Positions 1-64,000 of a stretch of 64,000 nucleotides of DNA are shown in pieces. The stretch lies in the sequence record LC819007.1. One strand, 5' to 3'. The position numbers and the translations under genes were made by a program. How positions within the stretch are numbered: the first letter of the stretch is position 1; each line of letters opens with the position of its first letter. The notes beneath the pieces were generated by a model. It ran no database searches. It had not been told where the DNA came from and saw only the letters and a program-made list of their open reading frames with translations.

Positions 1-181
1 TGCGCGTGGGCGGAATCGGTTCGCTCGGCGGCGTATCGAGTTCCTTGACCATGGCAGACATATCGTTGCGCAGCTTGATGATGCGATCACGCAATTCGCC
101 CTTATACATGTCTTTGTAGATCGGGCTTTCGAGATACTCGTTGATGTCGCACACCGCGTCGCTCAAAACGTCAGAGATCAT
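1..181 (-). CDS. hypothetical protein, runs off the window edge (MISDVLSDAVCDINEYLESPIY...)
   Basis: Manually translated; ATG at 181 with GGAG upstream and a promoter-like motif at 198-213; not in ORF track. Confidence 0.7.
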   Translation of the reverse strand, partial: MISDVLSDAVCDINEYLESPIYKDMYKGELRDRIIKLRNDMSAMVKELDTPPSEPIPPTR

Positions 182-197
182 ACGCTACTCCAAGTTA

Positions 198-213
198 GTG
201 ATATGTGGTCAAA
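198..213 (-). promoter_or_regulatory. putative early phage promoter (TTTGACCACATATCAC)
   Basis: One of 7 minus-strand copies of AACYACATATYRC-like motif upstream of gene blocks. Confidence 0.6.
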
Positions 214-215
214 GC

Positions 216-932
216 TCAGTTCGATCGAACTTCCAGTCGGTGCCGCTTGATGGCTACAGCGTTCAATGACTTGACCAGCGCAGAGCCAGAACTCTTATCG
301 CGGGCCAGATTGTCTTTCAGATCCGGTCGCACGAGGACGTCGAAGTGCTCCAGTGCCCGAGCGCGCACTGACGCCACATACGCCTCGACGTCCTCACGGA
401 CCCCAGGACGGCCTCCGCCTAGCAAGTCATCGTTGGATACCAACGACTCCACGCGAACCAGCAGGCGACGCCATACGTCAGGCTGAGACACACCCTGAGC
501 GACAGAAATGAAGTACGAGAGCCCCGTGAGCTTGTGCTTGTACTCGAACACGTTGCTCTCGACACTACAGACCCGGAAACCCTTCTTCTTTACCTTGAGT
601 TCTGTGTAACCCGCAGCAGTGAACAGTGAGGCCATCGGCTCCGAGATATAGAACACCGGAATCCAGTAGCACTTCTCCACCTCAGCTGCAGCGTCCTTCA
701 GGATCTGTGCCACCGTACACTTGCGGGTGCCATTCTTGCCACCGCCGAAGAAGTAAAGAAAGTTACGCCAGTAGCCGTGCGCATCGGTCGAGTGTTTCTT
801 CACAAAGCGTTTGAGCTTGGTGTCAAGAAACACGACCCAGCCTTCTACCGCATTGGTGCGGTTAAACTCTGTACCCGTCTTCCCTGCGAAGAATAACGCC
901 ATACGACGTTCCAGCTCTGTTTCAATTTTCAT
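216..932 (-). CDS. hypothetical protein
   Basis: 238-aa ORF, GGAAGAG upstream, fits minus-strand gene tiling. Confidence 0.75.
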   Translation of the reverse strand: MKIETELERRMALFFAGKTGTEFNRTNAVEGWVVFLDTKLKRFVKKHSTDAHGYWRNFLYFFGGGKNGTRKCTVAQILKDAAAEVEKCYWIPVFYISEPMASLFTAAGYTELKVKKKGFRVCSVESNVFEYKHKLTGLSYFISVAQGVSQPDVWRRLLVRVESLVSNDDLLGGGRPGVREDVEAYVASVRARALEHFDVLVRPDLKDNLARDKSSGSALVKSLNAVAIKRHRLEVRSN

Positions 933-977
933 GTCGGTAGTCTCTTCCTTTCGTTATAGCGCTGTGGTGAAACGCCA

Positions 978-1628
978 TCATTGCGGTTTGTTTCGATAAG
1001 GCGGTAGCTTCAACGCCTCTTCGAAAGATAGACCTCGCTGTAATCTTTGGTAGATGGTGAAGTAACTGAGATTTAGCTCTCGACACCATTCCGTAAGAGT
1101 TTGTGTTTTGCCGTTGTAAAGAATTCGAACATTGTTGCGGCGATTGTTTTGCTGCTGTATTTGAGTAGCCCAACGGCAATTCTCTTTCGAGTAACCGAGG
1201 TCATTCTTTTCACGATCAATGGAGTGCTGGGGAGATGGTCTAGGTCCCATATCTCGATAAAAAGCTTCGAAGCTCTCACGCCATTCATCTGACATCGTGA
1301 TTCCGCGACCACCATAGTCTTTGTAGTAGCCGTCGTTCGGATTGTAACAGCGTCTCTTAATTCCATCCCAGGCATGGAATTCTGCAGAATTAGTAAGACC
1401 ATGTGTCGTCATTCTTGCTTTGACGACTTCTTTGCGAAGACAACCACAGCTCTTAGTATCGCCTCTGCGTAGACTAGCAGCCATAACTTGAACAATGTTC
1501 TTCTCTTCTTCCTTGCAGTTGCATTCACAAATCCAAATTTGGCTAAAACGCCCGTGCCTTTCGAAAAGAGGTTCGATAACCGTCAGTCTTCCAAACACTT
1601 GTCCGGTAAGGTTATGTTGCTTAGTCAT
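978..1628 (-). CDS. free-standing HNH-type homing endonuclease
   Basis: FGRLTV, WICECNC, SCGC, YGGRGI, SIDR..NDLGYSKENCRWAT..QQNNRR motifs; visibly AT-richer than flanks. Confidence 0.85.
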   Translation of the reverse strand: MTKQHNLTGQVFGRLTVIEPLFERHGRFSQIWICECNCKEEEKNIVQVMAASLRRGDTKSCGCLRKEVVKARMTTHGLTNSAEFHAWDGIKRRCYNPNDGYYKDYGGRGITMSDEWRESFEAFYRDMGPRPSPQHSIDREKNDLGYSKENCRWATQIQQQNNRRNNVRILYNGKTQTLTEWCRELNLSYFTIYQRLQRGLSFEEALKLPPYRNKPQ

Positions 1629-1649
1629 TGCAGTAATTTAATTTAAAAA

Positions 1650-1700
1650 GGCATAAAAGGGGGATGAGCTTTCGCCCATCCCCGTTCAGCCGTTTATGCC
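1650..1700 (-). terminator. intrinsic terminator-like hairpin flanked by GGCATAAA...TTTATGCC
   Basis: GGGGATG-x-GC/TTTC/GC-x-CATCCCC inner stem immediately after the 1703 stop. Confidence 0.7.
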
Positions 1701-1702
1701 GC

Positions 1703-2032
1703 TTAGCGTTCGAGCACGTCGATGCTGTCCGCGTCGTCGTCTTCGTCTTCGCTCGTGTCGGGGAACTCGTCGTCACCCGGCACGTCCACACCAGCGAGCG
1801 CCGGTGCTTCTTCGAAGGTGCTGACATCGATCATGACTTCCGACTGGAAAATCGCCGGGTTGATCGTGCGCATTGCTTCGACCACTTCTTCCTCGCGATC
1901 CAGGTGCGTCGGATGCGAGTTGTTGGTGACGTCATCGAAACCATGCGTATTGAAAGTTGCTGCCACCAGCCGCGCTGCGAGATCGCCGTCCGATTGATCG
2001 TCGGCGGTAATGTCGATCGAGATGCGACCCAT
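1703..2032 (-). CDS. small acidic hypothetical protein
   Basis: 109-aa ORF, GGAG RBS, D/E-rich C-terminus. Confidence 0.75.
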   Translation of the reverse strand: MGRISIDITADDQSDGDLAARLVAATFNTHGFDDVTNNSHPTHLDREEEVVEAMRTINPAIFQSEVMIDVSTFEEAPALAGVDVPGDDEFPDTSEDEDDDADSIDVLER

Positions 2033-2106
2033 GATGATACTCCCGTTGGTTGGTTGATTACAGGTTAGTGTCCCGGCTTTTTAGATACCGGGTAGAGAGA
2101 ACCAGG

Positions 2107-2628
2107 TTACGCCTGGCGCGCCAAAGGAGGGAATTCGAGACACCATACGGCAACAGAAGGTTGCGTCTCGTCTCCCGCAAAGAGTTGCTTGACCGCCGTC
2201 AGCTTGTGAGGCGGTAGTTTGGGTTCCATCACACACAGGCTGTCAACCGGCGTCGCAACGCCAATCTTCGAGACGTATGCAAAGGTCGCCTTGTGGGCGG
2301 CTTCTTCCAGCAAAGCCTTACCGCCAATCACGAAGAGATGCGTGAGGCCTTGAATGGCCAGAGCATCATCCAGACTACCCAAGACTTCAGCGCCGTCTGC
2401 CAGATACGCCGGGTTACGTGAGATCACGATATTGCGGCGTCCCGGTAAAGGACGGGCTACGGTTGGTAGCGACTCCCAGGTCTTGCGGCCCATTACCACG
2501 ACACTGCCCATGGTGAGGTCCTTGAAGAAGGCGAAGTCTCGCGACGAACGCCAAGGAATCGTACCGTTACGACCAATCACACCGTTCTGGTCGGTTGCGT
2601 AAATGAGATAAACCTTGGGCGTGCTCAT
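2107..2628 (-). CDS. folA: dihydrofolate reductase
   Basis: ATDQNGVIGRNGTIPW..RDFAFFKDLT, VVMGRKTWESLP..RPLPGRRNIVISR, FVIGG; start moved to ATG 2628 (ATGA overlap with upstream stop). Confidence 0.95.
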   Translation of the reverse strand: MSTPKVYLIYATDQNGVIGRNGTIPWRSSRDFAFFKDLTMGSVVVMGRKTWESLPTVARPLPGRRNIVISRNPAYLADGAEVLGSLDDALAIQGLTHLFVIGGKALLEEAAHKATFAYVSKIGVATPVDSLCVMEPKLPPHKLTAVKQLFAGDETQPSVAVWCLEFPPLARQA

Positions 2629-3329
2629 GCTGAAGGACGCTCCGAAGTACTGACACTCGCGGCCATCGAAGGGAACACGATCTTTTCCACAGCGGTACGG
2701 TCTGTCACATGATACCCGACGAGCCTTTCGCCGTTGACGATCAACCCGCTTTGCAGTAATGCCTTGGCGGGGAAGTTCGTGTGGAAGATGTTGACCAGAT
2801 CTTGCGCCCGTTTGTTCAACACCAGTTGCATGGCGTTGGTGAACACGCGCCCCTCGGTGGTGTTGCCGCTCTGGTAGAGACTTGCCAGCACGTGACACAA
2901 CTCCACCGCTCGACGACGCACGCCGGGCGTGCCGGTGCTCAAGTTGGTGAAGTAGTAATCGGCGTCCGTGTTCTTGTCACTGCGGCCGGTGTGCTTCGGA
3001 TACTGGTTGAGCCAGAACTCGTGCTTCTCGGCGTCCTCGGCAACGAAGCCGTGAAAGCGCGGTTGCTTATCCGGCAAGTCGTGTTCGTTGTGGACCAGAT
3101 AATGGCCCTTCACTTCGACCTCGGTCAGCTGCATATCACGCAGCACCAGATCCGAGCCGTGCTCGGTGCCGTAGTAAGCGCTGTGCGAGAACAGCGTGCG
3201 CTCGCCTACAGAGGTGCTGGTGTAATGGAACGTGACGAGATACAGCTTGTCACCGACCTTAAAGCGTGCGTTGGCTGCTTGTGAAGCTGCCTCGTCAAGC
3301 TGTGGCGTTGGGCCATTGAGTTTCATCAT
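2625..3329 (-). CDS. hypothetical protein
   Basis: Long ORF; start set at MMKLNG with AAGGAAG upstream. Confidence 0.7.
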   Translation of the reverse strand: MMKLNGPTPQLDEAASQAANARFKVGDKLYLVTFHYTSTSVGERTLFSHSAYYGTEHGSDLVLRDMQLTEVEVKGHYLVHNEHDLPDKQPRFHGFVAEDAEKHEFWLNQYPKHTGRSDKNTDADYYFTNLSTGTPGVRRRAVELCHVLASLYQSGNTTEGRVFTNAMQLVLNKRAQDLVNIFHTNFPAKALLQSGLIVNGERLVGYHVTDRTAVEKIVFPSMAASVSTSERPSA

Positions 3330-3352
3330 TTCTTCCTTTAATGGCGACTTGG

Positions 3353-4087
3353 TTAGAGTGCGCCAATGGTGGTGTTGCGAACGAATTCTTTCACCGCTTC
3401 CATGTTCAGTTGCGCGACGTACGCGGATATATTGCGTGCGCAAACTTCACCCGGAACTTGCATGCGGCCGATTAGAGCCGTCGTGGTGTCAAACGCTTTG
3501 CTGGGCTTGATCGACTTCGAACGTAATGCAACTCGCATAGTGTTACGATCCGATTCGTTCTCCGTACTTTCCGTACGCAGCCAGCGTCCGAATTGCAGAT
3601 TCGCTTTGGACACGAGGTTCTCGTGTGGGGTGCTCAGCGGTGCTGCAACATATCGGAAGATCTTGTTAAAAGGGGAATAAACCTGGAAGACACCGTGTTC
3701 TTCCTGCATCGCTTCACCACGTTGCGTAGCCACGCGACGCTTACCCTGACCGGCCAGCCATCCTTCCACGACACCGCGTGATTGGGTAGGCATCACAAAG
3801 AACTGGTACTGCGGATTCATATCCAACAGACGACGGAGCACCAGTGCCAACGCCTTGTAGCGCTGGTACGGTTTCTCACGGACGATGTGCTCGTAGAACT
3901 TCACGTCGCCACTCATCGTCGTGTAATACTGGTTCGTGGCAGGATGGTAGATCAGGATACCTTCCCATGCCTCCGGAATCTCGCGCTCCGGTACGCCGTT
4001 CACGATCTCGCGCAGGTAGTGCGCAATGTGAGACGGACGATCAAGTTTATCGTATTCGACAATCATGGCGATCAATAGTTGCGGCAT
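3353..4087 (-). CDS. hypothetical protein
   Basis: Long ORF in tiling; start uncertain (4087 or 4066). Confidence 0.7.
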   Translation of the reverse strand: MPQLLIAMIVEYDKLDRPSHIAHYLREIVNGVPEREIPEAWEGILIYHPATNQYYTTMSGDVKFYEHIVREKPYQRYKALALVLRRLLDMNPQYQFFVMPTQSRGVVEGWLAGQGKRRVATQRGEAMQEEHGVFQVYSPFNKIFRYVAAPLSTPHENLVSKANLQFGRWLRTESTENESDRNTMRVALRSKSIKPSKAFDTTTALIGRMQVPGEVCARNISAYVAQLNMEAVKEFVRNTTIGAL

Positions 4088-4124
4088 AGGCGGAAGGGTT
4101 TCCCCCTCCGACCGAATGCCAGGT

Positions 4125-5444
4125 TTAGAACCGGAAGACCTCCGCTTCACTCAGCAGTCGTTTCGACGAAGCCGAGATGACTTTGGAGATGTCCAGACCG
4201 AGGTTGTCGTACAGGTTGACCAACTGCCGAGCCACCCGCACGTGCTTGTTCAGATCCTTGCTGAGCAGGTCGTGGAACGTATGAAGCGCGGTGAAGAACG
4301 CTTCGAACGAACCATGTCCACGCGAGAGCGCGATGAACGCATTGCGCAAGTATTTCGACGGTTGCATCAGACGCACGTTGATCGTGGTGAAGTTCAGGTC
4401 GAGCTTCTCTTCCTTGAGGACTTCTTCCACAACCTTCAACGTCTTCGACGGCAACGACGAAGCCAGCGCTCGCACCAGCCACAGGATCACGTAGTAGTTC
4501 TCCGGCCGGATCGTGCGCGCCACGTGAGCGTACTCGACTCGCAGCGGATAGCTGCCACCTTCCTTCTTCGGCACAGCCACCAAGCGCGCCAATGCAGACG
4601 CGTCGAAGTTGTGCGTGACCTTGTCGCGTGCGTTGTGATGCGTCTGCGCGTGTTCTCGCGTGGCGGTGTAGTACAGCGCCAGTTCGCGCAGCAGGTTCTG
4701 CACATCCGGCGGCAAGCCGACGAAGTTGTCCGAGACGATCAAGCCGGTGTAGGAACCGAACTCGGTGCCCATCACCAGGTTCACGAAGTTAAACAGCAAC
4801 TCCTCGCGCGTAACCTGATCGAGGGCTCGCACGGCTGAGTCGACACGACGGAATTCGGATTCCAGACGATCGACGTCAAGTGCACCATGGTAACCACGGA
4901 ACTTCTCGAAGAGATTGCTCTCGCCCACGAACGAGTAGTACCCTTCGCTGACCAGTGCCCGGTACGCTTTGTTTTCAGCCACCGTGCTCTTCGGATGAAA
5001 GAGGCTCCCGAACCGATCGACGGAGTTATCAGGCTTGTTGTTGAGCACTTTGCCGAGATCGGCTTCGTGGTCGTGCAAGGCTTTCGTGACGCTATCAACG
5101 ACACGCGGAGCGAAGTCGTCGGGATCGAGGTATTCCTCGTAATCACCCGACTCATCGCCACGCATCTCTGCGGTGAGCATGCGGGTGAAAGCTTTGGAAA
5201 GCTTCTCGATGTCTTCCTCGGTTGGCGTGTCATCGTCGGTCTCCCTGGACGAGACGAGCTTGATGGGCTTAATCTCTTCCGGAGCCGGCACTCCGACCTG
5301 ATGGTCTTCCTTGCCATTCCCGTTGCCGGGACCTTGTGGTTTCTTTGCCATTGCTTCCTCCAAGAAGGCCGCTACTTCTTTCGAGGTCATCATCGGCACT
5401 CGATCGGTTTTACGGCGCTTCGCTTTGGGTGGTTTCTTAGCCAC
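4125..5444 (-). CDS. hypothetical protein with charged N-terminus
   Basis: 439-aa ORF, GTG start with GGAG RBS, strong GC3 codon bias. Confidence 0.8.
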   Translation of the reverse strand: MAKKPPKAKRRKTDRVPMMTSKEVAAFLEEAMAKKPQGPGNGNGKEDHQVGVPAPEEIKPIKLVSSRETDDDTPTEEDIEKLSKAFTRMLTAEMRGDESGDYEEYLDPDDFAPRVVDSVTKALHDHEADLGKVLNNKPDNSVDRFGSLFHPKSTVAENKAYRALVSEGYYSFVGESNLFEKFRGYHGALDVDRLESEFRRVDSAVRALDQVTREELLFNFVNLVMGTEFGSYTGLIVSDNFVGLPPDVQNLLRELALYYTATREHAQTHHNARDKVTHNFDASALARLVAVPKKEGGSYPLRVEYAHVARTIRPENYYVILWLVRALASSLPSKTLKVVEEVLKEEKLDLNFTTINVRLMQPSKYLRNAFIALSRGHGSFEAFFTALHTFHDLLSKDLNKHVRVARQLVNLYDNLGLDISKVISASSKRLLSEAEVFRF

Positions 5445-5492
5445 GACAATCTCCCTTCAAACAGGCCGGTGTGACCCGGCCCACCTTACTGC

Positions 5493-6635
5493 TTACCAGG
5501 GTGCATCCTGATCGTGGATGCGTTCCTTGGATTCTTCGACCAGCTGTTCGTACGACAGGCCGATCCGGTTCAGGTAGCGGAAGTACGCGCCGAGGTCGTT
5601 CGTTTCCGCCTGCAGCCACAGGAGCATTTCGTTCGACAGATCGACGATGGCTTCGAGCAGTTCCGACAGACGTTTCGTTTCGGCGATATAACCGGCGCTG
5701 ATGTCGCGTACCTTCTGCGACGCGTGAACCATTTTCTGCTGCGCCTGCATGCCGCGCTGCGGCCAACGCGTTTCCGGGATGTAGTCGTACTGCACATTCG
5801 ACGGAATCGCGCCCGAGAAGAACGACTTCATCTGCTTCAGACGCTTGATCAGCAGCGCGTCTTCTTCCGGCGACGTCCACGCGTACTGCTGCACGTTGAA
5901 CGGCGAGTCGTGAAGCATCTTCTTCACCAGAAGCGGTTCGAGCAGTTCTTCCTTGGTCGCACCCTGCGTCCACGGCTTGTAGAACTGGAAGCGCTCGCGG
6001 ATCATCGGAATGAACGAGACGATCGAATCGATCACGTCGATATCATCCTCGCTCAGCATTTCCGTAGCGACGATCTTCTGCATCGGGAAACGCAGACCCG
6101 GACGATGCGTGGTGTAGTCCGTGAGGCCGAACTGTTGCGCGGGCAGCAGTACAGTGTTGATGATGCGCTCGCGTGCGTCGGCGTCGAGGATGTCCTCGTC
6201 GGCGTGTGTCTTTTCGAGACGACGGAGTTTCTTGATCACTTCCTGCAGCTTCGGGCCGACGCCCCAGCGCTCGGTCATCGTGCCGATACGAATCGTCGTC
6301 ATGCGGCTGAGCATGTTGTCGATCTGCGAGTGCGGGAAGACCGCGTAGTTCTTCGCGACCACTTCGTTACTCGAACCCGACTCATCGAGCGACCACTTCA
6401 TGTTCTTCGTGAACGCGTCATAACCGACTTGATCCTTGAAGCAGGCGCGAGCCAAGTCGTTGGACTTAGCCAGCAGGGATGCCGAGTACGGGGGTTCGTA
6501 TTCGGTGTTCGGCACGTACGGGGTGAATTCCGAAATCACAGGCGCTTGATCTGCTGCGGCCACAGCGATCAAAGGTACGTCAAGTTGCTCGGTATTCGAG
6601 CCTTGCGGACCGTTCTTCGGTTGCTTACTTGCCAT
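5493..6635 (-). CDS. hypothetical protein
   Basis: 380-aa ORF with strong phage codon bias. Confidence 0.8.
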   Translation of the reverse strand: MASKQPKNGPQGSNTEQLDVPLIAVAAADQAPVISEFTPYVPNTEYEPPYSASLLAKSNDLARACFKDQVGYDAFTKNMKWSLDESGSSNEVVAKNYAVFPHSQIDNMLSRMTTIRIGTMTERWGVGPKLQEVIKKLRRLEKTHADEDILDADARERIINTVLLPAQQFGLTDYTTHRPGLRFPMQKIVATEMLSEDDIDVIDSIVSFIPMIRERFQFYKPWTQGATKEELLEPLLVKKMLHDSPFNVQQYAWTSPEEDALLIKRLKQMKSFFSGAIPSNVQYDYIPETRWPQRGMQAQQKMVHASQKVRDISAGYIAETKRLSELLEAIVDLSNEMLLWLQAETNDLGAYFRYLNRIGLSYEQLVEESKERIHDQDAPW

Positions 6636-6695
6636 GATTGACTCTTGTTGAGTGGGTTAATCAGGATACGCTAATACAACTACATCTCGGTAAAA

Positions 6696-7409
6696 TCACG
6701 CCAGTGAAAGCAGCGTCTCCCGATACTTCATTGAAAAGCGATGGTTATCCAGGGCGGCGGCTGCCACCAAGTCCTTGCGCTTACCACTGTCCGCCGAGGT
6801 GGCGATAATGGCGAAGTGCTTCGTGTCGTTGCTCATCCACTGACGACTGGCTTCCGCGACCTGGTTACAGCCGCGATAGTAGACATCCAGCGAAATAGCC
6901 CGGCGCTTCAAAGCAGCGTCCAGCGCATTCCGCCACTTGTGCAGAAAGTCTGCGATCATCGCTTCGTCTGTCTGTTGCATCGGAGCGGTGATCGTAAAGC
7001 TGCGCTGATACTTCGGGTACGTCACCTGGTAAGCCCAGGTCTCCTCTTCGCCGTCCAGACGACTGCGACGGGTATTCAGGCTTTTGTAACGACGCAAGCG
7101 AGTGTTGAGCGTCTCCTTAAGTCCCGGATACAAACCGTCGGGACGGAAGAACACCGCCCAGTCGTCTATCTGCGAATCCTGCAGCGCTTCCTTCAGGTCC
7201 ACCGCGCGATCGACGTAGTAGCCGAACACTGCGCCGCGCGCAGTCTCCAAGCAACGATGCGCATTGATGGTCTGCAACTGATAGAACAGACGCTTCTTGG
7301 TCTGCACCAGCAGCAAGTAACCGCTTCGGGAGCGATGCAGGAAATGGTTGGGATCGAGACTAGGGATCTGTTGGAATCCCATGTCGATCAGTTGGTTCTT
7401 GAGTGCCAT
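6696..7409 (-). CDS. hypothetical protein
   Basis: 237-aa ORF in tiling. Confidence 0.7.
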   Translation of the reverse strand: MALKNQLIDMGFQQIPSLDPNHFLHRSRSGYLLLVQTKKRLFYQLQTINAHRCLETARGAVFGYYVDRAVDLKEALQDSQIDDWAVFFRPDGLYPGLKETLNTRLRRYKSLNTRRSRLDGEEETWAYQVTYPKYQRSFTITAPMQQTDEAMIADFLHKWRNALDAALKRRAISLDVYYRGCNQVAEASRQWMSNDTKHFAIIATSADSGKRKDLVAAAALDNHRFSMKYRETLLSLA

Positions 7410-7421
7410 GGATAAAAGGCA

Positions 7422-7967
7422 TTACGCGCACGCAATACCGGCCAGTTCGAATACCTGCTTGGGTTCTTGTCCGTCGCAGTAAATGAGTTCAAAGGCTGCA
7501 TGGACGTCCTTGGTTCTCACCGAGGGGTCAGGCAGGGCGTTCTTGCGAGCCAGCATGTGCCAGAGAGCGCCGCTATACGGCTTCCGGCCCGATGCCATCT
7601 CGGTCAAGAATTCGGTGGCTTGCTCGTTGAACTGTTGGTTCTTCGAGTGCGTGAAGAGTTGCAGCACAGCGGGCGACTCCATCTGCGCTTCGCAATAGGC
7701 GCGGCAGACTTCGTAGAGTTCAGCCATGTCTTCCTTGGAGCCAGTGAACGTCATATCGTCCCGGCTGCCGAAGCAAGTGCTGGTGGTTCGGATCTCGGTC
7801 TCGCTGACCAACGCCATACGACTGCCGAACGCCAGTTCTGCGTCGACGATATACTTCAGTGCCTTAGCCGGTGTGATCTGACGATCCTCGCAAACGCTAA
7901 CATTGCTGCCGTCTGCGTTACGGCCTTGACCTTCGGGGTACGTGCGGGTGAAATAATGGCGGATCAT
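7422..7967 (-). CDS. hypothetical protein
   Basis: 181-aa ORF, AAGGAG RBS, promoter-like motif 40 nt upstream. Confidence 0.75.
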   Translation of the reverse strand: MIRHYFTRTYPEGQGRNADGSNVSVCEDRQITPAKALKYIVDAELAFGSRMALVSETEIRTTSTCFGSRDDMTFTGSKEDMAELYEVCRAYCEAQMESPAVLQLFTHSKNQQFNEQATEFLTEMASGRKPYSGALWHMLARKNALPDPSVRTKDVHAAFELIYCDGQEPKQVFELAGIACA

Positions 7968-8007
7968 TTCTTGTTCTCCTTATGGATACACTGGATGTCT
8001 TCCCTTG

Positions 8008-8020
8008 GTAATATGTTGCC
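8008..8020 (-). promoter_or_regulatory. putative early phage promoter (GGCAACATATTAC)
   Basis: Shares CATATTAC core with other copies; lies just downstream of the 8039-8071 terminator. Confidence 0.5.
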
Positions 8021-8038
8021 AGCGAATTTTCCATTAAG

Positions 8039-8071
8039 GGCATAAAGGCCAGGGTCACCCCCGGCCTTTAT
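8039..8071 (-). terminator. intrinsic terminator-like hairpin
   Basis: ATAAAGGCC...GGCCTTTAT stem with GGCATAAA end. Confidence 0.7.
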
Positions 8072-8073
8072 TC

Positions 8074-8307
8074 TTACATGAACCTGTGGTCCATTGGAGG
8101 AGGAAGCATCGTCAGCACGTCTTCCACAAGCTTCTGTGGATGCCATTGATACGCCTCGACCAACAGTCGAACGTGACGTTCCGTCGTCTCCGGGTCCCAG
8201 TCACGCGAGGCCGGGAAACGGGCCATCACTACCCGACGCGCCAACTTCTCGAACTCTTCGAACGGAAACTGGATCGGCTTGATCTGCGTCGGCTTAGGGG
8301 AGCTCAT
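8074..8307 (-). CDS. small hypothetical protein (MSSPKPTQIKPIQFPFEEF...)
   Basis: C-terminal part of track ORF 8074-8409; 14-nt overlap with the upstream gene. Confidence 0.55.
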   Translation of the reverse strand: MSSPKPTQIKPIQFPFEEFEKLARRVVMARFPASRDWDPETTERHVRLLVEAYQWHPQKLVEDVLTMLPPPMDHRFM

Positions 8308-9217
8308 ACCAGGCCCAGCCACCGTGGTTCGAAGCGTCGACTTCCTGCCACTTCGGGTGCGTACCCGTCTTGTCCTGGATGTTCCCGAGCTTCGCATCGA
8401 AGCACGCACGCATCGACTTGAGCTTCGTGATCATTTCCTGCGAACGGTACACGCGGGTCACGAGCAACGCTTGCGTCGCTACCGACTGCACGCCCGAAGC
8501 GTTCAGGTTCTGATACGAGAGCTTCGCCGGGAAGTACAGCTTCGAGGCCGACAGCTTGTTCACGAGGTCTTGCGGAATCGGCAGGATCTTGAACGTGTTC
8601 GGCAACGTCTTCACCATCGGGTGCGGCGCACCGCCTACGACGAGAATCGCATCGAGCTCACCCGAAAGCAGCTTGGCTTTGAGCGTATCATTGTCCGCCA
8701 CCGGCAAGACCTTGAAACCGAGACCGGAGTTCGCAGCCACGACATTGGCAGACGCGATCGAGCCACCCACGGCGCCGACGTTACGACCCTTCAGATCGGA
8801 GAGCGAGTTGAACTGGACTTCCTTGCCGCCGATCAGGCCGCCGATATAGCCGCCTTCCTTCTTGACGTCAGCCCGCGCGATGAAGTGCAGTTCTTCCGGG
8901 TGCAGTGCGATCAGCGTCTTGATATTGGCCACTTTCGAGGCGTCGACACGACGTTCGAATTCGAGCATGTCCGACTGCACGATGGCCGCGTTGACCTGAT
9001 TGCCGATCAGCAGGTTCTTGTTGTCGATGCCGCCCTTCGTTTCCTTCTCGGCCCAGTCGCCGTTGCCGCACATCGCGTTCAGTTCGCCGAACATCACGCT
9101 GTAGGTGGAGCCGCCCTTCTTGTCGCCCGTAGCGACGATGATCTTCTCTTGCGCCACTGCGTTCATGCAGATTGCAACTGCGACCATCGCCAGGATGGAT
9201 TTGAACAAGTTCTTCAC
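8294..9217 (-). CDS. TAXI-family-like (type II periplasmic) solute-binding protein with signal peptide
   Basis: Sec signal ending AVA-Q; IIVATGDKKGGSTY, T.GG.DN..LL.GNQVNAAIVQSD, LHPEELHFIAR, SLSDLKGRNV..G..GS, ELDAILVVGGAP, V.SVAT.ALLV motifs. Confidence 0.75.
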   Translation of the reverse strand: MKNLFKSILAMVAVAICMNAVAQEKIIVATGDKKGGSTYSVMFGELNAMCGNGDWAEKETKGGIDNKNLLIGNQVNAAIVQSDMLEFERRVDASKVANIKTLIALHPEELHFIARADVKKEGGYIGGLIGGKEVQFNSLSDLKGRNVGAVGGSIASANVVAANSGLGFKVLPVADNDTLKAKLLSGELDAILVVGGAPHPMVKTLPNTFKILPIPQDLVNKLSASKLYFPAKLSYQNLNASGVQSVATQALLVTRVYRSQEMITKLKSMRACFDAKLGNIQDKTGTHPKWQEVDASNHGGWAWYELP

Positions 9218-9247
9218 TTCTTTTTCCTTCGAGTTGTGGTGAGGTAA

Positions 9248-9406
9248 TTACAGCTTGAAATTCGAGTTGCTGCTGCTCGAATCATTCGACGGCGCGGCTT
9301 CCGTGGCCGGTGCTGCTTCCGTCGGGGCTTGCGACCGGTTGGTCGCGAAGTACAGCGCGCCGAGAACGACGGCCATCACGATAAGACCGATGATACTGGC
9401 TTTCAT
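9248..9406 (-). CDS. small single-pass membrane protein (MKASIIGLIVMAVVLGALYFATNRSQAP...)
   Basis: Manually translated 52-aa ORF, AAGGAG RBS, ATGA overlap with upstream stop; not in ORF track. Confidence 0.7.
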   Translation of the reverse strand: MKASIIGLIVMAVVLGALYFATNRSQAPTEAAPATEAAPSNDSSSSNSNFKL

Positions 9407-10200
9407 GCGAGCTCCTTCACGGGTTGGAGAATGCTACCCAGCTGCACACGGCCATCCGGCGTGTACGAGACCTGGTGCGTCGACGACGTCGTCTTGATCT
9501 GTTCCTTCGCGTACGACTCGTCGGTCAGCGCCATGCGCAGGTGCGCGAGCGACTGAGCGTGTTCGCGGTCGATCTTGTCGAAGGCGATGGATTCCTTGAA
9601 CTTGGCCATCACGTCGTTGCCGGAGTTCAGTGCCTTGCCGGTTGCATTACCCAGCTGAGCGAGTTCGTACTTGGCAATGTACTTGTCGACGTTACGGCTG
9701 AACTGGCCATGCTTCTCGCGAGCGTCCTTAAACTGGTCGACACGGAAGACGAGCAGCGCTTCGTATTCACGCAGGTTCTGCATCGACTCTTCGGCTTCTT
9801 CCGGATACTCCTTGACGAGCTTCTTCGTCTTCTGGCTGAAGAGTTCCACCGCCGCGACCTGTTGTTCCAGCATGCCGCGTGCGTCTTCCAGTGCCTGCGC
9901 CCGTTCCTGGCGCTGGGCGATCAGGGTAGTACACGGATCACGTTCGACGACTTCCTTCACGGCCTTGTACTTCAGGTTCGTGAGCCACGTGGAGAAGGCT
10001 GGCTGTAGCGCCAGTGCGACGCCGCCAATCACGAAGGCAGCGATCAGGCCAATCAGACCTTGAATGACCAGATAGATCGTGGGTGCGACAACAACTGCAA
10101 CTCCTCCAACGATCCCGACCTGTATCAGTCGTTTGAATCTTTGTTTTTTGTCCATGATAACGGATGATAGGTTAGCGGATTGAGCGTTCTGTCTACTCAA
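9403..10200 (-). CDS. two-TM plus long coiled-coil protein (PspA-like architecture)
   Basis: TTG start 5 nt after GGAGG; two hydrophobic helices then heptad-rich helical region. Confidence 0.7.
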   Translation of the reverse strand: MSRQNAQSANLSSVIMDKKQRFKRLIQVGIVGGVAVVVAPTIYLVIQGLIGLIAAFVIGGVALALQPAFSTWLTNLKYKAVKEVVERDPCTTLIAQRQERAQALEDARGMLEQQVAAVELFSQKTKKLVKEYPEEAEESMQNLREYEALLVFRVDQFKDAREKHGQFSRNVDKYIAKYELAQLGNATGKALNSGNDVMAKFKESIAFDKIDREHAQSLAHLRMALTDESYAKEQIKTTSSTHQVSYTPDGRVQLGSILQPVKELA

Positions 10201-10320
10201 ACCATCCTCCCGCTCTGTTAAAAAACCACTACGACGGCAAAAAAAAGAGAGGGGTCGCTGACCCCTCAGTCTGCCCGGTGGGAGGAGACCACACCGGCTA
10301 CCCCTCTCAAACCTGGACAG

Positions 10321-10680
10321 TTATGTTGGATCGATCATGAACTTCAGACCGGGAACGCGCAAAGCTTCATCCAGCGTCATGTTGGTATTCACCCCCATGG
10401 CGTTCAACACCTTGCGCATGTCCTGTTCTTCTGCTTCGTCCGCGACGGCTTCTTCATCCACCCACGGCTCAACCACTGTTTGTACCGTGACCTTCTGAGT
10501 GAACACCACACGTTGATTGCAGTGTTCGCAATACACCTGCCGCTGCGGATCGATCAACAACTCGATCACCTCTTCGGGCGCTGACTCCAGCGAGTAAATC
10601 AGGTACGCACCCTGACCTACTTGTTCACTGGTTTCATGCTTGCAATGCGGGCAGTCAAACTTCACGGTATCGTAAGCCAC
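10321..10680 (-). CDS. zinc-ribbon-like protein
   Basis: CPHC...CEHC; GTG start with GGAG RBS. Confidence 0.7.
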   Translation of the reverse strand: MAYDTVKFDCPHCKHETSEQVGQGAYLIYSLESAPEEVIELLIDPQRQVYCEHCNQRVVFTQKVTVQTVVEPWVDEEAVADEAEEQDMRKVLNAMGVNTNMTLDEALRVPGLKFMIDPT

Positions 10681-10706
10681 AATCTCTCCTAAAGAAGTTA
10701 CTACGG

Positions 10707-11138
10707 TTACAACCTAACGGTATTCCTGACGGACAGAGGAAAGCGCCCCTGGGTTAGCTTGATCTGTTGTCCCATGACGTTCATGGTGTTGTATAGTTCA
10801 AGCGTGCCGATGTCGACGATCTCAGCGTTGTGATCGCTCAGATACTTCTCGGCTGCGCTGTAGGTCGTGAAGATCCAGCTCAGCTGACCTTGCGCATTAC
10901 CCGTCAGTCCGACCGACGCGCAGGTGATGCGCGAGCGACGATGAACGCCGTGGCTCGTCGTGCCATGGAACGAGAACGACCAGCCTTTGATGGGCATCTT
11001 GAAAGGACGCTCAGCGATTTCGATGCGCGTGGGTTCCAACGCGCGCAGACGGCCTTCGTATTCGACGGCAGCGACTAACCAGCCCGTACGACCCTGACGG
11101 ATGTCCTTGAATTTCAACTTACCTGCTTTGGTCGGCAT
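10707..11138 (-). CDS. hypothetical protein (MPTKAGKLKF...)
   Basis: Start reset to 11138 to avoid overlap with the upstream gene. Confidence 0.65.
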   Translation of the reverse strand: MPTKAGKLKFKDIRQGRTGWLVAAVEYEGRLRALEPTRIEIAERPFKMPIKGWSFSFHGTTSHGVHRRSRITCASVGLTGNAQGQLSWIFTTYSAAEKYLSDHNAEIVDIGTLELYNTMNVMGQQIKLTQGRFPLSVRNTVRL

Positions 11139-11145
11139 TTTCTTG

Positions 11146-11511
11146 TTATCCTGCGTTGTGGTATTGAAGAAGCTTCTTGCGATGCGAAGCACAGAGGTCG
11201 TACACGGGACCTGCCATGCCTTCGTCCGGGTCCCGTGTCGGGTAGACACGTTCGCTGATCGTTGCGTTGCAGTGCTCGCAGTAGTTCTCTGCGGTCCCGG
11301 CGGCTTCGGAGTCACGTGCCAGTTGCTCAGCGACCTTAGCGTCGTTCACGCACTCCTGGCACAGGTCATTGAGCTCTGCACCAAAGCTGTCGGTTTCACC
11401 CTGGATACGAGCCACCGCAGGACGATCCGGATGTTCGTCACACGTCTGACCAGGCGGCACCGGATGGGAGTCACCGGGAAGGGTCGAGCACGAGCCAATT
11501 ACATCTGCCAT
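11146..11511 (-). CDS. Cys/His-rich putative metal-binding protein
   Basis: CDEH, LCQEC, YCEHC, LCASH motifs; GGGAA RBS-like upstream. Confidence 0.7.
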   Translation of the reverse strand: MADVIGSCSTLPGDSHPVPPGQTCDEHPDRPAVARIQGETDSFGAELNDLCQECVNDAKVAEQLARDSEAAGTAENYCEHCNATISERVYPTRDPDEGMAGPVYDLCASHRKKLLQYHNAG

Positions 11512-11522
11512 CTTTATTCCCC

Positions 11523-11909
11523 TTAATCGTTGATACTGATGCCTGCGTTGTATTCGTTCTTGCTGGGATCGCTGAAGTTGAACTCGTCGGTGTCACGAGC
11601 CTCACGCATCCAGCGACCTGCTGCGACTTCCATCGCACGTTCCTCGGCTTCACCGCCGAGTGCTTCAGCGATACGGAACAGTGTGCGCGGGTGAATACAG
11701 TGGTCGTACATCGGGCAGTCGTCGTAACGATTGTAGATGTCCGAGATCACTGCGATCGGCACCTTCTGCACCTCACCGTCCGGCATGATCATGAACACCT
11801 CGTACCACTTGGTGTAGTTCTCCAACGTGATAATGGGAACATTCACCGGATCACCGACGTAAAGCAACTGATGTCCGCGAGGCGAGTGATAAGTGCGGGG
11901 ATTGGCCAC
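11523..11909 (-). CDS. hypothetical protein (MANPRTYHSPRG...)
   Basis: GTG start at 11909 with AAGGAG RBS. Confidence 0.7.
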   Translation of the reverse strand: MANPRTYHSPRGHQLLYVGDPVNVPIITLENYTKWYEVFMIMPDGEVQKVPIAVISDIYNRYDDCPMYDHCIHPRTLFRIAEALGGEAEERAMEVAAGRWMREARDTDEFNFSDPSKNEYNAGISIND

Positions 11910-11910
11910 G

Positions 11911-12282
11911 TTATTCTCCTTGTGCGCTAGCGGCGGCATTGAGTGCCTGATTGCGTGCCTGCCAGAACTTCTGTTTCTCCGCGAGACGGCCGAGCAGGTA
12001 GTCCTTCTCCGAGCGCAGGTTGCCGTTAGTGAGCAGTCGGACTTCCAGCTGGCTCGATTTCCACACCGGAAAAGCAATCGGATACTTGTCCTGGGTGAAC
12101 GGACTTGCAGTCTCGGCGACGCCTGCCATTGGCTGCATGATGTCGAAGACGATCTTTGCAACCGGTGGTGCGATCACACCATCGTCAGCGCCCGTACCGC
12201 TCAAGACCTTCTTGAGATCGACAATAGCAGCATCACGGCGGGCAGCCATCTGCACAGCTGAGTTGAGATTGTTGGTGACCAT
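11911..12282 (-). CDS. hypothetical protein
   Basis: 123-aa ORF with AGGAG RBS. Confidence 0.7.
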   Translation of the reverse strand: MVTNNLNSAVQMAARRDAAIVDLKKVLSGTGADDGVIAPPVAKIVFDIMQPMAGVAETASPFTQDKYPIAFPVWKSSQLEVRLLTNGNLRSEKDYLLGRLAEKQKFWQARNQALNAAASAQGE

Positions 12283-12312
12283 GGTTACTACTCCTGGGTT
12301 AGTTTGAGAGAA

Positions 12313-12690
12313 TTAACGTTCTTTCGCGAGACGGTCTTGCATCTCGGTAAGCTGATCAAGAATGAAGCTATTGACCTTGCGTAGATCATTCAGCGACATC
12401 GACGTGATATGCACGGTTACGCCGCGTCCGTAATAATCCCGATAGGCCATGGGAAACTTCGACTGCGGAAATGCACACTCTTGCACGTCACGCGGCAAGA
12501 GACGCGCAAGCTCCCGCATCGTTCGAGCGACAATCGCTGCCACTCGTGAACCCGTAAGTTCAAAGTTCTGCCCGACAGCCTTGTACGACATTCCTTCCAT
12601 TACCTGCTTGGTGATCGCGATACGCTTCTCCATCGTGGAGCCTTTGCGCATCATTTTCCAAGCGTATTCATCGAACAAACTTTCAGCCAC
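12313..12690 (-). CDS. helix-turn-helix DNA-binding protein (sigma region 4-like)
   Basis: QVMEGMSYKAVGQNFELTGSRVAAIVARTMREL resembles an HTH; GGAGG RBS. Confidence 0.6.
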   Translation of the reverse strand: MAESLFDEYAWKMMRKGSTMEKRIAITKQVMEGMSYKAVGQNFELTGSRVAAIVARTMRELARLLPRDVQECAFPQSKFPMAYRDYYGRGVTVHITSMSLNDLRKVNSFILDQLTEMQDRLAKER

Positions 12691-12701
12691 AATTCCTCCG
12701 T

Positions 12702-12854
12702 CTATTCAAACAGGCGAGAATACGGCGTGTTCACAAAGCCGGTGGGGTTACTGGAAACGTCAACCATTTCCGTAATCACGAAAGCAAACAGTGCTACCAA
12801 CAACAAACCTTTTATTAACCCGCGCACTCGACGGCGCTTCCAACCTGGTCTCAT
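12702..12854 (-). CDS. small membrane protein (MRPGWKRRRVRGLIKGLLLVALFAFVIT...)
   Basis: Manually translated 50-aa ORF filling the gap; basic N-terminus then hydrophobic helix. Confidence 0.55.
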   Translation of the reverse strand: MRPGWKRRRVRGLIKGLLLVALFAFVITEMVDVSSNPTGFVNTPYSRLFE

Positions 12855-12867
12855 CGTGCCTATCTCG

Positions 12868-13299
12868 TTATAGCGTCACGTCTAAGGGGTATCGCATAAA
12901 GAGCGACGCCAGCAAAGGCACCGGATCAGTCATGGGTTGCACCCCTACCTCATCAGCCTTCATCAAGGAGGGCCTGATGACACGCAGCATGATGTCATCG
13001 CCCGTTTTACGAGGCGGACCATCGAAATAGATGAACTCAGAATCTTCCCAGCCACGCGGAATCCTCATCTCATCCAGAATCTCGACCAACGGCTTGGACA
13101 AGAACGCTACGCAACGCAGGACATCTTGCGACGTCTCGATGCTGTACGAGTCTGCGTACTTGGCCAACGCTTGTTTCAGTTCTTCTGGACGAGCCTGCCA
13201 AGTCTTGTCGAGCCGCTCTTTCAGCGACCAGACAATAGGGATCGAACGACTATAACCGGGATACTCTCTAGCACCCGGAATCCATCGAATATTGGTCAT
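12868..13299 (-). CDS. hypothetical protein
   Basis: 143-aa ORF, AAGGA RBS. Confidence 0.7.
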   Translation of the reverse strand: MTNIRWIPGAREYPGYSRSIPIVWSLKERLDKTWQARPEELKQALAKYADSYSIETSQDVLRCVAFLSKPLVEILDEMRIPRGWEDSEFIYFDGPPRKTGDDIMLRVIRPSLMKADEVGVQPMTDPVPLLASLFMRYPLDVTL

Positions 13300-13398
13300 G
13301 ATTTCCTTAAATCTTACAGTCTGTAAGGGGATTTTGTGAGTTCACCCATCGTATGGAGCCCCTGCTCCAACTAACCTTTTTCACATGTGAGTAGAGCA

Positions 13399-14949
13399 AT
13401 GTCGGACGCAACGACCAACACCGTAAACCAAGAAGTTGACCCTGCCGCTGAAGTAGCAATCGCAGCTGATTCGGTCGACCAAAGCGTCCCCGCAGCAACC
13501 GAAGCAGCTCCTGTCGAGCAAGCTCCGGCTGTCGTGGAAGACCAAGCCCCTGCAGCCACCGATGAAACCGTCGCAGATGCGCCGGCTGGTGATGCTGTGG
13601 AAACCCAACCCGCACAAACGACCGATGCTCCTGCTGTCGAAGCAGAAGCGCCGGTTGCAGAAGCACAACCCGTAGCTGATGCTCCCGCCGAACAAGCAGA
13701 AGCACCTGCAGTCGAAGCACAACCCGCTGACGCAGCGCCGGTCGCTGTCGAAGCTGACCCGATCGCCGAACAGCCTGCGCAAGATCCGGCGCAAGCCGAG
13801 CAAGCCGCTCCTGCTGACGCTGCTCCGGCAGAACAAGCAGAGCAACCGGCTGCTGCGGACGAAGCAGCTCCGACGGTCACGGAAGAACCCGTTGTCGATA
13901 CCCCGGCTGAAGTTCCGGCCGAGCAACCGACGGAAGTGGCTCCGGTTGAAACGGCTCCGGTCGACGCTGCACCCGCAGCTGACACCCTGGCTGTCGAAAC
14001 GCCCGCAGAAGCTGCGCCTGTCGAGGCAGCACCTGTTGCTGACGCTCCGGTCGAAACGCCGGTCGCAGAAACGCCTGCAGACCAACCGGCCGCAGAAGCT
14101 CCGGCTCAAGATGCACCCGCTGTGGAAACGCCGGTCGCTGACGCGCCCGTCGACACTCCGGCAGCTGATGCTCCTGCGCAGGAAACTGCTGCTGATCCGG
14201 TTGCAGTCGACACTCCGGTGGAAACACCGGCAGACCCGGTCGTGGAAGTCCCGGCTGAACAACCTGCTGCAGATGCACCCGCAGCGGACCAACCTGCGGA
14301 GACTCCCGTTGCTGATCAACCTGCTGACCAACCTACTCAAGACGCTCCGGCAGATGCCGGTGTGGCGGATGGCCAAGGCAGCCAGGATTCGGCGCCCGTA
14401 GTGGAAACCCCGGCGGAAGATACGCCGGCTCAAGAAGGACAACAAGATGCAGCCCCTGCTCAAGGAGATGCACCTGCAGTTTCGGATAGCGGCGATGTCG
14501 CACCGGTCGTGGAACAAGATCCCGCGCCCGTTGCAGCTGACCCGGCTCCCGCAGCTGACGTACCTGCAACGACGGATACCCCGGCCGATGCTGACCAGAC
14601 GCAACCTGCACAAGGAAGCGACGCTGGCGATGCAGCGGCTCAAGATCCGGCACCCGTGACGGATACGCCGGCTGACGCTGGTACGACTGACCAAGGTTCG
14701 GCTCCGGCTGAATCGACGGACCCGGTCGAAACGGCTCCTGCTGATCCGGTTGCGCCGGAAGCACCGGCAGCTCCGGAAACGGTCGTCGTGGTGGTGAAGG
14801 AGGAAATCTCCCACAGCTTCCTCGAAGAGATCCGTCACGAGCTGACGAACTTCGAACACGAAATGATGTCTCGCGTGTTCGGAATGCTTTCGCGCATCAA
14901 GCCGCATCACCGCGACAAGCTGTTCGAGCATTTCAAGAAGTTCCGTTAA
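13399..14949 (+). CDS. very acidic Ala/Pro/Asp/Glu-rich low-complexity protein with short helical C-terminal domain
   Basis: 516-aa ORF from ATG 13399 (track uses GTG 13387); repeated APAVETPVADAP-like units; own terminator at 14977. Confidence 0.85.
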   Translation: MSDATTNTVNQEVDPAAEVAIAADSVDQSVPAATEAAPVEQAPAVVEDQAPAATDETVADAPAGDAVETQPAQTTDAPAVEAEAPVAEAQPVADAPAEQAEAPAVEAQPADAAPVAVEADPIAEQPAQDPAQAEQAAPADAAPAEQAEQPAAADEAAPTVTEEPVVDTPAEVPAEQPTEVAPVETAPVDAAPAADTLAVETPAEAAPVEAAPVADAPVETPVAETPADQPAAEAPAQDAPAVETPVADAPVDTPAADAPAQETAADPVAVDTPVETPADPVVEVPAEQPAADAPAADQPAETPVADQPADQPTQDAPADAGVADGQGSQDSAPVVETPAEDTPAQEGQQDAAPAQGDAPAVSDSGDVAPVVEQDPAPVAADPAPAADVPATTDTPADADQTQPAQGSDAGDAAAQDPAPVTDTPADAGTTDQGSAPAESTDPVETAPADPVAPEAPAAPETVVVVVKEEISHSFLEEIRHELTNFEHEMMSRVFGMLSRIKPHHRDKLFEHFKKFR

Positions 14950-14976
14950 GAAGTAAAAAGAAGTAAGCGGTAATTG

Positions 14977-15012
14977 AGCCTCCTGGACGCAAGTCCAGGA
15001 GGCTTTTATGCC
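14977..15012 (+). terminator. intrinsic terminator with GCAA tetraloop
   Basis: AGCCTCCTGGAC-GCAA-GTCCAGGAGGCT followed by TTTATGCCGC. Confidence 0.85.
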
Positions 15013-15112
15013 GCTATAGCAGGAAGTACAGCGCAATGCCAAGCAGAGGAACTACAAACCAGGCGTAGTGATACACCGTGCGCTTACTCTTCTCATCGCT
15101 CATGCTGGTCCC

Positions 15113-15346
15113 CTACTTCTTTGGAGGTGGAGGCGCATCGCTTAGCGCCGCAAAGGTTCGATACTCGTAACGGAACTTCTCCCGCAATCGCCCACGACCA
15201 CGCTTGGCATACTTCGGATCTTCCATCAACTTGTCGACAGCCTTATCAGCTATCTCCATGAACTCTTCTTCATTCATGCGCTTCTCCACGTAGAGAAAGC
15301 GAAGCATGTTGAAGAAGACGGTCGAGCTTGTCAGCATTTCCAGCAT
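15113..15346 (-). CDS. small hypothetical protein
   Basis: 77-aa ORF converging on the 14977 terminator; start uncertain. Confidence 0.55.
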   Translation of the reverse strand: MLEMLTSSTVFFNMLRFLYVEKRMNEEEFMEIADKAVDKLMEDPKYAKRGRGRLREKFRYEYRTFAALSDAPPPPKK

Positions 15347-15362
15347 GGCCGTCTCCCGGTAG

Positions 15363-15617
15363 TTACGTGCGATCGAAGTTGTATTCCGTCAACTGGATGT
15401 TACCCGAAGGCAACCACACCGGCCTTAGCGCCGGAGTGCGCGGCGCAACCGGGCCCTCGGGGTACATCAGCACGGGCCGACCGAAGAGGAGATACTCACC
15501 TTCCTGGATCGGTTCATCATGACCCTCTTTCCACTGACGCGCCTGCTCCAGACGCATCTTGAGTTCGCTCAGCTCCGGATCGCCCATCGGCACCGGCTGA
15601 GGAATCTCCAGCAACAT
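15363..15617 (-). CDS. hypothetical protein (MLLEIPQPVPMG...)
   Basis: C-terminal part of track ORF 15363-15728; overlaps the next ORF by about 100 nt. Confidence 0.45.
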   Translation of the reverse strand: MLLEIPQPVPMGDPELSELKMRLEQARQWKEGHDEPIQEGEYLLFGRPVLMYPEGPVAPRTPALRPVWLPSGNIQLTEYNFDRT

Positions 15618-15900
15618 GTTGCGGCACAAGTTGTTCGGAAAGGTCCCAGAAGGGGTGGATGAGGAAACGAGATTCGGTTTCATTGAGAACCCTTTGTTTT
15701 CCACGTTGGATGGTGATAAACGTTTCACCCTTGATCTGGCGATCGAGGAAGATAAAGTCCGCTTCCATCTCGATGGTGCGTTGAGATTTGGGAGGCGTCG
15801 TCGTAAGCAGTGTGTGTTCGCCGCGTAACGGGAAACGCATGCGCATATGCTCGAAGAGCGCTTTTGCAGCCTCGTACGCCGGATCAGCTTCAGGCTTCAT
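15517..15900 (-). CDS. hypothetical protein (MKPEADPAYEAAK...)
   Basis: GGAGGG upstream; starts in the 3' end of the 15890 gene; low-complexity tail in overlap. Confidence 0.5.
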   Translation of the reverse strand: MKPEADPAYEAAKALFEHMRMRFPLRGEHTLLTTTPPKSQRTIEMEADFIFLDRQIKGETFITIQRGKQRVLNETESRFLIHPFWDLSEQLVPQHVAGDSSAGADGRSGAERTQDASGAGASVERGS

Positions 15901-16696
15901 GCGTCTGTCCCTCCAGCCTGGCGAACATGATCGCGGTGTCACGTTCCGGACGATTCGGTGACAGAACCTTCAACGCAATACGCCAGAAGTGTTCGAAGCC
16001 GCTGTTGGCGTTTTGCGTGTCCCAACGGCTACGCGAACGGTGCACCAGACCGTCGGCGTTGCCCGGCTTGCGCTCTGGGTTGTTACGGGCCCGGAACGTC
16101 TGAAGCGCCAAGTGATACACGTTCGTCAGAGCGATATCATGCTTCGACAGGCCATGCAGGGCGTGCAGATGCCGCTCGGCCATACGGTTGACGTTGTTGA
16201 TGCTGCCATGCGCGAGTTGCGCATAGTTAGCCATCTCCATATCCGTGAAGTGATGACCGTACTGGCCGTACGTATCTTCCAACAGTGTCGAGTGGTGCGC
16301 CACCGGGAAGGCTGCTGGCCACGTAGCGACCGTATGGCTCGCTTTCAGGAAGTCGAGCACGCTGTTGTGGAGCGCGAAGGTGTCGTCGCTGTAGATCAGC
16401 AGCATGGCTGCGGCCATATAGCGAAGATCGGCGATCACTTCCTGTTCAGGCTGGGTCGCGTAAGCCTGCGTCTTCACGAAGCCATAGCCCTTTTGCTGCA
16501 GACCCGGCAGAAGGATCTCATCAGGGATCTGGTACTTCTGCTGGATGTCGCGGTATTCGGTCACGTCAGCGAAGCCGTCTTCGGCCACGAGCTTCTGAAG
16601 CTCGCCCAGCGCTTGCTCGACGATCGGGTTCGTGCGGGGAATCGGTTTAACCACTACGGACGGCGAAAGAAGGAGATTGGACATTTCTGGGTACAT
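15890..16696 (-). CDS. hypothetical protein
   Basis: Long ORF directly downstream of the promoter-like motif at 16778. Confidence 0.75.
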   Translation of the reverse strand: MYPEMSNLLLSPSVVVKPIPRTNPIVEQALGELQKLVAEDGFADVTEYRDIQQKYQIPDEILLPGLQQKGYGFVKTQAYATQPEQEVIADLRYMAAAMLLIYSDDTFALHNSVLDFLKASHTVATWPAAFPVAHHSTLLEDTYGQYGHHFTDMEMANYAQLAHGSINNVNRMAERHLHALHGLSKHDIALTNVYHLALQTFRARNNPERKPGNADGLVHRSRSRWDTQNANSGFEHFWRIALKVLSPNRPERDTAIMFARLEGQTHEA

Positions 16697-16777
16697 GGGT
16701 CGTAAGAGAGAATGGGGTGCGGAGATGCACTCGCACAATACTGGGTCGTGGTTAAATACGTCTCTGTGTTCAAGTTA

Positions 16778-16796
16778 GTAATATGTAGTTATTAAA
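16778..16796 (-). promoter_or_regulatory. putative early phage promoter (TTTAATAACTACATATTAC)
   Basis: Best match to repeated motif; contains TATTAC as in phiKZ early promoters; shares CAAGTTAGTRATATGTRGT with the 191-209 copy. Confidence 0.65.
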
Positions 16797-16809
16797 TCTT
16801 CGATTCCAG

Positions 16810-16831
16810 CATAAAGGCCCGGGTTTCCCCG
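16810..16831. repeat. 22-bp direct repeat copy 1 (terminator hairpin) CATAAAGGCCCGGGTTTCCCCG
   Basis: Identical to 17550-17571. Confidence 0.9.
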
Positions 16832-16852
16832 AGCCTAAACTTTGTAGCCATG

Positions 16853-17503
16853 TTAGATGGCAATCGGATTAAAGTTGTCTGTATAGCGCGCAACCTTACT
16901 GAAACGCATCCCGTTGAAATAACCTTTGATGTAATAACCGAAACCTGGCGTGCGACCAATCGTGCAGTACGTATCGGTGTAGTTCCCTGTGTTTGCTAAC
17001 GAACCTTTATTAGCGCCGTCAACGAAGAGGGTCTCAACACCGGCCAATCTGACTATCGCGACATGATGCCATCGATTAGCGGGAAATGCCGAAGCTGTCA
17101 ATTGCACCGTGTTGGCGTTGCCTCCGTCATACATCGTCAACTTACCAGCCAGCATCCGCAAGCGCGGAAACGAATTGACCGAATTAGCTTTTCCGTCGGT
17201 TATCTCTCCGTTTGAGTCGGAGATAAAGTAGATCCATGTTTCGACTGTAAAGTCGCCCGCTCCCATTGGCGTAAGCCCGCTTAAGACAAGCTGGGCTGTC
17301 GAGCCATCCATGTAACAACTGGACGTACCAAAAATGCTTTGAGCAGTAGAAAATGTGGAGGCTGTATTTGTGAACGTTGCCTTTCCGACCTGATCGGTGA
17401 AAGTACCGTCAAGACGAGAAAGGAACAACGTATCGCTATCCAGCTCCACTGTATTAGTGCCAGCTACGACCGGCCGTGCCGTAGCCAGTAAAGCTTCAAG
17501 CAT
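16853..17503 (-). CDS. LamG/concanavalin A-like lectin domain protein (putative virion decoration or receptor-binding)
   Basis: GDFTVETWIY, NRWHHVAIVR.....TLFVDG, IG......Y.KGY.NG.RFSK.ARYT.NF motifs; AAGGGAG RBS. Confidence 0.85.
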   Translation of the reverse strand: MLEALLATARPVVAGTNTVELDSDTLFLSRLDGTFTDQVGKATFTNTASTFSTAQSIFGTSSCYMDGSTAQLVLSGLTPMGAGDFTVETWIYFISDSNGEITDGKANSVNSFPRLRMLAGKLTMYDGGNANTVQLTASAFPANRWHHVAIVRLAGVETLFVDGANKGSLANTGNYTDTYCTIGRTPGFGYYIKGYFNGMRFSKVARYTDNFNPIAI

Positions 17504-17549
17504 GTTTATCTCCCTTAAACTATAGGATTTTGGGGAGAATCGATCACGA

Positions 17550-17571
17550 CATAAAGGCCCGGGTTTCCCCG
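17550..17571. repeat. 22-bp direct repeat copy 2 (terminator hairpin)
   Basis: Identical to 16810-16831; extends to GGCCCGGG/CCCGGGCC stem. Confidence 0.9.
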
Positions 17572-17589
17572 GGCCCCTATGACGCTTAG

Positions 17590-17889
17590 TTACTCGACGG
17601 GCGAGAACTCCGTGTAGAACGTTTCCTTGTCGCGACCGTAGACGTTGCCTTTCGGATCAACCGTCACGACGTGCTTCGACGCAATGCCGAACACGTAGCC
17701 GTGAATGCTGATCCGATACAGTTCGTCGTTGTCCTTAGCCACGGCGTAGCCTCGGAACTCCTGCGCCCACATCTTCTTTACCGCAGCGCTCTCACGTGGA
17801 CCCTTGGTAAAGTCACGGGGCTTGAGAGCCGCCACGAATTCGTCGAAGGTCAATACTTCGAGAATTTCACCATCACGCTGATACTTCAT
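17590..17889 (-). CDS. hypothetical protein (MKYQRDGEILEVLTFDEF...)
   Basis: GAGG RBS; C-terminal part of track ORF. Confidence 0.7.
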   Translation of the reverse strand: MKYQRDGEILEVLTFDEFVAALKPRDFTKGPRESAAVKKMWAQEFRGYAVAKDNDELYRISIHGYVFGIASKHVVTVDPKGNVYGRDKETFYTEFSPVE

Positions 17890-18334
17890 TGCTATCCTCG
17901 CTCTTATGCTCGATGCTCCAGCGCTTGCGCTTACTAGCGTCGATGATAATGCCCAGATCCCGCTGATCTTCGGCCTGCATGATTTCCAACGAGGTAAGTT
18001 TTCGCACGGGCGACCAGGTCGTTTCATCCGCCTGCTCGAAAAGCCAGTGGACATACTGGTCGCCGTCAAAGCACACCGCCATGTTGGGGTTGTCTTGCAC
18101 GCGAATCAGGTTGGTCGCGCCCTGTGCATCCCCGACTACCCGTTGTCGGAGCCACTGGCCTTCCTCTTCCTGGTTCAGACGTACCGAACAAGTAGCGAAG
18201 TCACACAGCGGCCCATCAACATGTACACAACTGCCACGTGCTTTGTCCTTGTAGACACTGCAGTGGCGTACGGGATCGTCAGGTCGCGACAGGAGTTCCT
18301 TCAGCGGCTTTAGCAGCTGCTTCAGCTTCTGCAT
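17873..18334 (-). CDS. hypothetical Cys-containing protein
   Basis: 153-aa ORF filling the gap; overlaps the ligase 3' end by 56 nt. Confidence 0.55.
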   Translation of the reverse strand: MQKLKQLLKPLKELLSRPDDPVRHCSVYKDKARGSCVHVDGPLCDFATCSVRLNQEEEGQWLRQRVVGDAQGATNLIRVQDNPNMAVCFDGDQYVHWLFEQADETTWSPVRKLTSLEIMQAEDQRDLGIIIDASKRKRWSIEHKSEDSNEVSA

Positions 18335-19589
18335 CTTTGGCCTCCAGCCATGCGTTGGAAATGATCTTCATGCTTTCGCCAGTCACCTCGCTCTTGGCAA
18401 CCAGCCCTTCACGCGGACGCTTCGGTTCGAAATGACCCGGACCATCGGCCAGCTTGAGCAGGTCTTTGATCGAGCCAGTGAGTGGAGTGCCCGACGACAC
18501 CAGCGGAACGTACTTGATGCCGATCGTTTCACACAGCCGGCGTGCTTCGGGCGGAGCCATCATCTCGTTGCCGTTCGTGTAGACACGGTAGCAATAGAAC
18601 TCATTGTTAGGAGCGAACTCTGCCCCGCCATTGAAGTTCGGCCCGACCATCTCACCTTGCAGCGAGACTTTCTTGCCAACGACAGCGCTAGCCGCCAGCA
18701 CGAGCGCCGACATTCCGCGTTCCTTGAAGTAGCGCACGATCGGCACCGTCTTCGGATCGTACTGAGTGACCCAGCGCGGCACATAGATCTCGGCACCCGC
18801 CAGCTTGCGCGGGATATAGCGGAGCCAGCCCGCCAGATACACGAGCAGCTGTTCCTTGAACGAGTACGGGATGGGTTCCAGACGCAGTGCGAAATTGCGC
18901 TGGGCTGCGCCGACATCGTTGGAGTCCGCTGCCGTGTAGAACGTGGTCGATTCGCCGTCGAGCTTGACCGACAGTTCCACCGGCTCTTCGTCCTTGACCA
19001 GGCGAGCATGCAGTGCCGAGACGTTCTGTACGCGCTGCTCTTCCGACTTCACCAGATGCGTCGGCCAGGGCAGCAGACCGTCGACGATGATGTCCTTGAT
19101 CAGCCAGTTACGAAGACGCCAGATCAGCTTGCGGGTCGCCGTCATGTTCCGAGGCTCGTTGCTTGCTTCCTTGTACAGCTTCGCTTCTGCGGGCGAGACG
19201 TACTTCAGCACACCGATGTGTTCGGTGTAGTCGTAGTCCGCCTTAGCTGTCGAACCGATGCGACCCAGACGATCCAACGACAATACCAATCCTTGCGAGC
19301 GCACGCCGCGCAGCTTGAGCGTCTTGATCACTGCGAACTGCTTGCCTTCGTGTTCGACCACGCGCAGGCGCGACTGATCGAAGTCAGCCCACAGTTCGTG
19401 ATCCAGCGGAATCGCTGAATCGATCTCGAAATACAGCGCCAGATCCCCAGCGTTGTACTCACCCTTGGGAACGATACATTCCCAGCCACCGACGACCGCT
19501 ATTTCCAGACGGTCTGCCTTCGGAATCGCTTTGATCTCGTCGATGCGCACCGCACGAGCCAGCTTCCGAGTTTCTTCTTTTACCAGCAT
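18279..19589 (-). CDS. ATP-dependent RNA ligase (Rnl2/DRB0094-like) with N-terminal OB-like domain
   Basis: Motif I KLDGES, III LQGEMVG, IIIa FYCYRV, IV REGLV, V KIIS; N-terminal IPKADRLE.AVVGGWECIV..GEY..GD.ALYFEIDS. Confidence 0.9.
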   Translation of the reverse strand: MLVKEETRKLARAVRIDEIKAIPKADRLEIAVVGGWECIVPKGEYNAGDLALYFEIDSAIPLDHELWADFDQSRLRVVEHEGKQFAVIKTLKLRGVRSQGLVLSLDRLGRIGSTAKADYDYTEHIGVLKYVSPAEAKLYKEASNEPRNMTATRKLIWRLRNWLIKDIIVDGLLPWPTHLVKSEEQRVQNVSALHARLVKDEEPVELSVKLDGESTTFYTAADSNDVGAAQRNFALRLEPIPYSFKEQLLVYLAGWLRYIPRKLAGAEIYVPRWVTQYDPKTVPIVRYFKERGMSALVLAASAVVGKKVSLQGEMVGPNFNGGAEFAPNNEFYCYRVYTNGNEMMAPPEARRLCETIGIKYVPLVSSGTPLTGSIKDLLKLADGPGHFEPKRPREGLVAKSEVTGESMKIISNAWLEAKDAEAEAAAKAAEGTPVAT

Positions 19590-19600
19590 TTTCTTCTTCC

Positions 19601-20296
19601 TTACTTGGTGGGTGCTTCGACGACAATGCGGGAAGCACCAGCCCGAGCAACCGCCAGACGCTCACCGAGGTCTTTCAGGCCCTTGCTGGCGTAGACGTTC
19701 ATGGCTGTTGCTGCATCGATGGCTTGACGGGTCTGCTCTTCCGGGATGATCACGAGCGTCATGGAATTCAGACGCACGCCACGCGGCGCCAGATCGACAT
19801 TCGAGCCCGCTTGCAATTCGTCCTCGAACTTGGCCGGATTGAAGTCAACGATGTTCAGCTTCACCGTGCGCGAAGTCGCTGCTTCACGAATACGTTTGTC
19901 GATCACCTGGTTCTCGGCGGTCTCGATTCCAGCCATGTTCGAGCCATCTGCTGCTTCCTTGGCGGTGCTGCTTTGCTTGCCGAGGAACTTGGCTTCGCCG
20001 ATGAACTTGACCGGATCGATGATCTCGTAGTCGTAACTGATCTTCGCCGTCACGAGCACGTTACCGTCGAACTGCGCCTTGAACTCCAGATCACCCTGCA
20101 TCGGGTAATCCGGCAGCACCGTGTTGTACGAACAGGCACCGATCGTCTTGGGAATGCGCTGACCCGGCTTGATCACGCTCCAGCTGACGCCGCAATCCGT
20201 AGTTTGCAGGGTCTGCACGTTAGCGGGTGCGCGGTCACAGCCAGCGAGAAACGCAGCACAAAGAACGACTGCGAGTACGGTGAAAAGCTTTTTCAT
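19601..20296 (-). CDS. lipoprotein, SPFH/band-7-like
   Basis: Lipobox LAG-C after hydrophobic leader; C-terminal helical/coiled region (PEEQTRQAIDA). Confidence 0.6.
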   Translation of the reverse strand: MKKLFTVLAVVLCAAFLAGCDRAPANVQTLQTTDCGVSWSVIKPGQRIPKTIGACSYNTVLPDYPMQGDLEFKAQFDGNVLVTAKISYDYEIIDPVKFIGEAKFLGKQSSTAKEAADGSNMAGIETAENQVIDKRIREAATSRTVKLNIVDFNPAKFEDELQAGSNVDLAPRGVRLNSMTLVIIPEEQTRQAIDAATAMNVYASKGLKDLGERLAVARAGASRIVVEAPTK

Positions 20297-20496
20297 TTCT
20301 TCTTTTTCCAGAGAATCACAAGGCCAGCGATCGAGAGCGCGATGGGCGCGAGATACCCGATCAGGGTGAAGCCCACACTTGCAATGCTTGCGTGGGCCAG
20401 TTGATTGCCAATCACGATCGCGCTGTAGGCCGCATCGATGAAGCAGACGGCCAAGAACAGCACGAGGAGCGTGAGAACGATTTTAATCCACAGCAC
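20293..20496 (-). CDS. two-TM small membrane protein
   Basis: 67 aa, two hydrophobic helices, KKKK tail, AAGGAG RBS, ATGA overlap with the lipoprotein gene. Confidence 0.75.
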   Translation of the reverse strand: MLWIKIVLTLLVLFLAVCFIDAAYSAIVIGNQLAHASIASVGFTLIGYLAPIALSIAGLVILWKKKK

Positions 20497-20505
20497 GACA
20501 ACTCC

Positions 20506-21462
20506 TTAGTTGAATTTACCAGCATCGACTTGCTGCTGTTGATGCTGGGTAAGCGGCTCGCGGCGGTCGTTCACACCAGGGATCGGCACCGGACGAGCCA
20601 CGATGTTCTTCGCGAGATCGCTGTAGATCGGCGCACCCTTGAAATCGTGATCGACAGGAGCCATCGGGTCCGTGTTGCCCTGAAACAGAAACTGGGAAGT
20701 ACGTTGGACGACCGACAGCAGGCTTTCGTGACCGTGACAGATCTCGTTAGCAAGCTGTTTGAACGCCTGGTAAAGACTGTGACTGTTCGGCTGTCCCAGT
20801 TGCTCCATCAGGCGCTTGATGATCTCGTCCTGCTTCGTCGCACTGACCTTGTTGATCACCGACGGCTCATGGAACTTGGCCAGGGCCATGCCGAGACGCG
20901 TTATCCAGGTTTGCGACTCTACCGTCTTCGGTGGAAGCCGCACGGCGACAACAGGAACCTCGGGCAACGGCACCATATACTTCAACCAGTCGGCTTCGAA
21001 CTGTTTGTCCTCGCCACCTTCGCGCAACACGACGTCGGTCACACTGCACCACTTGGCACGCCGAATCAGATCGTTCAGTGACTTTTGCACACCATCCGTC
21101 ACCACACCACGTGGCAAGAACCAGCCGCCACCATCCGGCACCTGTCCATCCTTAAGCACGACAAGCACGCCGATTGGATTCATGACCAGCAGATCGCCGC
21201 GAGCAAAGCGCAGCGTTTTGTCATCCTGCGTGATCAGATACAGATCGTCGTTCTCGTGCGTGACCGGATAGCCTTCGTACGAGAACGACCAGGGCACCCC
21301 GTTATGGATGCTGGCGCCCGACTGGTTCTTGCCGATCAGGACAAACTCGTCGAACGTGATGAAGCGAACGCGCACCGAAGCAGCCAGGCGCTCCGGTGCA
21401 GTGTGGCCACACCCCTCCACACCCTTACAGATGGGGCAGGGCAAATCCATAGACTTTGACAT
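20506..21462 (-). CDS. hypothetical multi-domain protein
   Basis: 318-aa ORF, AAGGAG RBS, N-terminal CPIC..GCGH. Confidence 0.75.
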   Translation of the reverse strand: MSKSMDLPCPICKGVEGCGHTAPERLAASVRVRFITFDEFVLIGKNQSGASIHNGVPWSFSYEGYPVTHENDDLYLITQDDKTLRFARGDLLVMNPIGVLVVLKDGQVPDGGGWFLPRGVVTDGVQKSLNDLIRRAKWCSVTDVVLREGGEDKQFEADWLKYMVPLPEVPVVAVRLPPKTVESQTWITRLGMALAKFHEPSVINKVSATKQDEIIKRLMEQLGQPNSHSLYQAFKQLANEICHGHESLLSVVQRTSQFLFQGNTDPMAPVDHDFKGAPIYSDLAKNIVARPVPIPGVNDRREPLTQHQQQQVDAGKFN

Positions 21463-21471
21463 CCTGACTCC

Positions 21472-21966
21472 TTAGAGAATGTGGATCACGCAGAACTCGG
21501 GATGGAACATACCCTTGTTCTTCTGGAACGCTTTTTCAAGCGCCGCGTACGGACTGTGCTCGTCCACCGGCCGACCGTCATTGTCGATCACGAGCACTTG
21601 TACGCCGTCGAGCTTGCTTTCGATCAGGTGATGGCGTTGGAGCAACTTGTGCTCGATGTCATCCGGAACTTGCCGTGCCTGGCCGTGCGCGCCGAGAATC
21701 GGTTGCACCATGATCCGCGCGTGATCGCGCTTGCGCACGACGTCGATGCCCATTTCCGTCTTGCCCGTTTGACGCGGACTGCCGATCGTGAGCACACGGA
21801 ATTCACGCAACTCGAACACGGGTTCGATCTCGACCATGTTCTTGATCATTTGGTTACGCAGCGTCGCGCCCTTGATGAACGTCCAGATCATGTCTTCCCA
21901 CGGATACGGCGGCGGGGGACGATTCCATGCGGTCTTCTTCGGGACCTCTGCAGCTACTGTCGACAT
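21472..21966 (-). CDS. small P-loop NTPase-like protein
   Basis: GSPRQTGKT Walker A-like and VLVID Walker B-like; start at MSTVAAE. Confidence 0.55.
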   Translation of the reverse strand: MSTVAAEVPKKTAWNRPPPPYPWEDMIWTFIKGATLRNQMIKNMVEIEPVFELREFRVLTIGSPRQTGKTEMGIDVVRKRDHARIMVQPILGAHGQARQVPDDIEHKLLQRHHLIESKLDGVQVLVIDNDGRPVDEHSPYAALEKAFQKNKGMFHPEFCVIHIL

Positions 21967-21976
21967 GCTGGTCCCC

Positions 21977-22456
21977 TTATTCCGCCTTACGCGTTTCGCT
22001 GACGTTCGTGCTTTCCGTCGTGTTCGTCGTACCCATCTGGTACGTCTGGCCCGGCGGAATGATCGGTTCCTGCTTGGTCGTGTTATTGAAGACCGTGTGA
22101 CGGAATTCGGTATTGCGCACCAGGCCCATCGCGACATCCTTCGCAAACTGCGTGTTGCTTTCCGCGGCACCCAGACGGATCTGAAGTTCCTTGATGTCTG
22201 CCTGACGTTCGCGCTCCGACACCGATGCTTCGCGCCCGGTGATCTCGGCGTGCTTGGCGAGTTGTTCCTTCAGGTCGCCGATCTGGACGTCGCGCGCCGA
22301 TACCTTCGCATTCAGATCGTTGATCTTCGCTTGCAGCTTGGCGAGTTCTTCTGCATCGCGATCGGCTTTCTTGAGGCGCTCCTGCAAGGCCGTGCCCAGT
22401 GCTTGCGGCAGGTTCTTCTCGATGGAGTCCTTGATGTCTTGTTCGATGGTGCTCAT
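21977..22456 (-). CDS. coiled-coil hypothetical protein
   Basis: 159-aa heptad-rich ORF. Confidence 0.75.
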   Translation of the reverse strand: MSTIEQDIKDSIEKNLPQALGTALQERLKKADRDAEELAKLQAKINDLNAKVSARDVQIGDLKEQLAKHAEITGREASVSERERQADIKELQIRLGAAESNTQFAKDVAMGLVRNTEFRHTVFNNTTKQEPIIPPGQTYQMGTTNTTESTNVSETRKAE

Positions 22457-22504
22457 GTTCTACTCGATGGGTAGTGGGGGTGGCTTCGACCACTCCCGGG
22501 GTTA

Positions 22505-24334
22505 TTAAGCTGCCTTCTTCAGCAGGCGATCGGTCACTTCTGCGAGCGTCGTTTCGTCGACGAACTGGCTGTTGGTGTAGCGCAGACGCAGTTCACCCGA
22601 ATGCGTCGGGATTTCTTCGATCGAGAACTTCTGCTCTTCTTGCTTGACGAAGTCGCCCTTGTCGTTCTTCACGACACGCAGGAAGCCCTTCGCCGACTTC
22701 TTGTTCGTGACGCCTTCGGTCTTCGGTGCCTTGAAGAGTTCGATCAGTTCGTCTTCGACCTGCACGGCCGTTGCCTTCACTGCGAAGCCGAGCGTGTCAC
22801 GCGTGTTGTGCTGGTACGTGTACGAGCCGATACCGAACACCGTGTTGCAGGACGCGAAGCCCTTGAAGGCCAGACGACGCAGGATTTCGTCAGCGCGCTC
22901 GACCGTGATCGAGTCACCGTAGATCAGGCCGACGCGTTCGTGCAGAACCTTGTAGCCCTTGTTCGTGAGCGTGCCACCGAAGATGTCCCACAGTGCTTCC
23001 ACGGCACCCTTTTCCTGGATCGTCAGCGGAGCGAACGAAACCGGCACGATCAGGAAACCGTTGACTTCGCCCGTCGCGAATTCAGCGTACGCCGGCACAC
23101 CGCCCGCCGAGGTCTTGTTGACCGCGCGCACCAGATTGCCCGCGCCGAAGTCGACGAGGTATTCCGATTGCGGATCACGCATTTCTTCGGTGCTGTTCGT
23201 GATGCGAATGAAGTCGTCCTTCGAATGGATGTAACGACCTGCCAGCACCTCGACAGGATCGCCCGAGTCCGGACGGTACACCACCTTCGCGAAACCGTTC
23301 TCGTCCGGCGTACGTGCGAGGATTTCTTCCTTCAGGTTCGCCGAGTCGGCCAGCGTGTTCCAGAAGTCGAAGCTGTCGGCCACGAGCGAGATGATCCCCG
23401 TCGGATGTTTGCGCGTGATGACGTCACGGATGAATTCGCGTTCGCCATGTGCGCGCAGTTCTTCCACGTTCGGCTCGTTGCCCTGCAAACGCATGACATC
23501 GACGAAAAGCTTTTTCATCAGCTTGCTGACGTTGAACAGAATGTTCGACGTAGCCACCGCGTGTTCCGTTGCCACCACCGAAGTAGCCACGAATTCCTTC
23601 TCGACGTTCGCGCCGTACATGTCTTCGACGTAGTCGATCGCCGGCAGCGTGTCCGTGCCCTTGAACACGACCAGGTGGCCCGAGCCAACCCGTGCTGCAT
23701 CTTCCGGACCCGACAGACCGCGGAATGCGAAGTCATGGCCCTGCACGTCGACGAATGAACGGTCGACGCCCGTGACGTCTGCCCAGTATTCGAACGTGCG
23801 ACGGTATTCGTACGCGATCGTGGCGTTCGTGGACATCTTCCACAGCAGCGCCGACATCAGCGTTTCGAGGTAGTTCACGAGCCAGAAGAAGTCCGGATGC
23901 GTGTTGTACGCCACGTACACCGGCACATTCATGTTCACGCGTTCGCCTTCCGGCAGCGAGAGCACGTTGATCGGCAAGTAGCCGAGGTCGTGCAGTTGTT
24001 CGAAGCACGTGACATCGACGCGGTTATCGCCGAGGTAGTGCTTCATGCGGCGAGCGTAGCGGCGGCAGACGACGTCCTTCGGCTTCGAGAAGAACGAGTT
24101 GTGCCACAGGCCGTTGATCTCGCGCAGCGTGCCCTGCATGCCGAAGAACACCATCTTGCCGTCCCAGAAACGCGACTTCGACTTGTTGTCGATGAACAGG
24201 CGATCCGAGCGGAACGTACCGTTGCTGTACGTGAATGTCGTGCCGTCCGGGTAGAGCGGGCGGTGACCGACCTTGTAGCCGTCGGTAGTGGTGGGAGCGA
24301 ACAGGTGGAACGAAGTATCTTGAGTTTGGTGCAT
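22505..24334 (-). CDS. nadV: nicotinamide phosphoribosyltransferase family protein (NAMPT/NadV; likely Namat of NARP1)
   Basis: TDGYKVGH, HDFAFRG, SVVATEHAV, SLVADSFD, RPDSGDP, IYGDSIT, FGIGS..YQ..TRDTLGFAVKAT, KKSAKG motifs. Confidence 0.95.
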   Translation of the reverse strand: MHQTQDTSFHLFAPTTTDGYKVGHRPLYPDGTTFTYSNGTFRSDRLFIDNKSKSRFWDGKMVFFGMQGTLREINGLWHNSFFSKPKDVVCRRYARRMKHYLGDNRVDVTCFEQLHDLGYLPINVLSLPEGERVNMNVPVYVAYNTHPDFFWLVNYLETLMSALLWKMSTNATIAYEYRRTFEYWADVTGVDRSFVDVQGHDFAFRGLSGPEDAARVGSGHLVVFKGTDTLPAIDYVEDMYGANVEKEFVATSVVATEHAVATSNILFNVSKLMKKLFVDVMRLQGNEPNVEELRAHGEREFIRDVITRKHPTGIISLVADSFDFWNTLADSANLKEEILARTPDENGFAKVVYRPDSGDPVEVLAGRYIHSKDDFIRITNSTEEMRDPQSEYLVDFGAGNLVRAVNKTSAGGVPAYAEFATGEVNGFLIVPVSFAPLTIQEKGAVEALWDIFGGTLTNKGYKVLHERVGLIYGDSITVERADEILRRLAFKGFASCNTVFGIGSYTYQHNTRDTLGFAVKATAVQVEDELIELFKAPKTEGVTNKKSAKGFLRVVKNDKGDFVKQEEQKFSIEEIPTHSGELRLRYTNSQFVDETTLAEVTDRLLKKAA

Positions 24335-24361
24335 GATGGTATTTTCTTCTTGCTGTTATGT

Positions 24362-25261
24362 CTAAACGTTGAACCAGTGAACGCGACGCAGTTGCTCGTC
24401 GTTGCGGAAGCGATCGCTCGACAGACGGAATTCGGTGGTGCAGTCCGGGTGGAACGAGTCGGTCGTGTAGATGCGATCGAACACGTCGAGCACAGGCTCC
24501 AAGCCGTACGAGAAGATTCCGTGCGTAACGAACAGGCTCAGTTCCTTGCAGCCTTCGTCGCGCAGAATACGGCCCAGCTGGATGAACGTGCGGCCGCCGT
24601 CGCAGATGTCGTCAACTACAATCAGGTTTTTACCTGCAACGTTACCGTCCAGCTTGGTCTCCGTGATTTCCATCGTCTCTAGGTTACGCGTCTTGGTCGC
24701 GGTGACGTACGGAATGTCGAGCTTCTCGGAGAGCGCCTTGATCTTCTTGACGGCGCCCGCATCGGGAGCTACCAGCAACAGATCCTGGGTGTTAAGGCTC
24801 AGAATCTGTCGCTCGACGATTTGGGCCAGGAAAGACTGTTGCGTCGACACGAAACTGCGATTGATCGCGGCGGCTGCGACGTCGCTGTGCGGATCGAGCA
24901 ACGACACCGATTCGAAATTCATGGCGTTGACCAGCTGCGCGAACATGCTCAGCGACAACGCTTCGCCCGAGTTGCAGACACGGTCTTGACGAGCGTACGG
25001 CAGGTACGGAATGAACGCGCTGATTCTGGCGACCGGCGCAATGCGACGCAGTGCATCCACCGTCATGAACATCGCCATCGCGTCGTCGGAGTTCGTAATG
25101 TTCGCCGTCAGTTCGACGGCAGCTCCATTGAGCACCATCCGAAGTAGGTTATTGATAACCTGTTCCGGCAAGCGGATATTCACTTCACCGCCTTTGAAGA
25201 TCTTCACTTCGACCGGCAGCTGCTGGTGATGCACGCTGTTGCCAATACTAACCTTAATCAT
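24362..25261 (-). CDS. prs: ribose-phosphate pyrophosphokinase family protein (likely Adps of NARP1)
   Basis: FKGGEVNI, PYLPYARQDR, LDPHS, APDAGA..K, VVDDICDGGRTF, LFVTHGIFS motifs. Confidence 0.92.
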   Translation of the reverse strand: MIKVSIGNSVHHQQLPVEVKIFKGGEVNIRLPEQVINNLLRMVLNGAAVELTANITNSDDAMAMFMTVDALRRIAPVARISAFIPYLPYARQDRVCNSGEALSLSMFAQLVNAMNFESVSLLDPHSDVAAAAINRSFVSTQQSFLAQIVERQILSLNTQDLLLVAPDAGAVKKIKALSEKLDIPYVTATKTRNLETMEITETKLDGNVAGKNLIVVDDICDGGRTFIQLGRILRDEGCKELSLFVTHGIFSYGLEPVLDVFDRIYTTDSFHPDCTTEFRLSSDRFRNDEQLRRVHWFNV

Positions 25262-25343
25262 GTTCTTACTCGACTTTCTTCTTGTACTGGTGTAAAAAGA
25301 GAGGAGGGCCGCGGGGAACGGACACCTCCTCCACCAAAAAAAC

Positions 25344-26216
25344 TTACAGTTCGCCCGGCGTGGCCTTGCCGAAGCTGATCCAGAGCGGCGTGTCGTCTCG
25401 ACGATTACAGGTCGTCAGTGCGATGTCCTTTGCGTCGGCCGGACGATCCACGGACTGATTGCCGTAGAAGATGCTGTCCGAGACGATCGGTTGCTGCCGA
25501 CCCTTGATCTCGACGTAGTGATGTACGTACTGGCTGGTCGAGAACTTCACCTCGACGTTGTCGGGCCGAATGTGTTTGGTGAAGTAGAAGTCGGGCTCGT
25601 TCGGTTCCGTCACCATCGATTCGATCGTCAGCAGATCCGAGACGTGTTCACGGATGTAGTCGTTCAGCTTCACCAGCAGTTCGAAACGATTCATCCGGAA
25701 CGTATAGTGCGGAGAAGCGAGAAGAACCCACACGTACTCGGGATCATTGGAACAGCCCTGTACGTAGAAACCGCTGGTGCTCAACGACGGGCCATCTTTC
25801 TCCGGCGGCTCGATCGTAACCGGCGCTGCCAGCTGACCCATGAAGTACACCAGATGGTTGGGCTTGTTGGCCCAGTTGTACCCCGAGAGAAACAGCGCCA
25901 AGCAATACGCATGCTTGTTATCCAGCAGCAGCTCCGTACCGCGTGCGTTCGTCGGCGTCAGGCCGAAGCGCGCTGCGACACGACTCGAAAAGCCCGTGAC
26001 CGGAATGGGCAACCACTTATCCACTCCGTAGCGATCGTACTCGGCGTGCGCCTCGGCATCGCTTTCCAGCCGCACGATACGACCGTGCTCGTTTTGGGTC
26101 AGTTCGTTGCCGTCCTTGTCCTTGAACGTATGCATGCCGATCGAGATCGTCACCGACGTATTACGCTGCATGCGCCGACGGCTTTCCTGTACTGCCAAAC
26201 GTTCTGCTTTAGACAC
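25344..26216 (-). CDS. hypothetical protein
   Basis: 290-aa ORF, GTG start, AAGGAG RBS. Confidence 0.75.
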   Translation of the reverse strand: MSKAERLAVQESRRRMQRNTSVTISIGMHTFKDKDGNELTQNEHGRIVRLESDAEAHAEYDRYGVDKWLPIPVTGFSSRVAARFGLTPTNARGTELLLDNKHAYCLALFLSGYNWANKPNHLVYFMGQLAAPVTIEPPEKDGPSLSTSGFYVQGCSNDPEYVWVLLASPHYTFRMNRFELLVKLNDYIREHVSDLLTIESMVTEPNEPDFYFTKHIRPDNVEVKFSTSQYVHHYVEIKGRQQPIVSDSIFYGNQSVDRPADAKDIALTTCNRRDDTPLWISFGKATPGEL

Positions 26217-26571
26217 AACCTTCTCCTTCTAACGTTTCACCGCTAAAGCGCCACTCCACGAACTTGGCATCCATGCGATTCTTGAAATGGAACACCGGTG
26301 AGAGCACATTGTCAAACTTCTTCATCGGCATGCCGTGCAGAAACGACCACGAGAACGCCGTGATGCCCTTATCGCGCAGATGCTGGAGCAGTTCGTCGAT
26401 CCACAGATCCAGCGGTCGCGTTTCACTGGTGATGGGCGGGAAGATCACCGTGTACCAGCCGTATGGTGTCGGCTGATCGAATACCGGTTTCTCTTCCTTT
26501 TCCTTGCCCTGCTTTGCCGGTGTTTTTACCGGCGCTTCCTTTGGCTTGTTCACTCGCACCTCAAACTGCAA
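26209..26571 (-). CDS. hypothetical protein
   Basis: 120-aa ORF overlapping both neighbours by a few nt. Confidence 0.65.
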   Translation of the reverse strand: MQFEVRVNKPKEAPVKTPAKQGKEKEEKPVFDQPTPYGWYTVIFPPITSETRPLDLWIDELLQHLRDKGITAFSWSFLHGMPMKKFDNVLSPVFHFKNRMDAKFVEWRFSGETLEGEGCV

Positions 26572-27451
26572 ACGGATACTGGATGGCCGGGTGGAACTCC
26601 GTGTACTTCACTTCGAAGTCATTCACCGTCACCCACGTTTCGACGTCTTCCAACGTCTTGATATCCGGGTTGATGTCGATGGTCGGCTCAGCCAGGATCG
26701 GGCGGTCCAGTTGTTCCTGCACCAGTTCCAGCTGATTGCCGTAGATGTGGCAGTTCACGTTGCGGTGATACGCGAACTTCGGGTTCTTGCCCGTGATCTG
26801 CGCCATCAAACGCAACAGCAGCCACACCTGCACCATGTTCGCGACCGTCCCCAGCGGCCAGTCCGACGAACGCTGTGTCGAGTTCAGATACAGGTCGTTG
26901 CCGAGCAGCGAGAACTGGTGTTCGTACATGCACGGACGCAGACAGCCGAGATGGAACATGCCCGGATTCCAGAACGTGATGATTTCACCACGATCGTCAA
27001 CGCCCTTTTTCAGGTTGTTGTAGACCTTCTTGAAAAGATCCACGCTACCCCGCGCGTCTTCCAGCGTGAGCGGTTCAGTCGGCCAGTTCTTGGCGACAGC
27101 GCCGTAGATCAAGCCGAGGTCGTCTTCGCCTTGGCGATTCGGGTTGGCCAGCCACGAAGCATTTTCGTTGGCATTGGCATCCCACGACTTCGTGCCGAGC
27201 GCACGCATCTGGGCGGCTGAGGTCACGCCCTTGATATACCCCAGCATCTCAGCGATCGGCAGCTTCACCGGTGCTTTGCGCGTCGTGACGATCGGTGCCT
27301 TGTTGCTGGTGGCGTCGTACGTCATGTCGATGTTGATAATCGTCCGGCAGTTGATGCCAGTACGGGCATTCGGCAAGTCAACGCCGTGCTCGTAAATGTG
27401 CTGCAAACCTGCGAGGTACTGCATTTCTGCGCGATCGATAGCGTGGGACAT
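26561..27451 (-). CDS. thyA: thymidylate synthase
   Basis: RTG, P.VTTRK, LGLIYG, WNP, LRPC (catalytic Cys), QRSSD.PLG...N, HIYGNQ motifs; start at MSHAIDR. Confidence 0.95.
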   Translation of the reverse strand: MSHAIDRAEMQYLAGLQHIYEHGVDLPNARTGINCRTIINIDMTYDATSNKAPIVTTRKAPVKLPIAEMLGYIKGVTSAAQMRALGTKSWDANANENASWLANPNRQGEDDLGLIYGAVAKNWPTEPLTLEDARGSVDLFKKVYNNLKKGVDDRGEIITFWNPGMFHLGCLRPCMYEHQFSLLGNDLYLNSTQRSSDWPLGTVANMVQVWLLLRLMAQITGKNPKFAYHRNVNCHIYGNQLELVQEQLDRPILAEPTIDINPDIKTLEDVETWVTVNDFEVKYTEFHPAIQYPFAV

Positions 27452-27542
27452 GGCTGTGATGACAAAAAAATAAAAGGTTGGAATTCGGGAGAAGCAGCGC
27501 GAAGCTGCTCCTCTCCACATACAACCTTCAAGGCGGTAATTT

Positions 27543-27914
27543 TTAGTGGTCGATGTACTCGAACACGAAAGGCGCGCAACAGAGCACTACGATCAGCAAC
27601 ACCACGCCTAAAAGGGCGAGTGTCGGGAAGCCTTGCTTCTTCCACTCCAGCGGGCCTTCCATGAATTCCGGCTTGATATCTTCAGCCGTCGGCCCACGCG
27701 CGCCACGCGTCCCGGCCATGGCCTGATAGACCGTAGCGGGGAGCGGATCGGGTTCTCTCGGCGTGTCGATGGTCAGGATACCTAACACGTGGTGAAGTTC
27801 TGCGATCTGCTCTTGCGTCGGTGGCTTCTTCGGTGTACCGTCTGGATTGAAGCAGTAGAAGCCTCCCTCGCAACCGATTGACGAACAACCACCGGGCTTG
27901 CAGGTTTCTTTCAC
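27543..27914 (-). CDS. hypothetical protein with C-terminal TM helix
   Basis: GTG start after GGAG; N-terminal C..C....C...C cluster; hydrophobic C-terminus. Confidence 0.65.
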   Translation of the reverse strand: MKETCKPGGCSSIGCEGGFYCFNPDGTPKKPPTQEQIAELHHVLGILTIDTPREPDPLPATVYQAMAGTRGARGPTAEDIKPEFMEGPLEWKKQGFPTLALLGVVLLIVVLCCAPFVFEYIDH

Positions 27915-27915
27915 G

Positions 27916-28398
27916 TTAGCTCTCCAGGTTATCCATCATGAATCGGACTTTTGGCAGCTTGCCTTCCTTATCCAGGAAAGCGAGCCAGATCTGGTTTTCC
28001 TTGTAGCCAACCCAGATGTCAGCCATCGGCTTCATGACCGTCGCATGGGCGTCCTGGAACTCCGGCAGGTCACCCACATAGCAGTTCAGCTCGTACCTCG
28101 CTTTGAACTCCTCGCGATCGGGCTCCGGGGAATGACAGATGGCTTGTGCAATCAGTCCGAAAAGCGCGTGGACATCCGGATGATCCAGATGGAAGTTGGC
28201 ACGCACCAACTCCCGGCCCGACAGTTCTTCCGTCGAGGTGAACGTGAAGGTAATCAGCCCGGTCATCGCGTGAGGTGTCGACATCGACAGCCAGTTGATC
28301 TTGCCATCAACGATAGCCTTCAGCGGTGCGTGGAACATGTCGTTCTGTTTGAACAGTTCGAGCACACCGGCCGTGGCCATAACTTGCGGAATGCGCAT
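27916..28398 (-). CDS. hypothetical protein (MRIPQVMATAG...)
   Basis: AAGGAG RBS; start reset from track ORF. Confidence 0.7.
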   Translation of the reverse strand: MRIPQVMATAGVLELFKQNDMFHAPLKAIVDGKINWLSMSTPHAMTGLITFTFTSTEELSGRELVRANFHLDHPDVHALFGLIAQAICHSPEPDREEFKARYELNCYVGDLPEFQDAHATVMKPMADIWVGYKENQIWLAFLDKEGKLPKVRFMMDNLES

Positions 28399-28408
28399 TA
28401 CTCTCTCC

Positions 28409-28777
28409 TTAGCGGCTACGTTCCCAACGACCTTGTTCCCACCAGCGACGACCACGCTTGTAACGCGATCCACCACCCGTATCCGGCTCTTCCTGAGTGT
28501 CCTGTGCAGGCATCGCTTCGTACGAGATCTCCGGGTCACCGACAAGCTTCGTGCCTTCCGGGAACACTGCGTACACACCACCGTTCTCGTTCTGGAAGAC
28601 CCGGCCCATGCAGTATCCGCGCACGCCGTCGTTCTCGATCGGACCAAAGGCTTCCATATCGAAACGCTCGATCGGCCACTTCTGTTTCGCGGCACTGGCT
28701 TGCGGCGCTTCGGGAGGCGGTGCTGCAGCCGCGGCTTGCCGGGCAAGCTTTTCCCGGTGACTCTTCTTACTGCTCAT
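28409..28777 (-). CDS. hypothetical protein
   Basis: 122-aa ORF, GGAG RBS. Confidence 0.65.
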   Translation of the reverse strand: MSSKKSHREKLARQAAAAAPPPEAPQASAAKQKWPIERFDMEAFGPIENDGVRGYCMGRVFQNENGGVYAVFPEGTKLVGDPEISYEAMPAQDTQEEPDTGGGSRYKRGRRWWEQGRWERSR

Positions 28778-28789
28778 TATTGTTCTCCG

Positions 28790-29110
28790 TTACTGGATAT
28801 TGAAGAAGATGCAAACGCTGTGAATGAATTCGAAGAACGAGTCCTGGAACTCCAGCCACGTATGCGGCGGCTGGTGATACACGTTCAGATGCCCGATGAG
28901 GATCGCATTGCCGAGCACGAAACCGACAACCGCCATAGCCACGACCACCAGGAACCAATCGATCACTTTGTTCCAGCGCTTCATGCGACGGAAACGCATC
29001 ACGGTCTTGGCTTGCGCACGGCGCAGTGTGGTGCGACGCAGGATGTCGGTGAGGGAATGGTCGTCGGGATTGAATTGCGTGATCAACTGCTTTTGCGAAG
29101 TGCGGAGCAT
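28790..29110 (-). CDS. membrane protein (MLRTSQKQL...)
   Basis: GAGG RBS; hydrophobic helix VIDWFLVVVAMAVVGFVLGNAILI. Confidence 0.65.
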   Translation of the reverse strand: MLRTSQKQLITQFNPDDHSLTDILRRTTLRRAQAKTVMRFRRMKRWNKVIDWFLVVVAMAVVGFVLGNAILIGHLNVYHQPPHTWLEFQDSFFEFIHSVCIFFNIQ

Positions 29111-29133
29111 GATGGCCTCATTTAAGTTATAGC

Positions 29134-29172
29134 GGCATAAAAGACAGATCCAGGTAAAACCCGGATCTGTCT
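29134..29172 (-). terminator. intrinsic terminator-like hairpin
   Basis: AGACAGATCC/GGATCTGTCT 10-bp stem with TTTTATGCC tail on minus strand. Confidence 0.75.
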
Positions 29173-29177
29173 CGTCT

Positions 29178-29939
29178 TTACTGCGTAATTCCCAGATACT
29201 CTTCCATACTGACGTGCGGAAGACGGAGCATCGAGTTCCTGTAATACAAGGAGTCGATGTTCGAGATACGGCTGAGTACGACTTCACCCGCTTCAAGATG
29301 CCCCTTGGAGTGTCGCGTGATGTACAACATGGCCTTGTGCTCGGATTCAAACTCTTGGGCCAGATTCCGGATTTCCCAATGGCTGATATCAGTCAGCCCG
29401 TGGTGTTTCAGGAAGTAATACATGGCCCGGTTTGCATTCGGGATGGTTTTGAGCACGTAGTTGTTGAACGTCAGCATACGCTGACTGATGCGGGCAGCGA
29501 CTTTCTCCGGCTCGATCGATGCGATCTCCTCGAAGTAGTACATTGCACCGGTTTCCCGATGGCGCATCTGCCACACGGTGAAGCGGATCTTCTCTTCACC
29601 GGGTAGAACACGATACGCTCCGCCGCGATTCGGACTCGGACGCTTAAACAGTACACCGCGTTCCGAGAGGTGGCTCAATACCGCACGACTGGACAAGTAC
29701 AGCGCGTCCTTCGTGTCTTTGGGTATCTCTGCCATAAAGAGGAGCACTTCGGAAGGATTCGTTTTGAGCAATTCCTTCAGAAGGTTCGGGTAGTTGTTCT
29801 TACTCCGTTGCGCACGACAGTTGCGCATGGCCCGCACAAAGCTTTTCCCCGTTGCCTGGTGCGTGTAAATGTAGATGCCAGGGCCACTATAGAGCACTTG
29901 ACCCGTAACCGCACGAAACTTGTAGCCCGCGATTTGCAT
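29178..29939 (-). CDS. hypothetical protein, degenerate GIY-YIG-like
   Basis: GPGIYIYTHQATGKSFV and a second similar strand pattern VWQMRHRETGAMYYF. Confidence 0.5.
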   Translation of the reverse strand: MQIAGYKFRAVTGQVLYSGPGIYIYTHQATGKSFVRAMRNCRAQRSKNNYPNLLKELLKTNPSEVLLFMAEIPKDTKDALYLSSRAVLSHLSERGVLFKRPSPNRGGAYRVLPGEEKIRFTVWQMRHRETGAMYYFEEIASIEPEKVAARISQRMLTFNNYVLKTIPNANRAMYYFLKHHGLTDISHWEIRNLAQEFESEHKAMLYITRHSKGHLEAGEVVLSRISNIDSLYYRNSMLRLPHVSMEEYLGITQ

Positions 29940-30078
29940 GATAAGACGTACAGACAGTAAATGTTTTATTGATTAAGCCTAACAGCCGACATAATGGTCT
30001 GGTCATGCCGGCTCCCTACTGATCACACCAACAATTCAACGCAAACTGTCAGTGTTTTCATAGCAATAGACAAGCGAC

Positions 30079-30762
30079 TTATCGCAGATGGGGAAACACC
30101 TCGGAGAGGGCTCCCGCGGCACGCACTTCCTTCGAGCCACGTTCCATAAACGAACCCATACGCTTGATGTTCAGCAGCTGATCACCCACGCCCTGGTGAG
30201 CCAGGCGACGCTTCGCATCTTCCAGTTCGGCCTCGACGACATTCGACCAGACAAAGTTCTTGCCGGTCTTGTCGGCACGCCAACCGTCTGAGGATTCCGT
30301 GTCCACTGCCCAGCTAGTCGGATACGGCAGCATGACGATGGCGATGCTCTCCACCACTTCGAGCAGATCCAGCAATGCCTGATCGCATTGCTTGCGCTTT
30401 TCCTGGATCAGTTCCAGTGACAGGGTATTGCTGAAAACGGTGAAGTAATAACCTGCGTAATCGTACGGCGAACGGTCTGCCAGAATCAGTCCCGGCGGAT
30501 GATTGCCCGCAGCGTCGTAACGCACACCGTTGTGGAGGCGTTCGATATTGTCGGCCATCACTTGGTGCTGAAACTTCCGGTTGAATTCCGGGTCCTTCAA
30601 AGCCTCACTTTCGTTAGTGAGACCGGCTCTGGCGTACGTCTCGCGTGTGGAGGAGTAATACGACATCGTGGTAATGCCACGTTGCGACGCCATCTTTCCA
30701 CACGTATCCATCAGGGTCGTTTTACCTACCGATCCCGCCCCTGCAAACATTAAGAGTTTCAT
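30079..30762 (-). CDS. P-loop nucleotide kinase-like protein (AAA_28/NadR-kinase-like)
   Basis: GAGSVGKTT Walker A; ILADRSPYD motif of NMP/dNK-type kinases. Confidence 0.7.
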   Translation of the reverse strand: MKLLMFAGAGSVGKTTLMDTCGKMASQRGITTMSYYSSTRETYARAGLTNESEALKDPEFNRKFQHQVMADNIERLHNGVRYDAAGNHPPGLILADRSPYDYAGYYFTVFSNTLSLELIQEKRKQCDQALLDLLEVVESIAIVMLPYPTSWAVDTESSDGWRADKTGKNFVWSNVVEAELEDAKRRLAHQGVGDQLLNIKRMGSFMERGSKEVRAAGALSEVFPHLR

Positions 30763-30917
30763 TGCTGATATGCTCGCTACAGTGACAAAACAAAAAAGAA
30801 GAAAGGTGACAAGCGTTCTGCTTGCTCACATAAGTTTTTAGCCGGTAAAAACTTCTTTCTTACTGTCACTGGAGCTTGGGGCAAAATAAAAGAGAGCCCG
30901 AAGGCCCTCTCCCCAGT

Positions 30918-31415
30918 TTAGGCCGCTTTGGCCCGCGCTTGTACTGCGAGAAGTGTGTTCGCCATGATCATGCGTATGGCTTCGATCCGATACTGATTGA
31001 ATGGATCAGGAGGGGCCGATTCGATCATCCGAATGGCATTACGAGGCAGTTCCCAGGTATAGTGCATCGCATCACCAACTGCATTGCGCAGGGTATTGTC
31101 GTAGCGATCCCATTCTGCCCGAAAGTGGTGGGTAGACGATCCGCGCCAGATCTTGCTGCGAGCCGAGGTACTCATCGGGTGGTCAGCGTTGACGATCAGC
31201 GGGAGCTTCTCGATATTGCGGATGCGAATACCAACTTTTTCAAGACACTCTTGTTGCAGAGTTTGAACGTGTGTAGCACCGGGCTCCACGCCACCACCGG
31301 GGAAGGTGTAGTAGGCGAGTCGTCCGTGTTGGTTCCACACTCTACCCAAACAGACGCGACCATTCTTGACGATGAGTACGCGCACTGTCTCACGCAGAGG
31401 AAGTTCTTTTTCCAT
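30918..31415 (-). CDS. NUDIX hydrolase
   Basis: FPGGGVEPGATHVQTLQQECLEKVG, a variant Nudix box; AAGGA RBS. Confidence 0.8.
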   Translation of the reverse strand: MEKELPLRETVRVLIVKNGRVCLGRVWNQHGRLAYYTFPGGGVEPGATHVQTLQQECLEKVGIRIRNIEKLPLIVNADHPMSTSARSKIWRGSSTHHFRAEWDRYDNTLRNAVGDAMHYTWELPRNAIRMIESAPPDPFNQYRIEAIRMIMANTLLAVQARAKAA

Positions 31416-31475
31416 GACATTCCTTCTTACTGGGGGGGTTAAGGGAGGGGGCGTTCTATACCACAACCCAAAGAT

Positions 31476-31491
31476 GTGATATGTAGTTAAA
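31476..31491 (-). promoter_or_regulatory. putative early phage promoter (TTTAACTACATATCAC)
   Basis: Repeated motif, 60 nt upstream of the NUDIX start. Confidence 0.6.
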
Positions 31492-31520
31492 TTTGTCTTG
31501 AGGCCAAAAAATAAAGACGG

Positions 31521-31555
31521 TCATAAGCGGAGCAGGGTTTCCCCTGCTCCGTATG
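31521..31555 (-). terminator. intrinsic terminator-like hairpin
   Basis: CGGAGCAGGG/CCCTGCTCCG stem flanked by CATAA and TATGC. Confidence 0.75.
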
Positions 31556-31559
31556 CTGC

Positions 31560-31814
31560 TTAGAGCGGCATCAAGCCTTCTTTCTCAATCCACTTGGCGA
31601 GATCCATCCAGGTGTTGAAAGTTTCGTCTTCACGAATCAGAACGAAACCCGTACCAGGATGAATCCGACCCTTAGAGCGAGTCAGTGCTTCCCGGCGATC
31701 AATGCGGGTGTCGCACTTGATTCCGCAGTAATCCAGTATGGCTTTGCACGCCACGTAGTTATTGTCAACTGTGACGTGTTCGCTACAGGCGATGAAGTGG
31801 AAGCCGAGTCTCAT
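31560..31814 (-). CDS. small hypothetical protein
   Basis: 84 aa, ATGA overlap with upstream stop. Confidence 0.7.
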   Translation of the reverse strand: MRLGFHFIACSEHVTVDNNYVACKAILDYCGIKCDTRIDRREALTRSKGRIHPGTGFVLIREDETFNTWMDLAKWIEKEGLMPL

Positions 31815-32002
31815 TTCAGTTCTGCATCCAGGACACCGGCCAACTGATACAACGTAGCCGCAGCCTGTTGTGCCTGCATAGCTGCTGCGCGAATGGACTG
31901 AACGTCCACTGCGTCGGGCGCCGGATACGTTTCCAGAATATCCAGCCCTTGCTTGAGGTGGCTGTGGGCGTCTTTCAGATACAACTCTTTCTTGCGGGCC
32001 AT
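31811..32002 (-). CDS. small hypothetical protein (MARKKELYLKD...)
   Basis: AAGGAG RBS before ATG 32002. Confidence 0.7.
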   Translation of the reverse strand: MARKKELYLKDAHSHLKQGLDILETYPAPDAVDVQSIRAAAMQAQQAAATLYQLAGVLDAELK

Positions 32003-32087
32003 TCTCAATTCTCCTTGTCTTGACAAAAAATAAAAGCTGTAGTTAAAAAGCCCAGGGAGCCATCCCCGAGCTTTTGTGCCGCTGATC

Positions 32088-32423
32088 TTAAGCCAGCGCG
32101 GAACGCCAGAGCGGCGTACCTTTGCCGTTCGCATACAGCTCTTTGTAGTCGTCGAGCTGGTAGCAGTAGTGGTTGCCGTCGATCTTCAGTTCGAGGTGCG
32201 TGGCGATGATGCCCATCTTGTCGATCTGACGTTTCAGGCGACGCCACGTGGCGTAGTTCATGCCGCGCTTCAGGAGCTTCGGCTTGTCGATGATCACGGG
32301 CACGCGCAGGCTGGTGTTGCCGTTGGATGCGCTCTTGTCAATCCAGAGCACGCCGTGGCGGGAAGCTTCATCAGCTTGCGGGTTGATGCCGAGGTTGACA
32401 CGTTGTTCGGTGAGAAAGTTCAT
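32088..32423 (-). CDS. hypothetical protein (MNFLTEQRV...)
   Basis: AAGGAG RBS. Confidence 0.75.
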   Translation of the reverse strand: MNFLTEQRVNLGINPQADEASRHGVLWIDKSASNGNTSLRVPVIIDKPKLLKRGMNYATWRRLKRQIDKMGIIATHLELKIDGNHYCYQLDDYKELYANGKGTPLWRSALA

Positions 32424-32436
32424 GTTGTTTGTCTCC

Positions 32437-32838
32437 TTACTGAGCCGGGGCGAGTGCTGCGACGTTGTCCACCTTCGAGAGGACATCACCACGTTCTGCA
32501 ACGCGGCGTTCGTCGCTGAGCAAGTCAGCGGGCTTGATGTTCGTTGCGGTAGCCAAGACCTTGCCGTAGCTGGTCAGGGCGGTGGGGATGAAGCCTTGAG
32601 CGCGGGCTTCTTCCCAGATGTATTCGAAAATGCGCGGCGTGAGAGCCGGCGGTTCGGTCGTGCCGATGAACACGAAGCGCACGTCCTGGTCCTTGAGACC
32701 TTGGGTGACGTGGCTGGCACGCAGGGTGCCGTGTTCGCCGTAGATGTTGGCTTCCTTGTGGAAGGCGAGCTTCAGATCGACGACTTCGATAGACTTGCCG
32801 AACAGGTTGCGGGCGATTTGGCGGCCGAGGTTCTTCAT
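32437..32838 (-). CDS. hypothetical protein (MKNLGRQIAR...)
   Basis: AAGGA RBS, promoter-like motif upstream. Confidence 0.75.
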   Translation of the reverse strand: MKNLGRQIARNLFGKSIEVVDLKLAFHKEANIYGEHGTLRASHVTQGLKDQDVRFVFIGTTEPPALTPRIFEYIWEEARAQGFIPTALTSYGKVLATATNIKPADLLSDERRVAERGDVLSKVDNVAALAPAQ

Positions 32839-32920
32839 GGTTGAATCCTTTAATTTAGATTTGGAGGGAAAAATAAAAGACATCAGAACAAGACAAATTC
32901 ACTCTCTTAATACTAAGAGC

Positions 32921-32937
32921 GTAATATGCCTTTGAAA
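32921..32937 (-). promoter_or_regulatory. putative early phage promoter (TTTCAAAGGCATATTAC)
   Basis: CATATTAC core in AT-rich intergenic DNA. Confidence 0.5.
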
Positions 32938-33004
32938 TTCTATTGATTTCAATTTCAAAGGCATACTAGACGGCCTGCCTCCGAAGAAGCAGGCCGCACT
33001 GACC

Positions 33005-33151
33005 TTAGGTGGTCAGCGTGTACGTCGGGCGTTTCACACGCTCGTGGTGATCACCCTGGTCATCCCAGTGAGTGGTCAAGCCGTTGAGCGCGATATACGC
33101 GAGCAGGAGACCAGCGATAACGGTGGCCGGATGCTTGAGGAATTTCTTCAT
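33005..33151 (-). CDS. small single-pass membrane protein (MKKFLKHPATVIAGLLLAYIALNG...)
   Basis: Manually translated 48-aa ORF; not in ORF track. Confidence 0.6.
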   Translation of the reverse strand: MKKFLKHPATVIAGLLLAYIALNGLTTHWDDQGDHHERVKRPTYTLTT

Positions 33152-33154
33152 TGC

Positions 33155-33364
33155 TTAGAAACGGAAGTACATCTTGGAAGGACGTGCACGGTACTGATAC
33201 TCGTAGTCATACGTCGAGTAGTACGTCGTGGTGGTCGTGGTGGTCGGCAGGAAGCAGCAGATCAGGATGATCGCGAACATCGTACCGAACACGACCGGGT
33301 CGAGAATGATCAGGGCAATAATCGCGACGAGGATCACGAGGCCCCAGAAAGTGTTCTTGCTCAT
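33155..33364 (-). CDS. small two-TM membrane protein with Thr/Tyr-rich tail
   Basis: 69 aa, AGGA RBS, PTTTTTTTYYSTYDYEYQY tail. Confidence 0.7.
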   Translation of the reverse strand: MSKNTFWGLVILVAIIALIILDPVVFGTMFAIILICCFLPTTTTTTTYYSTYDYEYQYRARPSKMYFRF

Positions 33365-33413
33365 TTATTGTTTTTCCTGTATCGGTGAAAGGAGTTGGCG
33401 TGGCTGGGTCCTT

Positions 33414-33638
33414 TTAGAACGCCCAGGTCTTTTCTTGCGGTTGGCAGAACGTCGTACCGAACAGCACGTCGATGAACGTGCAGATCAGTCCGAACACCAG
33501 CAGGCCACCGATAAAGATCACGATGGCTTGCAACAGCCAACCGATGAACGTACCGATGCCCGAGACGACGGCGGGGAGCGCCATCACCACCAACGCCAGA
33601 ATGGCGATGATGACGATGAAGCCCAGGAAGCTATTCAT
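33414..33638 (-). CDS. small membrane protein (MNSFLGFIV...)
   Basis: AAGGAG RBS; almost entirely hydrophobic. Confidence 0.7.
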   Translation of the reverse strand: MNSFLGFIVIIAILALVVMALPAVVSGIGTFIGWLLQAIVIFIGGLLVFGLICTFIDVLFGTTFCQPQEKTWAF

Positions 33639-33659
33639 TCCACTCTCCTTAGAGTAGGT

Positions 33660-33975
33660 TGCAAAAGCCCGTAATGCTGAATGCCCTGCAGGGTTCACAC
33701 TCAGCAATACGGGCGGACCGTATTGTCAGCTCTCGATAGGCTTGTCCTATAAGAGGATTGCGCACATGGTACAGCAGCCGTCAGTGTGCACCGGCCATAA
33801 CGTTTTGGTTCAGTCTGGTGACTGCGTGTTAGTTCTCTCAAACGCCGGAGCGTCAGTGGATCTTAAGTCCCGGATGCCGTCTAGTGGCACCTAACTAGGG
33901 GATACTCGTAAGGCAGGTTCTCCTTTGCCTTTGGCTTTCGTTGCAAGTGAAGCGACTGCCCCGCTTCGTAGGCTG
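33660..33975 (-). ncRNA. candidate structured non-coding RNA or long structured UTR
   Basis: About 320 nt with no self-contained ORF of 60 aa or more; at least six short inverted repeats; strand inferred from flanking genes. Confidence 0.3.
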
Positions 33976-33980
33976 CAGCC

Positions 33981-34391
33981 TTAGGCTGCTGCGGCGGCGC
34001 CGAGGTCCGGTGCTGCTGCGCGAGCGGCGACTTCTTCGACCAGCTTGGCCTTCATGCGGCGCACCGTCAGGTTGCCGATGATGTCACCGATGTTCCAGCC
34101 CACCACCATCGCACCGAGGTGACCGACGATGACGACCAGGTAGTGCAGCGCGATGGCCAGACCTTCTGCCAGACCGAGGCCAGCCAGGTAGGCGAGACCG
34201 AAGTGCATGCCCAGCGCGATGGCCGTGATGGCGGCGATGAACACCAGCGTCCAGAAAGCGATGCGCAGCCAGTAGGCCCAGAACGTGAGCGGTGCGTTGC
34301 GCTTCGCTTCGCGCTCGGCCTTCTTCGCTGCCTTCGCTGCTGCCTTGTCGTTGTTGGCGTTTGCGTTTGCGTTGTTTGCGTTCGTGTTCAT
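33981..34391 (-). CDS. two-TM membrane protein with Asn/Ala/Lys-rich N-terminus
   Basis: GAGGAG RBS before MNTNANNA; two long hydrophobic segments. Confidence 0.8.
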   Translation of the reverse strand: MNTNANNANANANNDKAAAKAAKKAEREAKRNAPLTFWAYWLRIAFWTLVFIAAITAIALGMHFGLAYLAGLGLAEGLAIALHYLVVIVGHLGAMVVGWNIGDIIGNLTVRRMKAKLVEEVAARAAAPDLGAAAAA

Positions 34392-34543
34392 GGTGAAGCT
34401 CCTCAAAAAGAGTTTGCACTACGGATGGATGGAAAAGCCGAAATGGCGCCAGCTCATTGGCCGACGTCCTTATTGCACGCTGCTGACAAAAACTAATCGC
34501 TTAGCTTCGGTCGCAGCCATGCTCTTATGCACACTACCCTGAG

Positions 34544-34551
34544 GCAATATG
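34544..34551 (-). promoter_or_regulatory. possible early promoter core (CATATTGC) inside an 11-bp inverted repeat
   Basis: Core match only; flanked by GCTCTTATGCA/TGCATAAGAGC. Confidence 0.35.
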
Positions 34552-34597
34552 CATAAGAGCAGCCACTACACTTGCGTGCAGTGGCAGTTGTGGTAGC

Positions 34598-34948
34598 TTA
34601 GCTACCGAGGCCCATCGCACGCATTGCGTGCTCAATGCTTTCACGAGCCTGACGCTTGGCGTGGTAGTTCTGGAGCAGTGCCCCGACCACGCCCAGAATC
34701 ACGCCAATCACCACGCACCAGAAGAGGTACGTGGATGTACCAGCCAGGTTGGTCCAACCCGACAACAGCAATACTGCAACCCAGAGGCCGTGAACGGCAT
34801 GGCGTTTGTCGTGCATTGCACGAGCGAATTCGTAACGCTTGCCGCGTTTCTTCGCCACCGCCAGACCGATGAGCGCGCCGGTGACCATCGCCACCGTGAA
34901 ACCGATGAGGCTGAAGAACGTGACATTGAAGGTGAGAATGTAGTTCAT
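34598..34948 (-). CDS. three-TM membrane protein
   Basis: 116 aa, AGGAG RBS, three hydrophobic segments. Confidence 0.75.
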   Translation of the reverse strand: MNYILTFNVTFFSLIGFTVAMVTGALIGLAVAKKRGKRYEFARAMHDKRHAVHGLWVAVLLLSGWTNLAGTSTYLFWCVVIGVILGVVGALLQNYHAKRQARESIEHAMRAMGLGS

Positions 34949-35008
34949 GGTAAAACTCCTGATTTAAAGTTAGATGTTTGAGCCACTTGCTTGGTATAGC
35001 TCAGATTA

Positions 35009-35025
35009 GCAATATGTGGTTGAAA
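35009..35025 (-). promoter_or_regulatory. putative early phage promoter (TTTCAACCACATATTGC)
   Basis: Repeated motif just downstream of the structural-block terminator. Confidence 0.6.
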
Positions 35026-35065
35026 AAATCTTCATTTTAATTCTTTTGCTGAAAGGCTTTATAGC

Positions 35066-35104
35066 GGCATAAAGGGGTGCCTTTAGGCACCCCTCGTTTA
35101 TGAC
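35066..35104 (-). terminator. intrinsic terminator ending the structural block
   Basis: AGGGGTGCC-TTTA-GGCACCCCT stem with TTTATGCC tail on minus strand. Confidence 0.8.
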
Positions 35105-36474
35105 GCCGAAGCGTCAGCTGCCTGGTTTGCCTCGTTTGCTGCAAACAAACGAATCGCCATATTGCGGTTATAGCGACCCGAGACAATCCCACTGCCTTCC
35201 CAGCCTGTGGCGATCTGTGCTGCGACCACCACTGCATCGACCTGACTCACCGCGCCTTCCTTGAAGTACGTGATCCGGGTTTGCATCCCGGGACGAATCA
35301 AAGCGGGGTCACAGTTATCCCACACCAGGTTGATATACACACCTTCCTTGGCGGCAAGGCGGGACGCTTGATACATCGTGTTGGCCGAAATCCGTTCGGG
35401 CGAGACCTGCACGTTGTTCAGACCTGACTTCAGCGGTGTCGAGATAAACTCGTTGTTGGTCTTGCCCCGCGACATCAAGGCTTTGTTGCCTGCGACCTCC
35501 ACACCCTGCTCAAAGAGCTTGGACGCATCCGCCACCCGGATACCGTTACCCGTCGCGCGCTTGTTCAGATCACTCTGGTCGTCCAACTGCAGACCGCCGG
35601 TGCAGACAATCGTCACCACCGAGCCCTCCACGATATACGTGTTGTCCACCTGCGGCATCTTGTTCTCCGGCACAATCAGGATCATCAGGTGCCGTGTGGC
35701 TTCCTGAAAGCGCTGGTAGTTAAACGGTGGGAACACGTACCAGTAGTCGTCCTGGTAGTAATACGCAAAGCCTGCCGAATACACCCCGCCACAGTGCTTG
35801 TGGATATACCCGGGCGCATCCGCTGCGGTGATGCCGTGGTCCAGCACGATGTGGTCGCGAATCTGCGCATCCACCGGGTCGACCATATCCACACCCAAAG
35901 GCATGTAGCTATCGTCCACATTCTCCGCGGCTTGTGAGGTCTGTAGCAGGATACTGCGAATCAGATCACCCACTGCGGTCTTGCGATAGATACCGCCGAC
36001 CGAACGCATAGCGAATTGCTCCATCGGCTTGGAGAACAGTTGAAACTCCAGCACTTCGAAGTCCTGAGAGTCCATCGTGAACTCATCCATCAGTTCACGG
36101 GCGTTCGCCTCCAGCGCCGGGTCGTTAGCCTGCTTAAGCACAGCCCGGTAACGCTGCTGGCCGTAACTGTCCGACGACACTTCTTCCGCGGCATGCAAGT
36201 CCGACGGTGAACCGGAGAGTGTGATCTCCAGCTCATTGCGTGACGGGGTGATCTTGTACGTGAACTGGCCGGAGGGCACCAGCACGATCAACGAGATCTC
36301 ATCCGTGTACTGGAGCATGTACTCCCGCATGATGTCCATGTTCAGTACGCGCAGTACCTGCACGTCACCGAACTTGGTGTGGATCGTTGCGTCGATGTAA
36401 TAGTTGGGTTGACCCGTTCTGGCATCAATCACCCGTCGTACTTCATCGCCGAGTGGTGTCTCCATGAAGTCCAT
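35098..36474 (-). CDS. putative virion structural protein (phiKZ-like, possibly baseplate hub-type)
   Basis: 458-aa ORF; position in the phiKZ-like structural cluster (synteny from memory). Confidence 0.6.
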   Translation of the reverse strand: MDFMETPLGDEVRRVIDARTGQPNYYIDATIHTKFGDVQVLRVLNMDIMREYMLQYTDEISLIVLVPSGQFTYKITPSRNELEITLSGSPSDLHAAEEVSSDSYGQQRYRAVLKQANDPALEANARELMDEFTMDSQDFEVLEFQLFSKPMEQFAMRSVGGIYRKTAVGDLIRSILLQTSQAAENVDDSYMPLGVDMVDPVDAQIRDHIVLDHGITAADAPGYIHKHCGGVYSAGFAYYYQDDYWYVFPPFNYQRFQEATRHLMILIVPENKMPQVDNTYIVEGSVVTIVCTGGLQLDDQSDLNKRATGNGIRVADASKLFEQGVEVAGNKALMSRGKTNNEFISTPLKSGLNNVQVSPERISANTMYQASRLAAKEGVYINLVWDNCDPALIRPGMQTRITYFKEGAVSQVDAVVVAAQIATGWEGSGIVSGRYNRNMAIRLFAANEANQAADASAS

Positions 36475-37170
36475 TTACTTCTTCCCCTTCTTGAAGAACG
36501 TTGCCATCGACTGACGCGCCGGGGTGTCGTACTCGACAGCCTTGCCGGAGTAGTCCACAAACGTAGCTTCCGCGTTCGGGTCGTACTTCGGCGCCACGAT
36601 TGTGAGATCGATATTGCGCACATTGAGCAGACCCTTGTCGGCGGTTTCACGACGACGGTCATCCACCTTCGACATCGCAGCCAGCATCGCCCGGCGACCC
36701 ACTGCCGTCGAATTCGACAGCTTGAAGTGCTTGGTGATGAATTTGCTGTCGTAAGCAAAGCGCGCGTGCGAGTAGACCACGTTGGCAAACTGGTCCAGCA
36801 ACAACAGATCGTCGTACGGTGGCGTGCGCGGGTGGTACGCGTTCTCAATGTGTTCCTTCCACGCAAGCAGGTGACTCATGATTGCTTCGTAGATCTTGGG
36901 CGCGTCGTCGCGCTTGATCAGCGCCACGTTGGCGCCTGCGCTCCAGAGTTCCGCCATCCGGTGGATGGGTAGGGACAACAGACGCGGCTCCCACTGCATG
37001 GCGTGATCGTGGTGCATGTCGCCCGAGGTGGGCAAACCGTCATCCATCAGTTCGTCAATCGAGAGCGTCTGGATATACGGCACACGACACTGATACCGCA
37101 CAAACCACAACGGGTAGCGCGTGTCGCGATTCTTAGGCGGGATATACTGCGCCATTTCTTTATTCTCCAA
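36475..37170 (-). CDS. phiKZ-like hypothetical protein in the structural cluster
   Basis: 231-aa ORF abutting neighbours. Confidence 0.65.
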   Translation of the reverse strand: MENKEMAQYIPPKNRDTRYPLWFVRYQCRVPYIQTLSIDELMDDGLPTSGDMHHDHAMQWEPRLLSLPIHRMAELWSAGANVALIKRDDAPKIYEAIMSHLLAWKEHIENAYHPRTPPYDDLLLLDQFANVVYSHARFAYDSKFITKHFKLSNSTAVGRRAMLAAMSKVDDRRRETADKGLLNVRNIDLTIVAPKYDPNAEATFVDYSGKAVEYDTPARQSMATFFKKGKK

Positions 37171-37206
37171 TTCAAAAGGGGTGCGAGGGGACGCACCCCT
37201 CTGACA

Positions 37207-38577
37207 TCAGATAGCGCGAATTACCGACTTGATGAGGATCAGCAGCACGGGGATGAAGTAAAACGAGTTCACGTTATCCCAGCGTACCGAGGCTTCGACC
37301 AGTGCTCGCATGCGATCGTAGGCGATTTCCTTGCTGTCCAGGTAGTCCTGCACAGCCAGTTCCAGATCACTCTGGGCGCCTTCGGTGCTGCGGTCGTTAT
37401 CGTAGAACGCCTTCGTGAAGACGTAGTAACCGTCAGTGAAAGTGTCCTTGATGCCGATCTTGCTCGGGTCCGTTGCATCGGGCTGAGAACCACCCAGCAT
37501 CGAGGCCAGCGTCTTGCGCGGCGGTACGGTAGCACGCACCGGCACGAACTCGCCTGCAGCCTTCTGAAGCTGTTCAAACTGGTTATCCACCCGTACCATC
37601 GGATCGTTCGGATAGATCACGTTCTCGATACCCGAGTAACGAATCCCTTCCATCATCGGCTCACGGGTGAACGTGCGCACTCCGACGTAACCCACGGTCT
37701 GGAAGGCATCGGCCAAGAGAGCCCGGTTGCGCTCCATCAGCACGGTCCAGATGCTGTCGGCTGACATCACCTGATCGTCGTCACAGTTCAACTGCCGCAG
37801 GTTCGTGAGTTCCCGGGCATCCCAGGTCGTCAGGTTCTGGAACACCGCCCGCACCAGGAACGCATCGTACGTCACGTACGGTTGGTCCGGCATGATCAGC
37901 GTCGCGTATTCCTTGCTGTAGTACCGCTTGAAATACTGCGTGACGAGTGTGCCGTACTGACGGCGCAGGAACTGCAGGTTCTCGTAGTCGTCCGACACCA
38001 GGATCGGATTCTGACCGTGAGCGATGAAGTCTTTCTCGAAGTACGTGTTCTGAACCGTCTTGCGTTTCAGGTTGTCGAGCCACGCTGGTTCACCGAAGTT
38101 GACCAACGAGTAGTCGATCGAGTGGACCGCATCGCGGAACACCGACAGACGTTTGACATCCGTCACCTGAAAGATAGCCCGGCGGCCATCCAGCAGGTCA
38201 GCGACAAACATGTCACCCTTGTTCGGGATCACGAACGGGTAGACAGTCGCCGCACCTTGACTGCTCACTTCGTTCGTTTCATTGTCCTGAGCGTCCTGCA
38301 ATGCTGAGGTGACACGCACCTCCATGGCATTGATCAGCTTATACTGCTGATAGGCGGGGTCCAGACCCAGCTCCAAGCCCTTCGGCATCGTGTCGCGACC
38401 CAACACCTGGCTGTAGTAGTCGACCGTCCAGGACATGCCCTCAACGTGCGAGAGCAGGGTTTCCTTCGGCTGGTACTTCAGGTCCACGGCGATGTTCTTC
38501 GCATCGGGCTTGGCAATCGTCAGGACCGGTTTCGGCGGCAACTGGGGTTTGCCCGGCCGCGCTTGAATGATAGGCAT
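37207..38577 (-). CDS. putative virion structural protein (phiKZ-like)
   Basis: 456-aa ORF; GMSWTVDYYSQ, PFVIPNKGDMFVADL..GRRAIFQVT pattern resembles jumbo-phage neck/tail proteins. Confidence 0.65.
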   Translation of the reverse strand: MPIIQARPGKPQLPPKPVLTIAKPDAKNIAVDLKYQPKETLLSHVEGMSWTVDYYSQVLGRDTMPKGLELGLDPAYQQYKLINAMEVRVTSALQDAQDNETNEVSSQGAATVYPFVIPNKGDMFVADLLDGRRAIFQVTDVKRLSVFRDAVHSIDYSLVNFGEPAWLDNLKRKTVQNTYFEKDFIAHGQNPILVSDDYENLQFLRRQYGTLVTQYFKRYYSKEYATLIMPDQPYVTYDAFLVRAVFQNLTTWDARELTNLRQLNCDDDQVMSADSIWTVLMERNRALLADAFQTVGYVGVRTFTREPMMEGIRYSGIENVIYPNDPMVRVDNQFEQLQKAAGEFVPVRATVPPRKTLASMLGGSQPDATDPSKIGIKDTFTDGYYVFTKAFYDNDRSTEGAQSDLELAVQDYLDSKEIAYDRMRALVEASVRWDNVNSFYFIPVLLILIKSVIRAI

Positions 38578-38579
38578 GC

Positions 38580-40166
38580 TTACTCCTGAATAGTACCGTT
38601 ATCGTTTTTGCGGTAGGCTTCGATGAACAGGATCATCACCGTGTTCCACTGAATCGAGGTGTGGTCCGAGAGATGACCCGTGTTGGTCGTCGCTGTACAC
38701 TGACGAATCCGGGTGAAGAACTTCTCCCCTTCGGCACGGGTGATATAGTTGCTGTTCCCAAGTGTCTGCGGCAGCTTGTTGTACTTGACCAGATCCGGAC
38801 ACAGCGCTGCACCAATCAGCGTCAGGCCGTTGGCGTCGTCCCGTGCCGAGTCACGTGCGCGCGGCGTCAGATACGACGGGTCCATCAGCAGCGAGAGCCG
38901 CACGTAGTAAGTCCGACGCAGATCCGGCTCGAAGTCGAGGATCACGTTGAGGTTCTCATCGACGTGAAAGAGCTTGTACTCCAGCGGCATGTGGTTGTCG
39001 TACACCGTCACGTTCACGAGTGACTCGCAATACTTGTTGAGCCACTTGTACTCGTGCTTCATGAACTGGATGAACTCGGGACGGAACTCCCAGTTCTCAT
39101 CGATCTCACCGAAGTTCATGATCGTGCGGTTGATCGTACCGTCGTCGTTCTTGGCCACCCCCACCAGGGCGGAGAGCACCTGCAGTGTGTAACGCGGCAT
39201 CGAACGCGGATAGAACTCATGGAACTCCGGCAGACGGATACCACTACGGATCGTGGGCTTAGCCAGTCGATCGACTTCAAACGCACCAAGAGCGGTGAGC
39301 GAGCGAGGACTGCGCGACTCATAGGTCTGGAAGTCGTCCTTCGGTTGCAGCATCAGGTACTTCTCGTCGATCAGCTGGTTGTGAATCAGTACCGGATAAT
39401 CACCAGCGGACGCAATCGGGCAGTCGAAGAAGATCTTGTACGAGAACGCCTGACGATAAGCTTCCCCGTCACCTTGTTTGTTGGGCTCGTCCGGGATGTC
39501 CTGGAACTCCCACTGACCTGTCACCCGTCCCTGCTGCTCCGCGACCGCGTAGCGCTCTTCTGTGCCAATCTGGGTGGCAATCTTGGTCACGTTCTGGGTG
39601 AAGTGCTTGGCGAGGTATTCCTCGAACGTGTCACCGTATCCGGCTTGCGCTTCACGCAACTCCCAGATGTGTTCCAGGAGCGGGAAGAACTCCTTCGGGA
39701 TCGGGAAGTGGTAATTGATGATGTGCGTGTGGATATCCCGATTGGTCGACACGCGAGTGCGGATCTCGTCACGCCAGCGTCGGGCGTTATTCGCATCGGT
39801 CGAACGGTATTCGAACTCCAGCGTCAGCACCACCGGCGAGTACACCGGACGCAGATACACCATCAGCGCATCGTCGTAGAAGTATTCCGGGAATTCCAGC
39901 TGATGCACGGCGGTCGCAAGCAGCTTGTCAGTCAGATGCTCCTCTTTCAGGTTCACCCGCCAGATCGGACGGGAGTTGACCTGATTGAAGCCTTGCGATT
40001 CGTCCATCGTCGACGCCGGTTGGGCGACGACTTCGGAATCACCGGGAAACAGAATGGGTAGTGCGCCCAGTCCGGTCCACTCCTGCATCTGTCGTGTGAT
40101 GTCCAGCACCACTGGCCGGATGACGGCATCCCGAATTCCGTCATTGGTAAAGAGTACCTTAGGCAT
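38580..40166 (-). CDS. putative virion structural protein (phiKZ-like)
   Basis: Long ORF; start set at MPKVLFT; synteny. Confidence 0.65.
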   Translation of the reverse strand: MPKVLFTNDGIRDAVIRPVVLDITRQMQEWTGLGALPILFPGDSEVVAQPASTMDESQGFNQVNSRPIWRVNLKEEHLTDKLLATAVHQLEFPEYFYDDALMVYLRPVYSPVVLTLEFEYRSTDANNARRWRDEIRTRVSTNRDIHTHIINYHFPIPKEFFPLLEHIWELREAQAGYGDTFEEYLAKHFTQNVTKIATQIGTEERYAVAEQQGRVTGQWEFQDIPDEPNKQGDGEAYRQAFSYKIFFDCPIASAGDYPVLIHNQLIDEKYLMLQPKDDFQTYESRSPRSLTALGAFEVDRLAKPTIRSGIRLPEFHEFYPRSMPRYTLQVLSALVGVAKNDDGTINRTIMNFGEIDENWEFRPEFIQFMKHEYKWLNKYCESLVNVTVYDNHMPLEYKLFHVDENLNVILDFEPDLRRTYYVRLSLLMDPSYLTPRARDSARDDANGLTLIGAALCPDLVKYNKLPQTLGNSNYITRAEGEKFFTRIRQCTATTNTGHLSDHTSIQWNTVMILFIEAYRKNDNGTIQE

Positions 40167-40300
40167 GGTTGACTCGTGAAATAAAGAAAATGGTGTCCTT
40201 TTTGGACTCACAACAATTTGGCGACATAAGTACCCCTCCCAGAACGCTCAAACGGCTCTCTAAACCGTTTGTAGCGCTCGGGAGAGGAGTTATGCCAGTA

Positions 40301-41968
40301 TCAGACAGCAGCGGCGCTTGCAGCCTGTAGAGCCTTCCGGGTGAGCTCGTAGCTTTCCATCGCAGGATTGCTAAACTCGGTGTTCTGTTTGGCAAAGAAC
40401 TTAACCGAGACGATCCGATCCTTCGGGTTTTCCAGCGCTGCCAGCTCAGCGAGCGAAGCCACAACCATCGCACAGCGGATATACATCCACGACATCGCCA
40501 CATACGGCTGGGAGATCGTGCTGATGATCGACGACGCTACCTTGATATACGCGCCAGCGAAACCCCAGAAGCCAGCATCGGCCTTTTCCTGAGCTTTCTT
40601 GTTCAACACGTCCAGTGCCTTGCCGATCTCCTTGCCGAACTTCTCGTTCTTCTTGGCCAGTTCACCCAGCAACTGCATGTCGTTCAACATCGCCACCGTT
40701 TCGTCCAGCATTTTCAGCAGGTCGTCACAGTTGGGCACCGGCATCGAGTGTTCGGTCGCCTTGGGCGCCGCCTTATCGAATACCAGCGAAGCGCCGTAGT
40801 GCTTCAACGCTTCGATGATCGCGTCCGGATTCTCCCCGCCGTTCTTCTTCGGGCAATGCGCCACCAGATACCGGTTATCCAGCAAGGGAGCGAGCGTGAT
40901 GAACTTGCGTTCCGGATAAGCGTTCAGGGCGTGTTGCGGCGTCTGACCGGGTTTGGGCACCAGCGCGGCATCTTTCCAGGTGAACTCCCAGCGTGTCTCG
41001 ATACCATCCCGCATTCCAGCGAGATAGTTCGTGTCGTGTTCGCCCGAAGCAGTCAACGATTGCAGAGCTTCGAGCAGGCGTTCAGTTACAGTCACGCTGT
41101 AACCTTCAGCTGCGCCATACACCAGACGCATGGCGGCATTCTGCACCGCCATGGCTTCCTCGAATTCGGCGATCGAATTGATCGACTTTCCCTGCACCTG
41201 AAAGAAGCGTGCGTACTCACCAAAGTCGAACAAATCCACCAACGGGAAGTCACGCTTTTCCAGCAACGGCCGAATCTTCAGCAAGCGAGCCCGAAGCGTC
41301 TGGGCCAGATCCACATAGTGCTTGAGCGCCGTGGAGGTTTTGCTGAAGGTGTCCGGAATCTGCTTGGAGAGTGCGAACACCGTCTTGCGGAACAAGCCGG
41401 CCGCCATCTCAGTAAAGCCTTCGTTGCCCGGCATGAGGATGCCGTGAACCGCAATCGAACCAACCACACCCGGACCCATGCGAGCAAGCGCAGCCGGATC
41501 ATCTCCCGGCATGGCAGCGGCCACCGAGGCTGCGAGCGGCTTCACGGGAACGAAGTCAGCATCGCGGTCCATGTGCAGCACACCCTTATGGTCCACGTAC
41601 GCTTCCTGCGACGCCTGTACCGCAAACATCTCGGGCTCCGTCGTCGGCAGTGGCTGGACTTCAGCAAAGCCACTGGATTCCCGATAGGTTTCCAGTGCGC
41701 CTTTATCAGCCACCGCGTAGACTTCACCCTTGTGGTTCTTCTGCAGCGCTTTAAACTCGTCCACCCGTTGTTGCTGGTGATCGGTCAACTGCACCTTCTC
41801 ATCGGACACCACTGCGCCTGTTTGTGCACCGCCCGTCAGTGCTTCCAGTGAGCCCTGGATTTCATGCAGATGCTGATAGCGCTCCTCGACTTCCGTGTCG
41901 AGGATTTCGCCACGCATCACTTCTTGCATCAAGTCGGGATTCCCGCTTGCATCGGAGGTAGGGTACAT
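40301..41968 (-). CDS. internal head protein paralog
   Basis: 555 aa; S/A-L-E motifs (GSLEAL, GALETY) in N-terminal propeptide-like region. Confidence 0.7.
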   Translation of the reverse strand: MYPTSDASGNPDLMQEVMRGEILDTEVEERYQHLHEIQGSLEALTGGAQTGAVVSDEKVQLTDHQQQRVDEFKALQKNHKGEVYAVADKGALETYRESSGFAEVQPLPTTEPEMFAVQASQEAYVDHKGVLHMDRDADFVPVKPLAASVAAAMPGDDPAALARMGPGVVGSIAVHGILMPGNEGFTEMAAGLFRKTVFALSKQIPDTFSKTSTALKHYVDLAQTLRARLLKIRPLLEKRDFPLVDLFDFGEYARFFQVQGKSINSIAEFEEAMAVQNAAMRLVYGAAEGYSVTVTERLLEALQSLTASGEHDTNYLAGMRDGIETRWEFTWKDAALVPKPGQTPQHALNAYPERKFITLAPLLDNRYLVAHCPKKNGGENPDAIIEALKHYGASLVFDKAAPKATEHSMPVPNCDDLLKMLDETVAMLNDMQLLGELAKKNEKFGKEIGKALDVLNKKAQEKADAGFWGFAGAYIKVASSIISTISQPYVAMSWMYIRCAMVVASLAELAALENPKDRIVSVKFFAKQNTEFSNPAMESYELTRKALQAASAAAV

Positions 41969-43152
41969 TACTTCTTCACCTCTTCATACTTCTTGATGGA
42001 CTGGGCACACCAGCGCAGCAAAGCCTGCATGGTGCGGACGGTATAGCGCAGATGCACGATGTAGCTGTTCTGGCCGAGGGCGGTGATATTGCGCAGTGCG
42101 ACGATCGACGTCTGATCAGCTTCCTTGGTCTTGGCAAACGCCGCATCGCGCAGAATCTGCTTGAGCAGTTCTTCATCACGAGCAAAGCGGATCACGTCTT
42201 CACAGACCTTGAGCGAAGTCCGGCAGATCGCCCGAATCTCATCCGGCGAGAGCAGCGGGAAGAAGTTCACCCGCAGCGAGACTTCGGAGTCGCGTCGGAT
42301 GCCGCAGTGATACGTGAACGTCCCGTTGTCGCGCACTTCATCGGTAATCACCCCGACGATGTGGTTCTGGCCAAACATCGCTTCCGTGGCGTAGTACGAG
42401 TTGCCGGGGGCTTTCTTCTCGCTGAAGATGGCAGACAGGGAGCCCGGATCAACCGACTCCATATCTTCTTCGATCCCGGACTTCAGCTTGTCGTGCAGGG
42501 CTTTCGCTTCCTGCATCACGCGGCCGTAGTTCTTCTCTTTGGCCGCAGACACCAGCTTGGCCGTTTCCGACACAGCCGAGAACTGTTGCTGCTTCTGGAA
42601 GTTGTGGGCAATCTGTTCCCACAGCTCGTGCGGCTTGCCAGGCGAAGCGCCGTCGACGTGCAGTGCATTCATCAACGACTTGTCCTTGATCACCAGCTGC
42701 GACGCCACTGAGGCGGAGATCGAATCAGCGTGGCCGATATAGGACTTGATCACGGGGATCAGTTTGCGTGCGGTGGACTTGTGCGTGCTGAAGAAATCGA
42801 ACAGTGTCTTGAACACGCGCTCGACGATAGCGTACAGATACAGAATCACTTTCTTCAGACGGCCCGCTTTGGGCTTGTCGTCGTCATCGTCTTCGAGCGC
42901 CGCCGTCGGGATCTCGAAACGATCGATGTAGTTCTCTACTGCCACGTCGTAGAACTTGGTCGCCGATGCGTCAGCCTGGTCATAGTCGAGCTTGCCGAGC
43001 TTCTCGGCAGCGTCCAGGGCTTCGACAGCATAAGCGATGGCTTCTTCGACATGGTCCGGATTGTCGATGGGATGCTGGTCCTCTTCGCGGGGATAACTGA
43101 ACGACGCGGCCGACCCACCCATGGTCGAAAATCCTGCTTGAAACGTATCCAT
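41968..43152 (-). CDS. internal head protein paralog
   Basis: 394 aa; AALEDD followed by the helical LKKVI..L..IVERVFKTLFDFF segment shared by paralogs. Confidence 0.7.
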   Translation of the reverse strand: MDTFQAGFSTMGGSAASFSYPREEDQHPIDNPDHVEEAIAYAVEALDAAEKLGKLDYDQADASATKFYDVAVENYIDRFEIPTAALEDDDDDKPKAGRLKKVILYLYAIVERVFKTLFDFFSTHKSTARKLIPVIKSYIGHADSISASVASQLVIKDKSLMNALHVDGASPGKPHELWEQIAHNFQKQQQFSAVSETAKLVSAAKEKNYGRVMQEAKALHDKLKSGIEEDMESVDPGSLSAIFSEKKAPGNSYYATEAMFGQNHIVGVITDEVRDNGTFTYHCGIRRDSEVSLRVNFFPLLSPDEIRAICRTSLKVCEDVIRFARDEELLKQILRDAAFAKTKEADQTSIVALRNITALGQNSYIVHLRYTVRTMQALLRWCAQSIKKYEEVKK

Positions 43153-43175
43153 GATGGTTCCTTAATAAACAAAAA

Positions 43176-43205
43176 GGAGTAAGGGAGCGCAAGCTCCCTT
43201 ACTCC
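43176..43205 (-). terminator. intrinsic terminator
   Basis: Perfect 13-bp stem GGAGTAAGGGAGC/GCTCCCTTACTCC followed by TTTTT on minus strand. Confidence 0.85.
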
Positions 43206-43226
43206 TCCAGGATGTCGACTGAGCGC

Positions 43227-44618
43227 TTACTTCGCAGCAGGCTTGGCTTTCGACACTTCGACCGATTTCTCGACGTAGCGAATGAAAGACGCGGCGTTCT
43301 GGATGTTCACGCGCAGCAGCTGCGGCACGACGACAGTCGCGATAGCGGTGAGCGTCTTCAGATACAGCTCGACCATCTTCACCGACTGACCGCTTTCCGC
43401 GACCTTGGCAAAGCCTTCGATCTTGGCGAGACGATCGGCCAGATGGTTCTGGTCGGCGTTCCACTTCTTGACGAGTGCGAGCATGTCAGTGGCGAGCTTC
43501 TTCTCCACCACGGGGATGCTGCCGCCTTCGACGAGCGGCACTTCACCCGGAGCGACACCGGCCTTCACGACACCACCCTGATCCATCGGCTTCGAGAAGG
43601 CGAGGTACAGTTGCAGGCCGCCGATCTGCGGCTCGGTCATGCCGCCTTCGAGCTGTGCATTGCTCGTGAGCTTGGGCTTGAGTTCGCTGACGATCGAGTC
43701 GGGGATCTTCGAGTATTCGAACACGTGCTGGCGCAGACCACCGAGGATCTTCGACAGTTCGACGTACACCGGCAGGGCGTCTTCTTCGCCCTTCTTGGCG
43801 GTTGCCGACAGTGCGTTCAGGAACGAATCGTTGAAGAAGCCGTAAAGCGTCTTCGTGGCGAATTCAGCGTAGCGACGGAACTGAGCGTTCGCATCGCCAG
43901 CGTTCTTCACCATACGCAGCGACTTGACGAACGCTTCGTCTTCGATGGTCGCATTGCCGTCGATCTGGTTGACTGCAGCGAGTGCGCGCTCGGCCTTGGC
44001 CGTCAGGCCGTTGAACTTCTGCGCGATGCTGCGCACGACGTTGACGATCCAGGCGATGATCTTCTTGATACCGGCGAGCAGACGATCGAGAATGCTCTTC
44101 GACTTTTCCTTTGCTGCCGCGCCGACGGCCGCCACTTGACCTTCCGGTCCGGCTTCGGCAACGTCGCTGTCTTCCAGAGCAGCCAACGCATTGGGGATAT
44201 CCACGCGCAGACAGATCTGTTCGAGTGCCATGGCGTAACCCGCCACGGTGGCCTTGTTGGCCTGACCGGTCTTCAGCGCCATATCGCAGATGTAGGCGAG
44301 CTCTTCCAGAGCAGCGCCGGCGGAAACAGCTTCTTCCAGATCCTGATTGACGGAATCCGACGTGTTGCTGATTTGTTCGACATCGTTATCGAACACTTCG
44401 CCCGACAGGTCGTCGTTTTCAGCAGCGAGCGTGGAGTTCTTTTCCATCAACGTGGCGACAGCATCCGTGTCGGAGTCGATGTTGGTTTGCGTAACGGGCG
44501 GAGCGCCCGCGCTGCCTGCCTGCAACTGAGCGACAGAGTCAACTGCGGATACATCCGTGCTCGCCTCTTGCTGCAGCTCTTCCAGAGCGGCAGTAATGAA
44601 AGGACTGCGTTTTTTCAT
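43227..44618 (-). CDS. internal head protein paralog
   Basis: Start MKKRSPF; three AALE motifs; ILDRLLAGIKKIIAWIVNVVR amphipathic helix. Confidence 0.75.
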   Translation of the reverse strand: MKKRSPFITAALEELQQEASTDVSAVDSVAQLQAGSAGAPPVTQTNIDSDTDAVATLMEKNSTLAAENDDLSGEVFDNDVEQISNTSDSVNQDLEEAVSAGAALEELAYICDMALKTGQANKATVAGYAMALEQICLRVDIPNALAALEDSDVAEAGPEGQVAAVGAAAKEKSKSILDRLLAGIKKIIAWIVNVVRSIAQKFNGLTAKAERALAAVNQIDGNATIEDEAFVKSLRMVKNAGDANAQFRRYAEFATKTLYGFFNDSFLNALSATAKKGEEDALPVYVELSKILGGLRQHVFEYSKIPDSIVSELKPKLTSNAQLEGGMTEPQIGGLQLYLAFSKPMDQGGVVKAGVAPGEVPLVEGGSIPVVEKKLATDMLALVKKWNADQNHLADRLAKIEGFAKVAESGQSVKMVELYLKTLTAIATVVVPQLLRVNIQNAASFIRYVEKSVEVSKAKPAAK

Positions 44619-44703
44619 GGTGTCTTGTCCGACTAGGTTATCAATGGAGGTCCGTTGAGTACACATACCCACGGGAATTTGAGCCTCGATCACAATATAG
44701 CCA

Positions 44704-44737
44704 GCATAAAAGCGGCAGGCGAGGTGCCCGCCGCTTC
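44704..44737 (-). terminator. intrinsic terminator-like hairpin
   Basis: AAGCGGCAGGC/GCCCGCCGCTT stem with TTTTATGC tail. Confidence 0.7.
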
Positions 44738-44762
44738 TACACTTACTACTGAGGCCGGAGAC

Positions 44763-46172
44763 TTATTCCTTCGAACCACGCGCCGCAGCTTTCGCTTCAG
44801 CGATCGAGAAACGAATCCAGCGCGACGCGCCGAAGTGGTTGTAGTACAGGCCGTGTGCCGAACCGAACGTCGTACCCGCCACCAGATCCGACAACAGACG
44901 CATCAGGTTGGAATACTTCGAGAGCAGGCGACGTGCTTCATCAGCATTGTCGCCGCCACCGCTGCGATGCGGCTTCGACTTGGTGTCGTCACCGATTTCG
45001 AACAGGGCGTTGATTGCCATGTCGATCGCGCGATCAGCCTTGCCAGCCGATTCCTTCAGCTTCGCGAGGTCTGCAGCCGAAGCACACTTGATGCCGGCGG
45101 AGAACTCGGTCTTGCCGTCGTCGAACGTGACTTGCTGGCCTTCCATGCCGCCCGTACCGTCGATCGTCAGACGATCCGGCAGGTTCACTTCGACCGTCAC
45201 CGACGAATGCTGGAACTTCGAGCGACCCATTTCGGCCAACGGCTTCGCAGCGCTGATGGCGCTGTTCATGCGGTTGATGACGTCCTTCGGCTCGCTCAGC
45301 ACCCATGCCTGGCTCATCGCGTGCATTTCGCTCGACACACGATTCACGAGCTTCAGCACTTCGTTGAACTCAGCCAACGAGTTGTCCACGACTGCGATCG
45401 GGGTCTTGGTCGACGAAGGCGCGTAGAAACGCTCCTGCACCGCCTTTTCCCACTTCGCGTTTTGGAACGGTTTGCCGGCGACGCTCGCCAGAATGCCCGC
45501 TTCCTTTTCCAGCTTCGCGTACACCGACACGGTGCCACGGAAGTAGTCGGCGAAACGCTTGAGCTTTTCAGCGGTCAGGTCGTACGCCTTCTTCATGAAC
45601 TTCGCAGCAGCTGCGTAGACCTTTTCAGCGCGGTCACGCAGTTGTTCGACGAAGCTTTCCGTCGCGATGCGGCGGTCGAAGCCGAACGATTCGAGTGCGA
45701 CCGATTCCGACAGGGGCTCGCCCACGCCAGCAGCGTCGAGCGCCGTGGTGAGCAGCTGCACCGTTTCCGGGGTCAGGCCGTCGCCGCTGACAGCGGGCAC
45801 CGGCTCGCCGGCGTCTTCGCCTTGCGTGACTTCCGTTTCAGCCGGCTCTTGCAGGCTGGCTTCAGCTTGTTCAGCGATTTCTTCGAGCGACGCTGCGTAA
45901 CGGCAATAGCGCATCGTCACAGCTTGCAGATGTTCCAGGGCCAGGGTATGTTCCTGGCTTTCGGCGACCGTGTCGATCTCGTCGTGCTTGGCGATCTCGG
46001 CATCTTCGCCGAAGGTCTTGTCGGCCTTGACGTCATCCGTCGACGGCTCTTCGAGGCTGCCGTCTTCCTTGAAGCCGGGCTTCGGCTGGAACGTCGACAG
46101 CTCGGTCACCTGAGCGATATCGACAGTACCGGCTTCGGCTTCCAGTGCTGCGGTGAAAAGATTTCGTTTCAT
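44763..46172 (-). CDS. internal head protein paralog
   Basis: 469 aa; AALEAE, LALEHL, VALESF, IATESF motifs. Confidence 0.75.
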   Translation of the reverse strand: MKRNLFTAALEAEAGTVDIAQVTELSTFQPKPGFKEDGSLEEPSTDDVKADKTFGEDAEIAKHDEIDTVAESQEHTLALEHLQAVTMRYCRYAASLEEIAEQAEASLQEPAETEVTQGEDAGEPVPAVSGDGLTPETVQLLTTALDAAGVGEPLSESVALESFGFDRRIATESFVEQLRDRAEKVYAAAAKFMKKAYDLTAEKLKRFADYFRGTVSVYAKLEKEAGILASVAGKPFQNAKWEKAVQERFYAPSSTKTPIAVVDNSLAEFNEVLKLVNRVSSEMHAMSQAWVLSEPKDVINRMNSAISAAKPLAEMGRSKFQHSSVTVEVNLPDRLTIDGTGGMEGQQVTFDDGKTEFSAGIKCASAADLAKLKESAGKADRAIDMAINALFEIGDDTKSKPHRSGGGDNADEARRLLSKYSNLMRLLSDLVAGTTFGSAHGLYYNHFGASRWIRFSIAEAKAAARGSKE

Positions 46173-46207
46173 GTTTATCTCAGTTCTTGAAGTCGATGGA
46201 GGCTTCA

Positions 46208-46239
46208 GAGTAAAGCCCGTCGTAAGATAGGCTTTACTC
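46208..46239. terminator. terminator-like hairpin between head paralogs
   Basis: GAGTAAAGCC/GGCTTTACTC 10-bp stem; no clear U-tract. Confidence 0.55.
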
Positions 46240-46253
46240 CTCTCTCAGGACGA

Positions 46254-47603
46254 TTACTCGCCCTTCTTGCCGAAGGCGCCTGCAACCTTGTCCTTCGCAG
46301 CGGAAGCGGCTTCACCAGCTTTCTCGCCGATCGACTTGTCACCGCGATGGGCTGCGATTGCAGCCATGCAGTATTGCAGTGCGATCGTCGAGGCCGACGT
46401 AGCGTACGCGTAGGCAGCGACTTGCGGACCCTTGATGATGCGCGGCACGACGGCTTGCATCTGCTTGAGGACCTTGCTGTCGGCTTCGCCGGCGCTGCCC
46501 TTGGCCTTGCTGGCTGCGCGGTCGAGTTCCTTGTTCAGGTCGTCGAGCTGCTTCAGATTGCTCTGATAGATCTTGACGAGCTGGCCGAGGCCGACGACGT
46601 ATTCCGCGATCGCCTTGATCTCGTTGCCGTCGGGCGCAGCGATTTCCGCTTGCGGCTTGACTTCGTCGAGCTTCTTGACGCCGTGGTTCCAGTGGTTGAG
46701 CGCGTCGACGTTTTCCGGCACCGTGAAGAAGGCGCGGTAGCCGCCGAAAAACGGCTTCGTGACGAGGGTCTTCGTGCCCGCTGCGGCGCCCGCAGCTTGA
46801 GCTTGTTCAGCCGATGCGTCTTCGTCGTATTCGCCGCCAGCTTTCGCCAGGGCTTCGAGGAAGCGATCCATCACGCCTTCAGCAGACGAGCTGCCGGCAG
46901 CCACGACGTCGATACACGTACGCGCTTCCTTCGTGAGTTCGACCGAAGCCTTGCCGCCTTGATCGTTCGCGAATTCCGACACCGACATCATGACTTCGCC
47001 GACTTCGACGTTCTTGTACGTCGCGATCTTGTCGAGCAGGCCCTTGTCGGTGATCTTCGCACCTTCGGTCGTGGCGAGCGTCTTCGTCGCTTCGATGATC
47101 TTCTGCGCCTGGTTGGCGTTCTTCACGATACGATCCGTGAACTTCGCCCACGTTTCGCGAACCCATGCGCCGATCTTCTTGCCGAAGTTGCGCAGCATTT
47201 CCCAGACCTTGGCTGCGAACGCCTTGATGCGCTCCAGAACCTTGCCCTTGTCGGGGTTGCCACCCTTGTCGCCCGTGAGGGCCATCGCGCCACCCGGCGT
47301 CGAAGCGACCAGGTCGTTCGATTCCAGTGCCACGTTCACAGCCTTGGCCGCGAACGGCTCCATCGGCTGATCCATTTCGCCCGGTGCATCTTCCACCAGG
47401 CTGATGATGTCTTCCAGACCCTGTGCTGCGTCGGTGATCTGTTCGACGTCGCCGTCGATGTCACCCGATTCCTGCGGGAAGTCGACACCAGCGGTTTCTT
47501 CGCTGAAGTCGCCGTCCACCGGTTGTTCCGGCGCGATGGTCGCGTTCACGTCTTCCGCGAACTCTTCCAGCGCAGCCATGGTTTGTGCGAAGGATTGTTT
47601 CAT
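46254..47603 (-). CDS. internal head protein paralog
   Basis: 449 aa; AALEEF, QGLEDI, VALESN; VLERIKAFAAKVWEMLRNFGKKI helix. Confidence 0.75.
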   Translation of the reverse strand: MKQSFAQTMAALEEFAEDVNATIAPEQPVDGDFSEETAGVDFPQESGDIDGDVEQITDAAQGLEDIISLVEDAPGEMDQPMEPFAAKAVNVALESNDLVASTPGGAMALTGDKGGNPDKGKVLERIKAFAAKVWEMLRNFGKKIGAWVRETWAKFTDRIVKNANQAQKIIEATKTLATTEGAKITDKGLLDKIATYKNVEVGEVMMSVSEFANDQGGKASVELTKEARTCIDVVAAGSSSAEGVMDRFLEALAKAGGEYDEDASAEQAQAAGAAAGTKTLVTKPFFGGYRAFFTVPENVDALNHWNHGVKKLDEVKPQAEIAAPDGNEIKAIAEYVVGLGQLVKIYQSNLKQLDDLNKELDRAASKAKGSAGEADSKVLKQMQAVVPRIIKGPQVAAYAYATSASTIALQYCMAAIAAHRGDKSIGEKAGEAASAAKDKVAGAFGKKGE

Positions 47604-47682
47604 TTTTCCAGTATCCGATTTTGGTGTGGAGATTTCAGACAGGGGAGATTCGCGTCTCCCCTGCCCTACTCACGAATTACGT

Positions 47683-49953
47683 TCAGGCCTTGGCCGCGAC
47701 CGCGGTGCTCTTGTCTTCAGCAGCGCCACCGAGGCTCGCTGCGACGTAGTCGAGCGCGAAGCCCAGGTTACGCGGCAATGCACGGTTGATCGCGTGGATC
47801 GGCAGCTTCGGCGAGGTCATGAACAGCGAGTTGATGAACACCAGCGACTTGCGCAGGCCTTCACTCTTCGCACCGACTTCGTCGAGCATCTGCTTGAGCG
47901 CACCATTGGCCATCGCCGTGACGGTGTCCTTGCGCTTCTTGATTTCCGCGTTCAGTTCCTTGATGCCGCCGCGATTGCCGTCGCTTGCTTCGCGAGCGGC
48001 CTTGGCCAGTTCCGCCACCAGTGCGCAGATCTTGCCGGCTTCGGCTTGATCCAGTGCCTTGACCGAGTTCGACGGTGCTTGCGCGCCGGTGTTCTGCACC
48101 GAGCTCGACATGCCACGGATGCCTTCAGCCGACGACGGGATCGAGGTGACCAGCACTTGGCTGTCCAGCAGCGAGAACGCCATCATCTTCAGCAGGTTCG
48201 AGTTGTCGCCGAACTTGAAGTCCATCGGCTTGAACGTCGAGCGGTGACCGATCGCTTCCATCTGTTCGGCCCACTTCGCGAGCGTTTCCGAGATCTTGCC
48301 GCGCAGCTCTTCTTCCTTCTCCGGCGTCTTGACCATTTCTTCCGCGAGGTCGAGGGCCTGGAGATACGGCGCGTAGGTCTTCGGATCGTTCAGCGACTTG
48401 GCGAATGCAGCCAGCTCGCCCAGGTACTTCGGCAGATCTTCGATTTGCTTGTCGCCAGCGGTCAGCTTCTTCGCGAGAGCCTTGCTGTCGATGTCGCCTT
48501 CCACCATCTTCGCGCCCTTGACACGCTCAGCGAGCTTGTTGGCACGTGCTTCGACCGCAGCGAAAGCGTTCGTGAGACGTTTGTACGTTTCGACGATCCA
48601 CTGCGTGAGGCGTTCGAATGCGTCTTGCAGCGCCTTGATGATGCGGCGGATGAACGCAACGATCTGGTCCTTCGCACCGTTGGCACCGTCGATCTTGGCC
48701 GACGGCGTTTCCATGTCTTCCAGCGCCGGGATCATCAGCGGCTTGACCTTCAGCGACTTCGTGACCGTGTTCAGGTTGTTGCGCAGGAACGAAGCACCGA
48801 AGATGTCCAGGCCACCGCGTTGAGCAGCAGCATCGAGAATCGCCACGCAGCCTTCGAGCGACTCGGTTGCGTCCGTGAGCTTGCTGACGTCGTCTTGCAC
48901 GTCTTCGGACTGGTCTTCGATTTGGTCGACGGCGTCCATTTCGCCTTCGACTTCTTCTGCTTCTGCGTCGCCGATGTCGGCGTCGTCCACCACGTCGCCG
49001 GGCTCGCCCGTCGAAGCAGCATCGCTTGCAGCAGCGGCAGCAGCCGATGCGTCGGTCTGGTCTTCAGCGCTTTGTGCAGCGTCCGCGGCAGCAGCCGGAT
49101 CGGTTGCAGCAGCGTCGTCAGCGCCCGGCGTAGCCGAAGCGTCGTCAGTCGCGCCTGCGGCGGCATCGTCGCCTGCAGCAGCAGCGTCATCGGTAGCGCC
49201 CGCCGAAGCGTCGTCACCGGTTGCAGCACCACCAGCAGCGTCTGCAGCGGCCGCATCTGCGTCCGGAGCAGCTGCGCCATCGCCACCAGCAGCAGCGTCG
49301 TCACCCGTTTGGGTCGCGGCGTCAGCGTTGGCATCGTCGCCTTCCGGCGGCGTCGCGCCGTCAGCACCAGCTGCGGCTGCATCGGCGTCGTCCGTCGATT
49401 CGTTCGCGGGCTTGGCCTTCGGCTTGGCCGGCTTCGCGCCACCCTTGGCACCCTTGGCCGTTTGCGTGGCCGCTTGATTCAGAATGCGATCGAGCTCGCC
49501 GCACTTCTGCTTGAGTTCCTTCTGCAGTTCTTCGATCTGATGGCCCTTGATAGCGCCGTAGATGCCGCCGAACAGGCCACCGAGCAGTGCGCCTTGGAAG
49601 ATCGTACCGAAGCTTGCGCCTTCGACCTTTTCCTTGAAATCTTCCGCCGAGAGCTTGCCTTCTTTCACGGCCTTCTTGCCGTTGTCGATGGCTTGCGTCT
49701 TGATGGCTTCCGTGATCTGCTTGATTTCCTTGCGGAGCTTGTCCACTTCAGCAGCACCAGCACCGCCGACGATGATGCCAGCGCCCGGGATGACCCAGTT
49801 TGCGCCGCCCACGACGAAACCGAGCAGCGCGCCCGCGACGCCTTCATTGGCCGGAACGTACTGAGCGACTTGCGACGGTTTCGGCAAGTCGTCGGTGAGT
49901 TCTTCCAGGGCGGCAATACCCAGTTGCGACTTAAACTTCATGGTTTTCTCCAT
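47683..49953 (-). CDS. internal head protein paralog with Gly-rich hydrophobic N-terminal domain and Ala/Asp linker
   Basis: 756 aa; AALEE, ANEG, ANES, ESLEG, PALED motifs; start may be 49941. Confidence 0.75.
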   Translation of the reverse strand: MEKTMKFKSQLGIAALEELTDDLPKPSQVAQYVPANEGVAGALLGFVVGGANWVIPGAGIIVGGAGAAEVDKLRKEIKQITEAIKTQAIDNGKKAVKEGKLSAEDFKEKVEGASFGTIFQGALLGGLFGGIYGAIKGHQIEELQKELKQKCGELDRILNQAATQTAKGAKGGAKPAKPKAKPANESTDDADAAAAGADGATPPEGDDANADAATQTGDDAAAGGDGAAAPDADAAAADAAGGAATGDDASAGATDDAAAAGDDAAAGATDDASATPGADDAAATDPAAAADAAQSAEDQTDASAAAAAASDAASTGEPGDVVDDADIGDAEAEEVEGEMDAVDQIEDQSEDVQDDVSKLTDATESLEGCVAILDAAAQRGGLDIFGASFLRNNLNTVTKSLKVKPLMIPALEDMETPSAKIDGANGAKDQIVAFIRRIIKALQDAFERLTQWIVETYKRLTNAFAAVEARANKLAERVKGAKMVEGDIDSKALAKKLTAGDKQIEDLPKYLGELAAFAKSLNDPKTYAPYLQALDLAEEMVKTPEKEEELRGKISETLAKWAEQMEAIGHRSTFKPMDFKFGDNSNLLKMMAFSLLDSQVLVTSIPSSAEGIRGMSSSVQNTGAQAPSNSVKALDQAEAGKICALVAELAKAAREASDGNRGGIKELNAEIKKRKDTVTAMANGALKQMLDEVGAKSEGLRKSLVFINSLFMTSPKLPIHAINRALPRNLGFALDYVAASLGGAAEDKSTAVAAKA

Positions 49954-50083
49954 TCGAATGGAATTGATCTTGAGGATTCGCGCGAATCTTGAATAGACAA
50001 ACTTCCCGCCAGCATAAAGGCGGCGGAGTCGTTCTATACAATGGGTTTTGACTAGGCGACGTATTTACATCGCCTAGCTGCGC

Positions 50084-50683
50084 TTAACGCGTGTTGTGTT
50101 CGCCGAAAAGCGTGTAGAGCGTGGTCACCATATCGGTGAAGCCGCCTTGGTGGGAGAGCCACCGGCAGATCACATTCGGCATGTTGTTGCTGGTCTGGAT
50201 CTGCGAGCGGACACTATACCCATCGGGCAACATCGTGAAGAGGCCGTCTTCGAAAGTCGGTGGGCTGTTCGGATCGTTCGAGCCCGGACCGATCAAGTGC
50301 TCCCACATCGAGACAGGCATCTGGCGCTTACCGCCCGTGATAAAGCGCACGGTATCGCTGATGAAGTCAGCGTGGGTTTGCGTGAAGGTCGGGGACTCTT
50401 TCTGCACCGCAGCCCAGAGGCCGAAGTTGTTGACGCCGAAAGCCTGACCGGCGATGCGGATCACGCGTTCCCGGAAATCGAAGTCGGTGTGAATCACCTG
50501 ACGACGCACGAGCTGGTTGTAGACTTCCACGACCGACTCGTTAGCCACCACGTGGTCAACGGCTTGCGGATCGAGATCGAAGACCGAGAGGATCGGGCGG
50601 GACTTCCACGTCTGGTAAGTCTCGCTCGAATTGGCCTTCGACCCGAAGAAGCCTCGCACGTACAGTTTGAGGTCATCGCGCAT
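50084..50683 (-). CDS. phiKZ-like hypothetical protein
   Basis: 199 aa, GAGGA RBS, within the head cluster. Confidence 0.7.
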   Translation of the reverse strand: MRDDLKLYVRGFFGSKANSSETYQTWKSRPILSVFDLDPQAVDHVVANESVVEVYNQLVRRQVIHTDFDFRERVIRIAGQAFGVNNFGLWAAVQKESPTFTQTHADFISDTVRFITGGKRQMPVSMWEHLIGPGSNDPNSPPTFEDGLFTMLPDGYSVRSQIQTSNNMPNVICRWLSHQGGFTDMVTTLYTLFGEHNTR

Positions 50684-50686
50684 GGA

Positions 50687-51586
50687 TCAGTCCTCGTTCA
50701 GTTCGGCGATCTCGCGGGAGAGGTCTTCCGTGAGGGATTGCAGGTAGGAGATCTCGCGCTCCAGTGCGGGATCTTCCTTACCCTGGCGCGTACGCTCCAG
50801 TTGCATCAGGCGGAGCTTGGCCATCTGCAGTTCGCTTTCCGCTTCCTTGGCCCGTGCGACCTTCGCTTCGACAGCGTGCATGCGCAGACGACGGATCGGG
50901 TTCCAGGCGAAGTTGCTGATCGAGAACATGAACGGGTCGATCTTCGTTTCGCCGACCGTGTTCTTCAGGCTGCCGTAGTTGGTATCGTCCGCGAGGATGT
51001 CGGGGATCTGATCCAGACGGTCGACCATTTCGGTCGCCGGCTTCGCGAGCACGTTGATTGCGTTGCAATACGGCAGCAGACCCTTGGTGAACCACTCGAC
51101 TTCTGCCGGGATCATGTCCGTGGACGGAATCGGCTCCATCTTCTTCTCGTCACGTTGAGCTGCGACTTCCGTCTTGAGCGCATACGTGAAGAGCTTCGCG
51201 GTGAAACGCGCCGAGAAGGTGATCGCGTCGACGAGCTGGACCAGGTTGGCCTTGCGGTAGTTCAGACCCTTGGCGGCGATCTTGTCTTCGAACTCGCCCT
51301 GCACGATGGCTTCGAGCGCATCGATCGTGCCGGTGATATTGCTGGTGTTGGCGGCCAGATAGCCGAAGATGCCCTTACCGCCGGCGCCTTTGACGACGCC
51401 AGCGAAGGTCGACTGGACCTTGCGCATCTCATCGCTCTTGAACTTCGAACCGAACATCTTGTCGGTGCGAGCCAGGAGGTCAGACATCTGGGTGAATTGG
51501 GTGCGGGCGAACCGCAGGTCTTCCAGCAGGCCGGATTTACCGAACATGGTGGAGATCTGTTGTTGGATATAGGTCGTGATCTTCAT
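50687..51586 (-). CDS. putative head/inner-body protein (phiKZ gp90-like by synteny)
   Basis: Start MKITTYIQ; C-terminal coiled coil; strong codon bias. Confidence 0.6.
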   Translation of the reverse strand: MKITTYIQQQISTMFGKSGLLEDLRFARTQFTQMSDLLARTDKMFGSKFKSDEMRKVQSTFAGVVKGAGGKGIFGYLAANTSNITGTIDALEAIVQGEFEDKIAAKGLNYRKANLVQLVDAITFSARFTAKLFTYALKTEVAAQRDEKKMEPIPSTDMIPAEVEWFTKGLLPYCNAINVLAKPATEMVDRLDQIPDILADDTNYGSLKNTVGETKIDPFMFSISNFAWNPIRRLRMHAVEAKVARAKEAESELQMAKLRLMQLERTRQGKEDPALEREISYLQSLTEDLSREIAELNED

Positions 51587-51671
51587 GTTTTTACTGAGTC
51601 GCTTTCGGCGAAACAAAGATGAACGGTACAAACAATAGCAGGGCGCTAAGCCCCGCTATCGTTCTTCTCTT

Positions 51672-52985
51672 TTACGCGCGGAACGAGGAGCCTGCACGGA
51701 ACATGTTGAGCACGTCGCCAATGTCCGGGCCACCGTTCTTGTTCGAAGCCTTCAGATCGCGCTCCGAGAGTTCGGTGTATTCCGGGATATCCCGGGTGTA
51801 GACACGCACGCGGCCCCACTGCTTGTCGATGATGAACATCAGCATGCCGTAGCCTTGCTGGAAGAGCTTCTGACGCGTGTTGAAGTCCTTCAGCTTGCCG
51901 TAGATCTTCATCTCCAGCGCTTCGGCCGTAGCCGACGACATCACAACGATGTTCGAGGCGTTGTTCGCCGACACCGAAGCGGAGAGCGCTGCGGACAGAC
52001 CGTTCTGACGACGCTTTTGCATCATCTGCAGGTACACGCCCGTCTTGTCGGCCTTCAGGTTCTTTTTGTGCGCGTCGATCAGGTCCTGGCAGAACACGAG
52101 ATCACGCCAGAAGTCGATCCCGCCCAGACGCCACTTCTTGAAGCGTGCGCCGAAGCTGATGTCTTCCGAGCCCGAAGCGAGAATAGCCACGAGCGGAGCC
52201 GTACCGATGTACATTGCGTTCAGACGGATCACGACCGGCACCGTCACTTCACGTTCGTTCTCTTTGATCGTGAGGTTGATCATGCGGCCCGCGCCGAGGT
52301 TGACCGGATCGCTGATGTCGACGGCCTTGCCGATCGACACTTGACCCGCGTAGTTCAGCGCGGATTGTGCGCCAGCCTTGGCACCGGCTTTGGCGCCACT
52401 GGCAGCATCGTCGATGGCGGTCGAGAACGGCGTGGGCGTGCCCTTGCCGACGGGTTGCTGGCCTTTGATCGACCACGGATCATTCGATTCGAGTGCCGGC
52501 GTTTCTTCGACGTCCGCAGCACGCTTGGCAGCGGCTTCGGCATCTTTCTTGACGGCGGCTTCGAGGTCTTTCAGGTCCTGCGGCAGTTCGCGCACTTCGC
52601 CGTCGACCACGAGCCGATCGTCGAACTCTTCGAGCGCGGCCGAAGCCAGTCCGCCGATGGTGCCGATCGCCGAAGCCGTCGGGTTGCGCCGCGTGGCAAA
52701 CTTGTCCAGACGCTGCTGCACGGAGGCATTGCCAATGCTAATGTTGTGCATTGAAAATGCCCGGAGGTAATAGCCGGCGAAGATCGATTGTGCCAGTTGA
52801 AGCGTGTCCGGCAACAGGTCGGAATTGCGCAAGTCTTCATCAACCAAGGTCGTCGGAGCGATCTCGCCTGCCTGGGCATACCCCACCAACGAGTCACCCT
52901 TGGGCAAGTCTGCCAGCATCTTGAAACCGTGCTCGATAGCAGCACCGGCTACCTTCATTCCGTAGTTTGCTGCAAGTGTGTTCAT
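51672..52985 (-). CDS. putative head/inner-body protein (phiKZ gp89-like by synteny)
   Basis: Start MNTLAANY; internal AALEEF and PALESN motifs. Confidence 0.6.
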   Translation of the reverse strand: MNTLAANYGMKVAGAAIEHGFKMLADLPKGDSLVGYAQAGEIAPTTLVDEDLRNSDLLPDTLQLAQSIFAGYYLRAFSMHNISIGNASVQQRLDKFATRRNPTASAIGTIGGLASAALEEFDDRLVVDGEVRELPQDLKDLEAAVKKDAEAAAKRAADVEETPALESNDPWSIKGQQPVGKGTPTPFSTAIDDAASGAKAGAKAGAQSALNYAGQVSIGKAVDISDPVNLGAGRMINLTIKENEREVTVPVVIRLNAMYIGTAPLVAILASGSEDISFGARFKKWRLGGIDFWRDLVFCQDLIDAHKKNLKADKTGVYLQMMQKRRQNGLSAALSASVSANNASNIVVMSSATAEALEMKIYGKLKDFNTRQKLFQQGYGMLMFIIDKQWGRVRVYTRDIPEYTELSERDLKASNKNGGPDIGDVLNMFRAGSSFRA

Positions 52986-53012
52986 TTTTTGTTTCCCAAA
53001 AAGAAGGATTTG

Positions 53013-54197
53013 ATGATGTCTAATTTGTTTACTGATGTCTGGGGGAGGACATTCACCCAGGGTGGAACGGTAAACGGTGTAGATGACGTGTGGGCGCGCA
53101 GTCCGGTGGGTAACCCGAACACTGCAGTTACTGAGACGTTGTATGGTATTAACCACCGCAGTCTGAGCAACAGTATTCCCATCAACAAGGACTACTATGG
53201 TCTGGCCTTTTTCACCAAGCCGGATTTGCGCTTCACCACGGACAATCTCATTAAGCTCCGTAAGTTCGCACCCATGCTGACTTCACGTGAAACCTCGCTA
53301 CCGCGCGCAATTCGCGCGATGCTGGATTTTCGCCACAACACTCATAATGAAGATAGCTACAATTGTGCCCTGATTGATCCGAAGCAGATCTTCATTCCGA
53401 TCCTGACCAACCAACTGGTGTCGATGTCGGGCTGGCCCGACGTCGAAGCACCGACCTTCAAGAGTGATGCAGGTGTCTACGGCGAGGAACATTCGTTCGT
53501 CGACGGGATCACAGACATCTACCGGACGTGGGACATGACGGCCAACTTCCGGAACATTCCCGGCGATCCTATCACGGCGATGTTCTGGTACTGGATCTCT
53601 TATGCTTCAGCGGTGTTTGAAGGCACCCTGACCCCATACGCAGATAACATTGCGGAAAACGTGATCGACTACCAGACTCGGATCTACCGGGTGGTGTTGG
53701 ATTCGAGCAAACGCTTTGTTCAAAAGATTGCGTGTACGGGCGCAGCGTTTCCGACGGGTGTACCGATGGGGATGTCGTTCAACTTCGAGACCGATACCCC
53801 GATCAACCGGTTGGACCAGATCCCGATCTCTTTTCGCTGCATCGGCGCCGAGTATCTGGATGACATGATCATCCACGATTTCAACAAGGCGGTGGTGATT
53901 GGCAACCAGGATATGGCGGATGACCAACGCGATGGCGCGGGCCTCGTCAAGGTGCCGTACGAGTTCATCTACCTCTTTAACTATCTGGGCTATCCGCGCA
54001 TCAATATCCAGACCTTTGAGCTGGAGTGGTGGGTGTACAACAACACCTATCAGGAGATGACGGGCAGCTCAGGTGATGGGGCTTCGATGCCGGACGTGGA
54101 TCTGGCGGATGTGGACTCGGGCGATCTGAATACCTACACGGGCATCCCGATGACTGGCACGTCCTCGACCTCACCGGGTGGCGTCCCGAACAAATAA
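53013..54197 (+). CDS. putative virion structural protein (phiKZ gp88-like by synteny)
   Basis: Start MMSNLF after AAGGA; divergent from the 52985 gene. Confidence 0.65.
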   Translation: MMSNLFTDVWGRTFTQGGTVNGVDDVWARSPVGNPNTAVTETLYGINHRSLSNSIPINKDYYGLAFFTKPDLRFTTDNLIKLRKFAPMLTSRETSLPRAIRAMLDFRHNTHNEDSYNCALIDPKQIFIPILTNQLVSMSGWPDVEAPTFKSDAGVYGEEHSFVDGITDIYRTWDMTANFRNIPGDPITAMFWYWISYASAVFEGTLTPYADNIAENVIDYQTRIYRVVLDSSKRFVQKIACTGAAFPTGVPMGMSFNFETDTPINRLDQIPISFRCIGAEYLDDMIIHDFNKAVVIGNQDMADDQRDGAGLVKVPYEFIYLFNYLGYPRINIQTFELEWWVYNNTYQEMTGSSGDGASMPDVDLADVDSGDLNTYTGIPMTGTSSTSPGGVPNK

Positions 54198-54210
54198 TCA
54201 GGTAACCACT

Positions 54211-57147
54211 ATGACTGCAACATTTTCCGATCTCTCAACCAGTCTGAATGCGTTTCGCTATAACCCGACCCGGATGCAGGCAGTGATCCTGCGGGCGGTG
54301 CGCGACGTGTACGACGGCAAGTACGACATCGTCGATCCGAGCAATCCCTTCGTGCACTTGGTGGAAGCCACGGCGACCGTCGGGGCTTCGGTGATGACCG
54401 AGTCGGCGGCAAATAACCGCAAGCAGTACGCCAAGGTTGCGCAGAACATGCAAGACCTGTATCGCCACATGAACTATGGCGACTTCACCGACATCTTCGC
54501 TTTGCCCTCACAGGCAGGCTTTGTGATCGGCTTCGACAAGGACGAGCTGATCTCCCGGATGGTCTCCGTGCCTGGCACCGAGATCCGCAAAATCGTGATT
54601 CCGCGTAACACCACGATCTCGATCTCGGGGGTGTTGTTCTCGTTGCAATATCCGATCGAGTTGCGGCAGTTGGCGCACGGTGGTTTGCAGGTGGTGTACG
54701 ACGTCTCCAAGACGACCCCGCTTAAGACCATCGAGTCGAACGTGATCGACTGGAAATCGATCCGGGACAGTTCGGGCAACGAACAGATCTTCTTCCCGGT
54801 AATGCTGGACCAGTTCAACATCACGACGCTGAGCGACGTGGTCAACAGCACGCAGAAGTTCTCGCTCTCCACCACGATCTCCGATCAGTTTTACTTTGCT
54901 CGGGTGTGGCGCGAAGCGTCGGATGGCAGCTGGGTGGAAATGGATACCACTTACAGCCAGGACATCTACAGCAACAACGGCCCGGTGGCAATTGTCAAGG
55001 TGGTGGACAAGCAGGTGACGGTAGAGATTCCGATCGTGTTCGTGAAGACCGGTCAGATCTCGGGCAAGATCCGCATGGACGTTTACCAGACCAAGGGGCC
55101 GCAAACGCTGGACCTCTCCAGCTTTGACTACAAGCAGTTCGTGGTCAACTGGCTGGCGATTGACGTGAACGAGCGGGACCAGTATGTCTCGCCGCTGAAG
55201 GCCATGACCTCGACCCAGGTGTATTCGAGCGCCATGACGACGGGTGGCCAGGACGCCATGACCTTTGACGCCCTGAAGGATCGGGTGATCTCGAATGCGT
55301 TTGGCTCCACGGTGTTGCCCATCACGCCGGCACAGGCTCAGAAGAAGCTGGAGCGCGATGGCTACAACATCGTGAAGAATCTGGACCACGTGACGGATCG
55401 GGTGTTTGCAGCAGCGCGTGCGATGCCGGACCCGACGGACACGGATCTGATCACCCCGGCCTCTGCCGGTATTCACACGCTCTCGGACACCATTGAACAT
55501 CTGAGCGTGTTGTCGACCACCTACAGCAACAACAACGGCGTGAGCCTGACGGTGACACCCAATACGCTGTACAAGGTGGTGGGTGGCGTGTTGCAGGTGT
55601 GCTCGGATTCCGAAGTGCAGTTGCTCAACTCGTTGCCGGGTGACAAGAAGGCCACGGCGATCACGCAGGGTGGGTATTTCTACTCGCCGTTCCACTACGT
55701 GTTCGATACCGACAACAACACCTTCGACTCGCGGGCCTACTACCTCGACTCGCCGGTAGTCAATTCGCGCAGCTACGTGGATGAGAACGACCTGACGCTG
55801 CTGTCAGTCGCCACAGGTTCGGCTGTCCTGCAGCGTACACCTTCGGGTTGGTCGTTGACGCTGGCGACGTCGTCGAGTGCGGAGTTCCAACAGCTGGATG
55901 ACGAGAACGTGCACGTCACGCTCGCCTACCAGCCGGATCGTTCGGGTGACTACGCCTATACCCTCGGCACACTGCTGGGTAAGCTGGATACGGGTGAGCG
56001 GGTGTATCAGTTCGACATCAAGACGAGCTACGACATCGATGCGAATAACTCGATGGAGTTGACCAACTTCATGATGTACGAGAACACCCAGCAGTTCCTG
56101 CGCACGACGCTGGAGCAAAGCTTTGACGTGTTCTGGTCAGTGTCGGTGCCGATGCCCTCGGGCTGGGAGCCGGCTGCATTCGATCCGTTGATTGGCCGCT
56201 TCCTGCTGCCGGAAGGTACTGTCGGTGTCTCGCGTGAACGAGTGGACCTGATTCTGGGTTATGCGTTGACGAACCTGTGGACGCGGGCCCGGACGGTGGT
56301 GGGTGAGAACGACTACGCGGTGTGGGATGTGGATGTGCAAGCCACTTACGAGAAGGACGTCTACCAAGCCGATCCGGTCACGGGTGCTGCATTCACGATC
56401 GTTAATGGCCAGCTCGTCTACACTAAGCTTCACGCTGCGGGTGATCTGCAATTTGAAGCGGACGGCACGACCCCGATCTACAAGTATCACAAGGGCGACA
56501 TCAAGAAGGATGCCTATGGCAATCCTGTCGTGGTGGGTGGGCGCAAACTCACACGTCAGATCGATCTGTTCCTGCTGGAAGCGCAGTATTTCTTCGCGAC
56601 CAACAAAGTCACGACCGATTACCGCAAGCAGCTGGTGGATACGATCGTGGGCTGGATCGCTAACGATCTGAAGAGCCTCTCGACGATGCTGCTGGACAAG
56701 ACCTCGATTTACTTCTATCCGGTGCAGAACGTGGGCTCGGTGGATGTGGTCTATGGTGCGGGTCTGAAGTCGACGATTGATGCGGGGCAGTATTTCAACC
56801 TGCGTCTGTACGTGAAGGACTCGGTCTACAAGAACGACAAGCTGCGTGATGCACTGACGCGGGCAACGGTGGTGACCTATAGCGAATGCTTGAAGTCGAA
56901 GACCGTGTCGAACTCGCAGATCGTGGATGCGCTGAAGACGACCTACGGCGATGACGTGGTGGCCTTTGATCAGGAAGGCTTGGGTGGTGAGGCAGCTTTG
57001 TCCATCTGCACGATGGTGGATGACTCGGCCCGTCTGACGTTGCGTAAGAAGCTGGAGTATCGTCCGGATCAGACGTTTGCGTTGCGGGAAGACGTGAACA
57101 TCGAGTTCGTGGCGGCAGAACGCGCTGGCGTGGTGTTCGACCAGTAA
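54211..57147 (+). CDS. large virion structural protein, putative baseplate wedge (phiKZ gp87-like by synteny)
   Basis: About 978 aa; start MTATFSDL; GGQDAMTFDALKDRVI resembles baseplate-J/wedge motifs. Confidence 0.7.
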   Translation: MTATFSDLSTSLNAFRYNPTRMQAVILRAVRDVYDGKYDIVDPSNPFVHLVEATATVGASVMTESAANNRKQYAKVAQNMQDLYRHMNYGDFTDIFALPSQAGFVIGFDKDELISRMVSVPGTEIRKIVIPRNTTISISGVLFSLQYPIELRQLAHGGLQVVYDVSKTTPLKTIESNVIDWKSIRDSSGNEQIFFPVMLDQFNITTLSDVVNSTQKFSLSTTISDQFYFARVWREASDGSWVEMDTTYSQDIYSNNGPVAIVKVVDKQVTVEIPIVFVKTGQISGKIRMDVYQTKGPQTLDLSSFDYKQFVVNWLAIDVNERDQYVSPLKAMTSTQVYSSAMTTGGQDAMTFDALKDRVISNAFGSTVLPITPAQAQKKLERDGYNIVKNLDHVTDRVFAAARAMPDPTDTDLITPASAGIHTLSDTIEHLSVLSTTYSNNNGVSLTVTPNTLYKVVGGVLQVCSDSEVQLLNSLPGDKKATAITQGGYFYSPFHYVFDTDNNTFDSRAYYLDSPVVNSRSYVDENDLTLLSVATGSAVLQRTPSGWSLTLATSSSAEFQQLDDENVHVTLAYQPDRSGDYAYTLGTLLGKLDTGERVYQFDIKTSYDIDANNSMELTNFMMYENTQQFLRTTLEQSFDVFWSVSVPMPSGWEPAAFDPLIGRFLLPEGTVGVSRERVDLILGYALTNLWTRARTVVGENDYAVWDVDVQATYEKDVYQADPVTGAAFTIVNGQLVYTKLHAAGDLQFEADGTTPIYKYHKGDIKKDAYGNPVVVGGRKLTRQIDLFLLEAQYFFATNKVTTDYRKQLVDTIVGWIANDLKSLSTMLLDKTSIYFYPVQNVGSVDVVYGAGLKSTIDAGQYFNLRLYVKDSVYKNDKLRDALTRATVVTYSECLKSKTVSNSQIVDALKTTYGDDVVAFDQEGLGGEAALSICTMVDDSARLTLRKKLEYRPDQTFALREDVNIEFVAAERAGVVFDQ

Positions 57148-57158
57148 GCGGCTAAGCG

Positions 57159-57193
57159 GCATAAGGGCCGGGGGTGACCCCGGCCTTTTATGC
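57159..57193. terminator. bidirectional terminator between convergent genes
   Basis: GCATAAGGGCCGGGG-GTGA-CCCCGGCCTTTTATGC near-perfect 15-bp stem. Confidence 0.85.
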
Positions 57194-57205
57194 TGTCGTG
57201 AGACT

Positions 57206-58282
57206 TTATGCGGTCAACACGTCGTAGGCGATCTTGTGGACCGTATCCAGACGCGTGCACAGTCCGACGTAAGCCGTCATGTCGGAGAGCACCTTCTGCA
57301 CCAGCTGAAGCTTCTGCACCGATTCTTCCGAACCGTCACTTTGCAGCTTTTGCACCTGACCCTGGAGGCTCTCGATATACTTCGTGAGCGTGTCCAGCGT
57401 GTAGGTGGCTTGTGCGTAGGTGATGGCTCGGCCGAGGATGGCGTTGTTCAGACCGTAGACAAACTTCATCAACGTGTCGTCGTTCTTGCTGCCTTCCTTG
57501 GCCTCGGTATTACAGACAGCCACCGCACGCATCAGATCAGCGATGTCGTCTTCGACGCCGTCAAGGTGTTCGACATCGGTCCGGGCGATCTTCTTGGCCA
57601 GACCCATAGCCGACTCGTAGGACGCATGGAAGGTCTGGTCCAACGAGACGCAGAACAGAACCAGACGTTCAGCCCCGAGGTTCTTCTCGATGGCTTCGGT
57701 CTTCTCTTCCATGAACTTCTCGACGGCTTCCTTGCGGGTGAACTTCTTGCCGAGGTAACCCTCAGCCCGCGCGAATGCTGTTTCGAGCACGTCCTTGCTG
57801 ATCACCTTCTCAGCGACGACGACATCACCTTGTTGCTTGGCAGCCTGGGCCGAGGAGTCCTTCGCCTTGTTGATGGCGGTCGCAGCATGTGCTGCTGCCG
57901 CGGCTTCACCGGACTTGGCTTGACGGATCACGTTATCGACCACCTTGGCCAATTGGTCATCCGTCGGACCCTTCAGATGTTTCAGTCCTTCTTCCCGCGC
58001 TTTCGCATCCTTACCGCGACCACCCAGGAACTTCTTGATGTGGTCGACGATACGACGGATAAACGCCATGATCGCTTCAACCATGCGCTTGACCACACCC
58101 AGCTTTTCCTTGCCGTCCTTCTTGGTGTCGGAGTCGGTGGATTCCAGCCCCACCGAGTACCACGACTTACCGAGCTTGACGCTGGTGCTGTAGTAGTCAA
58201 GCGTGCCTTGCGACACGGCCTTCTCCAACGCCTGGGCTTCCAGGGCGATAGAGTGTGCGAATTCTTCTGTGTTGTTATTCAC
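57206..58282 (-). CDS. internal head protein paralog
   Basis: 358 aa; IALEA, QALEK, VGLEST then VVKRMVEAIMAFIRRIVDHIKKFL helix. Confidence 0.7.
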   Translation of the reverse strand: MNNNTEEFAHSIALEAQALEKAVSQGTLDYYSTSVKLGKSWYSVGLESTDSDTKKDGKEKLGVVKRMVEAIMAFIRRIVDHIKKFLGGRGKDAKAREEGLKHLKGPTDDQLAKVVDNVIRQAKSGEAAAAAHAATAINKAKDSSAQAAKQQGDVVVAEKVISKDVLETAFARAEGYLGKKFTRKEAVEKFMEEKTEAIEKNLGAERLVLFCVSLDQTFHASYESAMGLAKKIARTDVEHLDGVEDDIADLMRAVAVCNTEAKEGSKNDDTLMKFVYGLNNAILGRAITYAQATYTLDTLTKYIESLQGQVQKLQSDGSEESVQKLQLVQKVLSDMTAYVGLCTRLDTVHKIAYDVLTA

Positions 58283-58296
58283 GATGGCTTGTCCTA

Positions 58297-59727
58297 TTAG
58301 CCGAGAATTGCTTCCGCTTCACCCTGCTCCATGCCGAGGTTCTTGGCCTCTGCCAGCACTTTCTCACGCAGCTTGGCGGAGACCGCTTGCTGCAGAGTTG
58401 CTTTCAGATTGGCCAGACCGCGCAGGAAGCCGATCAGCTGTCCGATCACCGAGTACGAGAACGCGATACGTTGCGTGGTCGGAATGATGACCTGCTTGTT
58501 GAAGTTCTTGAGTGCGTCGAGCGAGGCCTTGGCCTGTTGCTCCAGCTGCTTGTCCGGCGTGTACAGCTCCATGCGATACAGCGACTCGGTAAGCGTCTCC
58601 ATTCCGGAGAGGAGCTTCTGCTGGTCATGCATGTCCGACTCCAGCATCTCGCGACCGTAGATGAATGCGGCAGTCATCTTGGGCGACGCAGCCAAGCGGT
58701 AAAAGTCTTCCCACTTCTCAGCGCGATAGTCCGAGTTCAATTGCTTGAACGCGATCAGGGCTTTGGCGTGCGCGTCAGCAGCCGCGACGATCTTGCTGAA
58801 GTGGTCGCCCGTCACTGCTTTCTCGACGCCGTCGTAGTCCTTGCGGGACACTGCGCGTTGCAAGTCAGCGAGCAGGATGTTCACGTTGACGATGCTGTCT
58901 TCATGCGTGGCCATCAGCGGAGCGATACTGTCCTGATCACCCAGGAACTTGGTGACGAACGGCAGCTTCGAGAGCATCGCGTTCAGCTCCATCAGCAATG
59001 CTTCGTTGAACACTTCGGCCGGACGCATCGTATCGACCACCTGCAACAGCTTGGCGGTCTTCTCAGCCTTGGCTTTGGCTTGTGCGGCGACTTCCTGATC
59101 GTGCTCGGCTTGCTTAGCCGCTTCGTCAGCCTGACGCTGCAGCACAATCGCACGTTCCTTAGCCTGCTGGATGATCTCGGCCGTTTCTTTCTCGTAGCCG
59201 CCGAGTGCGGCACCCACTTGCTGCACTTCTTCCTTGGCCGTGCCCAGCAACTTCACGTTCTCGGGCGTGGTGATTTGCTTCTCACCGACACGCGAGACCA
59301 GGCCCTTGAACCAGCCGACGATCTTGCGATACATGTCGACGATGAAGTCCTTGATCTTCTGCAGGATGCCGCCCTTCTTTTCCTCGACCTCTTCGTTCGC
59401 CACCTGCAACAGCGTACGGCTCGGGTGTTTGGTGAAGAATTCGACCGGCCGGTCGTCATTCAGGAAGCCGGGCATCAGGCTTTCGCATTCCAGGGCGATG
59501 GTCTGATCCATGCCCTTGTTGGCCTTGATGCTGCCTTGCAACAGTTCGAGATCGCGCAGCTGCACTTCGAGGTCTTCGACGCCGACCGCGATCAAGTCGA
59601 TGTCATCACGCAGCTCGGGAAGTTCCCCGTTGTCGCTTTCCTTGAAAGCGTTGACGGTAACTGCCGGGGCTGCTTTCGGTTCCATGCTGTCGTCTGCCAG
59701 CAGGAATTCGTCATTCAATCCGGACAT
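58297..59727 (-). CDS. internal head protein paralog
   Basis: Start MSGLNDEF; IALECE, VANEE then ILQKIKDFIVDMYRKIVGWFKGL helix. Confidence 0.7.
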   Translation of the reverse strand: MSGLNDEFLLADDSMEPKAAPAVTVNAFKESDNGELPELRDDIDLIAVGVEDLEVQLRDLELLQGSIKANKGMDQTIALECESLMPGFLNDDRPVEFFTKHPSRTLLQVANEEVEEKKGGILQKIKDFIVDMYRKIVGWFKGLVSRVGEKQITTPENVKLLGTAKEEVQQVGAALGGYEKETAEIIQQAKERAIVLQRQADEAAKQAEHDQEVAAQAKAKAEKTAKLLQVVDTMRPAEVFNEALLMELNAMLSKLPFVTKFLGDQDSIAPLMATHEDSIVNVNILLADLQRAVSRKDYDGVEKAVTGDHFSKIVAAADAHAKALIAFKQLNSDYRAEKWEDFYRLAASPKMTAAFIYGREMLESDMHDQQKLLSGMETLTESLYRMELYTPDKQLEQQAKASLDALKNFNKQVIIPTTQRIAFSYSVIGQLIGFLRGLANLKATLQQAVSAKLREKVLAEAKNLGMEQGEAEAILG

Positions 59728-59803
59728 GGTGGATGTTCTCTCAATAATCAATGGAATAAAGCTCCAGTGGACCGCGTCCACTGGAGCTCTGTGTTGCTGA
59801 AGC

Positions 59804-61132
59804 TTAGAACTCGATCTGGAAGCCCTTGCCGTTCAGTGCCTTGACCAGCTGGGCTTTCTGCTCTTGCGACAGACCCGAACCAGCGTTGACTACCGCCTTC
59901 TCGAATGCGTCGACCAGACCCATCAGGGACTTGCCCACTTCGTTGATCGAGGACACTGCATCAGCCCGCACCTTCCACAGCCGCAGAATGTCTGCACCGA
60001 GCTTGGCAAGACGACGATAGAGGCCAGCGATCTTCTGCGCGAAAGCATTGCACTTCTCAGCCGGGACATCGTCCGGGATCATTTCCAGGATGTCTTCGAG
60101 CTTGGTCATGTCGCTCATCTGGATCACGTGCTTGACCGCGCCCACCATGTTTTCGACCTGTTGCTGAATCGACACGCGCTTGAAGTCTTCGGCGGCCTGG
60201 GAGACGTTCTCGTACAGCTGATTGAACGGCACCGGCTTGTCATCGCCCATCTCGGACGATTCCTGGTCGTTGACCACCATGTTCTTCTCGAACGCGTCCA
60301 GCTCATGGGCAATGCCGTCGATGCCTTCGATGGCCTGATAGAACTGCTCAGCATGGCGCGTCTTCATTGCCGTGTCGGCAGCCTTGCTGGCCTTGAAGAG
60401 GATCTGGGCGATCGCCGAGTTCGCATCTTCCTTGAACAGCTCTTGCACCGAGACGATGCCCTTGGCCAGTCGGTAGTGCACCGGGTTCTCCGACATCTGC
60501 TGTTCCAGACGTTCAGCCGAGGAATGCAGGCCGTTCAGCTGATCGGTCAGGCTCGCTGCGTAGGCTTTGGAGTCGCCATCGATCCAGCGCGCGATTTCAT
60601 CCGCGGCTTCAGCGGGATCATCCGGCAGGCTGGTGATATAGGCGATCGCTTCCTTGTTGCGGCGTTCAGCGACGAACTGCTGCAGGCTTTCGTCCAGCTC
60701 GGTGGCGCCGGGCTTAGAGAACTTGGCCGTGAGCCAGCTCATGAAACGCTTGTACAGATCCGCCACGAAGGTACGTACCTTCTGCACGATGGCCTTCAGG
60801 GTCTCTGTAACGGCCTTCACGCCGTCGTTGAGCCCTTCCAGCGACGGACGGTGCGTAAATACGGCGTGACCGCCTGCGCGCTTCAGGAAGCCCGGATCGA
60901 GCTTGTCGAGTTCGCGCGCCATATCGAGATTGATGCCTTCGATGGCCATGCGCGAGCCCAGTGCTTCGAGGGCGCACGCGGCGTCATCCAGCACGTCGAG
61001 ATCGTCCTGCACCAGGTATTCACCCGGCAGCTCCATGTCCGCGTCTTCCGCCCGGTCTTCTTCACCGGAGAGCGGTACGTTGGTGATTTCGAGTTCCGGT
61101 TCGTCCTCGATAACGAGAATCTTCAGGGACAT
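59804..61132 (-). CDS. internal head protein paralog
   Basis: 442 aa; CALEA, PSLEG then LKAIVQKVRTFVADLYKRFMSWL helix; AAGGAG RBS. Confidence 0.7.
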   Translation of the reverse strand: MSLKILVIEDEPELEITNVPLSGEEDRAEDADMELPGEYLVQDDLDVLDDAACALEALGSRMAIEGINLDMARELDKLDPGFLKRAGGHAVFTHRPSLEGLNDGVKAVTETLKAIVQKVRTFVADLYKRFMSWLTAKFSKPGATELDESLQQFVAERRNKEAIAYITSLPDDPAEAADEIARWIDGDSKAYAASLTDQLNGLHSSAERLEQQMSENPVHYRLAKGIVSVQELFKEDANSAIAQILFKASKAADTAMKTRHAEQFYQAIEGIDGIAHELDAFEKNMVVNDQESSEMGDDKPVPFNQLYENVSQAAEDFKRVSIQQQVENMVGAVKHVIQMSDMTKLEDILEMIPDDVPAEKCNAFAQKIAGLYRRLAKLGADILRLWKVRADAVSSINEVGKSLMGLVDAFEKAVVNAGSGLSQEQKAQLVKALNGKGFQIEF

Positions 61133-61141
61133 GTTCGCTCC

Positions 61142-61594
61142 TTATGCCGTAGCGAAGTTGTCTTCGATGACGTTGCAGATGTGCAGATACACGCGGCCGA
61201 TGGCCTGGTTGTTCGTGTTGCAGAACGCGATCGTTTCCGGCGAGAAGAACTTCGGCACGCCGAACACCGAGCAGAAGAAGTCGCCCGGTACTTGATCCAT
61301 ACGTGGGCACTTGTGGATTGCTTCGTAGCGCAGCAACCAGAAGTTGCGGGCAAAGTCGAGCGCGAGTGCCGTGTCGAGCACGGAGACTTCGTTCAGCGAG
61401 CTGACCACGCGCTTGGCGAACGATTCCACCGTCATGCGGTAGTGCGTTTCAGCGTCGTCCACTTCCGAGGACGGCAATACGGCGTTGCACGCGCAGGCAT
61501 AACCGATAGCGATGGCGGCGATACGATGACGCTCCTGCACAGGGCCCTGGAGCGATTGCATCACATTCACGAAGGGAAAGAGTTTTGCATTCAT
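61142..61594 (-). CDS. hypothetical protein
   Basis: 150-aa ORF in tiling. Confidence 0.7.
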   Translation of the reverse strand: MNAKLFPFVNVMQSLQGPVQERHRIAAIAIGYACACNAVLPSSEVDDAETHYRMTVESFAKRVVSSLNEVSVLDTALALDFARNFWLLRYEAIHKCPRMDQVPGDFFCSVFGVPKFFSPETIAFCNTNNQAIGRVYLHICNVIEDNFATA

Positions 61595-61659
61595 GGTGAA
61601 CTTTGTAAATCTGAATGGGGTGGTAAAAGCCAGGGATATACTATCCCTGGCCTGTGCGT

Positions 61660-62931
61660 TTAACTTGCGCCGAGTTGTGCTGCACGCACGAAGAGATCGT
61701 TGGCAGCCAGGCTTTCGAGACGGTCCGTGTACTCACGCGAGGCACGGGCATCCATCTTGCCGCGACGGAGCATGTCCATGAATTTGACGATCAGCGCCGG
61801 GTCCGTATCACCCCGGTAACCCTGGATGATCTTGTCGGTAAGCTCGATGCTGGCGATTTCTTCCAGCAGCTCTTCCTTGGGCAGATCCATCGTCTTGATC
61901 TTCTCGACGAACTGGTTGCGCATCTTCGTTGCGTTCTGCTTGAAGGTCGTGATATCCGGCGCGTTACCGGCGTCCTTGAAACCGCTGAAGACTTCGTAGC
62001 CACCGAAGAGCAGGATACCCAGACCGACGGGTCCCAGGATCGGCGTCGTGATAATACCGAAGAGGGCCCAACCGAGACCCTGCAGGATGCCATAGCTGCG
62101 CGGCTCGCCGCCCATGAACTTCGCACGCATCGTGACGATCGCGCGGCCTGCGCCGTGACGGGCTGCGAAGATGTCGGCGAGTTCTTCTGCGGTGTCCATC
62201 GAGAAGTAACGCTTGTTGTCGAGCTTGCGCGGCTCGATTGCCACAGCGGTCGCCAGCACACGGAAGGCCACTTCGGCCGACGCGTTCTCGTCGATGCTTT
62301 CCAGCCAGTCCTTGTTGTCGATGGCCATGTTGTCCGCGGCCTTCGTCAAGATCAGCTTGACCTTCTTGTCGGCTTGACCGTTGGTCAGTTCCGCCCAGGT
62401 ACGCTGAAGCACGATGCTGGTGACGACCGTGTCGGTGAGGAACTGCAGGAACGTGTAGGCGTGACCCACTTCGTGCAGAATCACCCCTGCCGTTTCTTCC
62501 GGCGTGAACGTCGTGCCAAACAGGAACAGCTGGCCGATAAACATGCGGTGCATGATCTCGGAGAGCGCACCGCCGACGCGGGCGTTCGCCGGGTCGATCC
62601 AGCCCTTCTTCTCCAGATTGTAGAAGGAGAGCTTGTCGGCGTTGAAGTTCTTTTCGAGGAACTTGTTGAGTTCCGCACGGTTCAGCGCATTGCCACGCGT
62701 GAGCGACGGAATCATCACACAGGCGTTGTCGTAGTTGGGGATCACGCGGGCATTGGTGAGAATGCCGGTGTGCTCGTACACACACTTGTCGATGCGGACG
62801 CTGAACTTGTTGACGGCGTCTTGTGACTTATCGCCAGCCGCACGCACATCCTGGACGATCAGTGTAAGGGCCTTGAAAAAGGCGTCGGACTGGAAAGCAA
62901 TGCTTTCGTTCCCGATGAAGAGGAGGTTCAT
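61660..62931 (-). CDS. HExxH putative zinc metalloprotease with hydrophobic C-terminal hairpin
   Basis: GVILHEVGHAY; EELADIFA third-ligand-like motif; GILQGLGWALFGIITTPILGPVGLGILLFGG segment. Confidence 0.65.
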   Translation of the reverse strand: MNLLFIGNESIAFQSDAFFKALTLIVQDVRAAGDKSQDAVNKFSVRIDKCVYEHTGILTNARVIPNYDNACVMIPSLTRGNALNRAELNKFLEKNFNADKLSFYNLEKKGWIDPANARVGGALSEIMHRMFIGQLFLFGTTFTPEETAGVILHEVGHAYTFLQFLTDTVVTSIVLQRTWAELTNGQADKKVKLILTKAADNMAIDNKDWLESIDENASAEVAFRVLATAVAIEPRKLDNKRYFSMDTAEELADIFAARHGAGRAIVTMRAKFMGGEPRSYGILQGLGWALFGIITTPILGPVGLGILLFGGYEVFSGFKDAGNAPDITTFKQNATKMRNQFVEKIKTMDLPKEELLEEIASIELTDKIIQGYRGDTDPALIVKFMDMLRRGKMDARASREYTDRLESLAANDLFVRAAQLGAS

Positions 62932-63113
62932 AAACTCTCAGCCATGAATTGTTGAAATTGACGCCTGCTCGGAGCTTTCCGTTAAAGAAAAACCCCTTGG
63001 TCTATTGTTTGATCAGCGGGCATATGGCTCGCGCTAACCATCACAAGAATACCCTTACAAACGCAGCGATAGTGTCATACTAAAAGGCACGGTCCGCGGT
63101 TCGAGCACAAGTT

Positions 63114-64000
63114 ATGTCATCGAAAAAAGTAGAGATTGCCAAGGAAGACATCGCCGGCATTGAATGCCGTCACGTCGTGTTTATTCCTCCTTCCAACGAC
63201 TCACCGGACGACTATCACTTAATCAAAGAAGTAATCCACACCAAAGACGGCAAGCGGGTGCCGAATGTGCGGATCGTGAAGAACTACCAGCGCCCCTTCT
63301 GGATTGCTAAGGAAGGGTTCCGTCGCTACAAGCAGAAGAAGGAATGGGAGGATATCTCCAAGCTGAAGGAATTCCGTTGCCCCCAGTCTCAACTGGTCGA
63401 GCGCGCCTCCAAAGCGTTGGGGATCTTCAAGCCTCCCCGGAGTCTGAAACAACTGTCCCGCAGTCCTTACCTGTATGGTTCGGACATTCTGTCGACTTCG
63501 GTCATCAAGCAGGAAGTCTACCGGGATCGCTGGCCTGAACTGAATACACCGTCCAGTATCGCTGCCTCGGATACGGAAACGGACATGATCAAGGGTCATG
63601 GTCGCGTGATCATGCAGACCGTGTCGTACAAAAACAAGGTCTACACGGCGGTGGTGCGGGAGTTCCTGGAACAAGTCGGTGGGGATGACAAGTTTAAGAT
63701 CGAGAAGTGCAAGGAAGCGCTGATCAAGTATCTGGACGTGGACGAGCCGGTCTTCGAGAAGGACGGTAAGACTCCGGTGCTCAATAAGGACGGCACGCCG
63801 AAGGTCACTAACGTCTTCCGGGATCGCAAGCTGGAATGGGAACTGGAGTTGGTCGAGAACGACGGCGTAGCGGTCTACCGGGCGTTGCAGAAGACGCACG
63901 AGTGGCAGCCTGACTTCCTGACCTTCTGGAACATGGACTTCGACATCGGTAAGATGAAGGAGTCGCTCGATTTCCACAAGATCCCGTTGGCTGATGCGTG
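63114..64000 (+). CDS. DNA polymerase B, N-terminal/3'-5' exonuclease part (phiKZ gp82-like), runs off the window edge
   Basis: Manually translated open frame MSSKKVEIAKED...; ExoI ASDTETD and ExoII FWNMDFD; absent from ORF track because no stop in window. Confidence 0.85.
   Translation, partial: MSSKKVEIAKEDIAGIECRHVVFIPPSNDSPDDYHLIKEVIHTKDGKRVPNVRIVKNYQRPFWIAKEGFRRYKQKKEWEDISKLKEFRCPQSQLVERASKALGIFKPPRSLKQLSRSPYLYGSDILSTSVIKQEVYRDRWPELNTPSSIAASDTETDMIKGHGRVIMQTVSYKNKVYTAVVREFLEQVGGDDKFKIEKCKEALIKYLDVDEPVFEKDGKTPVLNKDGTPKVTNVFRDRKLEWELELVENDGVAVYRALQKTHEWQPDFLTFWNMDFDIGKMKESLDFHKIPLADA

Follow-up and report, generated by a model that had tools for sequence, protein, structure and literature searches.

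The window analysed here, 64,000 nucleotides of record LC819007.1, comes from Ralstonia phage FLC4-3B, a jumbo phage with a 291-kb genome, and the genes considered below, gp207, gp206, gp205 and gp204, all lie on its minus strand. The first, gp207 (9403-10200), encodes a membrane coiled-coil protein. In the GenBank model it starts at an ATG (9403-10155, 250 aa), but we favour a TTG start giving 265 aa, because a Shine-Dalgarno motif, GGGAGGA, read directly from the letters at 10211-10205, precedes the TTG at 10200 by 4 nt, and the same reading found no comparable motif ahead of the annotated ATG at 10155. The start of gp206 (9248-9406), which encodes a small single-pass membrane protein of 52 aa, overlaps the gp207 stop by 4 nt (ATGA). 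After a spacing of 30 nt (9218-9247) comes gp205 (8294-9217), whose product is a secreted TAXI-fold solute-binding protein of 307 aa. The tight coupling of three genes that a sequence-only reading of this DNA had proposed is thus confirmed, the overlap and the short gap both being present.

Further downstream, gp204 (8074-8307, 77 aa) overlaps the 3' end of gp205 by 14 nt and is, because of this overlap with the gp205 stop, predicted to be co-transcribed with it. It is a genuine gene outside the conserved module: it shares only 53% identity with its FLC1-1B counterpart, and we rejected it as a module member since it is missing downstream of the binding-protein gene in phages RP12, phiRSL1 and Motura. 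A fourth conserved gene was rejected as well, the downstream 181- to 185-aa proteins of FLC4-3B and of loci L009 and L007 being unlike each other.

An intrinsic terminator on the minus strand (10249-10267), with an 8-bp GC-rich stem followed by T8, was found in the terminator scan and in the sequence; it is predicted to end gp208, the gene upstream, and to set the 5' limit of the transcription unit that holds the module. At the other extremity, a minus-strand hairpin AAAGGCC...GGCCTTT (8044-8069) lies just past the gp204 stop and is the probable 3' end of the unit. The sequence-only reading had a small gene overlapping the 3' end before a shared terminator: the overlap stands, and so does the hairpin, though its U-tract is weak and the scan at 8069-8044 called no minus-strand terminator and flagged the plus-strand form alone.

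The three encoded proteins

The gp207 protein matches phrog_27316 (E 8.6e-73) and consists, in order, of a two-helix membrane hairpin, a conserved NPIET-type motif (DPCTT in gp207) and an antiparallel three-helix bundle, with helices at residues 74-116, 118-176 and 182-222 in the AF2 model (pLDDT 71). Among 77 homologues, all contain a hydrophobic span of about 52 aa, 58 have a net positive N-terminus, and in 70 the 15 residues after the span are net positive. Applied to these homologues, the positive-inside rule puts the coiled coil in the cytoplasm, a predicted topology that places gp207 as an N-in/C-in hairpin with a cytoplasmic three-helix bundle. The family, which is phage-enriched and unannotated, comprises about 745 sequence clusters. 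A weak similarity was seen with gp54 of phage RsoM2USA (hhalign probability 53%), whose version appears analogous and is possibly related.

This architecture had been described as PspA-like from the sequence. PspA/IM30/Vipp1 and ESCRT-III proteins do share with gp207 long antiparallel helices at the inner membrane; PspA proteins are, however, peripheral and have no membrane hairpin, whereas the hydrophobic span is found in all 77 homologues of gp207. The matches themselves were at noise level. For Snf7 (PF03357) the E-value was 0.013-0.02, far below the family cut-off; PF04012 was matched by 4 of the 77 family members, with a best E of 0.0012; and in the PDB structure search Vipp1 ranked 18th (E 0.36). 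Among structural matches to phage proteins, a PspA ranked 21st (E 0.59). Vipp1 was not among the top 50 VIA-align matches, and the Snf7 and PspA phage proteins of BFVD had E-values above 0.3. The best fold matches, to generic BAR-like and SipB-like helical bundles, reached VIA-align Z scores of 8-10, too low to indicate kinship among helical proteins. Otherwise, BFVD returned the RP12 orthologue as its sole useful match, the ESM Atlas search yielded unnamed clusters only, the family profile gave only noise against PDB sequences, and domain-family searches found no recognisable output or enzymatic domain. Given that no specific match was found, in sequence or in structure, we rejected kinship with PspA or ESCRT-III and describe gp207 as an integral membrane hairpin joined to a generic three-helix bundle.

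The 52-aa frame of gp206, absent from the program-made list of reading frames, is a real gene, as it matches phrog_37009 (E 2.8e-17) and has homologues at the same position in more than 20 loci. These small proteins (45-65 aa across the module) begin with an anchor of about 20 residues, continue in a linker rich in Ser, Pro and Ala, and close with a short conserved motif at the C-terminus, which reads NFKL in gp206. The prediction that the gp206 tail is disordered and reaches into the periplasm is well supported. On inspection, the hydrophobic segment of about 20 residues mostly has no small-x-small signal-peptidase site, and therefore fits an uncleaved anchor.

Together, the hairpin and the small anchor might form oligomers that serve as a path for a delivered ligand, that is, a new self-contained transporter or channel. 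Gly and small residues abound in the membrane helices and would permit oligomer packing, and the three-gene stoichiometry resembles that of tripartite transporters. Each unit, however, would offer three membrane helices with almost no polar or charged residues, and the domain searches revealed no similarity to a transporter family, so we consider such a transporter highly improbable.

The third protein, gp205, had been read as a TAXI-type binding protein with a signal peptide, and this assignment held. It has a Sec signal peptide (residues 1-23, ending in AVA, before QE) and exceeds the cut-off of PF16868 (NMT1_3; E 2.3e-9, 37.7 bits, cut-off 27), while remaining below that of TIGR02122 (E 1.6e-15, 56.8 bits, cut-off 84.35). 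With the AF2 model (pLDDT 93.6), the top seven Foldseek rows, from six PDB entries, are all TAXI structures (E 2.5e-16 to 5.9e-13, TM 0.60-0.68), and matches of the next class (LAO, Thi5) have E-values of about 1e-9 or weaker. Together with an invariant cysteine pair, Cys50/Cys272, these results make it well supported that the module's binding protein is a secreted, disulfide-bearing TAXI fold.

Its conserved pocket comprises Y39, Q81, E108, G152, S153 and G196. In a profile alignment to 8S4J and 1US4, whose register is uncertain by one residue at VcGluP Y45/Y46, Y39 and E108 are retained in 40 of 40 family members and Q81 in 36 of 40, and the equivalents of VcGluP Y45, Q93, E125, G156 and G203 are kept in 36 to 40 of the 40. 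These are the VcGluP pocket residues described in PMC11574862, among which Y45 and Q93 dominate ligand binding (PMC11574862). From the alignment, it is well supported that the gp205 pocket retains the residues predicted to hold the amino-acid moiety of glutamate, as they do in characterised TAXI proteins.

The likeness to the TAXI proteins of TRAP transporters, such as VcGluP (8S4J/9IBO) and TtGluBP (1US4/8U79), thus extends to the two-lobe fold (Foldseek E 1e-14 to 2.5e-16), the NMT1_3 match above cut-off, the Sec signal peptide, and the Tyr, Gln and Glu that hold the ligand amino group. In contrast, gp205 is only 17-19% identical to solved TAXI proteins and falls below the NCBIfam TAXI cut-off; its family is set apart by the invariant Cys pair, an insertion rich in Gly (about 117-134) and a conserved aromatic extension at the C-terminus (GTHPKWQ...W.WY); no QM (fused DctQ-DctM) permease adjoins the gene or occurs in the phage genome; and the gene is always linked to those of the coiled-coil and small membrane proteins.

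Linkage, distribution and variants of the module

Co-conservation of the three genes had been set beforehand as a refutation test, and they proved to be linked in 26 of 26 loci compared. These loci come from four isolated jumbo phages, with Ralstonia and Achromobacter hosts, from IMG/VR, metagenome and Logan contigs, and from two bacterial chromosomes; the divergent RsoM2USA version was left out, and including it brings the isolated lineages to five. The order coiled-coil, small, binding protein is kept in 25 of the 26, being permuted in one metagenome contig, and is identical in one further contig beyond this set. Counted from coordinates, the 4-nt overlap between coiled-coil and small genes recurs in about 17 of 24 loci. 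The coiled-coil and binding proteins have correlated distance matrices (r 0.70; Mantel test, 0 of 2000 permutations), and among 50,697 GenBank phage records the coiled-coil protein is confined to phages that also have the binding protein. In bacteria, the order of G001, a betaproteobacterial metagenome-assembled genome (MAG) carrying the module, gave two clear and one marginal match in 401 genomes, and a pattern scan of genome contigs found one locus only, in the same MAG as L009. It is therefore well supported that the three genes form one conserved, self-contained envelope module, and that it is spread for the most part by large phages infecting Betaproteobacteria. This module is previously undescribed.

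Three variants depart from the usual layout. After the coiled-coil gene, bacterial genome G037 encodes a single protein whose N-terminal anchor leads through a low-complexity linker to an SBP_bac_3 domain (polar-amino-acid type) and a LysM domain, and in P0163 and P0242 the coiled-coil protein is joined via a signal-anchor to an exported beta-rich domain. The latter two fusions could be gene-calling artefacts, but all three would fit a tethered periplasmic domain.

Two alternative readings of the module were weighed. The small protein might be a secreted pro-peptide that supplies, through its C-terminal motif, the ligand for the binding protein, in the manner of arbitrium. AimP-type pro-peptides have a comparable layout, in which a variable linker connects a hydrophobic N-terminus to a C-terminal motif specific to the clade, and in the module the motif differs between clades, its types tracking the clades of the binding-protein tree. 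However, the features of an uncleaved anchor, the near-invariance of the pocket set against a variable motif, and the G037 protein, in which the same anchor and linker are fused straight to the binding domain, all speak against peptide communication; we rejected it and hold it to be extremely improbable.

The second is control of lysis timing, with the two-helix membrane protein acting as a holin-like or antiholin-like protein whose activity is set by the periplasmic binding protein. In phage T4, a periplasmic protein can set lysis timing through the holin, and 4 of 77 coiled-coil family members weakly match the holin family PF07332. Yet no endolysin adjoins the module in the loci read, the only spanin match is a faint one on the opposite strand in L010, a bundle of 180 aa in the cytoplasm would be unusual in a holin, and one bacterial chromosome carries the module as a stand-alone cassette. 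This role appears very unlikely.

Possible roles in uptake, protection or signalling across the envelope

The absence of a TRAP permease, claimed earlier for the window, extends well beyond it: DctM was found neither in the window nor in the whole FLC4-3B genome, nor in five whole binding-protein-carrying phage genomes, and it adjoins the module in none of the loci read. The GltS permease was likewise missing from the same five genomes. A DctP-type TRAP operon lies 3.6 kb from the G037 variant, with its own DctP binding protein.

A TAXI protein can work with a non-TRAP partner, as described for the TAXI-GltS system of Bordetella pertussis, BP0403/BP0402 (PMC12344293). That system shares with the phage module a TAXI protein outside TRAP, translational coupling, natural fusions and a betaproteobacterial setting (PMC12344293). 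Its partner is a Na+/glutamate symporter of ten or more helices, whereas the phage partners offer two plus one membrane helices and a large cytoplasmic coiled coil.

Could the module nevertheless serve nutrient scavenging? The gp205-type protein would then pass glutamate or a related acid to a host TAXI-TRAP QM or GltS-type carrier, and the other two proteins would act as a tether. Phage-borne binding proteins that work with host permeases are known, cyanophage PstS being one. The conserved ligand pocket and the ability of TAXI proteins to serve a non-TRAP carrier (PMC12344293) agree with this proposal. Host-side candidates exist, as TAXI-type fused permeases above cut-off occur in 60 of 201 sampled genomes of G001's order, and G001 itself has a frameshifted one elsewhere in its genome. 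Metabolic neighbours are also frequent: RP12 has ModA-like and ModB-like genes directly downstream of the module, polyamine genes lie near it in Motura and L028, and NAD-salvage genes in phiRSL1 and L065. Conversely, 141 of the 201 genomes have no fused permease above cut-off, free periplasmic binding proteins of Gram-negatives require no tether, and scavenging leaves unexplained both the strict co-inheritance of a 250-aa cytoplasmic coiled-coil protein and its translational coupling to the small protein. We regard scavenging as a serious candidate, if on the whole unlikely.

Among the neighbouring genes, a consistent link with NAPRTase was rejected: only phiRSL1 and L065 have this gene at a distance of 5 kb or less, FLC4-3B has it 14 kb away, and Motura lacks it. 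NAPRTase is also present as a fusion in P0219.

Alternatively, the module may guard the envelope, either by keeping out superinfecting phages or by detecting damage to the cell wall. Its periplasmic protein would then recognise a fragment of peptidoglycan or some component of an incoming phage, and the coiled coil would either pass this on or make the membrane stiffer. The pairing of a two-helix with a small single-pass membrane protein recalls the layout of T4 Imm and Sp. The peptidoglycan stem peptide contains D-Glu, a possible ligand, and the G037 variant bears the peptidoglycan-binding LysM. The module is phage-enriched and sporadic in bacteria, where its copies group with that of phage Motura in the binding-protein tree, and the downstream gp204 is hypervariable. 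A single weak match to ZorA (E 0.009) was also obtained, but it is at noise level, and no PADLOC defence model was matched, the best hits (E 0.016-0.017) covering membrane or coiled-coil stretches only. Moreover, a near-invariant pocket of the amino-acid-binding type is not expected if the target is a variable phage part. We consider a guarding function improbable.

We tentatively favour a relay in which predicted contacts between the proteins carry a signal through the envelope, starting at a tethered binding protein and ending at the coiled coil in the cytoplasm; we see this as quite possible, though short of probable. The gp206-type tail would hold the binding protein at the membrane, while the anchor of the small protein would pack on the membrane hairpin of the gp207-type protein. 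When a periplasmic ligand resembling glutamate or an amino acid binds, this contact would be altered, and the change would pass via the three membrane helices to the cytoplasmic bundle, which would act on some phage or host target. If so, we infer that the module is a binding-protein-dependent sensor and not an uptake system.

It had been suggested that the binding protein could dock on the coiled-coil part. Direct docking is unlikely given the topology predicted by the positive-inside rule: since the coiled coil is cytoplasmic, any contact with the binding protein must run through the membrane helices, most likely via the tail of the small protein. In LuxP-LuxQ, TorT-TorS, ChvE-VirA and MBP-Tar, a periplasmic binding protein reports its occupancy to an inner-membrane protein with a helical cytoplasmic part. 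These receptors (LuxQ, TorS, VirA and Tar) combine a periplasmic domain of their own with an output of the kinase or methyl-accepting kind, whereas the phage coiled-coil protein has neither; in the module, the periplasmic contact would come from the tail of the small protein. Two observations count against the relay: gp207 has no recognisable output domain and its fold matches are generic, and the metabolic neighbourhoods described above for RP12, Motura, L028, phiRSL1 and L065 fit nutrient acquisition equally well.

A more specific form of the relay is a trans-envelope sensor, in which the tethered TAXI-type protein responds to an amino-acid cue in the periplasm, perhaps glutamate leaking out of lysed neighbours or a piece of cell wall that contains D-Glu, and the three-helix unit informs a coiled coil that tunes the infection, for instance its timing, exclusion or metabolism. 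In this full form the proposal is speculative and rather unlikely to be correct.

TAXI proteins have been regarded as parts of TRAP transporters, and a second membrane partner, GltS, was proposed only in 2025. The phage module would represent a third context for them, mainly viral, with partners unable to be a conventional carrier. It gives a name and testable partners to three PHROG families of unknown function and to the coiled-coil family, and it points to a link between periplasm and cytoplasm in the infection of plant-pathogenic Ralstonia by jumbo phages; FLC4-3B-like phages are studied for Ralstonia biocontrol. If the module merely scavenges, it would still be a phage auxiliary gene set with an unusual tether. 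If the trans-envelope sensor proves true, it would be the first virus-owned signalling device found to depend on a binding protein.

Layout and linkage of the three genes

Bases 7900-10400 of the window are 100% identical to positions 193900-196400 of FLC4-3B (LC819007.1), a 291-kb jumbo phage of R. pseudosolanacearum and a relative of RP12, which has been described as phiKZ-related (PMC11530567). The three-gene layout proposed in the sequence-only reading, with its flanking features, was borne out, all on the minus strand. After a strong intrinsic terminator with a T8 tract (10267-10249), which ends gp208, the coiled-coil gene (gp207) runs to 9403 from either a TTG at 10200 or the annotated ATG at 10155. 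The first of these starts, which gives the 265-aa product put forward in that reading, is plausible, since a GGGAGGA motif (10211-10205) lies 4 nt ahead of the TTG and no such motif precedes the ATG. The small gene (gp206, 52 aa; 9406-9248) shares an ATGA with the end of the coiled-coil gene and is followed, after a 30-nt gap, by the binding-protein gene (gp205; 9217-8294), whose end is overlapped over 14 nt by gp204 (8307-8074); a hairpin with a weak U-tract comes next (8069-8044). GenBank labels all four products hypothetical proteins, and the three main ones hit PHROG families (E 8.6e-73, 2.8e-17 and 3.4e-75), all of unknown function.

The gp204 protein is just 53% identical to its counterpart in FLC1-1B (locus L066, 3411-3638), for genomes reported to be 99.0% identical, and FLC1-1B has an extra small gene at this spot. 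The place directly after the binding-protein gene is a local hypervariable spot between FLC4-3B and FLC1-1B.

The predicted linkage also holds: wherever enough DNA flanked the binding-protein gene, the locus also contained a coiled-coil gene (11/11 IMG/VR loci, the metagenome loci and the sampled contigs), in most cases a recognisable small gene was present too, and the coiled-coil and binding-protein distance matrices correlate (r 0.70, Mantel 0/2000, 26 loci). By our count from coordinates, the first two genes overlap by 4 nt in about 17 of 24 loci. All three genes are present in RP12, Motura and phiRSL1, with a divergent form in RsoM2USA; in phiRSL1, three small ORFs separate the coiled-coil gene (ORF096, BLASTP E 4e-13) from the other two, and one metagenome contig has a permuted order (small, binding protein, coiled coil). 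Among GenBank phages, the coiled-coil protein occurs only in RP12, RP31, phiRSL1, Motura, FLC4-3B and FLC1-1B, all of which have the binding protein as well. For RP12 and RP31, the binding proteins have been listed already (PMC5468394); no description of the three-gene module or of the coiled-coil family was found in the literature.

Two bacterial copies are known, one in the chromosome of a betaproteobacterial MAG, flanked by ordinary metabolic and GGDEF genes, the other in Achromobacter genomes, where small ORFs and XRE regulators surround it. Both cluster with Achromobacter phage Motura in the binding-protein tree (support 98/96), which fits phage-host exchange of the module.

Properties of the three proteins

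The binding protein carries a Sec signal peptide (AVA|QE) and passes Pfam NMT1_3 (E 2.3e-9), while scoring under the NCBIfam TAXI cut-off (56.8 versus 84.35 bits). The top Foldseek PDB matches of its AlphaFold2 model (pLDDT 93.6, input of 40 homologues) are all TAXI structures (4DDD, 1US4, 9IBO, 8U79, 8S4J and 9IBP; E 2.5e-16 to 5.9e-13), far ahead of other binding-protein classes. In VcGluP, glutamate binding is dominated by Y45 and Q93, in a site also lined by E125, G156 and G203 (PMC11574862). When the family profile was aligned to 8S4J and 1US4, Y39, Q81, E108, G152 and G196 of gp205 fell at these five positions, conserved in 40, 36, 40, 40 and 40 of 40 members, respectively; an invariant Ser stands at the position of D157, and Val or Ile at that of the variable Y200. 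The family is set apart by an invariant pair of cysteines (Cys50/Cys272), a Gly-rich stretch inserted at about 117-134 and the conserved tail GTHPKWQ...W.WY. Taken together, fold, pocket and family features indicate that gp205 is a divergent TAXI-fold protein, probably ligand-competent, whose predicted ligand is most likely a glutamate-type amino acid.

Homologues of the small protein (44-66 aa) have in common a basic N-terminus, a hydrophobic segment some 20 residues long, in which a small-x-small cleavage site is mostly lacking, and a linker rich in Ser, Pro and Ala. We read this layout as a putative anchor that stays uncleaved and carries 25-35 residues of tail in the periplasm. The short C-terminal motif varies by clade (NFKL, GYKL, KYKF, FKNFSM, FKTLKIN, MKSLRIE, YSGLGK and others). 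Peptide signalling appears extremely improbable.

The coiled-coil family comprises 745 clusters at E <= 0.001 and 285 at E <= 1e-30 (profile search of 1.84 billion representatives), nearly all of about 250 aa and devoid of annotation; a survey of 401 genomes from the MAG's order gave only two clear matches and one marginal match. A hydrophobic span about 52 aa long, corresponding to two helices and a tight turn, is present in 77/77 sampled homologues. Because its flanks are net positive (the N-terminus in 58/77, the 15 residues past the span in 70/77), the three-helix bundle is predicted to be cytoplasmic. This bundle is antiparallel in the AlphaFold2 model of gp207 (pLDDT 71; helices 74-116, 118-176 and 182-222). 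The suggested likeness to PspA/ESCRT-III found no support: PspA, Vipp1 and Snf7 come far down the lists, no Foldseek E-value is better than 0.07, and the structural matches are generic (SipB, BAR and F-BAR at Z 8-10, under the level meaningful for helical proteins). Pfam matches are scattered noise (CEP63 8/77, HBL 6/77, PspA_IM30 4/77, a holin family 4/77), and no defence model matched the protein. A part in lysis timing, to which the few holin matches might point, is improbable.

Metabolic surroundings and transporters

In the same minus-strand block as the module lie an RNA ligase gene (PF09414 and an OB-fold domain; 18279-19589) and a thymidylate synthase gene (26561-27520), so that the FLC4-3B module is in a nucleotide/metabolism region, not among virion genes. 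A PRPP-synthetase-like gene (299 aa; 24362-25261, minus strand) adjoins a 609-aa NAPRTase-family gene (22505-24334; PF04095, E 2.4e-31), the pair spanning 22505-25261; a gene of the latter family also occurs in RP12, phiRSL1 and RsoM2USA. The pair presumably resembles NARP1-type NAD+ reconstitution, a phage pathway of two enzymes (Adps and Namat) that counters NAD-depleting defence.

Elsewhere, the module is followed by polyamine genes, those for homospermidine synthase and glutathionylspermidine synthase in Motura (locus L004, 5959-8784) and one of the arginase family in a 524-kb IMG/VR contig (L028, 7438-8364), and NAD-salvage genes lie near it in other loci such as phiRSL1. Directly downstream in RP12 (L002, 5993-7518), ORF192 encodes a ModA-like binding protein (SBP_bac_11, E 3e-19) and ORF191 a ModB-like subunit of an ABC permease (BPD_transp_1, E 1.4e-8); the domain search found no ATPase domain in these two ORFs. 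Since RP12 also carries molybdenum-cofactor genes (PMC5468394), they may constitute a partial molybdate-type importer carried by the phage. Given such neighbours, the module often lies within a metabolic gene region.

The absence of a TRAP permease, first noted for the window, extends to five complete phage genomes, in which neither DctM nor GltS was matched. The nearest precedent for a TAXI protein with a non-TRAP partner is TAXI-GltS (PMC12344293); that the module is itself a new transporter seems very improbable. Scavenging through a host carrier is a better candidate, if still an unlikely one. TAXI-type fused permeases exceed the cut-off in 60 of 201 sampled genomes of the MAG's order, and the MAG's own copy is frameshifted and far from the module; host-permease use is therefore possible in some hosts and cannot be general.

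A proposed tethered sensor and its variants

Strict linkage, together with the coupling to a cytoplasmic bundle, speaks for the membrane proteins rather than a carrier as the partners with which the binding protein works. With the bundle in the cytoplasm, contact between the two would pass through three membrane helices, and the small-protein tail would be the sole periplasmic part able to reach the binding protein. Support for the tail as contact point comes from a bacterial genome (G037) in which a 377-aa protein, encoded 20 nt after the coiled-coil gene, combines an anchor at the N-terminus with a low-complexity linker, an SBP_bac_3 domain (polar-amino-acid type) and a LysM domain. An envelope guard or cell-wall sensor, a reading that the LysM domain brings to mind, is rather doubtful. 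On the strength of linkage, bundle coupling, tail reach and this fusion, we tentatively favour a tethered binding-protein sensor.

Other members of the coiled-coil family also depart from the FLC4-3B arrangement. P0163 (L035, 5001-6725) and P0242, of 567-574 aa, carry the coiled coil, then a signal-anchor, then an exported domain, beta-rich and about 320 aa long, which matched no sequence family in Pfam or NCBIfam and no PDB sequence; P0257 is extended at its cytoplasmic end and lacks a binding protein in its vicinity. With the G037 fusion included, these variants fit one plan, in which a cytoplasmic bundle and membrane helices would be combined with a swappable, membrane-held periplasmic domain.

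Follow-up and report, generated by a model that had tools for sequence, protein, structure and literature searches.

The genome of Ralstonia phage FLC4-3B encodes a genuine accessory protein, gp215, which is confined to one phage clade and in which an acidic chain of 466 residues without Lys or Arg precedes a small domain predicted to fold as a helix-turn-helix. We consider it most likely that gp215 acts through its bulk physical properties rather than by catalysis, and we tentatively propose that it serves in the infected cell as a polyanionic brush or spacer which its C-terminus anchors or oligomerises. FLC4-3B, a phiKZ-related phage of 291 kb, is the source of the 64,000-nucleotide stretch of DNA analyzed here (from record LC819007.1; hereafter the window). 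It encodes a chimallin homologue (gp309) and is a nucleus-forming jumbo phage.

The gp215 coding sequence (BFM94042.1, annotated "hypothetical protein") lies on the plus strand at 13399..14949 and encodes 516 amino acids plus the stop, with its ATG at 13399 and the stop codon ending at 14949. A preliminary description, made from the letters alone, had given the span as 13399-15012; the open reading frame is real and begins where it was said to, but 15012 takes in the terminator and the frame ends at 14949. It had also called this the only convincing plus-strand gene in the first 52 kb. A second plus-strand CDS is in fact annotated there, gp218 (15616-15828), but it is probably spurious because gp217, on the opposite strand, extends across it when set against its homologue in a related phage; the next plus-strand genes in the window begin at 53088. 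The gene sits between members of the gp214 and gp219 families, a position kept in three lineages, and stands alone on the inverted strand as a one-gene unit, flanked by an upstream element and a terminator of its own. The control region that it shares divergently with gp214 (minus strand) is 99 bp long. Its surroundings are small, non-structural genes with early-type promoter-like motifs, and the structural block lies more than 20 kb away.

Could this be a frame left open by accident in low-complexity DNA rich in GC, or a gene in decay? Several long ORFs in other reading frames overlap gp215, and one orthologue was broken into wrong-frame pieces by a metagenome gene caller. However, a non-functional gp215 is hardly credible and is contradicted by a frame that stays intact in five genomes spanning three lineages, by a dN/dS of 0.10 in the C-terminal domain, and by a start region and terminator that are conserved, with compensatory pairs. 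A 553-aa antisense ORF was rejected as a gene; it is a codon-aligned shadow of gp215, open because gp215 has no TTA, CTA or TCA codons.

Upstream of the gene, a conserved element at 13348..13368 (plus strand) carries TATG at 13352-13355, followed by a 5-bp GC-rich stem-loop at 13355-13368. Fourteen consecutive bases and both stem arms are invariant in the three lineages, with a variable loop, and the hairpin has a folding energy of -8.1 kcal/mol (z -3.7). The element is present as a single copy per genome; each genome was searched for further copies that would mark a promoter class, and none was found. The phiKZ late-promoter motif is TATG, with the start at G (PMC4666361). We infer a promoter role for the element, as a candidate start site for a phage RNA polymerase that would leave a hairpin at the 5' end of the mRNA. 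An invariant TTAC is also present upstream and resembles the phiKZ middle-promoter core, but stands at the wrong distance. With both middle-like TTAC and late-type TATG signals, the promoter class of gp215, and hence its timing, is ambiguous. A 7+1+7 inverted repeat at 13313..13327, inside the 99-bp control region and an exact palindrome save for its centre base, is a possible operator; it is identical in L008, an uncultured relative, and not palindromic in RP12.

Downstream, an intrinsic terminator of the phiKZ type (14976..15018, plus strand) consists of a 13-bp stem and a 4-nt loop, then TTTTATGCCGCTATA. The stem (14976-15005) has a folding energy of -26.7 kcal/mol (z -7.6) and 3 of its 13 pairs show compensatory changes among the three lineages, bearing out the earlier statement that the gene has a strong terminator of its own. 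A simple consensus scan missed it because its tail reads TTTTAT and is not a long T run. Of the 13 copies of the 7-base tail string in the window, 12 are intergenic, and in the contexts inspected each directly follows an inverted repeat rich in GC. Mapping in phiKZ yielded 61 terminators with a stem-loop and a TTAT motif (PMC10914365), and the gp215 terminator fits this pattern of a GC-rich stem-loop and a TTAT-containing tail, as do 11 further sites between genes of the window. Its sequence places the gp215 terminator in the phiKZ-type class, and it is ordinary for this phage group.

Residues 1-466 (13399..14796, plus strand) make up a polyanionic Pro/Ala-rich region that is predicted to be disordered from its composition and by AlphaFold2. 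A composition count agreed with the preliminary description that this region has no Lys, Arg, His, Cys or aromatic residue: K, R, H, C, F, W and Y are all at zero, the first Lys is residue 467, and the region is made of A, P, V, D, E, T, Q, G and S plus two N, two I, one M and one L. Its net charge is -99, and the pI of the whole protein is about 4.05. Given the composition of the window's other 74 annotated proteins, the probability of a 466-residue run without these seven residues is about 1e-52; the next longest stretch in the window that lacks both Lys and Arg has 176 residues. AlphaFold2 assigned the region no secondary structure, with pLDDT <50 over most of it. The "repeats" reported in it earlier are not tandem, as TRF gave three tiny arrays only; true tandem repeats in gp215 were rejected and the region is better called low-complexity. 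Pro and acidic residues are nevertheless evenly spaced, with an autocorrelation peak at lag 5 (z 5.5 and 3.6) and depletion at lags 1-3. Acidic residues come about once per 4.7 residues (about one in five), none of the 76 prolines in the region is part of a Pro-Pro dipeptide, and GC3 is 0.45 in the codons of the acidic region against 0.78 at the 3' end of the gene. Another acidic low-complexity stretch is found in FLC4-3B gp259, a protein that matches internal-head-protein PHROGs.

The best conserved stretch of the acidic region in a comparison of FLC4-3B with L008 is its N-terminal 24 residues (13399..13470, plus strand). The first 23 codons show two differences, both synonymous (codons 10 and 21), and amino-acid changes begin at codon 24. 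This stretch is partly retained in RP12, has no signal-peptide-like hydrophobic segment, and is predicted by AlphaFold2 to have neither structure nor helix. Because synonymous change is low there, constraint on the RNA is inseparable from constraint on a peptide motif, and the conservation may reflect the RNA level.

The C-terminal domain (residues 467-516; 14797..14946, plus strand) was modelled by AlphaFold2 as two helices, at residues 472-498 and 502-515 (14812-14892 and 14902-14943), with pLDDT >90 in a monomer model built on a two-sequence alignment. The tail of about 50 amino acids that had been described as helical is confidently predicted to be so, in this model as two helices split by a Lys-Pro-His turn. 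AlphaFold2 left residues 1-466 unstructured and folded only the C-terminus, in line with the disorder proposed for the rest of the chain. Across the three lineages 26 of 57 columns are invariant, four His included, and between FLC4-3B and L008 the dN/dS is 0.10 (14 synonymous vs 6 non-synonymous codon differences), a pattern that indicates strong purifying selection on the last 50 residues. We presume the domain to be an anchor or oligomerisation module because it is the sole part predicted to fold. Membrane targeting by the last helix was rejected, since this helix is not very hydrophobic and RP12 lacks the basic residues at its end.

Intact orthologues were found in three lineages only: FLC1-1B/FLC4-3B, RP12/RP31 and one uncultured 283-kb phage (IMG/VR UViG 3300049460_000312, also Logan contig SRR26075508_44790). 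The frame is unbroken in FLC1-1B, RP12, RP31, L008 and L009, and the named orthologues are FLC1-1B gp215, RP12 ORF203 and RP31 ORF200 (phrog_35695). All share their place in the genome and the inverted orientation, are 494-575 aa long and are annotated as hypothetical. Like gp215, they have the upstream element, the terminator, a K/R-free acidic chain and a C-terminal helical domain; the RP12/RP31 proteins differ in an extra N-terminal insert of about 30-45 residues that contains Tyr, Asn and Leu, and in missing the last two residues. The K/R-free runs span 444, 466 and 528 residues in the three lineages and differ by numerous indels; dN/dS in the acidic chain, read in the gp215 frame, is 0.35. 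The chain keeps its composition, with basic, aromatic and Cys residues absent, roughly every fifth residue acidic and Pro at even spacing, even as its sequence and length drift.

Profile searches place gp215 in phrog_35695, the RP12 ORF203 family, with E 1.6e-9 when the full-length sequence is used and E 5.4e-12 with the last 65 residues, which align to the profile end (its last 57 positions). Back-translated patterns matched RP12 itself and the one 283-kb uncultured phage in IMG/VR, and nothing in GTDB genomes or JGI metagenomes. In Burkholderia phage FLC9, the 41-kb RNA-ligase neighbourhood scanned held no analogous K/R-free acidic ORF. On this sequence evidence the family is restricted to Ralstonia-phage relatives of RP12.

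Searches for known families returned little else. With Pfam-A hmmscan at E <= 1, the whole protein and its last 65 residues gave a sub-threshold compositional match to Extensin_1 only. NCBIfam and PADLOC gave no match, and PHROGs only gp215's own family. A word-indexed search of 5.8 billion proteins found nothing with the C-terminal region and, with the whole protein, only a compositional match to an actinobacterial Rho; when the C-terminal domain was compared exhaustively with 1.84 billion representatives by phmmer, the only match was one fragment, which belongs to a close relative. Foldseek with the C-terminal model gave no PDB match and nothing at E <= 0.001 in BFVD (best E 3). The best PDB profile match was to CnrX/NccX (E 0.39, 14 bits, 31 residues) and is non-significant; a periplasmic metal-sensor hairpin of this kind was rejected given the weak PDB match, the lack of a Pfam match and an N-terminus that is not signal-like. 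An inner-body or internal head protein of the phiKZ type was also considered and set aside. The inner-body fold family is PF12699 (bioRxiv 10.64898/2026.04.21.720040), and gp215 matches phrog_35695 only and no Pfam family. Literature searches for an acidic disordered jumbo-phage protein found none described.

A role in assembly or in the virion was weighed against these data. gp215 could be an acidic, space-filling scaffold that docks on the coat through its helix-turn-helix and is lost before maturity, or else a fibre, decoration, internal or ejected protein. P22-type scaffolding proteins are acidic, end in a C-terminal helix-turn-helix and are absent from mature virions, and gp215 resembles them in the first two respects. 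The invariant upstream TATG would fit a late, nvRNAP-type start, and the protein contains 14 [S/A/G]-x-E strings, the motif at which the prohead protease of phiKZ cleaves. The acidic stretch and the internal-head-protein matches of gp259, in the same phage, also point this way. The RP31 orthologue is not among the 32 RP31 virion proteins of a published mass-spectrometry list, obtained by a method nearly blind to a protein of this type; this absence fits the scaffold version and speaks against the fibre or internal version, though weakly, because trypsin cannot cut the 528-residue K/R-free part. Such an acidic protein is also expected to stain poorly with Coomassie, and gp215 is nearly invisible to trypsin-based proteomics. 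On the other hand, gp215 was not found in other chimalliviruses with the same capsid genes, and its gene lies more than 20 kb off the structural block amid small early-type genes. P22-type scaffolds are largely helical and encoded beside the coat gene, whereas the body of gp215 is predicted to be disordered and its gene is far from the head module; its matches to scaffold folds are non-significant (E > 3). Membership of the P22 type was set aside, and we regard an assembly or virion role in general as rather improbable.

Alternatively, gp215 may be a sink for polycations, or a loose mimic of nucleic acid, that sequesters basic host proteins or polyamines, with the hairpin adding valency or targeting. 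Its targets would be histone-like or other nucleoid proteins, ribosomal proteins or DNA-sensing defence proteins, held in a disordered high-affinity complex such as prothymosin-alpha forms with histone H1. The net charge of -99 and the strict exclusion of Lys and Arg in three lineages are as expected for such a protein; the restriction to relatives of RP12 and the small early-type neighbours are typical of host-takeover genes, and gp215 is an autonomous transcription unit. Its linear charge density is low, however: one carboxylate per about 4.7 residues is far below that of DNA. The known mimics Ocr and ArdA are compact and folded, with carboxylates set out at the spacing of DNA phosphates, and gp215, with no Pfam, PADLOC or anti-defence family match and an acidic region predicted to be disordered, was not assigned to them. 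A 50-kDa chain would also be a costly decoy, and the notion of Ala/Lys/Pro-rich host targets is speculative. We think this reading unlikely.

The spacer or brush remains our tentative preference. No enzyme or known domain was found in gp215, and acidic Pro-rich linkers are known to behave as polyelectrolytes (PMC9512792). The helical hairpin would be the sole specific contact, either docking on a partner surface or self-associating. The acidic chain would be an expanded, self-repelling, non-sticky polyelectrolyte, with a radius of gyration of about 15 nm if the scaling of the PopZ linker can be extrapolated to it. Chains tethered or bundled by their hairpins could then build up an entropic brush or spacer of negative charge that keeps nucleic acids and large particles off the coated object, or that separates two objects. 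A second binding end may be provided by the conserved N-terminal 24 residues, in which case gp215 would be a long flexible tether. We would place it in the cytoplasm of the infected cell rather than in the virion, where the coated object could be the shell, assembly sites or another surface.

To our knowledge, the factors with which jumbo phages reorganise the cytoplasm are all folded proteins, namely the chimallin shell, PhuZ and import factors. A conserved 50-kDa polyanion, almost wholly free of basic residues, would be a different type of tool that works by charge and excluded volume, and its folded part of 50 residues offers a tractable handle toward a partner. Proteins like gp215 may be systematically missed because they are trypsin-blind, expected to stain poorly and mis-framed by gene callers. 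The finding would be ordinary if gp215 turned out to be a scaffold or decoration protein.

The preliminary description had likened gp215 to Caulobacter PopZ, as an architectural analogy without claim to homology. PopZ consists of a short N-terminus that is conserved, a disordered middle that is acidic, rich in Pro and behaves as a self-repelling polyelectrolyte, and a helical C-terminus (PMC9512792), and gp215 shares this three-part layout. By analogy, C-terminal helices could build a network or condensate, the chain tune its fluidity and the N-terminal peptide recruit clients, to yield a hub without a membrane that would keep out ribosomes or DNA, or mark the sites of assembly. The disordered regions also have comparable net charge per residue (-0.28 in PopZ and -0.21 in gp215), with an even charge pattern in gp215, and a nucleus-forming phage does organise the cell interior. 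Homology finds no support, as no PopZ family match was obtained at E <= 1, including in the HMM search restricted to the C-terminus, for the Pfam family of the PopZ C-terminal region. The architectural match holds for acidic Pro-rich disorder followed by a helical C-terminus and fails for helix number and chain length. The oligomerisation domain of PopZ has three helices in about 76 residues, and losing any one markedly reduces condensation (PMC9512792), whereas gp215 is predicted to have two in about 45 residues. The PopZ linker is 78 residues long in Caulobacter crescentus and narrowly conserved around a mean of about 93 across Caulobacterales, and when this disordered region is doubled, the saturation concentration rises and partitioning falls (PMC9512792); that of gp215 is about six times longer (466 residues) and varies by lineage within its family (444-528). 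gp215 also has less Pro in this region (16% vs 29%), is Ala-rich, lacks the "sticky" aromatic and Arg residues, has no predicted helix in its N-terminus where the client-binding region of PopZ is helical, and is encoded by a phage of a betaproteobacterium. The published PopZ data suggest that the chain length, the lack of sticky residues and the helix number of gp215 would work against self-condensation. The likeness is a loose, architectural one; a PopZ-like scaffold or condensate function is not favoured, and we judge it quite unlikely. The broader idea of an independently evolved cytoplasmic organiser of a nucleus-forming phage, a disordered polyanion that docks or self-assembles by its hairpin, perhaps with the N-terminal peptide as a further point of binding, and that acts either as a PopZ-like charged exclusion layer or hub around phage structures or by prothymosin-like stripping of basic, nucleoid-type host proteins, strikes us as similarly doubtful.

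Comparable in physical principle to the proposed spacer or brush are prothymosin-alpha, a highly acidic disordered protein, and the side-arms of neurofilaments, which are entropic bristles; in both, a long and highly charged chain works through its charge and the volume it excludes, and not by fold. These proteins are eukaryotic and unrelated to gp215, which differs from them in its lower charge density, its regularly placed Pro and its folded C-terminal module.

Bases 12000-17000 of the window gave a 100% match to Ralstonia phage FLC4-3B (LC819007.1) and one of 98.9% to the sister phage FLC1-1B, record coordinates being window coordinates plus 186000. FLC4-3B, a jumbo myovirus with a 291-kb genome, infects R. 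pseudosolanacearum, and its closest described relative is the phiKZ-related RP12 (PMC11530567; PMC5468394). RP12 carries nvRNAP subunits (PMC5468394) and is counted among the chimalliviruses (bioRxiv 10.1101/2024.03.21.585822). The nucleus-forming context was borne out by FLC4-3B gp309, encoded outside the window, which aligned over about 590 residues with the protein annotated as nuclear shell in PhiPA3 (E 1e-24); RP12 and RP31 likewise matched that protein.

The gene under study, gp215 (BFM94042.1, "hypothetical protein"), is annotated at 13399-14949 on the plus strand. From the window start to 53 kb all other annotated genes lie on the minus strand, bar the 70-aa CDS gp218 (15616-15828), and the AT skew switches sign across 12-16 kb, as expected from an inverted gene. 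The minus-strand neighbor gp217 (15363-15728) is likely 121 aa long rather than 84, and since its upstream extension aligned with a 127-aa homolog in the Logan contig SRR26075508_44790 (L008), it would overlap gp218, which is probably spurious. The preliminary description had called gp215 the only convincing plus-strand gene in the first 52 kb; the sole competitor is thus doubtful, though still annotated on that strand. An antisense ORF of 553 aa, codon-aligned with gp215, is open because TTA, CTA and TCA codons are absent from the sense frame. An unannotated 29-codon ORF (15014-15103, minus strand) encodes a small hydrophobic, membrane-like peptide and converges on gp215, with its stop inside the gp215 terminator tail; L008 has a predicted 29-aa homolog at the equivalent position (10336-10425). 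Nearby, gp220 (16853-17503, minus strand; 216 aa) carries a concanavalin-A-like lectin/Laminin_G_3 domain (E 2e-16). This type of domain is also found within large baseplate or virion proteins of other phages, and here forms a stand-alone protein surrounded by small genes.

Residue composition bore out the claim that residues 1-466 lack K, R, H, C, F, W and Y, the first Lys being residue 467. With residue frequencies taken from the window's other 74 annotated proteins, such a run has a chance of approximately 1e-52, and the second-longest K/R-free run in the window is 176 residues. The region has a net charge of -99, and the whole protein a pI of approximately 4.05. The repeats described earlier are not tandem ones; the region is instead of low complexity with regular spacing. 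Autocorrelation of Pro and of acidic residues is highest at lag 5 (z 5.5 and 3.6, respectively), with depletion over lags 1-3, the commonest Pro position is +2 from an acidic residue, and the 76 prolines form no Pro-Pro dipeptide. AlphaFold2 modeling of the whole protein agreed with the expectation of disorder, giving no secondary structure in residues 1-465 and pLDDT below 50 over most of them. It also predicted the helical tail of about 50 residues, as helices 472-498 and 502-515, and a separate model of the last 87 residues reproduced both helices at pLDDT above 90. An alignment of three lineages (FLC1-1B/FLC4-3B, RP12/RP31 and one uncultured phage) has 57 C-terminal columns, of which 26 do not vary; among these are four His and the turn joining the helices, Lys-Pro-His-His-Arg. 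Third-position GC is 0.45 in the acidic region (13399-14796), whereas it is 0.78 in the C-terminal part and the median for the window is 0.73; in the acidic region 89% of Gln codons are CAA, against 31% elsewhere. RP12 and L008 have similarly low values over the whole gene (0.44 and 0.49, respectively). Either selection on the mRNA or an offset to GC-rich first and second codon positions may account for this.

Orthologs were found in FLC1-1B (98% identity), in RP12 and RP31 (575 aa, mutually identical) and in the uncultured phage, recovered twice with identical sequence from L008 and a 283-kb IMG/VR genome (3300049460_000312). In all three lineages the gene is flanked by gp214-family and gp219-family genes, on the inverted strand each time, and the longest K/R-free runs are 444, 466 and 528 residues. 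The 494-aa frame is intact in L008 (8700-10400), although the Logan gene caller had reported it as three ORFs in wrong frames; GC-rich genes of such low complexity have long shadow ORFs in several of their frames, and mis-annotation of them is easy. This is a genuine gene, both conserved and unusual, and an artefact is effectively excluded. Between FLC4-3B and L008 (dS about 0.55-0.70), dN/dS was 0.35 for the acidic region, whose alignment has 58 gapped columns, and 0.10 for the C-terminal 55 codons (14 synonymous vs 6 non-synonymous codon differences). Selection thus acts in two regimes, strictly on the small helix-turn-helix and on composition only, not sequence or length, in the long chain. 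The N-terminal part of the RP12/RP31 ortholog (3396-5123 of that locus) is longer by an insert of some 30-45 residues, which brings Tyr, Asn, Leu and beta-prone strings into the otherwise acidic chain. The other two lineages lack this insert, which may be an added binding element.

gp215 matched its own PHROG family, phrog_35695, the sole family membership found. No other relative was detected in Pfam, NCBIfam, PADLOC, the PDB profile search, Foldseek or a word-indexed search of 5.8 billion proteins, nor by pattern scans of GTDB genomes and JGI metagenomes. An exhaustive search with the C-terminal domain alone, as had been suggested, was run on 1.84 billion representative proteins and returned only the uncultured relative. 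The RNA ligase of Burkholderia phage FLC9 is closer than that of RP12; FLC9 had no comparable ORF within 41 kb around this gene and no tblastn match to gp215. Judged from these searches, the family is an accessory gene confined to one clade of Ralstonia phages.

The gene does have its own strong terminator, as first described: a 13-bp stem (14976-15005, plus strand; -26.7 kcal/mol, z -7.6) whose pairing is kept by compensatory changes at 3 of 13 pairs across the three lineages. The window contains 13 copies of the terminator's tail string; 12 are intergenic, each with a GC-rich inverted repeat directly before it in the sequence contexts inspected. The string scan placed hairpins with the 7-base TTTATG(C/T) tail at 1693, 15005, 57187 and 57205 on the plus strand and at 1657, 8046, 16815, 17555, 29141, 35073, 44710 and 50018 on the minus strand, the tail often running on into CGCTATA. 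By sequence, these sites form one class with the 61 terminators mapped by experiment in phiKZ, which share a stem-loop and a TTAT motif (PMC10914365). The tail contains TATG, the mark of phiKZ late (nvRNAP) promoters, where initiation occurs at the G (PMC4666361; PMC12809450), so termination and restart may be coupled. Upstream of gp215, the three lineages share without change a run of 14 bases that includes TATG, as well as the two arms of a 5-bp stem-loop, and each genome has a single copy of this element; a candidate start at G13355 would place a stable hairpin at the extreme 5' end of the mRNA. An invariant TTAC farther upstream resembles the phiKZ middle-promoter core, but its spacing differs. 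The divergent gp214/gp215 control region also holds a 7+1+7 inverted repeat (13313-13327), just upstream of the gp214 ribosome-binding site; L008 has the identical sequence, whereas that of RP12 is no palindrome. Elsewhere, an 8-base CATAT-type motif lies in minus-strand intergenic sequence at 205, 8015, 16785, 31483, 32928, 34551 and 35016, several copies following an AT-rich stretch. Confined to the small-gene block (first 35 kb) and absent from the structural block, these motifs are, on the model of phiKZ, candidate early (virion RNAP) promoters.

The candidate late promoter would suit a scaffold, fibre or internal virion protein, as would the helix-turn-helix and 14 [S/A/G]-x-E strings, which we take to be the phiKZ prohead-protease motif. 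A second acidic low-complexity stretch also occurs in gp259 (47683-49941, minus strand; 752 aa), which matches internal-head-protein PHROGs 8282 and 6807; its residues 178-353 are K/R-free, Ala/Asp/Gly-rich and include 50 acidic residues. Such a role is nevertheless improbable, as the gene is missing from other chimalliviruses and the head genes lie far away. The RP31 ortholog was absent from 32 virion proteins identified by gel-band LC-MS/MS, a method nearly blind to it because its first 528 residues lack a tryptic site and it would be expected to stain weakly with Coomassie.

Our tentative reading is that gp215 is a tethered spacer. The chain lacks both sticky residue types (aromatics, Arg) and self-neutralizing ones (Lys, Arg); evenly spaced Pro would prevent helix or sheet formation, and evenly spaced charge would maximize self-repulsion. 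Chains of this type, such as the linker of the Caulobacter polar organizing protein PopZ, expand past the denatured-state limit (PMC9512792). Extrapolating that fit gave a radius of gyration near 15 nm for 466 residues, with the charge and Pro content of gp215 being somewhat lower. Together with the two selection regimes, this suggests that the helical hairpin could serve as anchor or oligomerizer and the acidic chain as a charged entropic spacer or brush. The N-terminus is possibly a second binding end, since its first 23 residues are identical in FLC4-3B and L008; as the only DNA changes there are two synonymous ones, this conservation may instead come from RNA-level constraint. That the chain acts as a polycation sink seems rather unlikely: its net charge, the restriction of the family to one clade and the position of the gene in a group of small early-type genes would fit, but its charge density is low. 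gp215 would be of high interest only if it proves an organizer or a host-protein sink.

gp215 shares with PopZ its overall layout, from which the preliminary description drew its analogy. That gp215 is itself a PopZ-like hub is improbable, as PopZ requires three C-terminal helices where AlphaFold2 predicts two in gp215 (PMC9512792), and the gp215 chain is six times the length of the PopZ linker, mere doubling of which raised the saturation concentration and lowered partitioning (PMC9512792). gp215 lacks three of the four testable features of the PopZ family, and the likeness that stands is an analogy of layout.

Follow-up and report, generated by a model that had tools for sequence, protein, structure and literature searches.

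A candidate NARP1-type Adps and Namat gene pair in Ralstonia phage FLC4-3B, a phiKZ-like jumbo phage

The stretch of DNA analysed here (64 kb in length, from record LC819007.1, and referred to below as the window) corresponds with 100% identity to Ralstonia phage FLC4-3B, which has a genome of 291,257 bp. Two intact ORFs, each with an ATG start codon and neither with an internal stop, lie on the minus strand of the window and are named gp230 and gp229 in the deposited record; on that strand the adps-like gene is upstream and the namat-like gene downstream (Table 1). The original prediction had described a PRS-like gene and a NAMPT-like gene that are adjacent, co-oriented and 27 nt apart, and this is the arrangement that we find. 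The exact 10-mer CAAGAAGAAA present in the spacer occurs only twice in the window, the second copy being upstream of adps, and it probably serves translation initiation. The hairpin that precedes adps has a fold energy of -23 kcal/mol (z = -3.1 versus shuffled sequences), and was overlooked by a consensus terminator scan because its loop is long. This putative terminator may mark the 5' boundary of a two-gene unit, and gp230 and gp229 are probably transcribed together.

Table 1 Features of the adps-namat locus of FLC4-3B (positions in the window)
Feature	Position	Strand	Basis or remark
Terminator-like G+C-rich hairpin, then U tract	25293..25331	-	Between gp231 and adps; RNA fold
adps-like gene, FLC4-3B gp230, 299 aa	24362..25261	-	ORF, annotation, phrog_619, tblastn, AF2
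Lys190 codon (equivalent to ICP1 Adps Lys185, SPbetaL1 Adps Lys162)	24692..24694	-	Invariant alignment column
Adps-type PP loop codons, residues 217-226 DDICDGGRTF	24584..24613	-	Same as validated Bas63 Adps
27-nt intergenic spacer with purine-rich CAAGAAGAAA	24335..24361	-	Element 8 nt 5' of namat start codon
namat-like gene, FLC4-3B gp229, 609 aa, long form	22505..24334	-	ORF, phmmer, AF2/Foldseek, HMM
SCL codons, residues 42-65 including Arg45	24140..24211	-	Alignments with SPbetaL1 Namat
His258 codon, conserved catalytic (phospho-)histidine	23561..23563	-	Invariant column; equivalent to SPbetaL1 Namat His245
Insertion 1, about residues 265-297, helical hairpin	23444..23542	-	Alignment and AF2 model
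Insertion 2, about residues 370-439, small beta-rich subdomain	23018..23227	-	Alignment and AF2 model
SCH motif codons, residues 503-513 GSYTYQHNTRD	22796..22828	-	Match to published Namat-only pattern

FLC4-3B encodes a homologue of chimallin, gp309 (Pfam PF25677, 117.5 bits, where the cut-off is 27; phmmer versus phiKZ gp54, 1.7e-24), as well as a homologue of PhuZ, gp14 (match to phiKZ PhuZ, 1.3e-30), and seven split RNA polymerase beta/beta' genes are annotated in its genome. In addition, the relatives RP12 and RP31 have been assigned to the chimalliviruses. Because chimallin, PhuZ and split RNA polymerases are all present, the description of FLC4-3B as phiKZ-like and nucleus-forming holds at the level of sequence, and the phage is a candidate member of the Chimalliviridae; with a genome of this size and gene content, the earlier designation as a phiKZ-like jumbo phage was well placed.

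The gp230 protein matches the Pfam families Pribosyltran_N, Pribosyltran and Pribosyl_synth, as well as phrog_619 (2.3e-85, 287 bits). It scores above the subfamily cut-off of TIGR01251 (157.5 bits versus 113), with a match that stops at position 272 of the 309 in the profile, and under the cut-off of every NCBIfam PRPS equivalog (124.8 versus 297, 121.2 versus 296, 104.1 versus 484, etc.). By tblastn, gp230 is 38% identical to the Adps of Bas63 and 36% identical to that of ICP1. The PP loop of gp230 is letter for letter that of Bas63 Adps (DDICDGGRTF; ICP1 has DDICDGAASF) and is not the canonical loop DDM(I/V)DT(G/A)GTL that is found in the PRPS of B. pseudomallei and E. coli. A loop could be recognised in 119 gp230 homologues, of which 92 have DDICDGGRTF and none the canonical DT(G/A)GT state. 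Thus, the PP loop of gp230 is unlike that of canonical PRPS, which favours a NARP1 reading. Lys190 of gp230 corresponds to the catalytic lysine of ICP1 (K185) and SPbetaL1 (K162), in a column that is invariant in two alignments; the K185A substitution abolished ADPR-PP formation by ICP1 Adps (PMC13586617). Likewise, ICP1 residues R87, H121, D161, D212, D213 and D216 are conserved in gp230 as R91, H125, D167, D217, D218 and D221. Note that the catalytic lysine and the acceptor residues do not discriminate between the two kinds of enzyme because they are common to PRPS. The aromatic contacts of ICP1 (F18, F92 and F223) are not kept in gp230, nor are they kept in the validated Adps enzymes of Bas63 and SPbetaL1. 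The assertion in the original prediction that PRPP-synthetase motifs are present in full therefore stands for the catalytic and acceptor residues, including K190, and fails for the PP loop, which is non-canonical.

After its final core motif, gp230 continues for another 29 aa (15-26 aa in validated Adps enzymes and 42 aa in B. pseudomallei PRPS), which in the AF2 model (pLDDT 95.0) form a helix of 8 residues (277-284) and a single short strand. As modelled, the C-terminal alpha11-alpha12 module of PRPS is reduced in gp230. The best folds in the PDB for this model are those of PRPS (TM about 0.75); the copy of the PDB that was searched is without any Adps structure, and the assignment of gp230 as an Adps accordingly stands on its sequence. 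In a neighbour-joining tree that did not include cellular PRPS sequences, the local clade alone was resolved (92%) and the backbone was not. Taken as a whole, the signatures in its sequence support gp230 as a candidate PRPS-fold ADP-ribose pyrophosphokinase.

The original prediction had also ascribed a full set of NAMPT motifs to the downstream gene, and this is borne out: gp229 matches NAPRTase (2.4e-31), phrog_448 (2.5e-176) and NF006629 (439.8 bits; cut-off 405), and core residues D18, Y20, F202, R205, D228, A255, H258, R354, D356, G473, D474, T511, R512 and D513 are conserved. Relative to SPbetaL1 Namat, there are conservative substitutions at two contact positions (S190 to A203 and A362 to S475), where Bas63 has the residues found in gp229. 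The closest matches of gp229 in structure are to Namat. At the level of sequence, phmmer aligned gp229 with SPbetaL1 Namat (9W5W/9W5X) at 6e-113, and a Foldseek search with the AF2 model (pLDDT 93.1) returned 9W5X and 9W5W as the best hits (TM 0.93 on target), with 9W5X first at 3.9e-51. Moreover, a profile HMM built from three validated Namats gave gp229 a score of 501 bits and Nampts scores of about 258 bits, and a Nampt-type profile gave gp229 only 213 bits.

Namat enzymes differ from Nampts in an adenine selectivity clamp, of which one element is a helix motif (selectivity-clamp helix, SCH) with the pattern GS-X-phi-X-phi-X-phi-TRD, which is absent from Nampt (PMC12774641). Residues 503-513 of gp229 conform to this signature (GS-X-phi1-X-phi2-X-phi3-TRD); the corresponding strings are GSYTYQY(M/V)TRD and GSFTYQYNTRD in validated Namats, GGGLLQQLDRD and GGALLQDLQRD in NARP2 Nampts, and GAQTYQRNTRD in HdNadV. 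All 120 of the closest gp229 homologues carry the signature (Ser at position 2 in 120, Tyr or Phe at position 3 in 120 and Tyr at position 5 in 119), and Ser2, an aromatic residue at position 3, Thr4 and Tyr5 are each found in none of 120 NARP2-type Nampt homologues. Position 3 of the motif in gp229 is Tyr505, which fits the rule that Tyr or Phe stacks on the adenine. Position 7, for which the published rule is also Tyr or Phe, is His509, the imidazole of which could stack; of the 120 closest homologues, 49 have His here, 43 have Tyr and 20 have Cys.

A second element, the selectivity-clamp loop (SCL), is a lengthened beta1-beta2 loop whose third residue (Arg, Lys or Tyr) provides stacking in Namat, and in double mutants position 3 of the SCH together with the SCL Arg proved most important (PMC12774641). 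Arg45 of gp229 aligns with the adenine-stacking Arg40 of SPbetaL1 Namat, although an aligned basic residue at this position is by itself non-discriminating because Nampts also carry Lys there. The SCL of gp229 is the longest among the comparators, exceeding that of SPbetaL1 by 9 residues, that of Bas63 by 5 and those of two NARP2-type Nampts by at least 12. The first of two insertions in gp229 is absent from the Namats of SPbetaL1 and ICP1 and from Nampts; RP12 has an insertion at the same site and Bas63 does in part, and in the AF2 model the insertion and its flanks form helices 258-280 and 290-309. The second, a block with pLDDT 71-95, occupies a position common to the Namats of RP12 and Bas63. 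These features support gp229 as a candidate nicotinamide ADP-ribose transferase.

NARP1 is a known phage pathway that rebuilds NAD+ from its breakdown products and so defeats bacterial immunity based on NAD depletion. With respect to FLC4-3B, a host NADase (a SIR2, TIR or similar effector) would cut NAD+ into ADP-ribose and nicotinamide. The gp230 protein, presumably as a hexamer of PRPS fold, would then transfer the beta,gamma-pyrophosphate of ATP to the terminal ribose of ADP-ribose, which would yield ADPR-pyrophosphate (ADPR-PP) and AMP, and gp229, as a Nampt-fold dimer, would join nicotinamide to ADPR-PP with formation of NAD+ and pyrophosphate. In this way NAD+ would be regenerated directly, with neither an NMN intermediate nor an adenylyltransferase. 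The signatures that discriminate Adps and Namat from housekeeping Prs and Nampt point to the NARP1 side, and on this evidence we consider it very probable that gp230 and gp229 constitute a two-gene NARP1 module (Adps and Namat). The earlier reading of the locus as a NARP1 pair thus finds support in the gene order, the clamp motif, the SCL, the Adps-type PP loop and the search for Nmnat, in which no homologue was detected (phmmer at E <= 1e-3, with RSP15 Nmnat as the query against all FLC4-3B ORFs of at least 80 aa; the sensitivity of such a search is limited by its single query and by the ORF length). Consistent with this, no NMN adenylyltransferase appears in the annotation of FLC4-3B, and gp229 is the only Nampt-family gene among ORFs of at least 80 aa. 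The annotations of the record also include neither a PnuC-like transporter nor a NadR-like enzyme (NARP3). By analogy with characterised enzymes, we infer that gp230 has ADPR-PP-forming activity and gp229 NAD+-forming activity, and both would be expected to act in the host cytoplasm.

If gp230 were instead a genuine PRPP synthetase and gp229 likewise a genuine Nampt, the pair would constitute a classical salvage route, either NARP2-like or part of general metabolism, in which ribose-5-phosphate, ATP and nicotinamide give NMN and a host enzyme of the NadR/NadD type completes NAD+. This is what the Pfam, NCBIfam and GenBank names would suggest, as would the score of gp230 against TIGR01251 at the subfamily level and the fairly close relationship of gp229 to the bacterial Nampt HdNadV (306 bits; Foldseek 6e-43). 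Furthermore, Namat enzymes can still form some NMN from PRPP in vitro (PMC12774641), so that the ADPR and PRPP chemistries are not mutually exclusive. Nevertheless, we regard classical salvage as very unlikely. The loop that in PRPS holds the phosphate of ribose-5-phosphate is replaced in gp230 by an Adps-type loop, the PRPS equivalog cut-offs are all missed by a wide margin, the clamp of gp229 is of the type absent from all 120 Nampt-type homologues, and the single-query search detected no Nmnat in FLC4-3B, whereas in NARP2 phages, RSP15 among them, one is encoded beside Nampt. In the discovery paper, moreover, SPbetaL1 Adps gave no product in a canonical PRPS-type assay and Bas63 overcame defence in the absence of host PncC/NadR. 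(For the same reasons we rejected the identification of gp230 as a housekeeping class I Prs, given its loop and the missed cut-offs, and that of gp229 as a NARP2 Nampt, given scores of 213 versus 501 bits, a clamp that differs at positions 2-5 and the Nmnat result.)

We also entertained the idea that the chemistry is that of NARP1 and that its main purpose is to buffer NAD+ for processes of the phage itself, such as an NAD+-dependent DNA ligase and the redox demand of nucleotide synthesis, rather than to serve as a dedicated counter-defence. FLC4-3B does encode a complete LigA-type NAD+-dependent DNA ligase, along with ribonucleotide reductase and thymidylate synthase, and a review takes the NAD+ synthesis genes of jumbo phages to be a means of resource supply. 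NARP1, however, requires ADP-ribose, which is the product of NADase cleavage of NAD+. Turnover of LigA gives NMN and AMP, while the substrate of NARP1 is ADP-ribose. In addition, NARP1 phages showed no excess of NAD+ in the absence of a defence system (discovery paper), and a role mainly in buffering therefore strikes us as very improbable. (Note that buffering and counter-defence are compatible with each other.) As for the specificity of the enzymes, the long form found in jumbo phages might be specialised in some way, for example by favouring another donor derived from ADP-ribose, given the frequency of His and Cys at clamp position 7 in the closest homologues, the length of the gp229 SCL and the confident folding of the two insertions. 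Yet the Namat of Bas63 is likewise a long form with the same insertion sites, and the operon that encodes it overcomes SIR2-HerA in vivo. Moreover, gp229 retains the stacking Arg as well as clamp positions 2-6 and 9-11, and it was position 3 with the SCL Arg that mattered most in mutagenesis. We accordingly give altered specificity very little credence, and less than either of the alternatives above.

Returning to NARP1 as the preferred reading, the pair would maintain the NAD+ supply of a nucleus-forming phage in which the shield covers the DNA and leaves the metabolites of the host exposed. Avs5, a Sir2 NADase defence, works against chimalliviruses (2026 review), and Thoeris and SIR2-Argonaute systems are present in Ralstonia strains. 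It is thus reasonable to predict that the pair acts as a metabolic layer complementary to the phage nucleus, an idea that adds little to existing knowledge. We think it unlikely that the long-form subgroup of jumbo phages (with His or Cys at position 7, a long SCL and two insertions) represents a functionally specialised version of NARP1. If it did, the enzymes might be tuned to another ADP-ribose-derived donor or adapted to a life cycle built around the phage nucleus, as with a suspected 'NAD+ recycling' that restores NAD+ after attack on chimalliviruses by a Sir2 NADase of the Avs5 type.

Housekeeping class I Prs and bacterial NadV (HdNadV, 9KE8) have the fold and catalytic core in common with the FLC4-3B pair (TM about 0.75 for gp230 to PRPS and about 0.9 on target for gp229 to NadV). 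The PP loop of PRPS is not found in gp230, however, and its longer C-terminal module is reduced there in the model; the clamp Ser, Tyr and His of gp229 are Ala, Gln and Arg in NadV. NARP2 (Nampt and a bifunctional Nmnat, as in KVP40-type phages and Ralstonia phage RSP15) resembles the FLC4-3B pair in its Nampt fold and in restoring NAD+, but unlike NARP1 it runs on PRPP via NMN, has no Adps, has a Nampt without the clamp motif (GG(A/G)LLQ...RD) and requires Nmnat. RSP15 encodes this enzyme next to its Nampt, and the single-query search detected none in FLC4-3B. NARP1-AP (Adps, the Macro-domain phosphatase Adpp and Namat, as in Vibrio phage Gary) has the two core enzymes in common with FLC4-3B; this ADPR-1''-phosphate phosphatase, a Macro-domain protein, is encoded no more than two genes from the operon in 15% of NARP1 phages. 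In FLC4-3B, Pfam hmmscan (E <= 0.01) detected no Macro domain in gp231, gp232, gp228 or gp227, none of which matched any family, although the NARP1-AP study used the more sensitive HHpred and a very divergent Macro domain could escape hmmscan.

Bacillus phage SPbetaL1 (Adps gene 190, Namat gene 191) provides the biochemical and structural reference (9W5X/9W5W). Its Namat shares with gp229 the stacking Arg and the aligned residues that contact NAM/NMN, apart from the two conservative changes, but is a short form of 491 aa without the two insertions, and has Phe and Tyr at clamp positions 3 and 7 where gp229 has Tyr and His; the PP loop of its Adps (DDLSSFGGTF) is more divergent than that of gp230. 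Genes 79-80 of Bas63 (Escherichia phage JohannRWettstein) are a NARP1 pair validated in vivo against SIR2-HerA, and match those of FLC4-3B in gene order and orientation, in the PP loop, in a Namat-type clamp and in a long-form Namat (593 aa) whose two insertion sites coincide with those of gp229. The differences are that identity is only 36-39%, that Bas63 has Tyr rather than His at clamp position 7, and that its SCL is 5 residues shorter and has Lys-Trp at the stacking position in place of the Arg-Leu of gp229. Bas63 is, moreover, an 87-kb Felixounavirus and not a chimallivirus. The order adps then namat is common to FLC4-3B, Bas63, ICP1, RP12 and SPbetaL1, with gaps of 27 nt in FLC4-3B, 45 nt in Bas63, 33 nt in ICP1 and 38 nt in RP12.

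Pseudomonas phage Phabio, which is listed as chimallin-encoding, has the same pair on one strand with thymidylate synthase close by (58% identity to FLC4-3B for the Namat-like protein and 48% for the Adps-like protein), but there three small ORFs (about 1.1 kb) lie between the genes, whereas in FLC4-3B the pair is adjacent. The closest named relatives are ORF212 and ORF211 of Ralstonia phages RP12 and RP31 (identity 57% for Adps and 73% for Namat), which share the gene order, the long form and the clamp string with His at position 7. The flanks differ. Immediately upstream of the RP12 pair is an RtcB-like gene, and downstream lies one ORF of 376 aa; the FLC4-3B pair is preceded by unrelated hypothetical genes and followed by two ORFs. 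The RP12/RP31 pair was already included in Supplementary Tables 1 and 2 of the NARP1 discovery paper, with the Namat entered as 'Adps-associated' and the Adps, in the table of Prs/Adps proteins, as having a 'Namat within 10 genes'. Together with the pair in Phabio, these listed orthologues indicate that the pathway in FLC4-3B is not new in kind.

The window is 100% identical to the corresponding part of Ralstonia phage FLC4-3B (LC819007.1), with window position equal to record position minus 186,000. The sister phage FLC1-1B carries the same region at 99% identity; for RP12 and RP31 the identity is 77% over part of the region. The original prediction placed two adjacent, co-oriented genes here, 27 nt apart, and the ORF listing agrees, with two intact minus-strand ORFs at exactly these positions (see the table). 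Both family assignments, PRS-like for gp230 and NAMPT-like for gp229, are upheld by Pfam, PHROGs, and NCBIfam, and the GC content of the gene-pair region (0.57-0.59) is similar to that of the remaining window. The GenBank product names are 'putative ribose-phosphate pyrophosphokinase' for gp230 and 'putative nicotinate phosphoribosyltransferase' for gp229.

Coordinates of features discussed in the text (window positions unless a piece of another record or region is named)
Feature	Position	Strand	Remarks
gp230, adps-like	24362..25261	-	intact ORF, 299 aa
gp229, namat-like	22505..24334	-	intact ORF, 609 aa
G+C-rich hairpin then U tract, in the gp231-adps gap	25293-25331		-23 kcal/mol, z = -3.1
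CAAGAAGAAA, adps copy	25275-25284	-	13 nt upstream of start codon
CAAGAAGAAA, namat copy	24343-24352	-	8 nt upstream of start codon
gp227 and gp226	20506-21966	-	both lie shortly downstream of the pair
gp223, RNA ligase	18279-19589	-	PHA02142 OB-fold domain
gp233, thymidylate synthase	26561-27451	-	within ~1.3 kb of the pair
gp256-gp259	43227-49941	-	four large genes in a run
gp266 and gp267	58297-61132		each matches the other's PHROG
gp169, annotated 'DNA ligase'	L013:16653-18563 (record 166653-168563)	-	outside window
gp176, annotated 'phosphoesterase'	L013:24204-25172	-	outside window
RP12 RtcB-like gene	L004:5763-7031		directly upstream of adps
RP12 RNA ligase	L004:559-1851		two genes downstream
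Phabio thymidylate synthase	L016:7013-8410		unusually long, 465 aa

Family names cannot decide whether such a pair constitutes NARP1, the Adps plus Namat pathway that rebuilds NAD+ from ADP-ribose and nicotinamide, because Adps is a homologue of PRPS and Namat a homologue of Nampt. The features that discriminate between them were drawn from three papers, namely the NARP1 discovery paper (bioRxiv 10.1101/2024.02.11.579819), PMC12774641 on Namat structure, and PMC13586617 on Adps structure. In particular, Namat has a two-part 'selectivity clamp' consisting of a helix motif, GS-X-phi1-X-phi2-X-phi3-TRD, whose aromatics stack on adenine, and the SCL, a lengthened beta1-beta2 loop that adds another stacking residue (PMC12774641). 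Adps has a remodelled PP loop that is conserved across the family, has Lys185 as its catalytic residue, and lacks the C-terminal alpha11-alpha12 module of PRPS (PMC13586617). As comparators we used Bas63 (deletion of whose NARP1 operon renders the phage sensitive to SIR2-HerA), ICP1 (from which the Adps structures derive), SPbetaL1 (the biochemical reference and the source of Namat structures 9W5X/9W5W), the FLC4-3B relative RP12, and two NARP2-type Nampts, from the KVP40-like phage PG216 and from RSP15, where Nmnat is adjacent.

By alignment and residue map, the clamp string of gp229 (residues 503-513) is GSYTYQHNTRD, as in RP12. The corresponding strings are GSYTYQYMTRD in Bas63 Namat, GSYTYQYVTRD in ICP1 Namat, GSFTYQYNTRD in SPbetaL1 Namat, GGGLLQQLDRD in PG216 Nampt, GGALLQDLQRD in RSP15 Nampt, and GAQTYQRNTRD in HdNadV (9KE8; by its Foldseek description, which gives HdNadV for 9KEO as well). 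At positions 2, 3, and 7, the ones that discriminate, gp229 has Ser, Tyr, and His. Among the 120 closest homologues of gp229, position 2 is Ser and position 3 Tyr or Phe without exception, position 5 is Tyr in 119, and the counts at position 7 are 49 His, 43 Tyr, and 20 Cys. For the 120 homologues of RSP15 Nampt that served as a negative control, position 2 is Gly in 119 and Ala in one, position 3 is Ala or Gly in all, and positions 4 and 5 are Leu in all. Thus, in these samples the motif splits the two groups completely. (Note that His at position 7 is the sole departure of gp229 from the published rule, and is the commonest state in its subgroup; in published mutagenesis of Namat, position 3 and the SCL Arg account for most of the effect.) The SCL of gp229 is longer than that of every comparator, and Arg45 of gp229 aligns with the Arg40 by which SPbetaL1 Namat stacks on adenine. 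In the residue map, gp229 keeps the catalytic His258 and the residues that contact NAM/NMN.

Consistent assignments came from profiles and structure. An HMM made from the three validated Namats only gave gp229 501 bits, versus 257-258 bits for the two Nampts, and an HMM made from Nampt-type sequences gave gp229 213 bits. The AlphaFold2 model of gp229 (pLDDT 93.1, pTM 0.92) is nearest SPbetaL1 Namat (Foldseek 3.9e-51, TM 0.93 on target), followed by HdNadV (~6e-43) and then mammalian NAMPT (~1e-35). At ~120 residues longer than SPbetaL1 Namat, gp229 owes its excess to two insertions (~265-297 and ~370-439) and to the longer SCL. The first insertion is modelled with confidence as a helical hairpin and the second as a small beta-rich subdomain, and both are sited as in RP12 and in the validated Bas63 Namat (593 aa). 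An intein or an artefact as the source of the excess is ruled out because the insertions are common to Bas63 and RP12; moreover, Pfam matches in gp229 only NAPRTase and, weakly, NAMPT_N. Three metagenomic homologues of gp229 (P0017, P0057, and P0120; 891-902 aa, on contigs of up to 298,583 bp) contain an additional ~310-aa segment, on either side of which is a half that aligns well to gp229. These segments have weak, sub-threshold matches to Hint_2, LAGLIDADG_3, and Intein_splicing and have no equivalent in FLC4-3B gp229; they are probably inteins, here housed in a counter-defence enzyme.

In gp230, the PP loop DDICDGGRTF is exactly that of Bas63 Adps and is near the ICP1 loop DDICDGAASF, and the aligned stretch of PRPS in B. 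pseudomallei and E. coli reads DDM(V/I)DT(A/G)GTL. Among the 119 homologues in which the loop is recognisable, it is identical to that of gp230 in 92 and canonical in none. Lys190 of gp230 corresponds to the catalytic Lys185 of ICP1 and to Lys162 of SPbetaL1 in the residue map. Residues R91, H125, D167, D217, D218, and D221 are also kept; like Lys190, all of them are common to PRPS too. The aromatic contacts F18, F92, and F223 of ICP1 Adps are not kept in gp230, and since they are absent also from the Adps proteins of Bas63 and SPbetaL1 they are not family-defining. The AlphaFold2 model of gp230 (pLDDT 95.0) has a PRPS fold (TM ~0.75) with a C-terminal module that, in the model, appears reduced to a 29-residue tail of one short helix and a strand; the tail measures 15-26 residues in validated Adps and 42 in one canonical PRPS. 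The only NCBIfam model that gp230 passes is the broad subfamily model TIGR01251, all PRPS equivalog cut-offs being missed widely. The tblastn identity of gp230 is 38% with Bas63 Adps and 36% with ICP1 Adps; among PDB entries, phmmer ranks a canonical PRPS first for gp230 (85 bits). An unrooted neighbour-joining tree built without cellular Prs or eukaryotic Nampt gave the local clade at 92% on a weak backbone (10-34%).

A Nampt-family enzyme might alternatively act in a NARP2-type route, together with Nmnat. When all ORFs of at least 80 aa in the whole FLC4-3B record were searched locally, none resembled the RSP15 NMN adenylyltransferase and no Nampt-family gene was found besides gp229, which argues against such a route. 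The Namat clamp motif, the validated-Namat profile, the Adps PP loop, and the lack of an Nmnat-like ORF support the NARP1 reading put forward in the original prediction, and judging from sequence we consider it very likely that gp230 and gp229 are a functional NARP1 pair. Part of the doubt that is left stems from position 7 of the clamp being His in gp229. Pfam found no domain in the two genes on each side of the pair, which argues for the basic two-gene NARP1 rather than the Macro-phosphatase-extended NARP1-AP.

The adps and namat genes are, we infer, co-transcribed. The exact 10-mer CAAGAAGAAA has only two copies in the 64-kb window, one ahead of each gene, and with one mismatch it occurs directly upstream of the gp224 and gp223 start codons; it could serve locally as an element for translation initiation. 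Consensus promoter sites were no more numerous than chance, and no Rfam family reached its gathering score across the whole window (1-64000). Downstream of the pair, gp227 and gp226 match the N-terminal and C-terminal parts, respectively, of the single phrog_31185 and of RP12 ORF210 (one 376-aa ORF; 42% and 50% identity). They share a reading frame with one in-frame stop and no frameshift between them, gp226 has ~145 additional C-terminal residues, and they may represent one gene that has been split or two separate genes. RNA-repair genes lie near the NARP1 pair in the FLC4-3B/RP12 lineage, and in Phabio, as in FLC4-3B, thymidylate synthase is encoded within ~1.3 kb of the pair.

That FLC4-3B is a phiKZ-like jumbo phage, as had been proposed, is borne out by its 291,257-bp genome, its homologues of chimallin and PhuZ, and its seven annotated split RNAP beta/beta' genes. 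A Pfam search of ten chimallin-sized ORFs in the first 100 kb gave no match, and a PHROG scan of 20 window proteins returned only unnamed families, by which the phage could not be typed. The two homologues turned up once phiKZ gp54 and gp39 served as references, namely gp309 (1.7e-24 against gp54), which Pfam then confirmed ('Phikzvirus chimallin family', 117.5 bits), and gp14 (1.3e-30 against gp39). Published analyses place RP12 and RP31 among the chimalliviruses. Elsewhere in the genome, gp256, gp258, and gp259 show cross-matches to 'internal head protein' PHROGs, suggestive of a set of paralogues such as is typical of phiKZ-like heads; for gp257 the sole match is an unnamed PHROG. The gene gp169 encodes an entire NAD+-dependent ligase of the LigA type (adenylation, OB, HhH, and BRCT domains), and thus FLC4-3B's own replication uses NAD+. 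Of note, gp176 has weak DHH/DHHA1 matches below Pfam cut-offs; enzymes of this type can degrade nucleotide signals.

The main worth of these findings lies in annotation and context. gp229 and gp230 are better read as Namat and Adps than by their GenBank names, which are probably misnomers inherited from the annotation of RP12; most of the ~1,600-2,000 phage records that have such genes use these generic names too. As the original prediction has it, NARP1 could plausibly provide a complementary layer for a nucleus-forming phage, which would extend known principles. [quoted passage not shown] GMI1000) and SIR2-associated short Argonaute systems, and FLC4-3B has been proposed for biocontrol of bacterial wilt, such that NARP1 is plausibly relevant to which host strains support the phage. 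A 2026 review treats jumbo-phage NAD+ genes in general terms only, gives Tad1 as the sole anti-defence protein described in jumbo phages, and mentions unexplained NAD+ recovery after attack by the Avs5 Sir2 NADase. The FLC4-3B pair adds one concrete candidate to this short list, and our literature search found no paper treating NARP1 in nucleus-forming phages.

How NARP1 is understood to work is unchanged by the FLC4-3B pair. A published survey found NARP1 in 859 of 20,185 phage genomes. Our tblastn search of 50,697 phage records gave 1,577 with PRS-like genes and 2,042 with Nampt-family genes, and contigs of 200-325 kb carry many of the closest homologues. FLC4-3B itself (published 2024) is so far without a NARP1 annotation. 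In the tables of the discovery paper (bioRxiv 10.1101/2024.02.11.579819), RP12/RP31 Namat is labelled 'Adps-associated' and RP12/RP31 Adps 'Namat within 10 genes: Yes'. The Pseudomonas phage Phabio, a listed chimallivirus, has the same two genes, ~1.1 kb apart rather than 27 nt as in FLC4-3B, so that two or more chimallivirus lineages carry the pair, one being Ripduovirus together with the FLC phages and another Phabio. Given the RP12 and RP31 entries in those tables, NARP1 was already catalogued in the FLC4-3B lineage.
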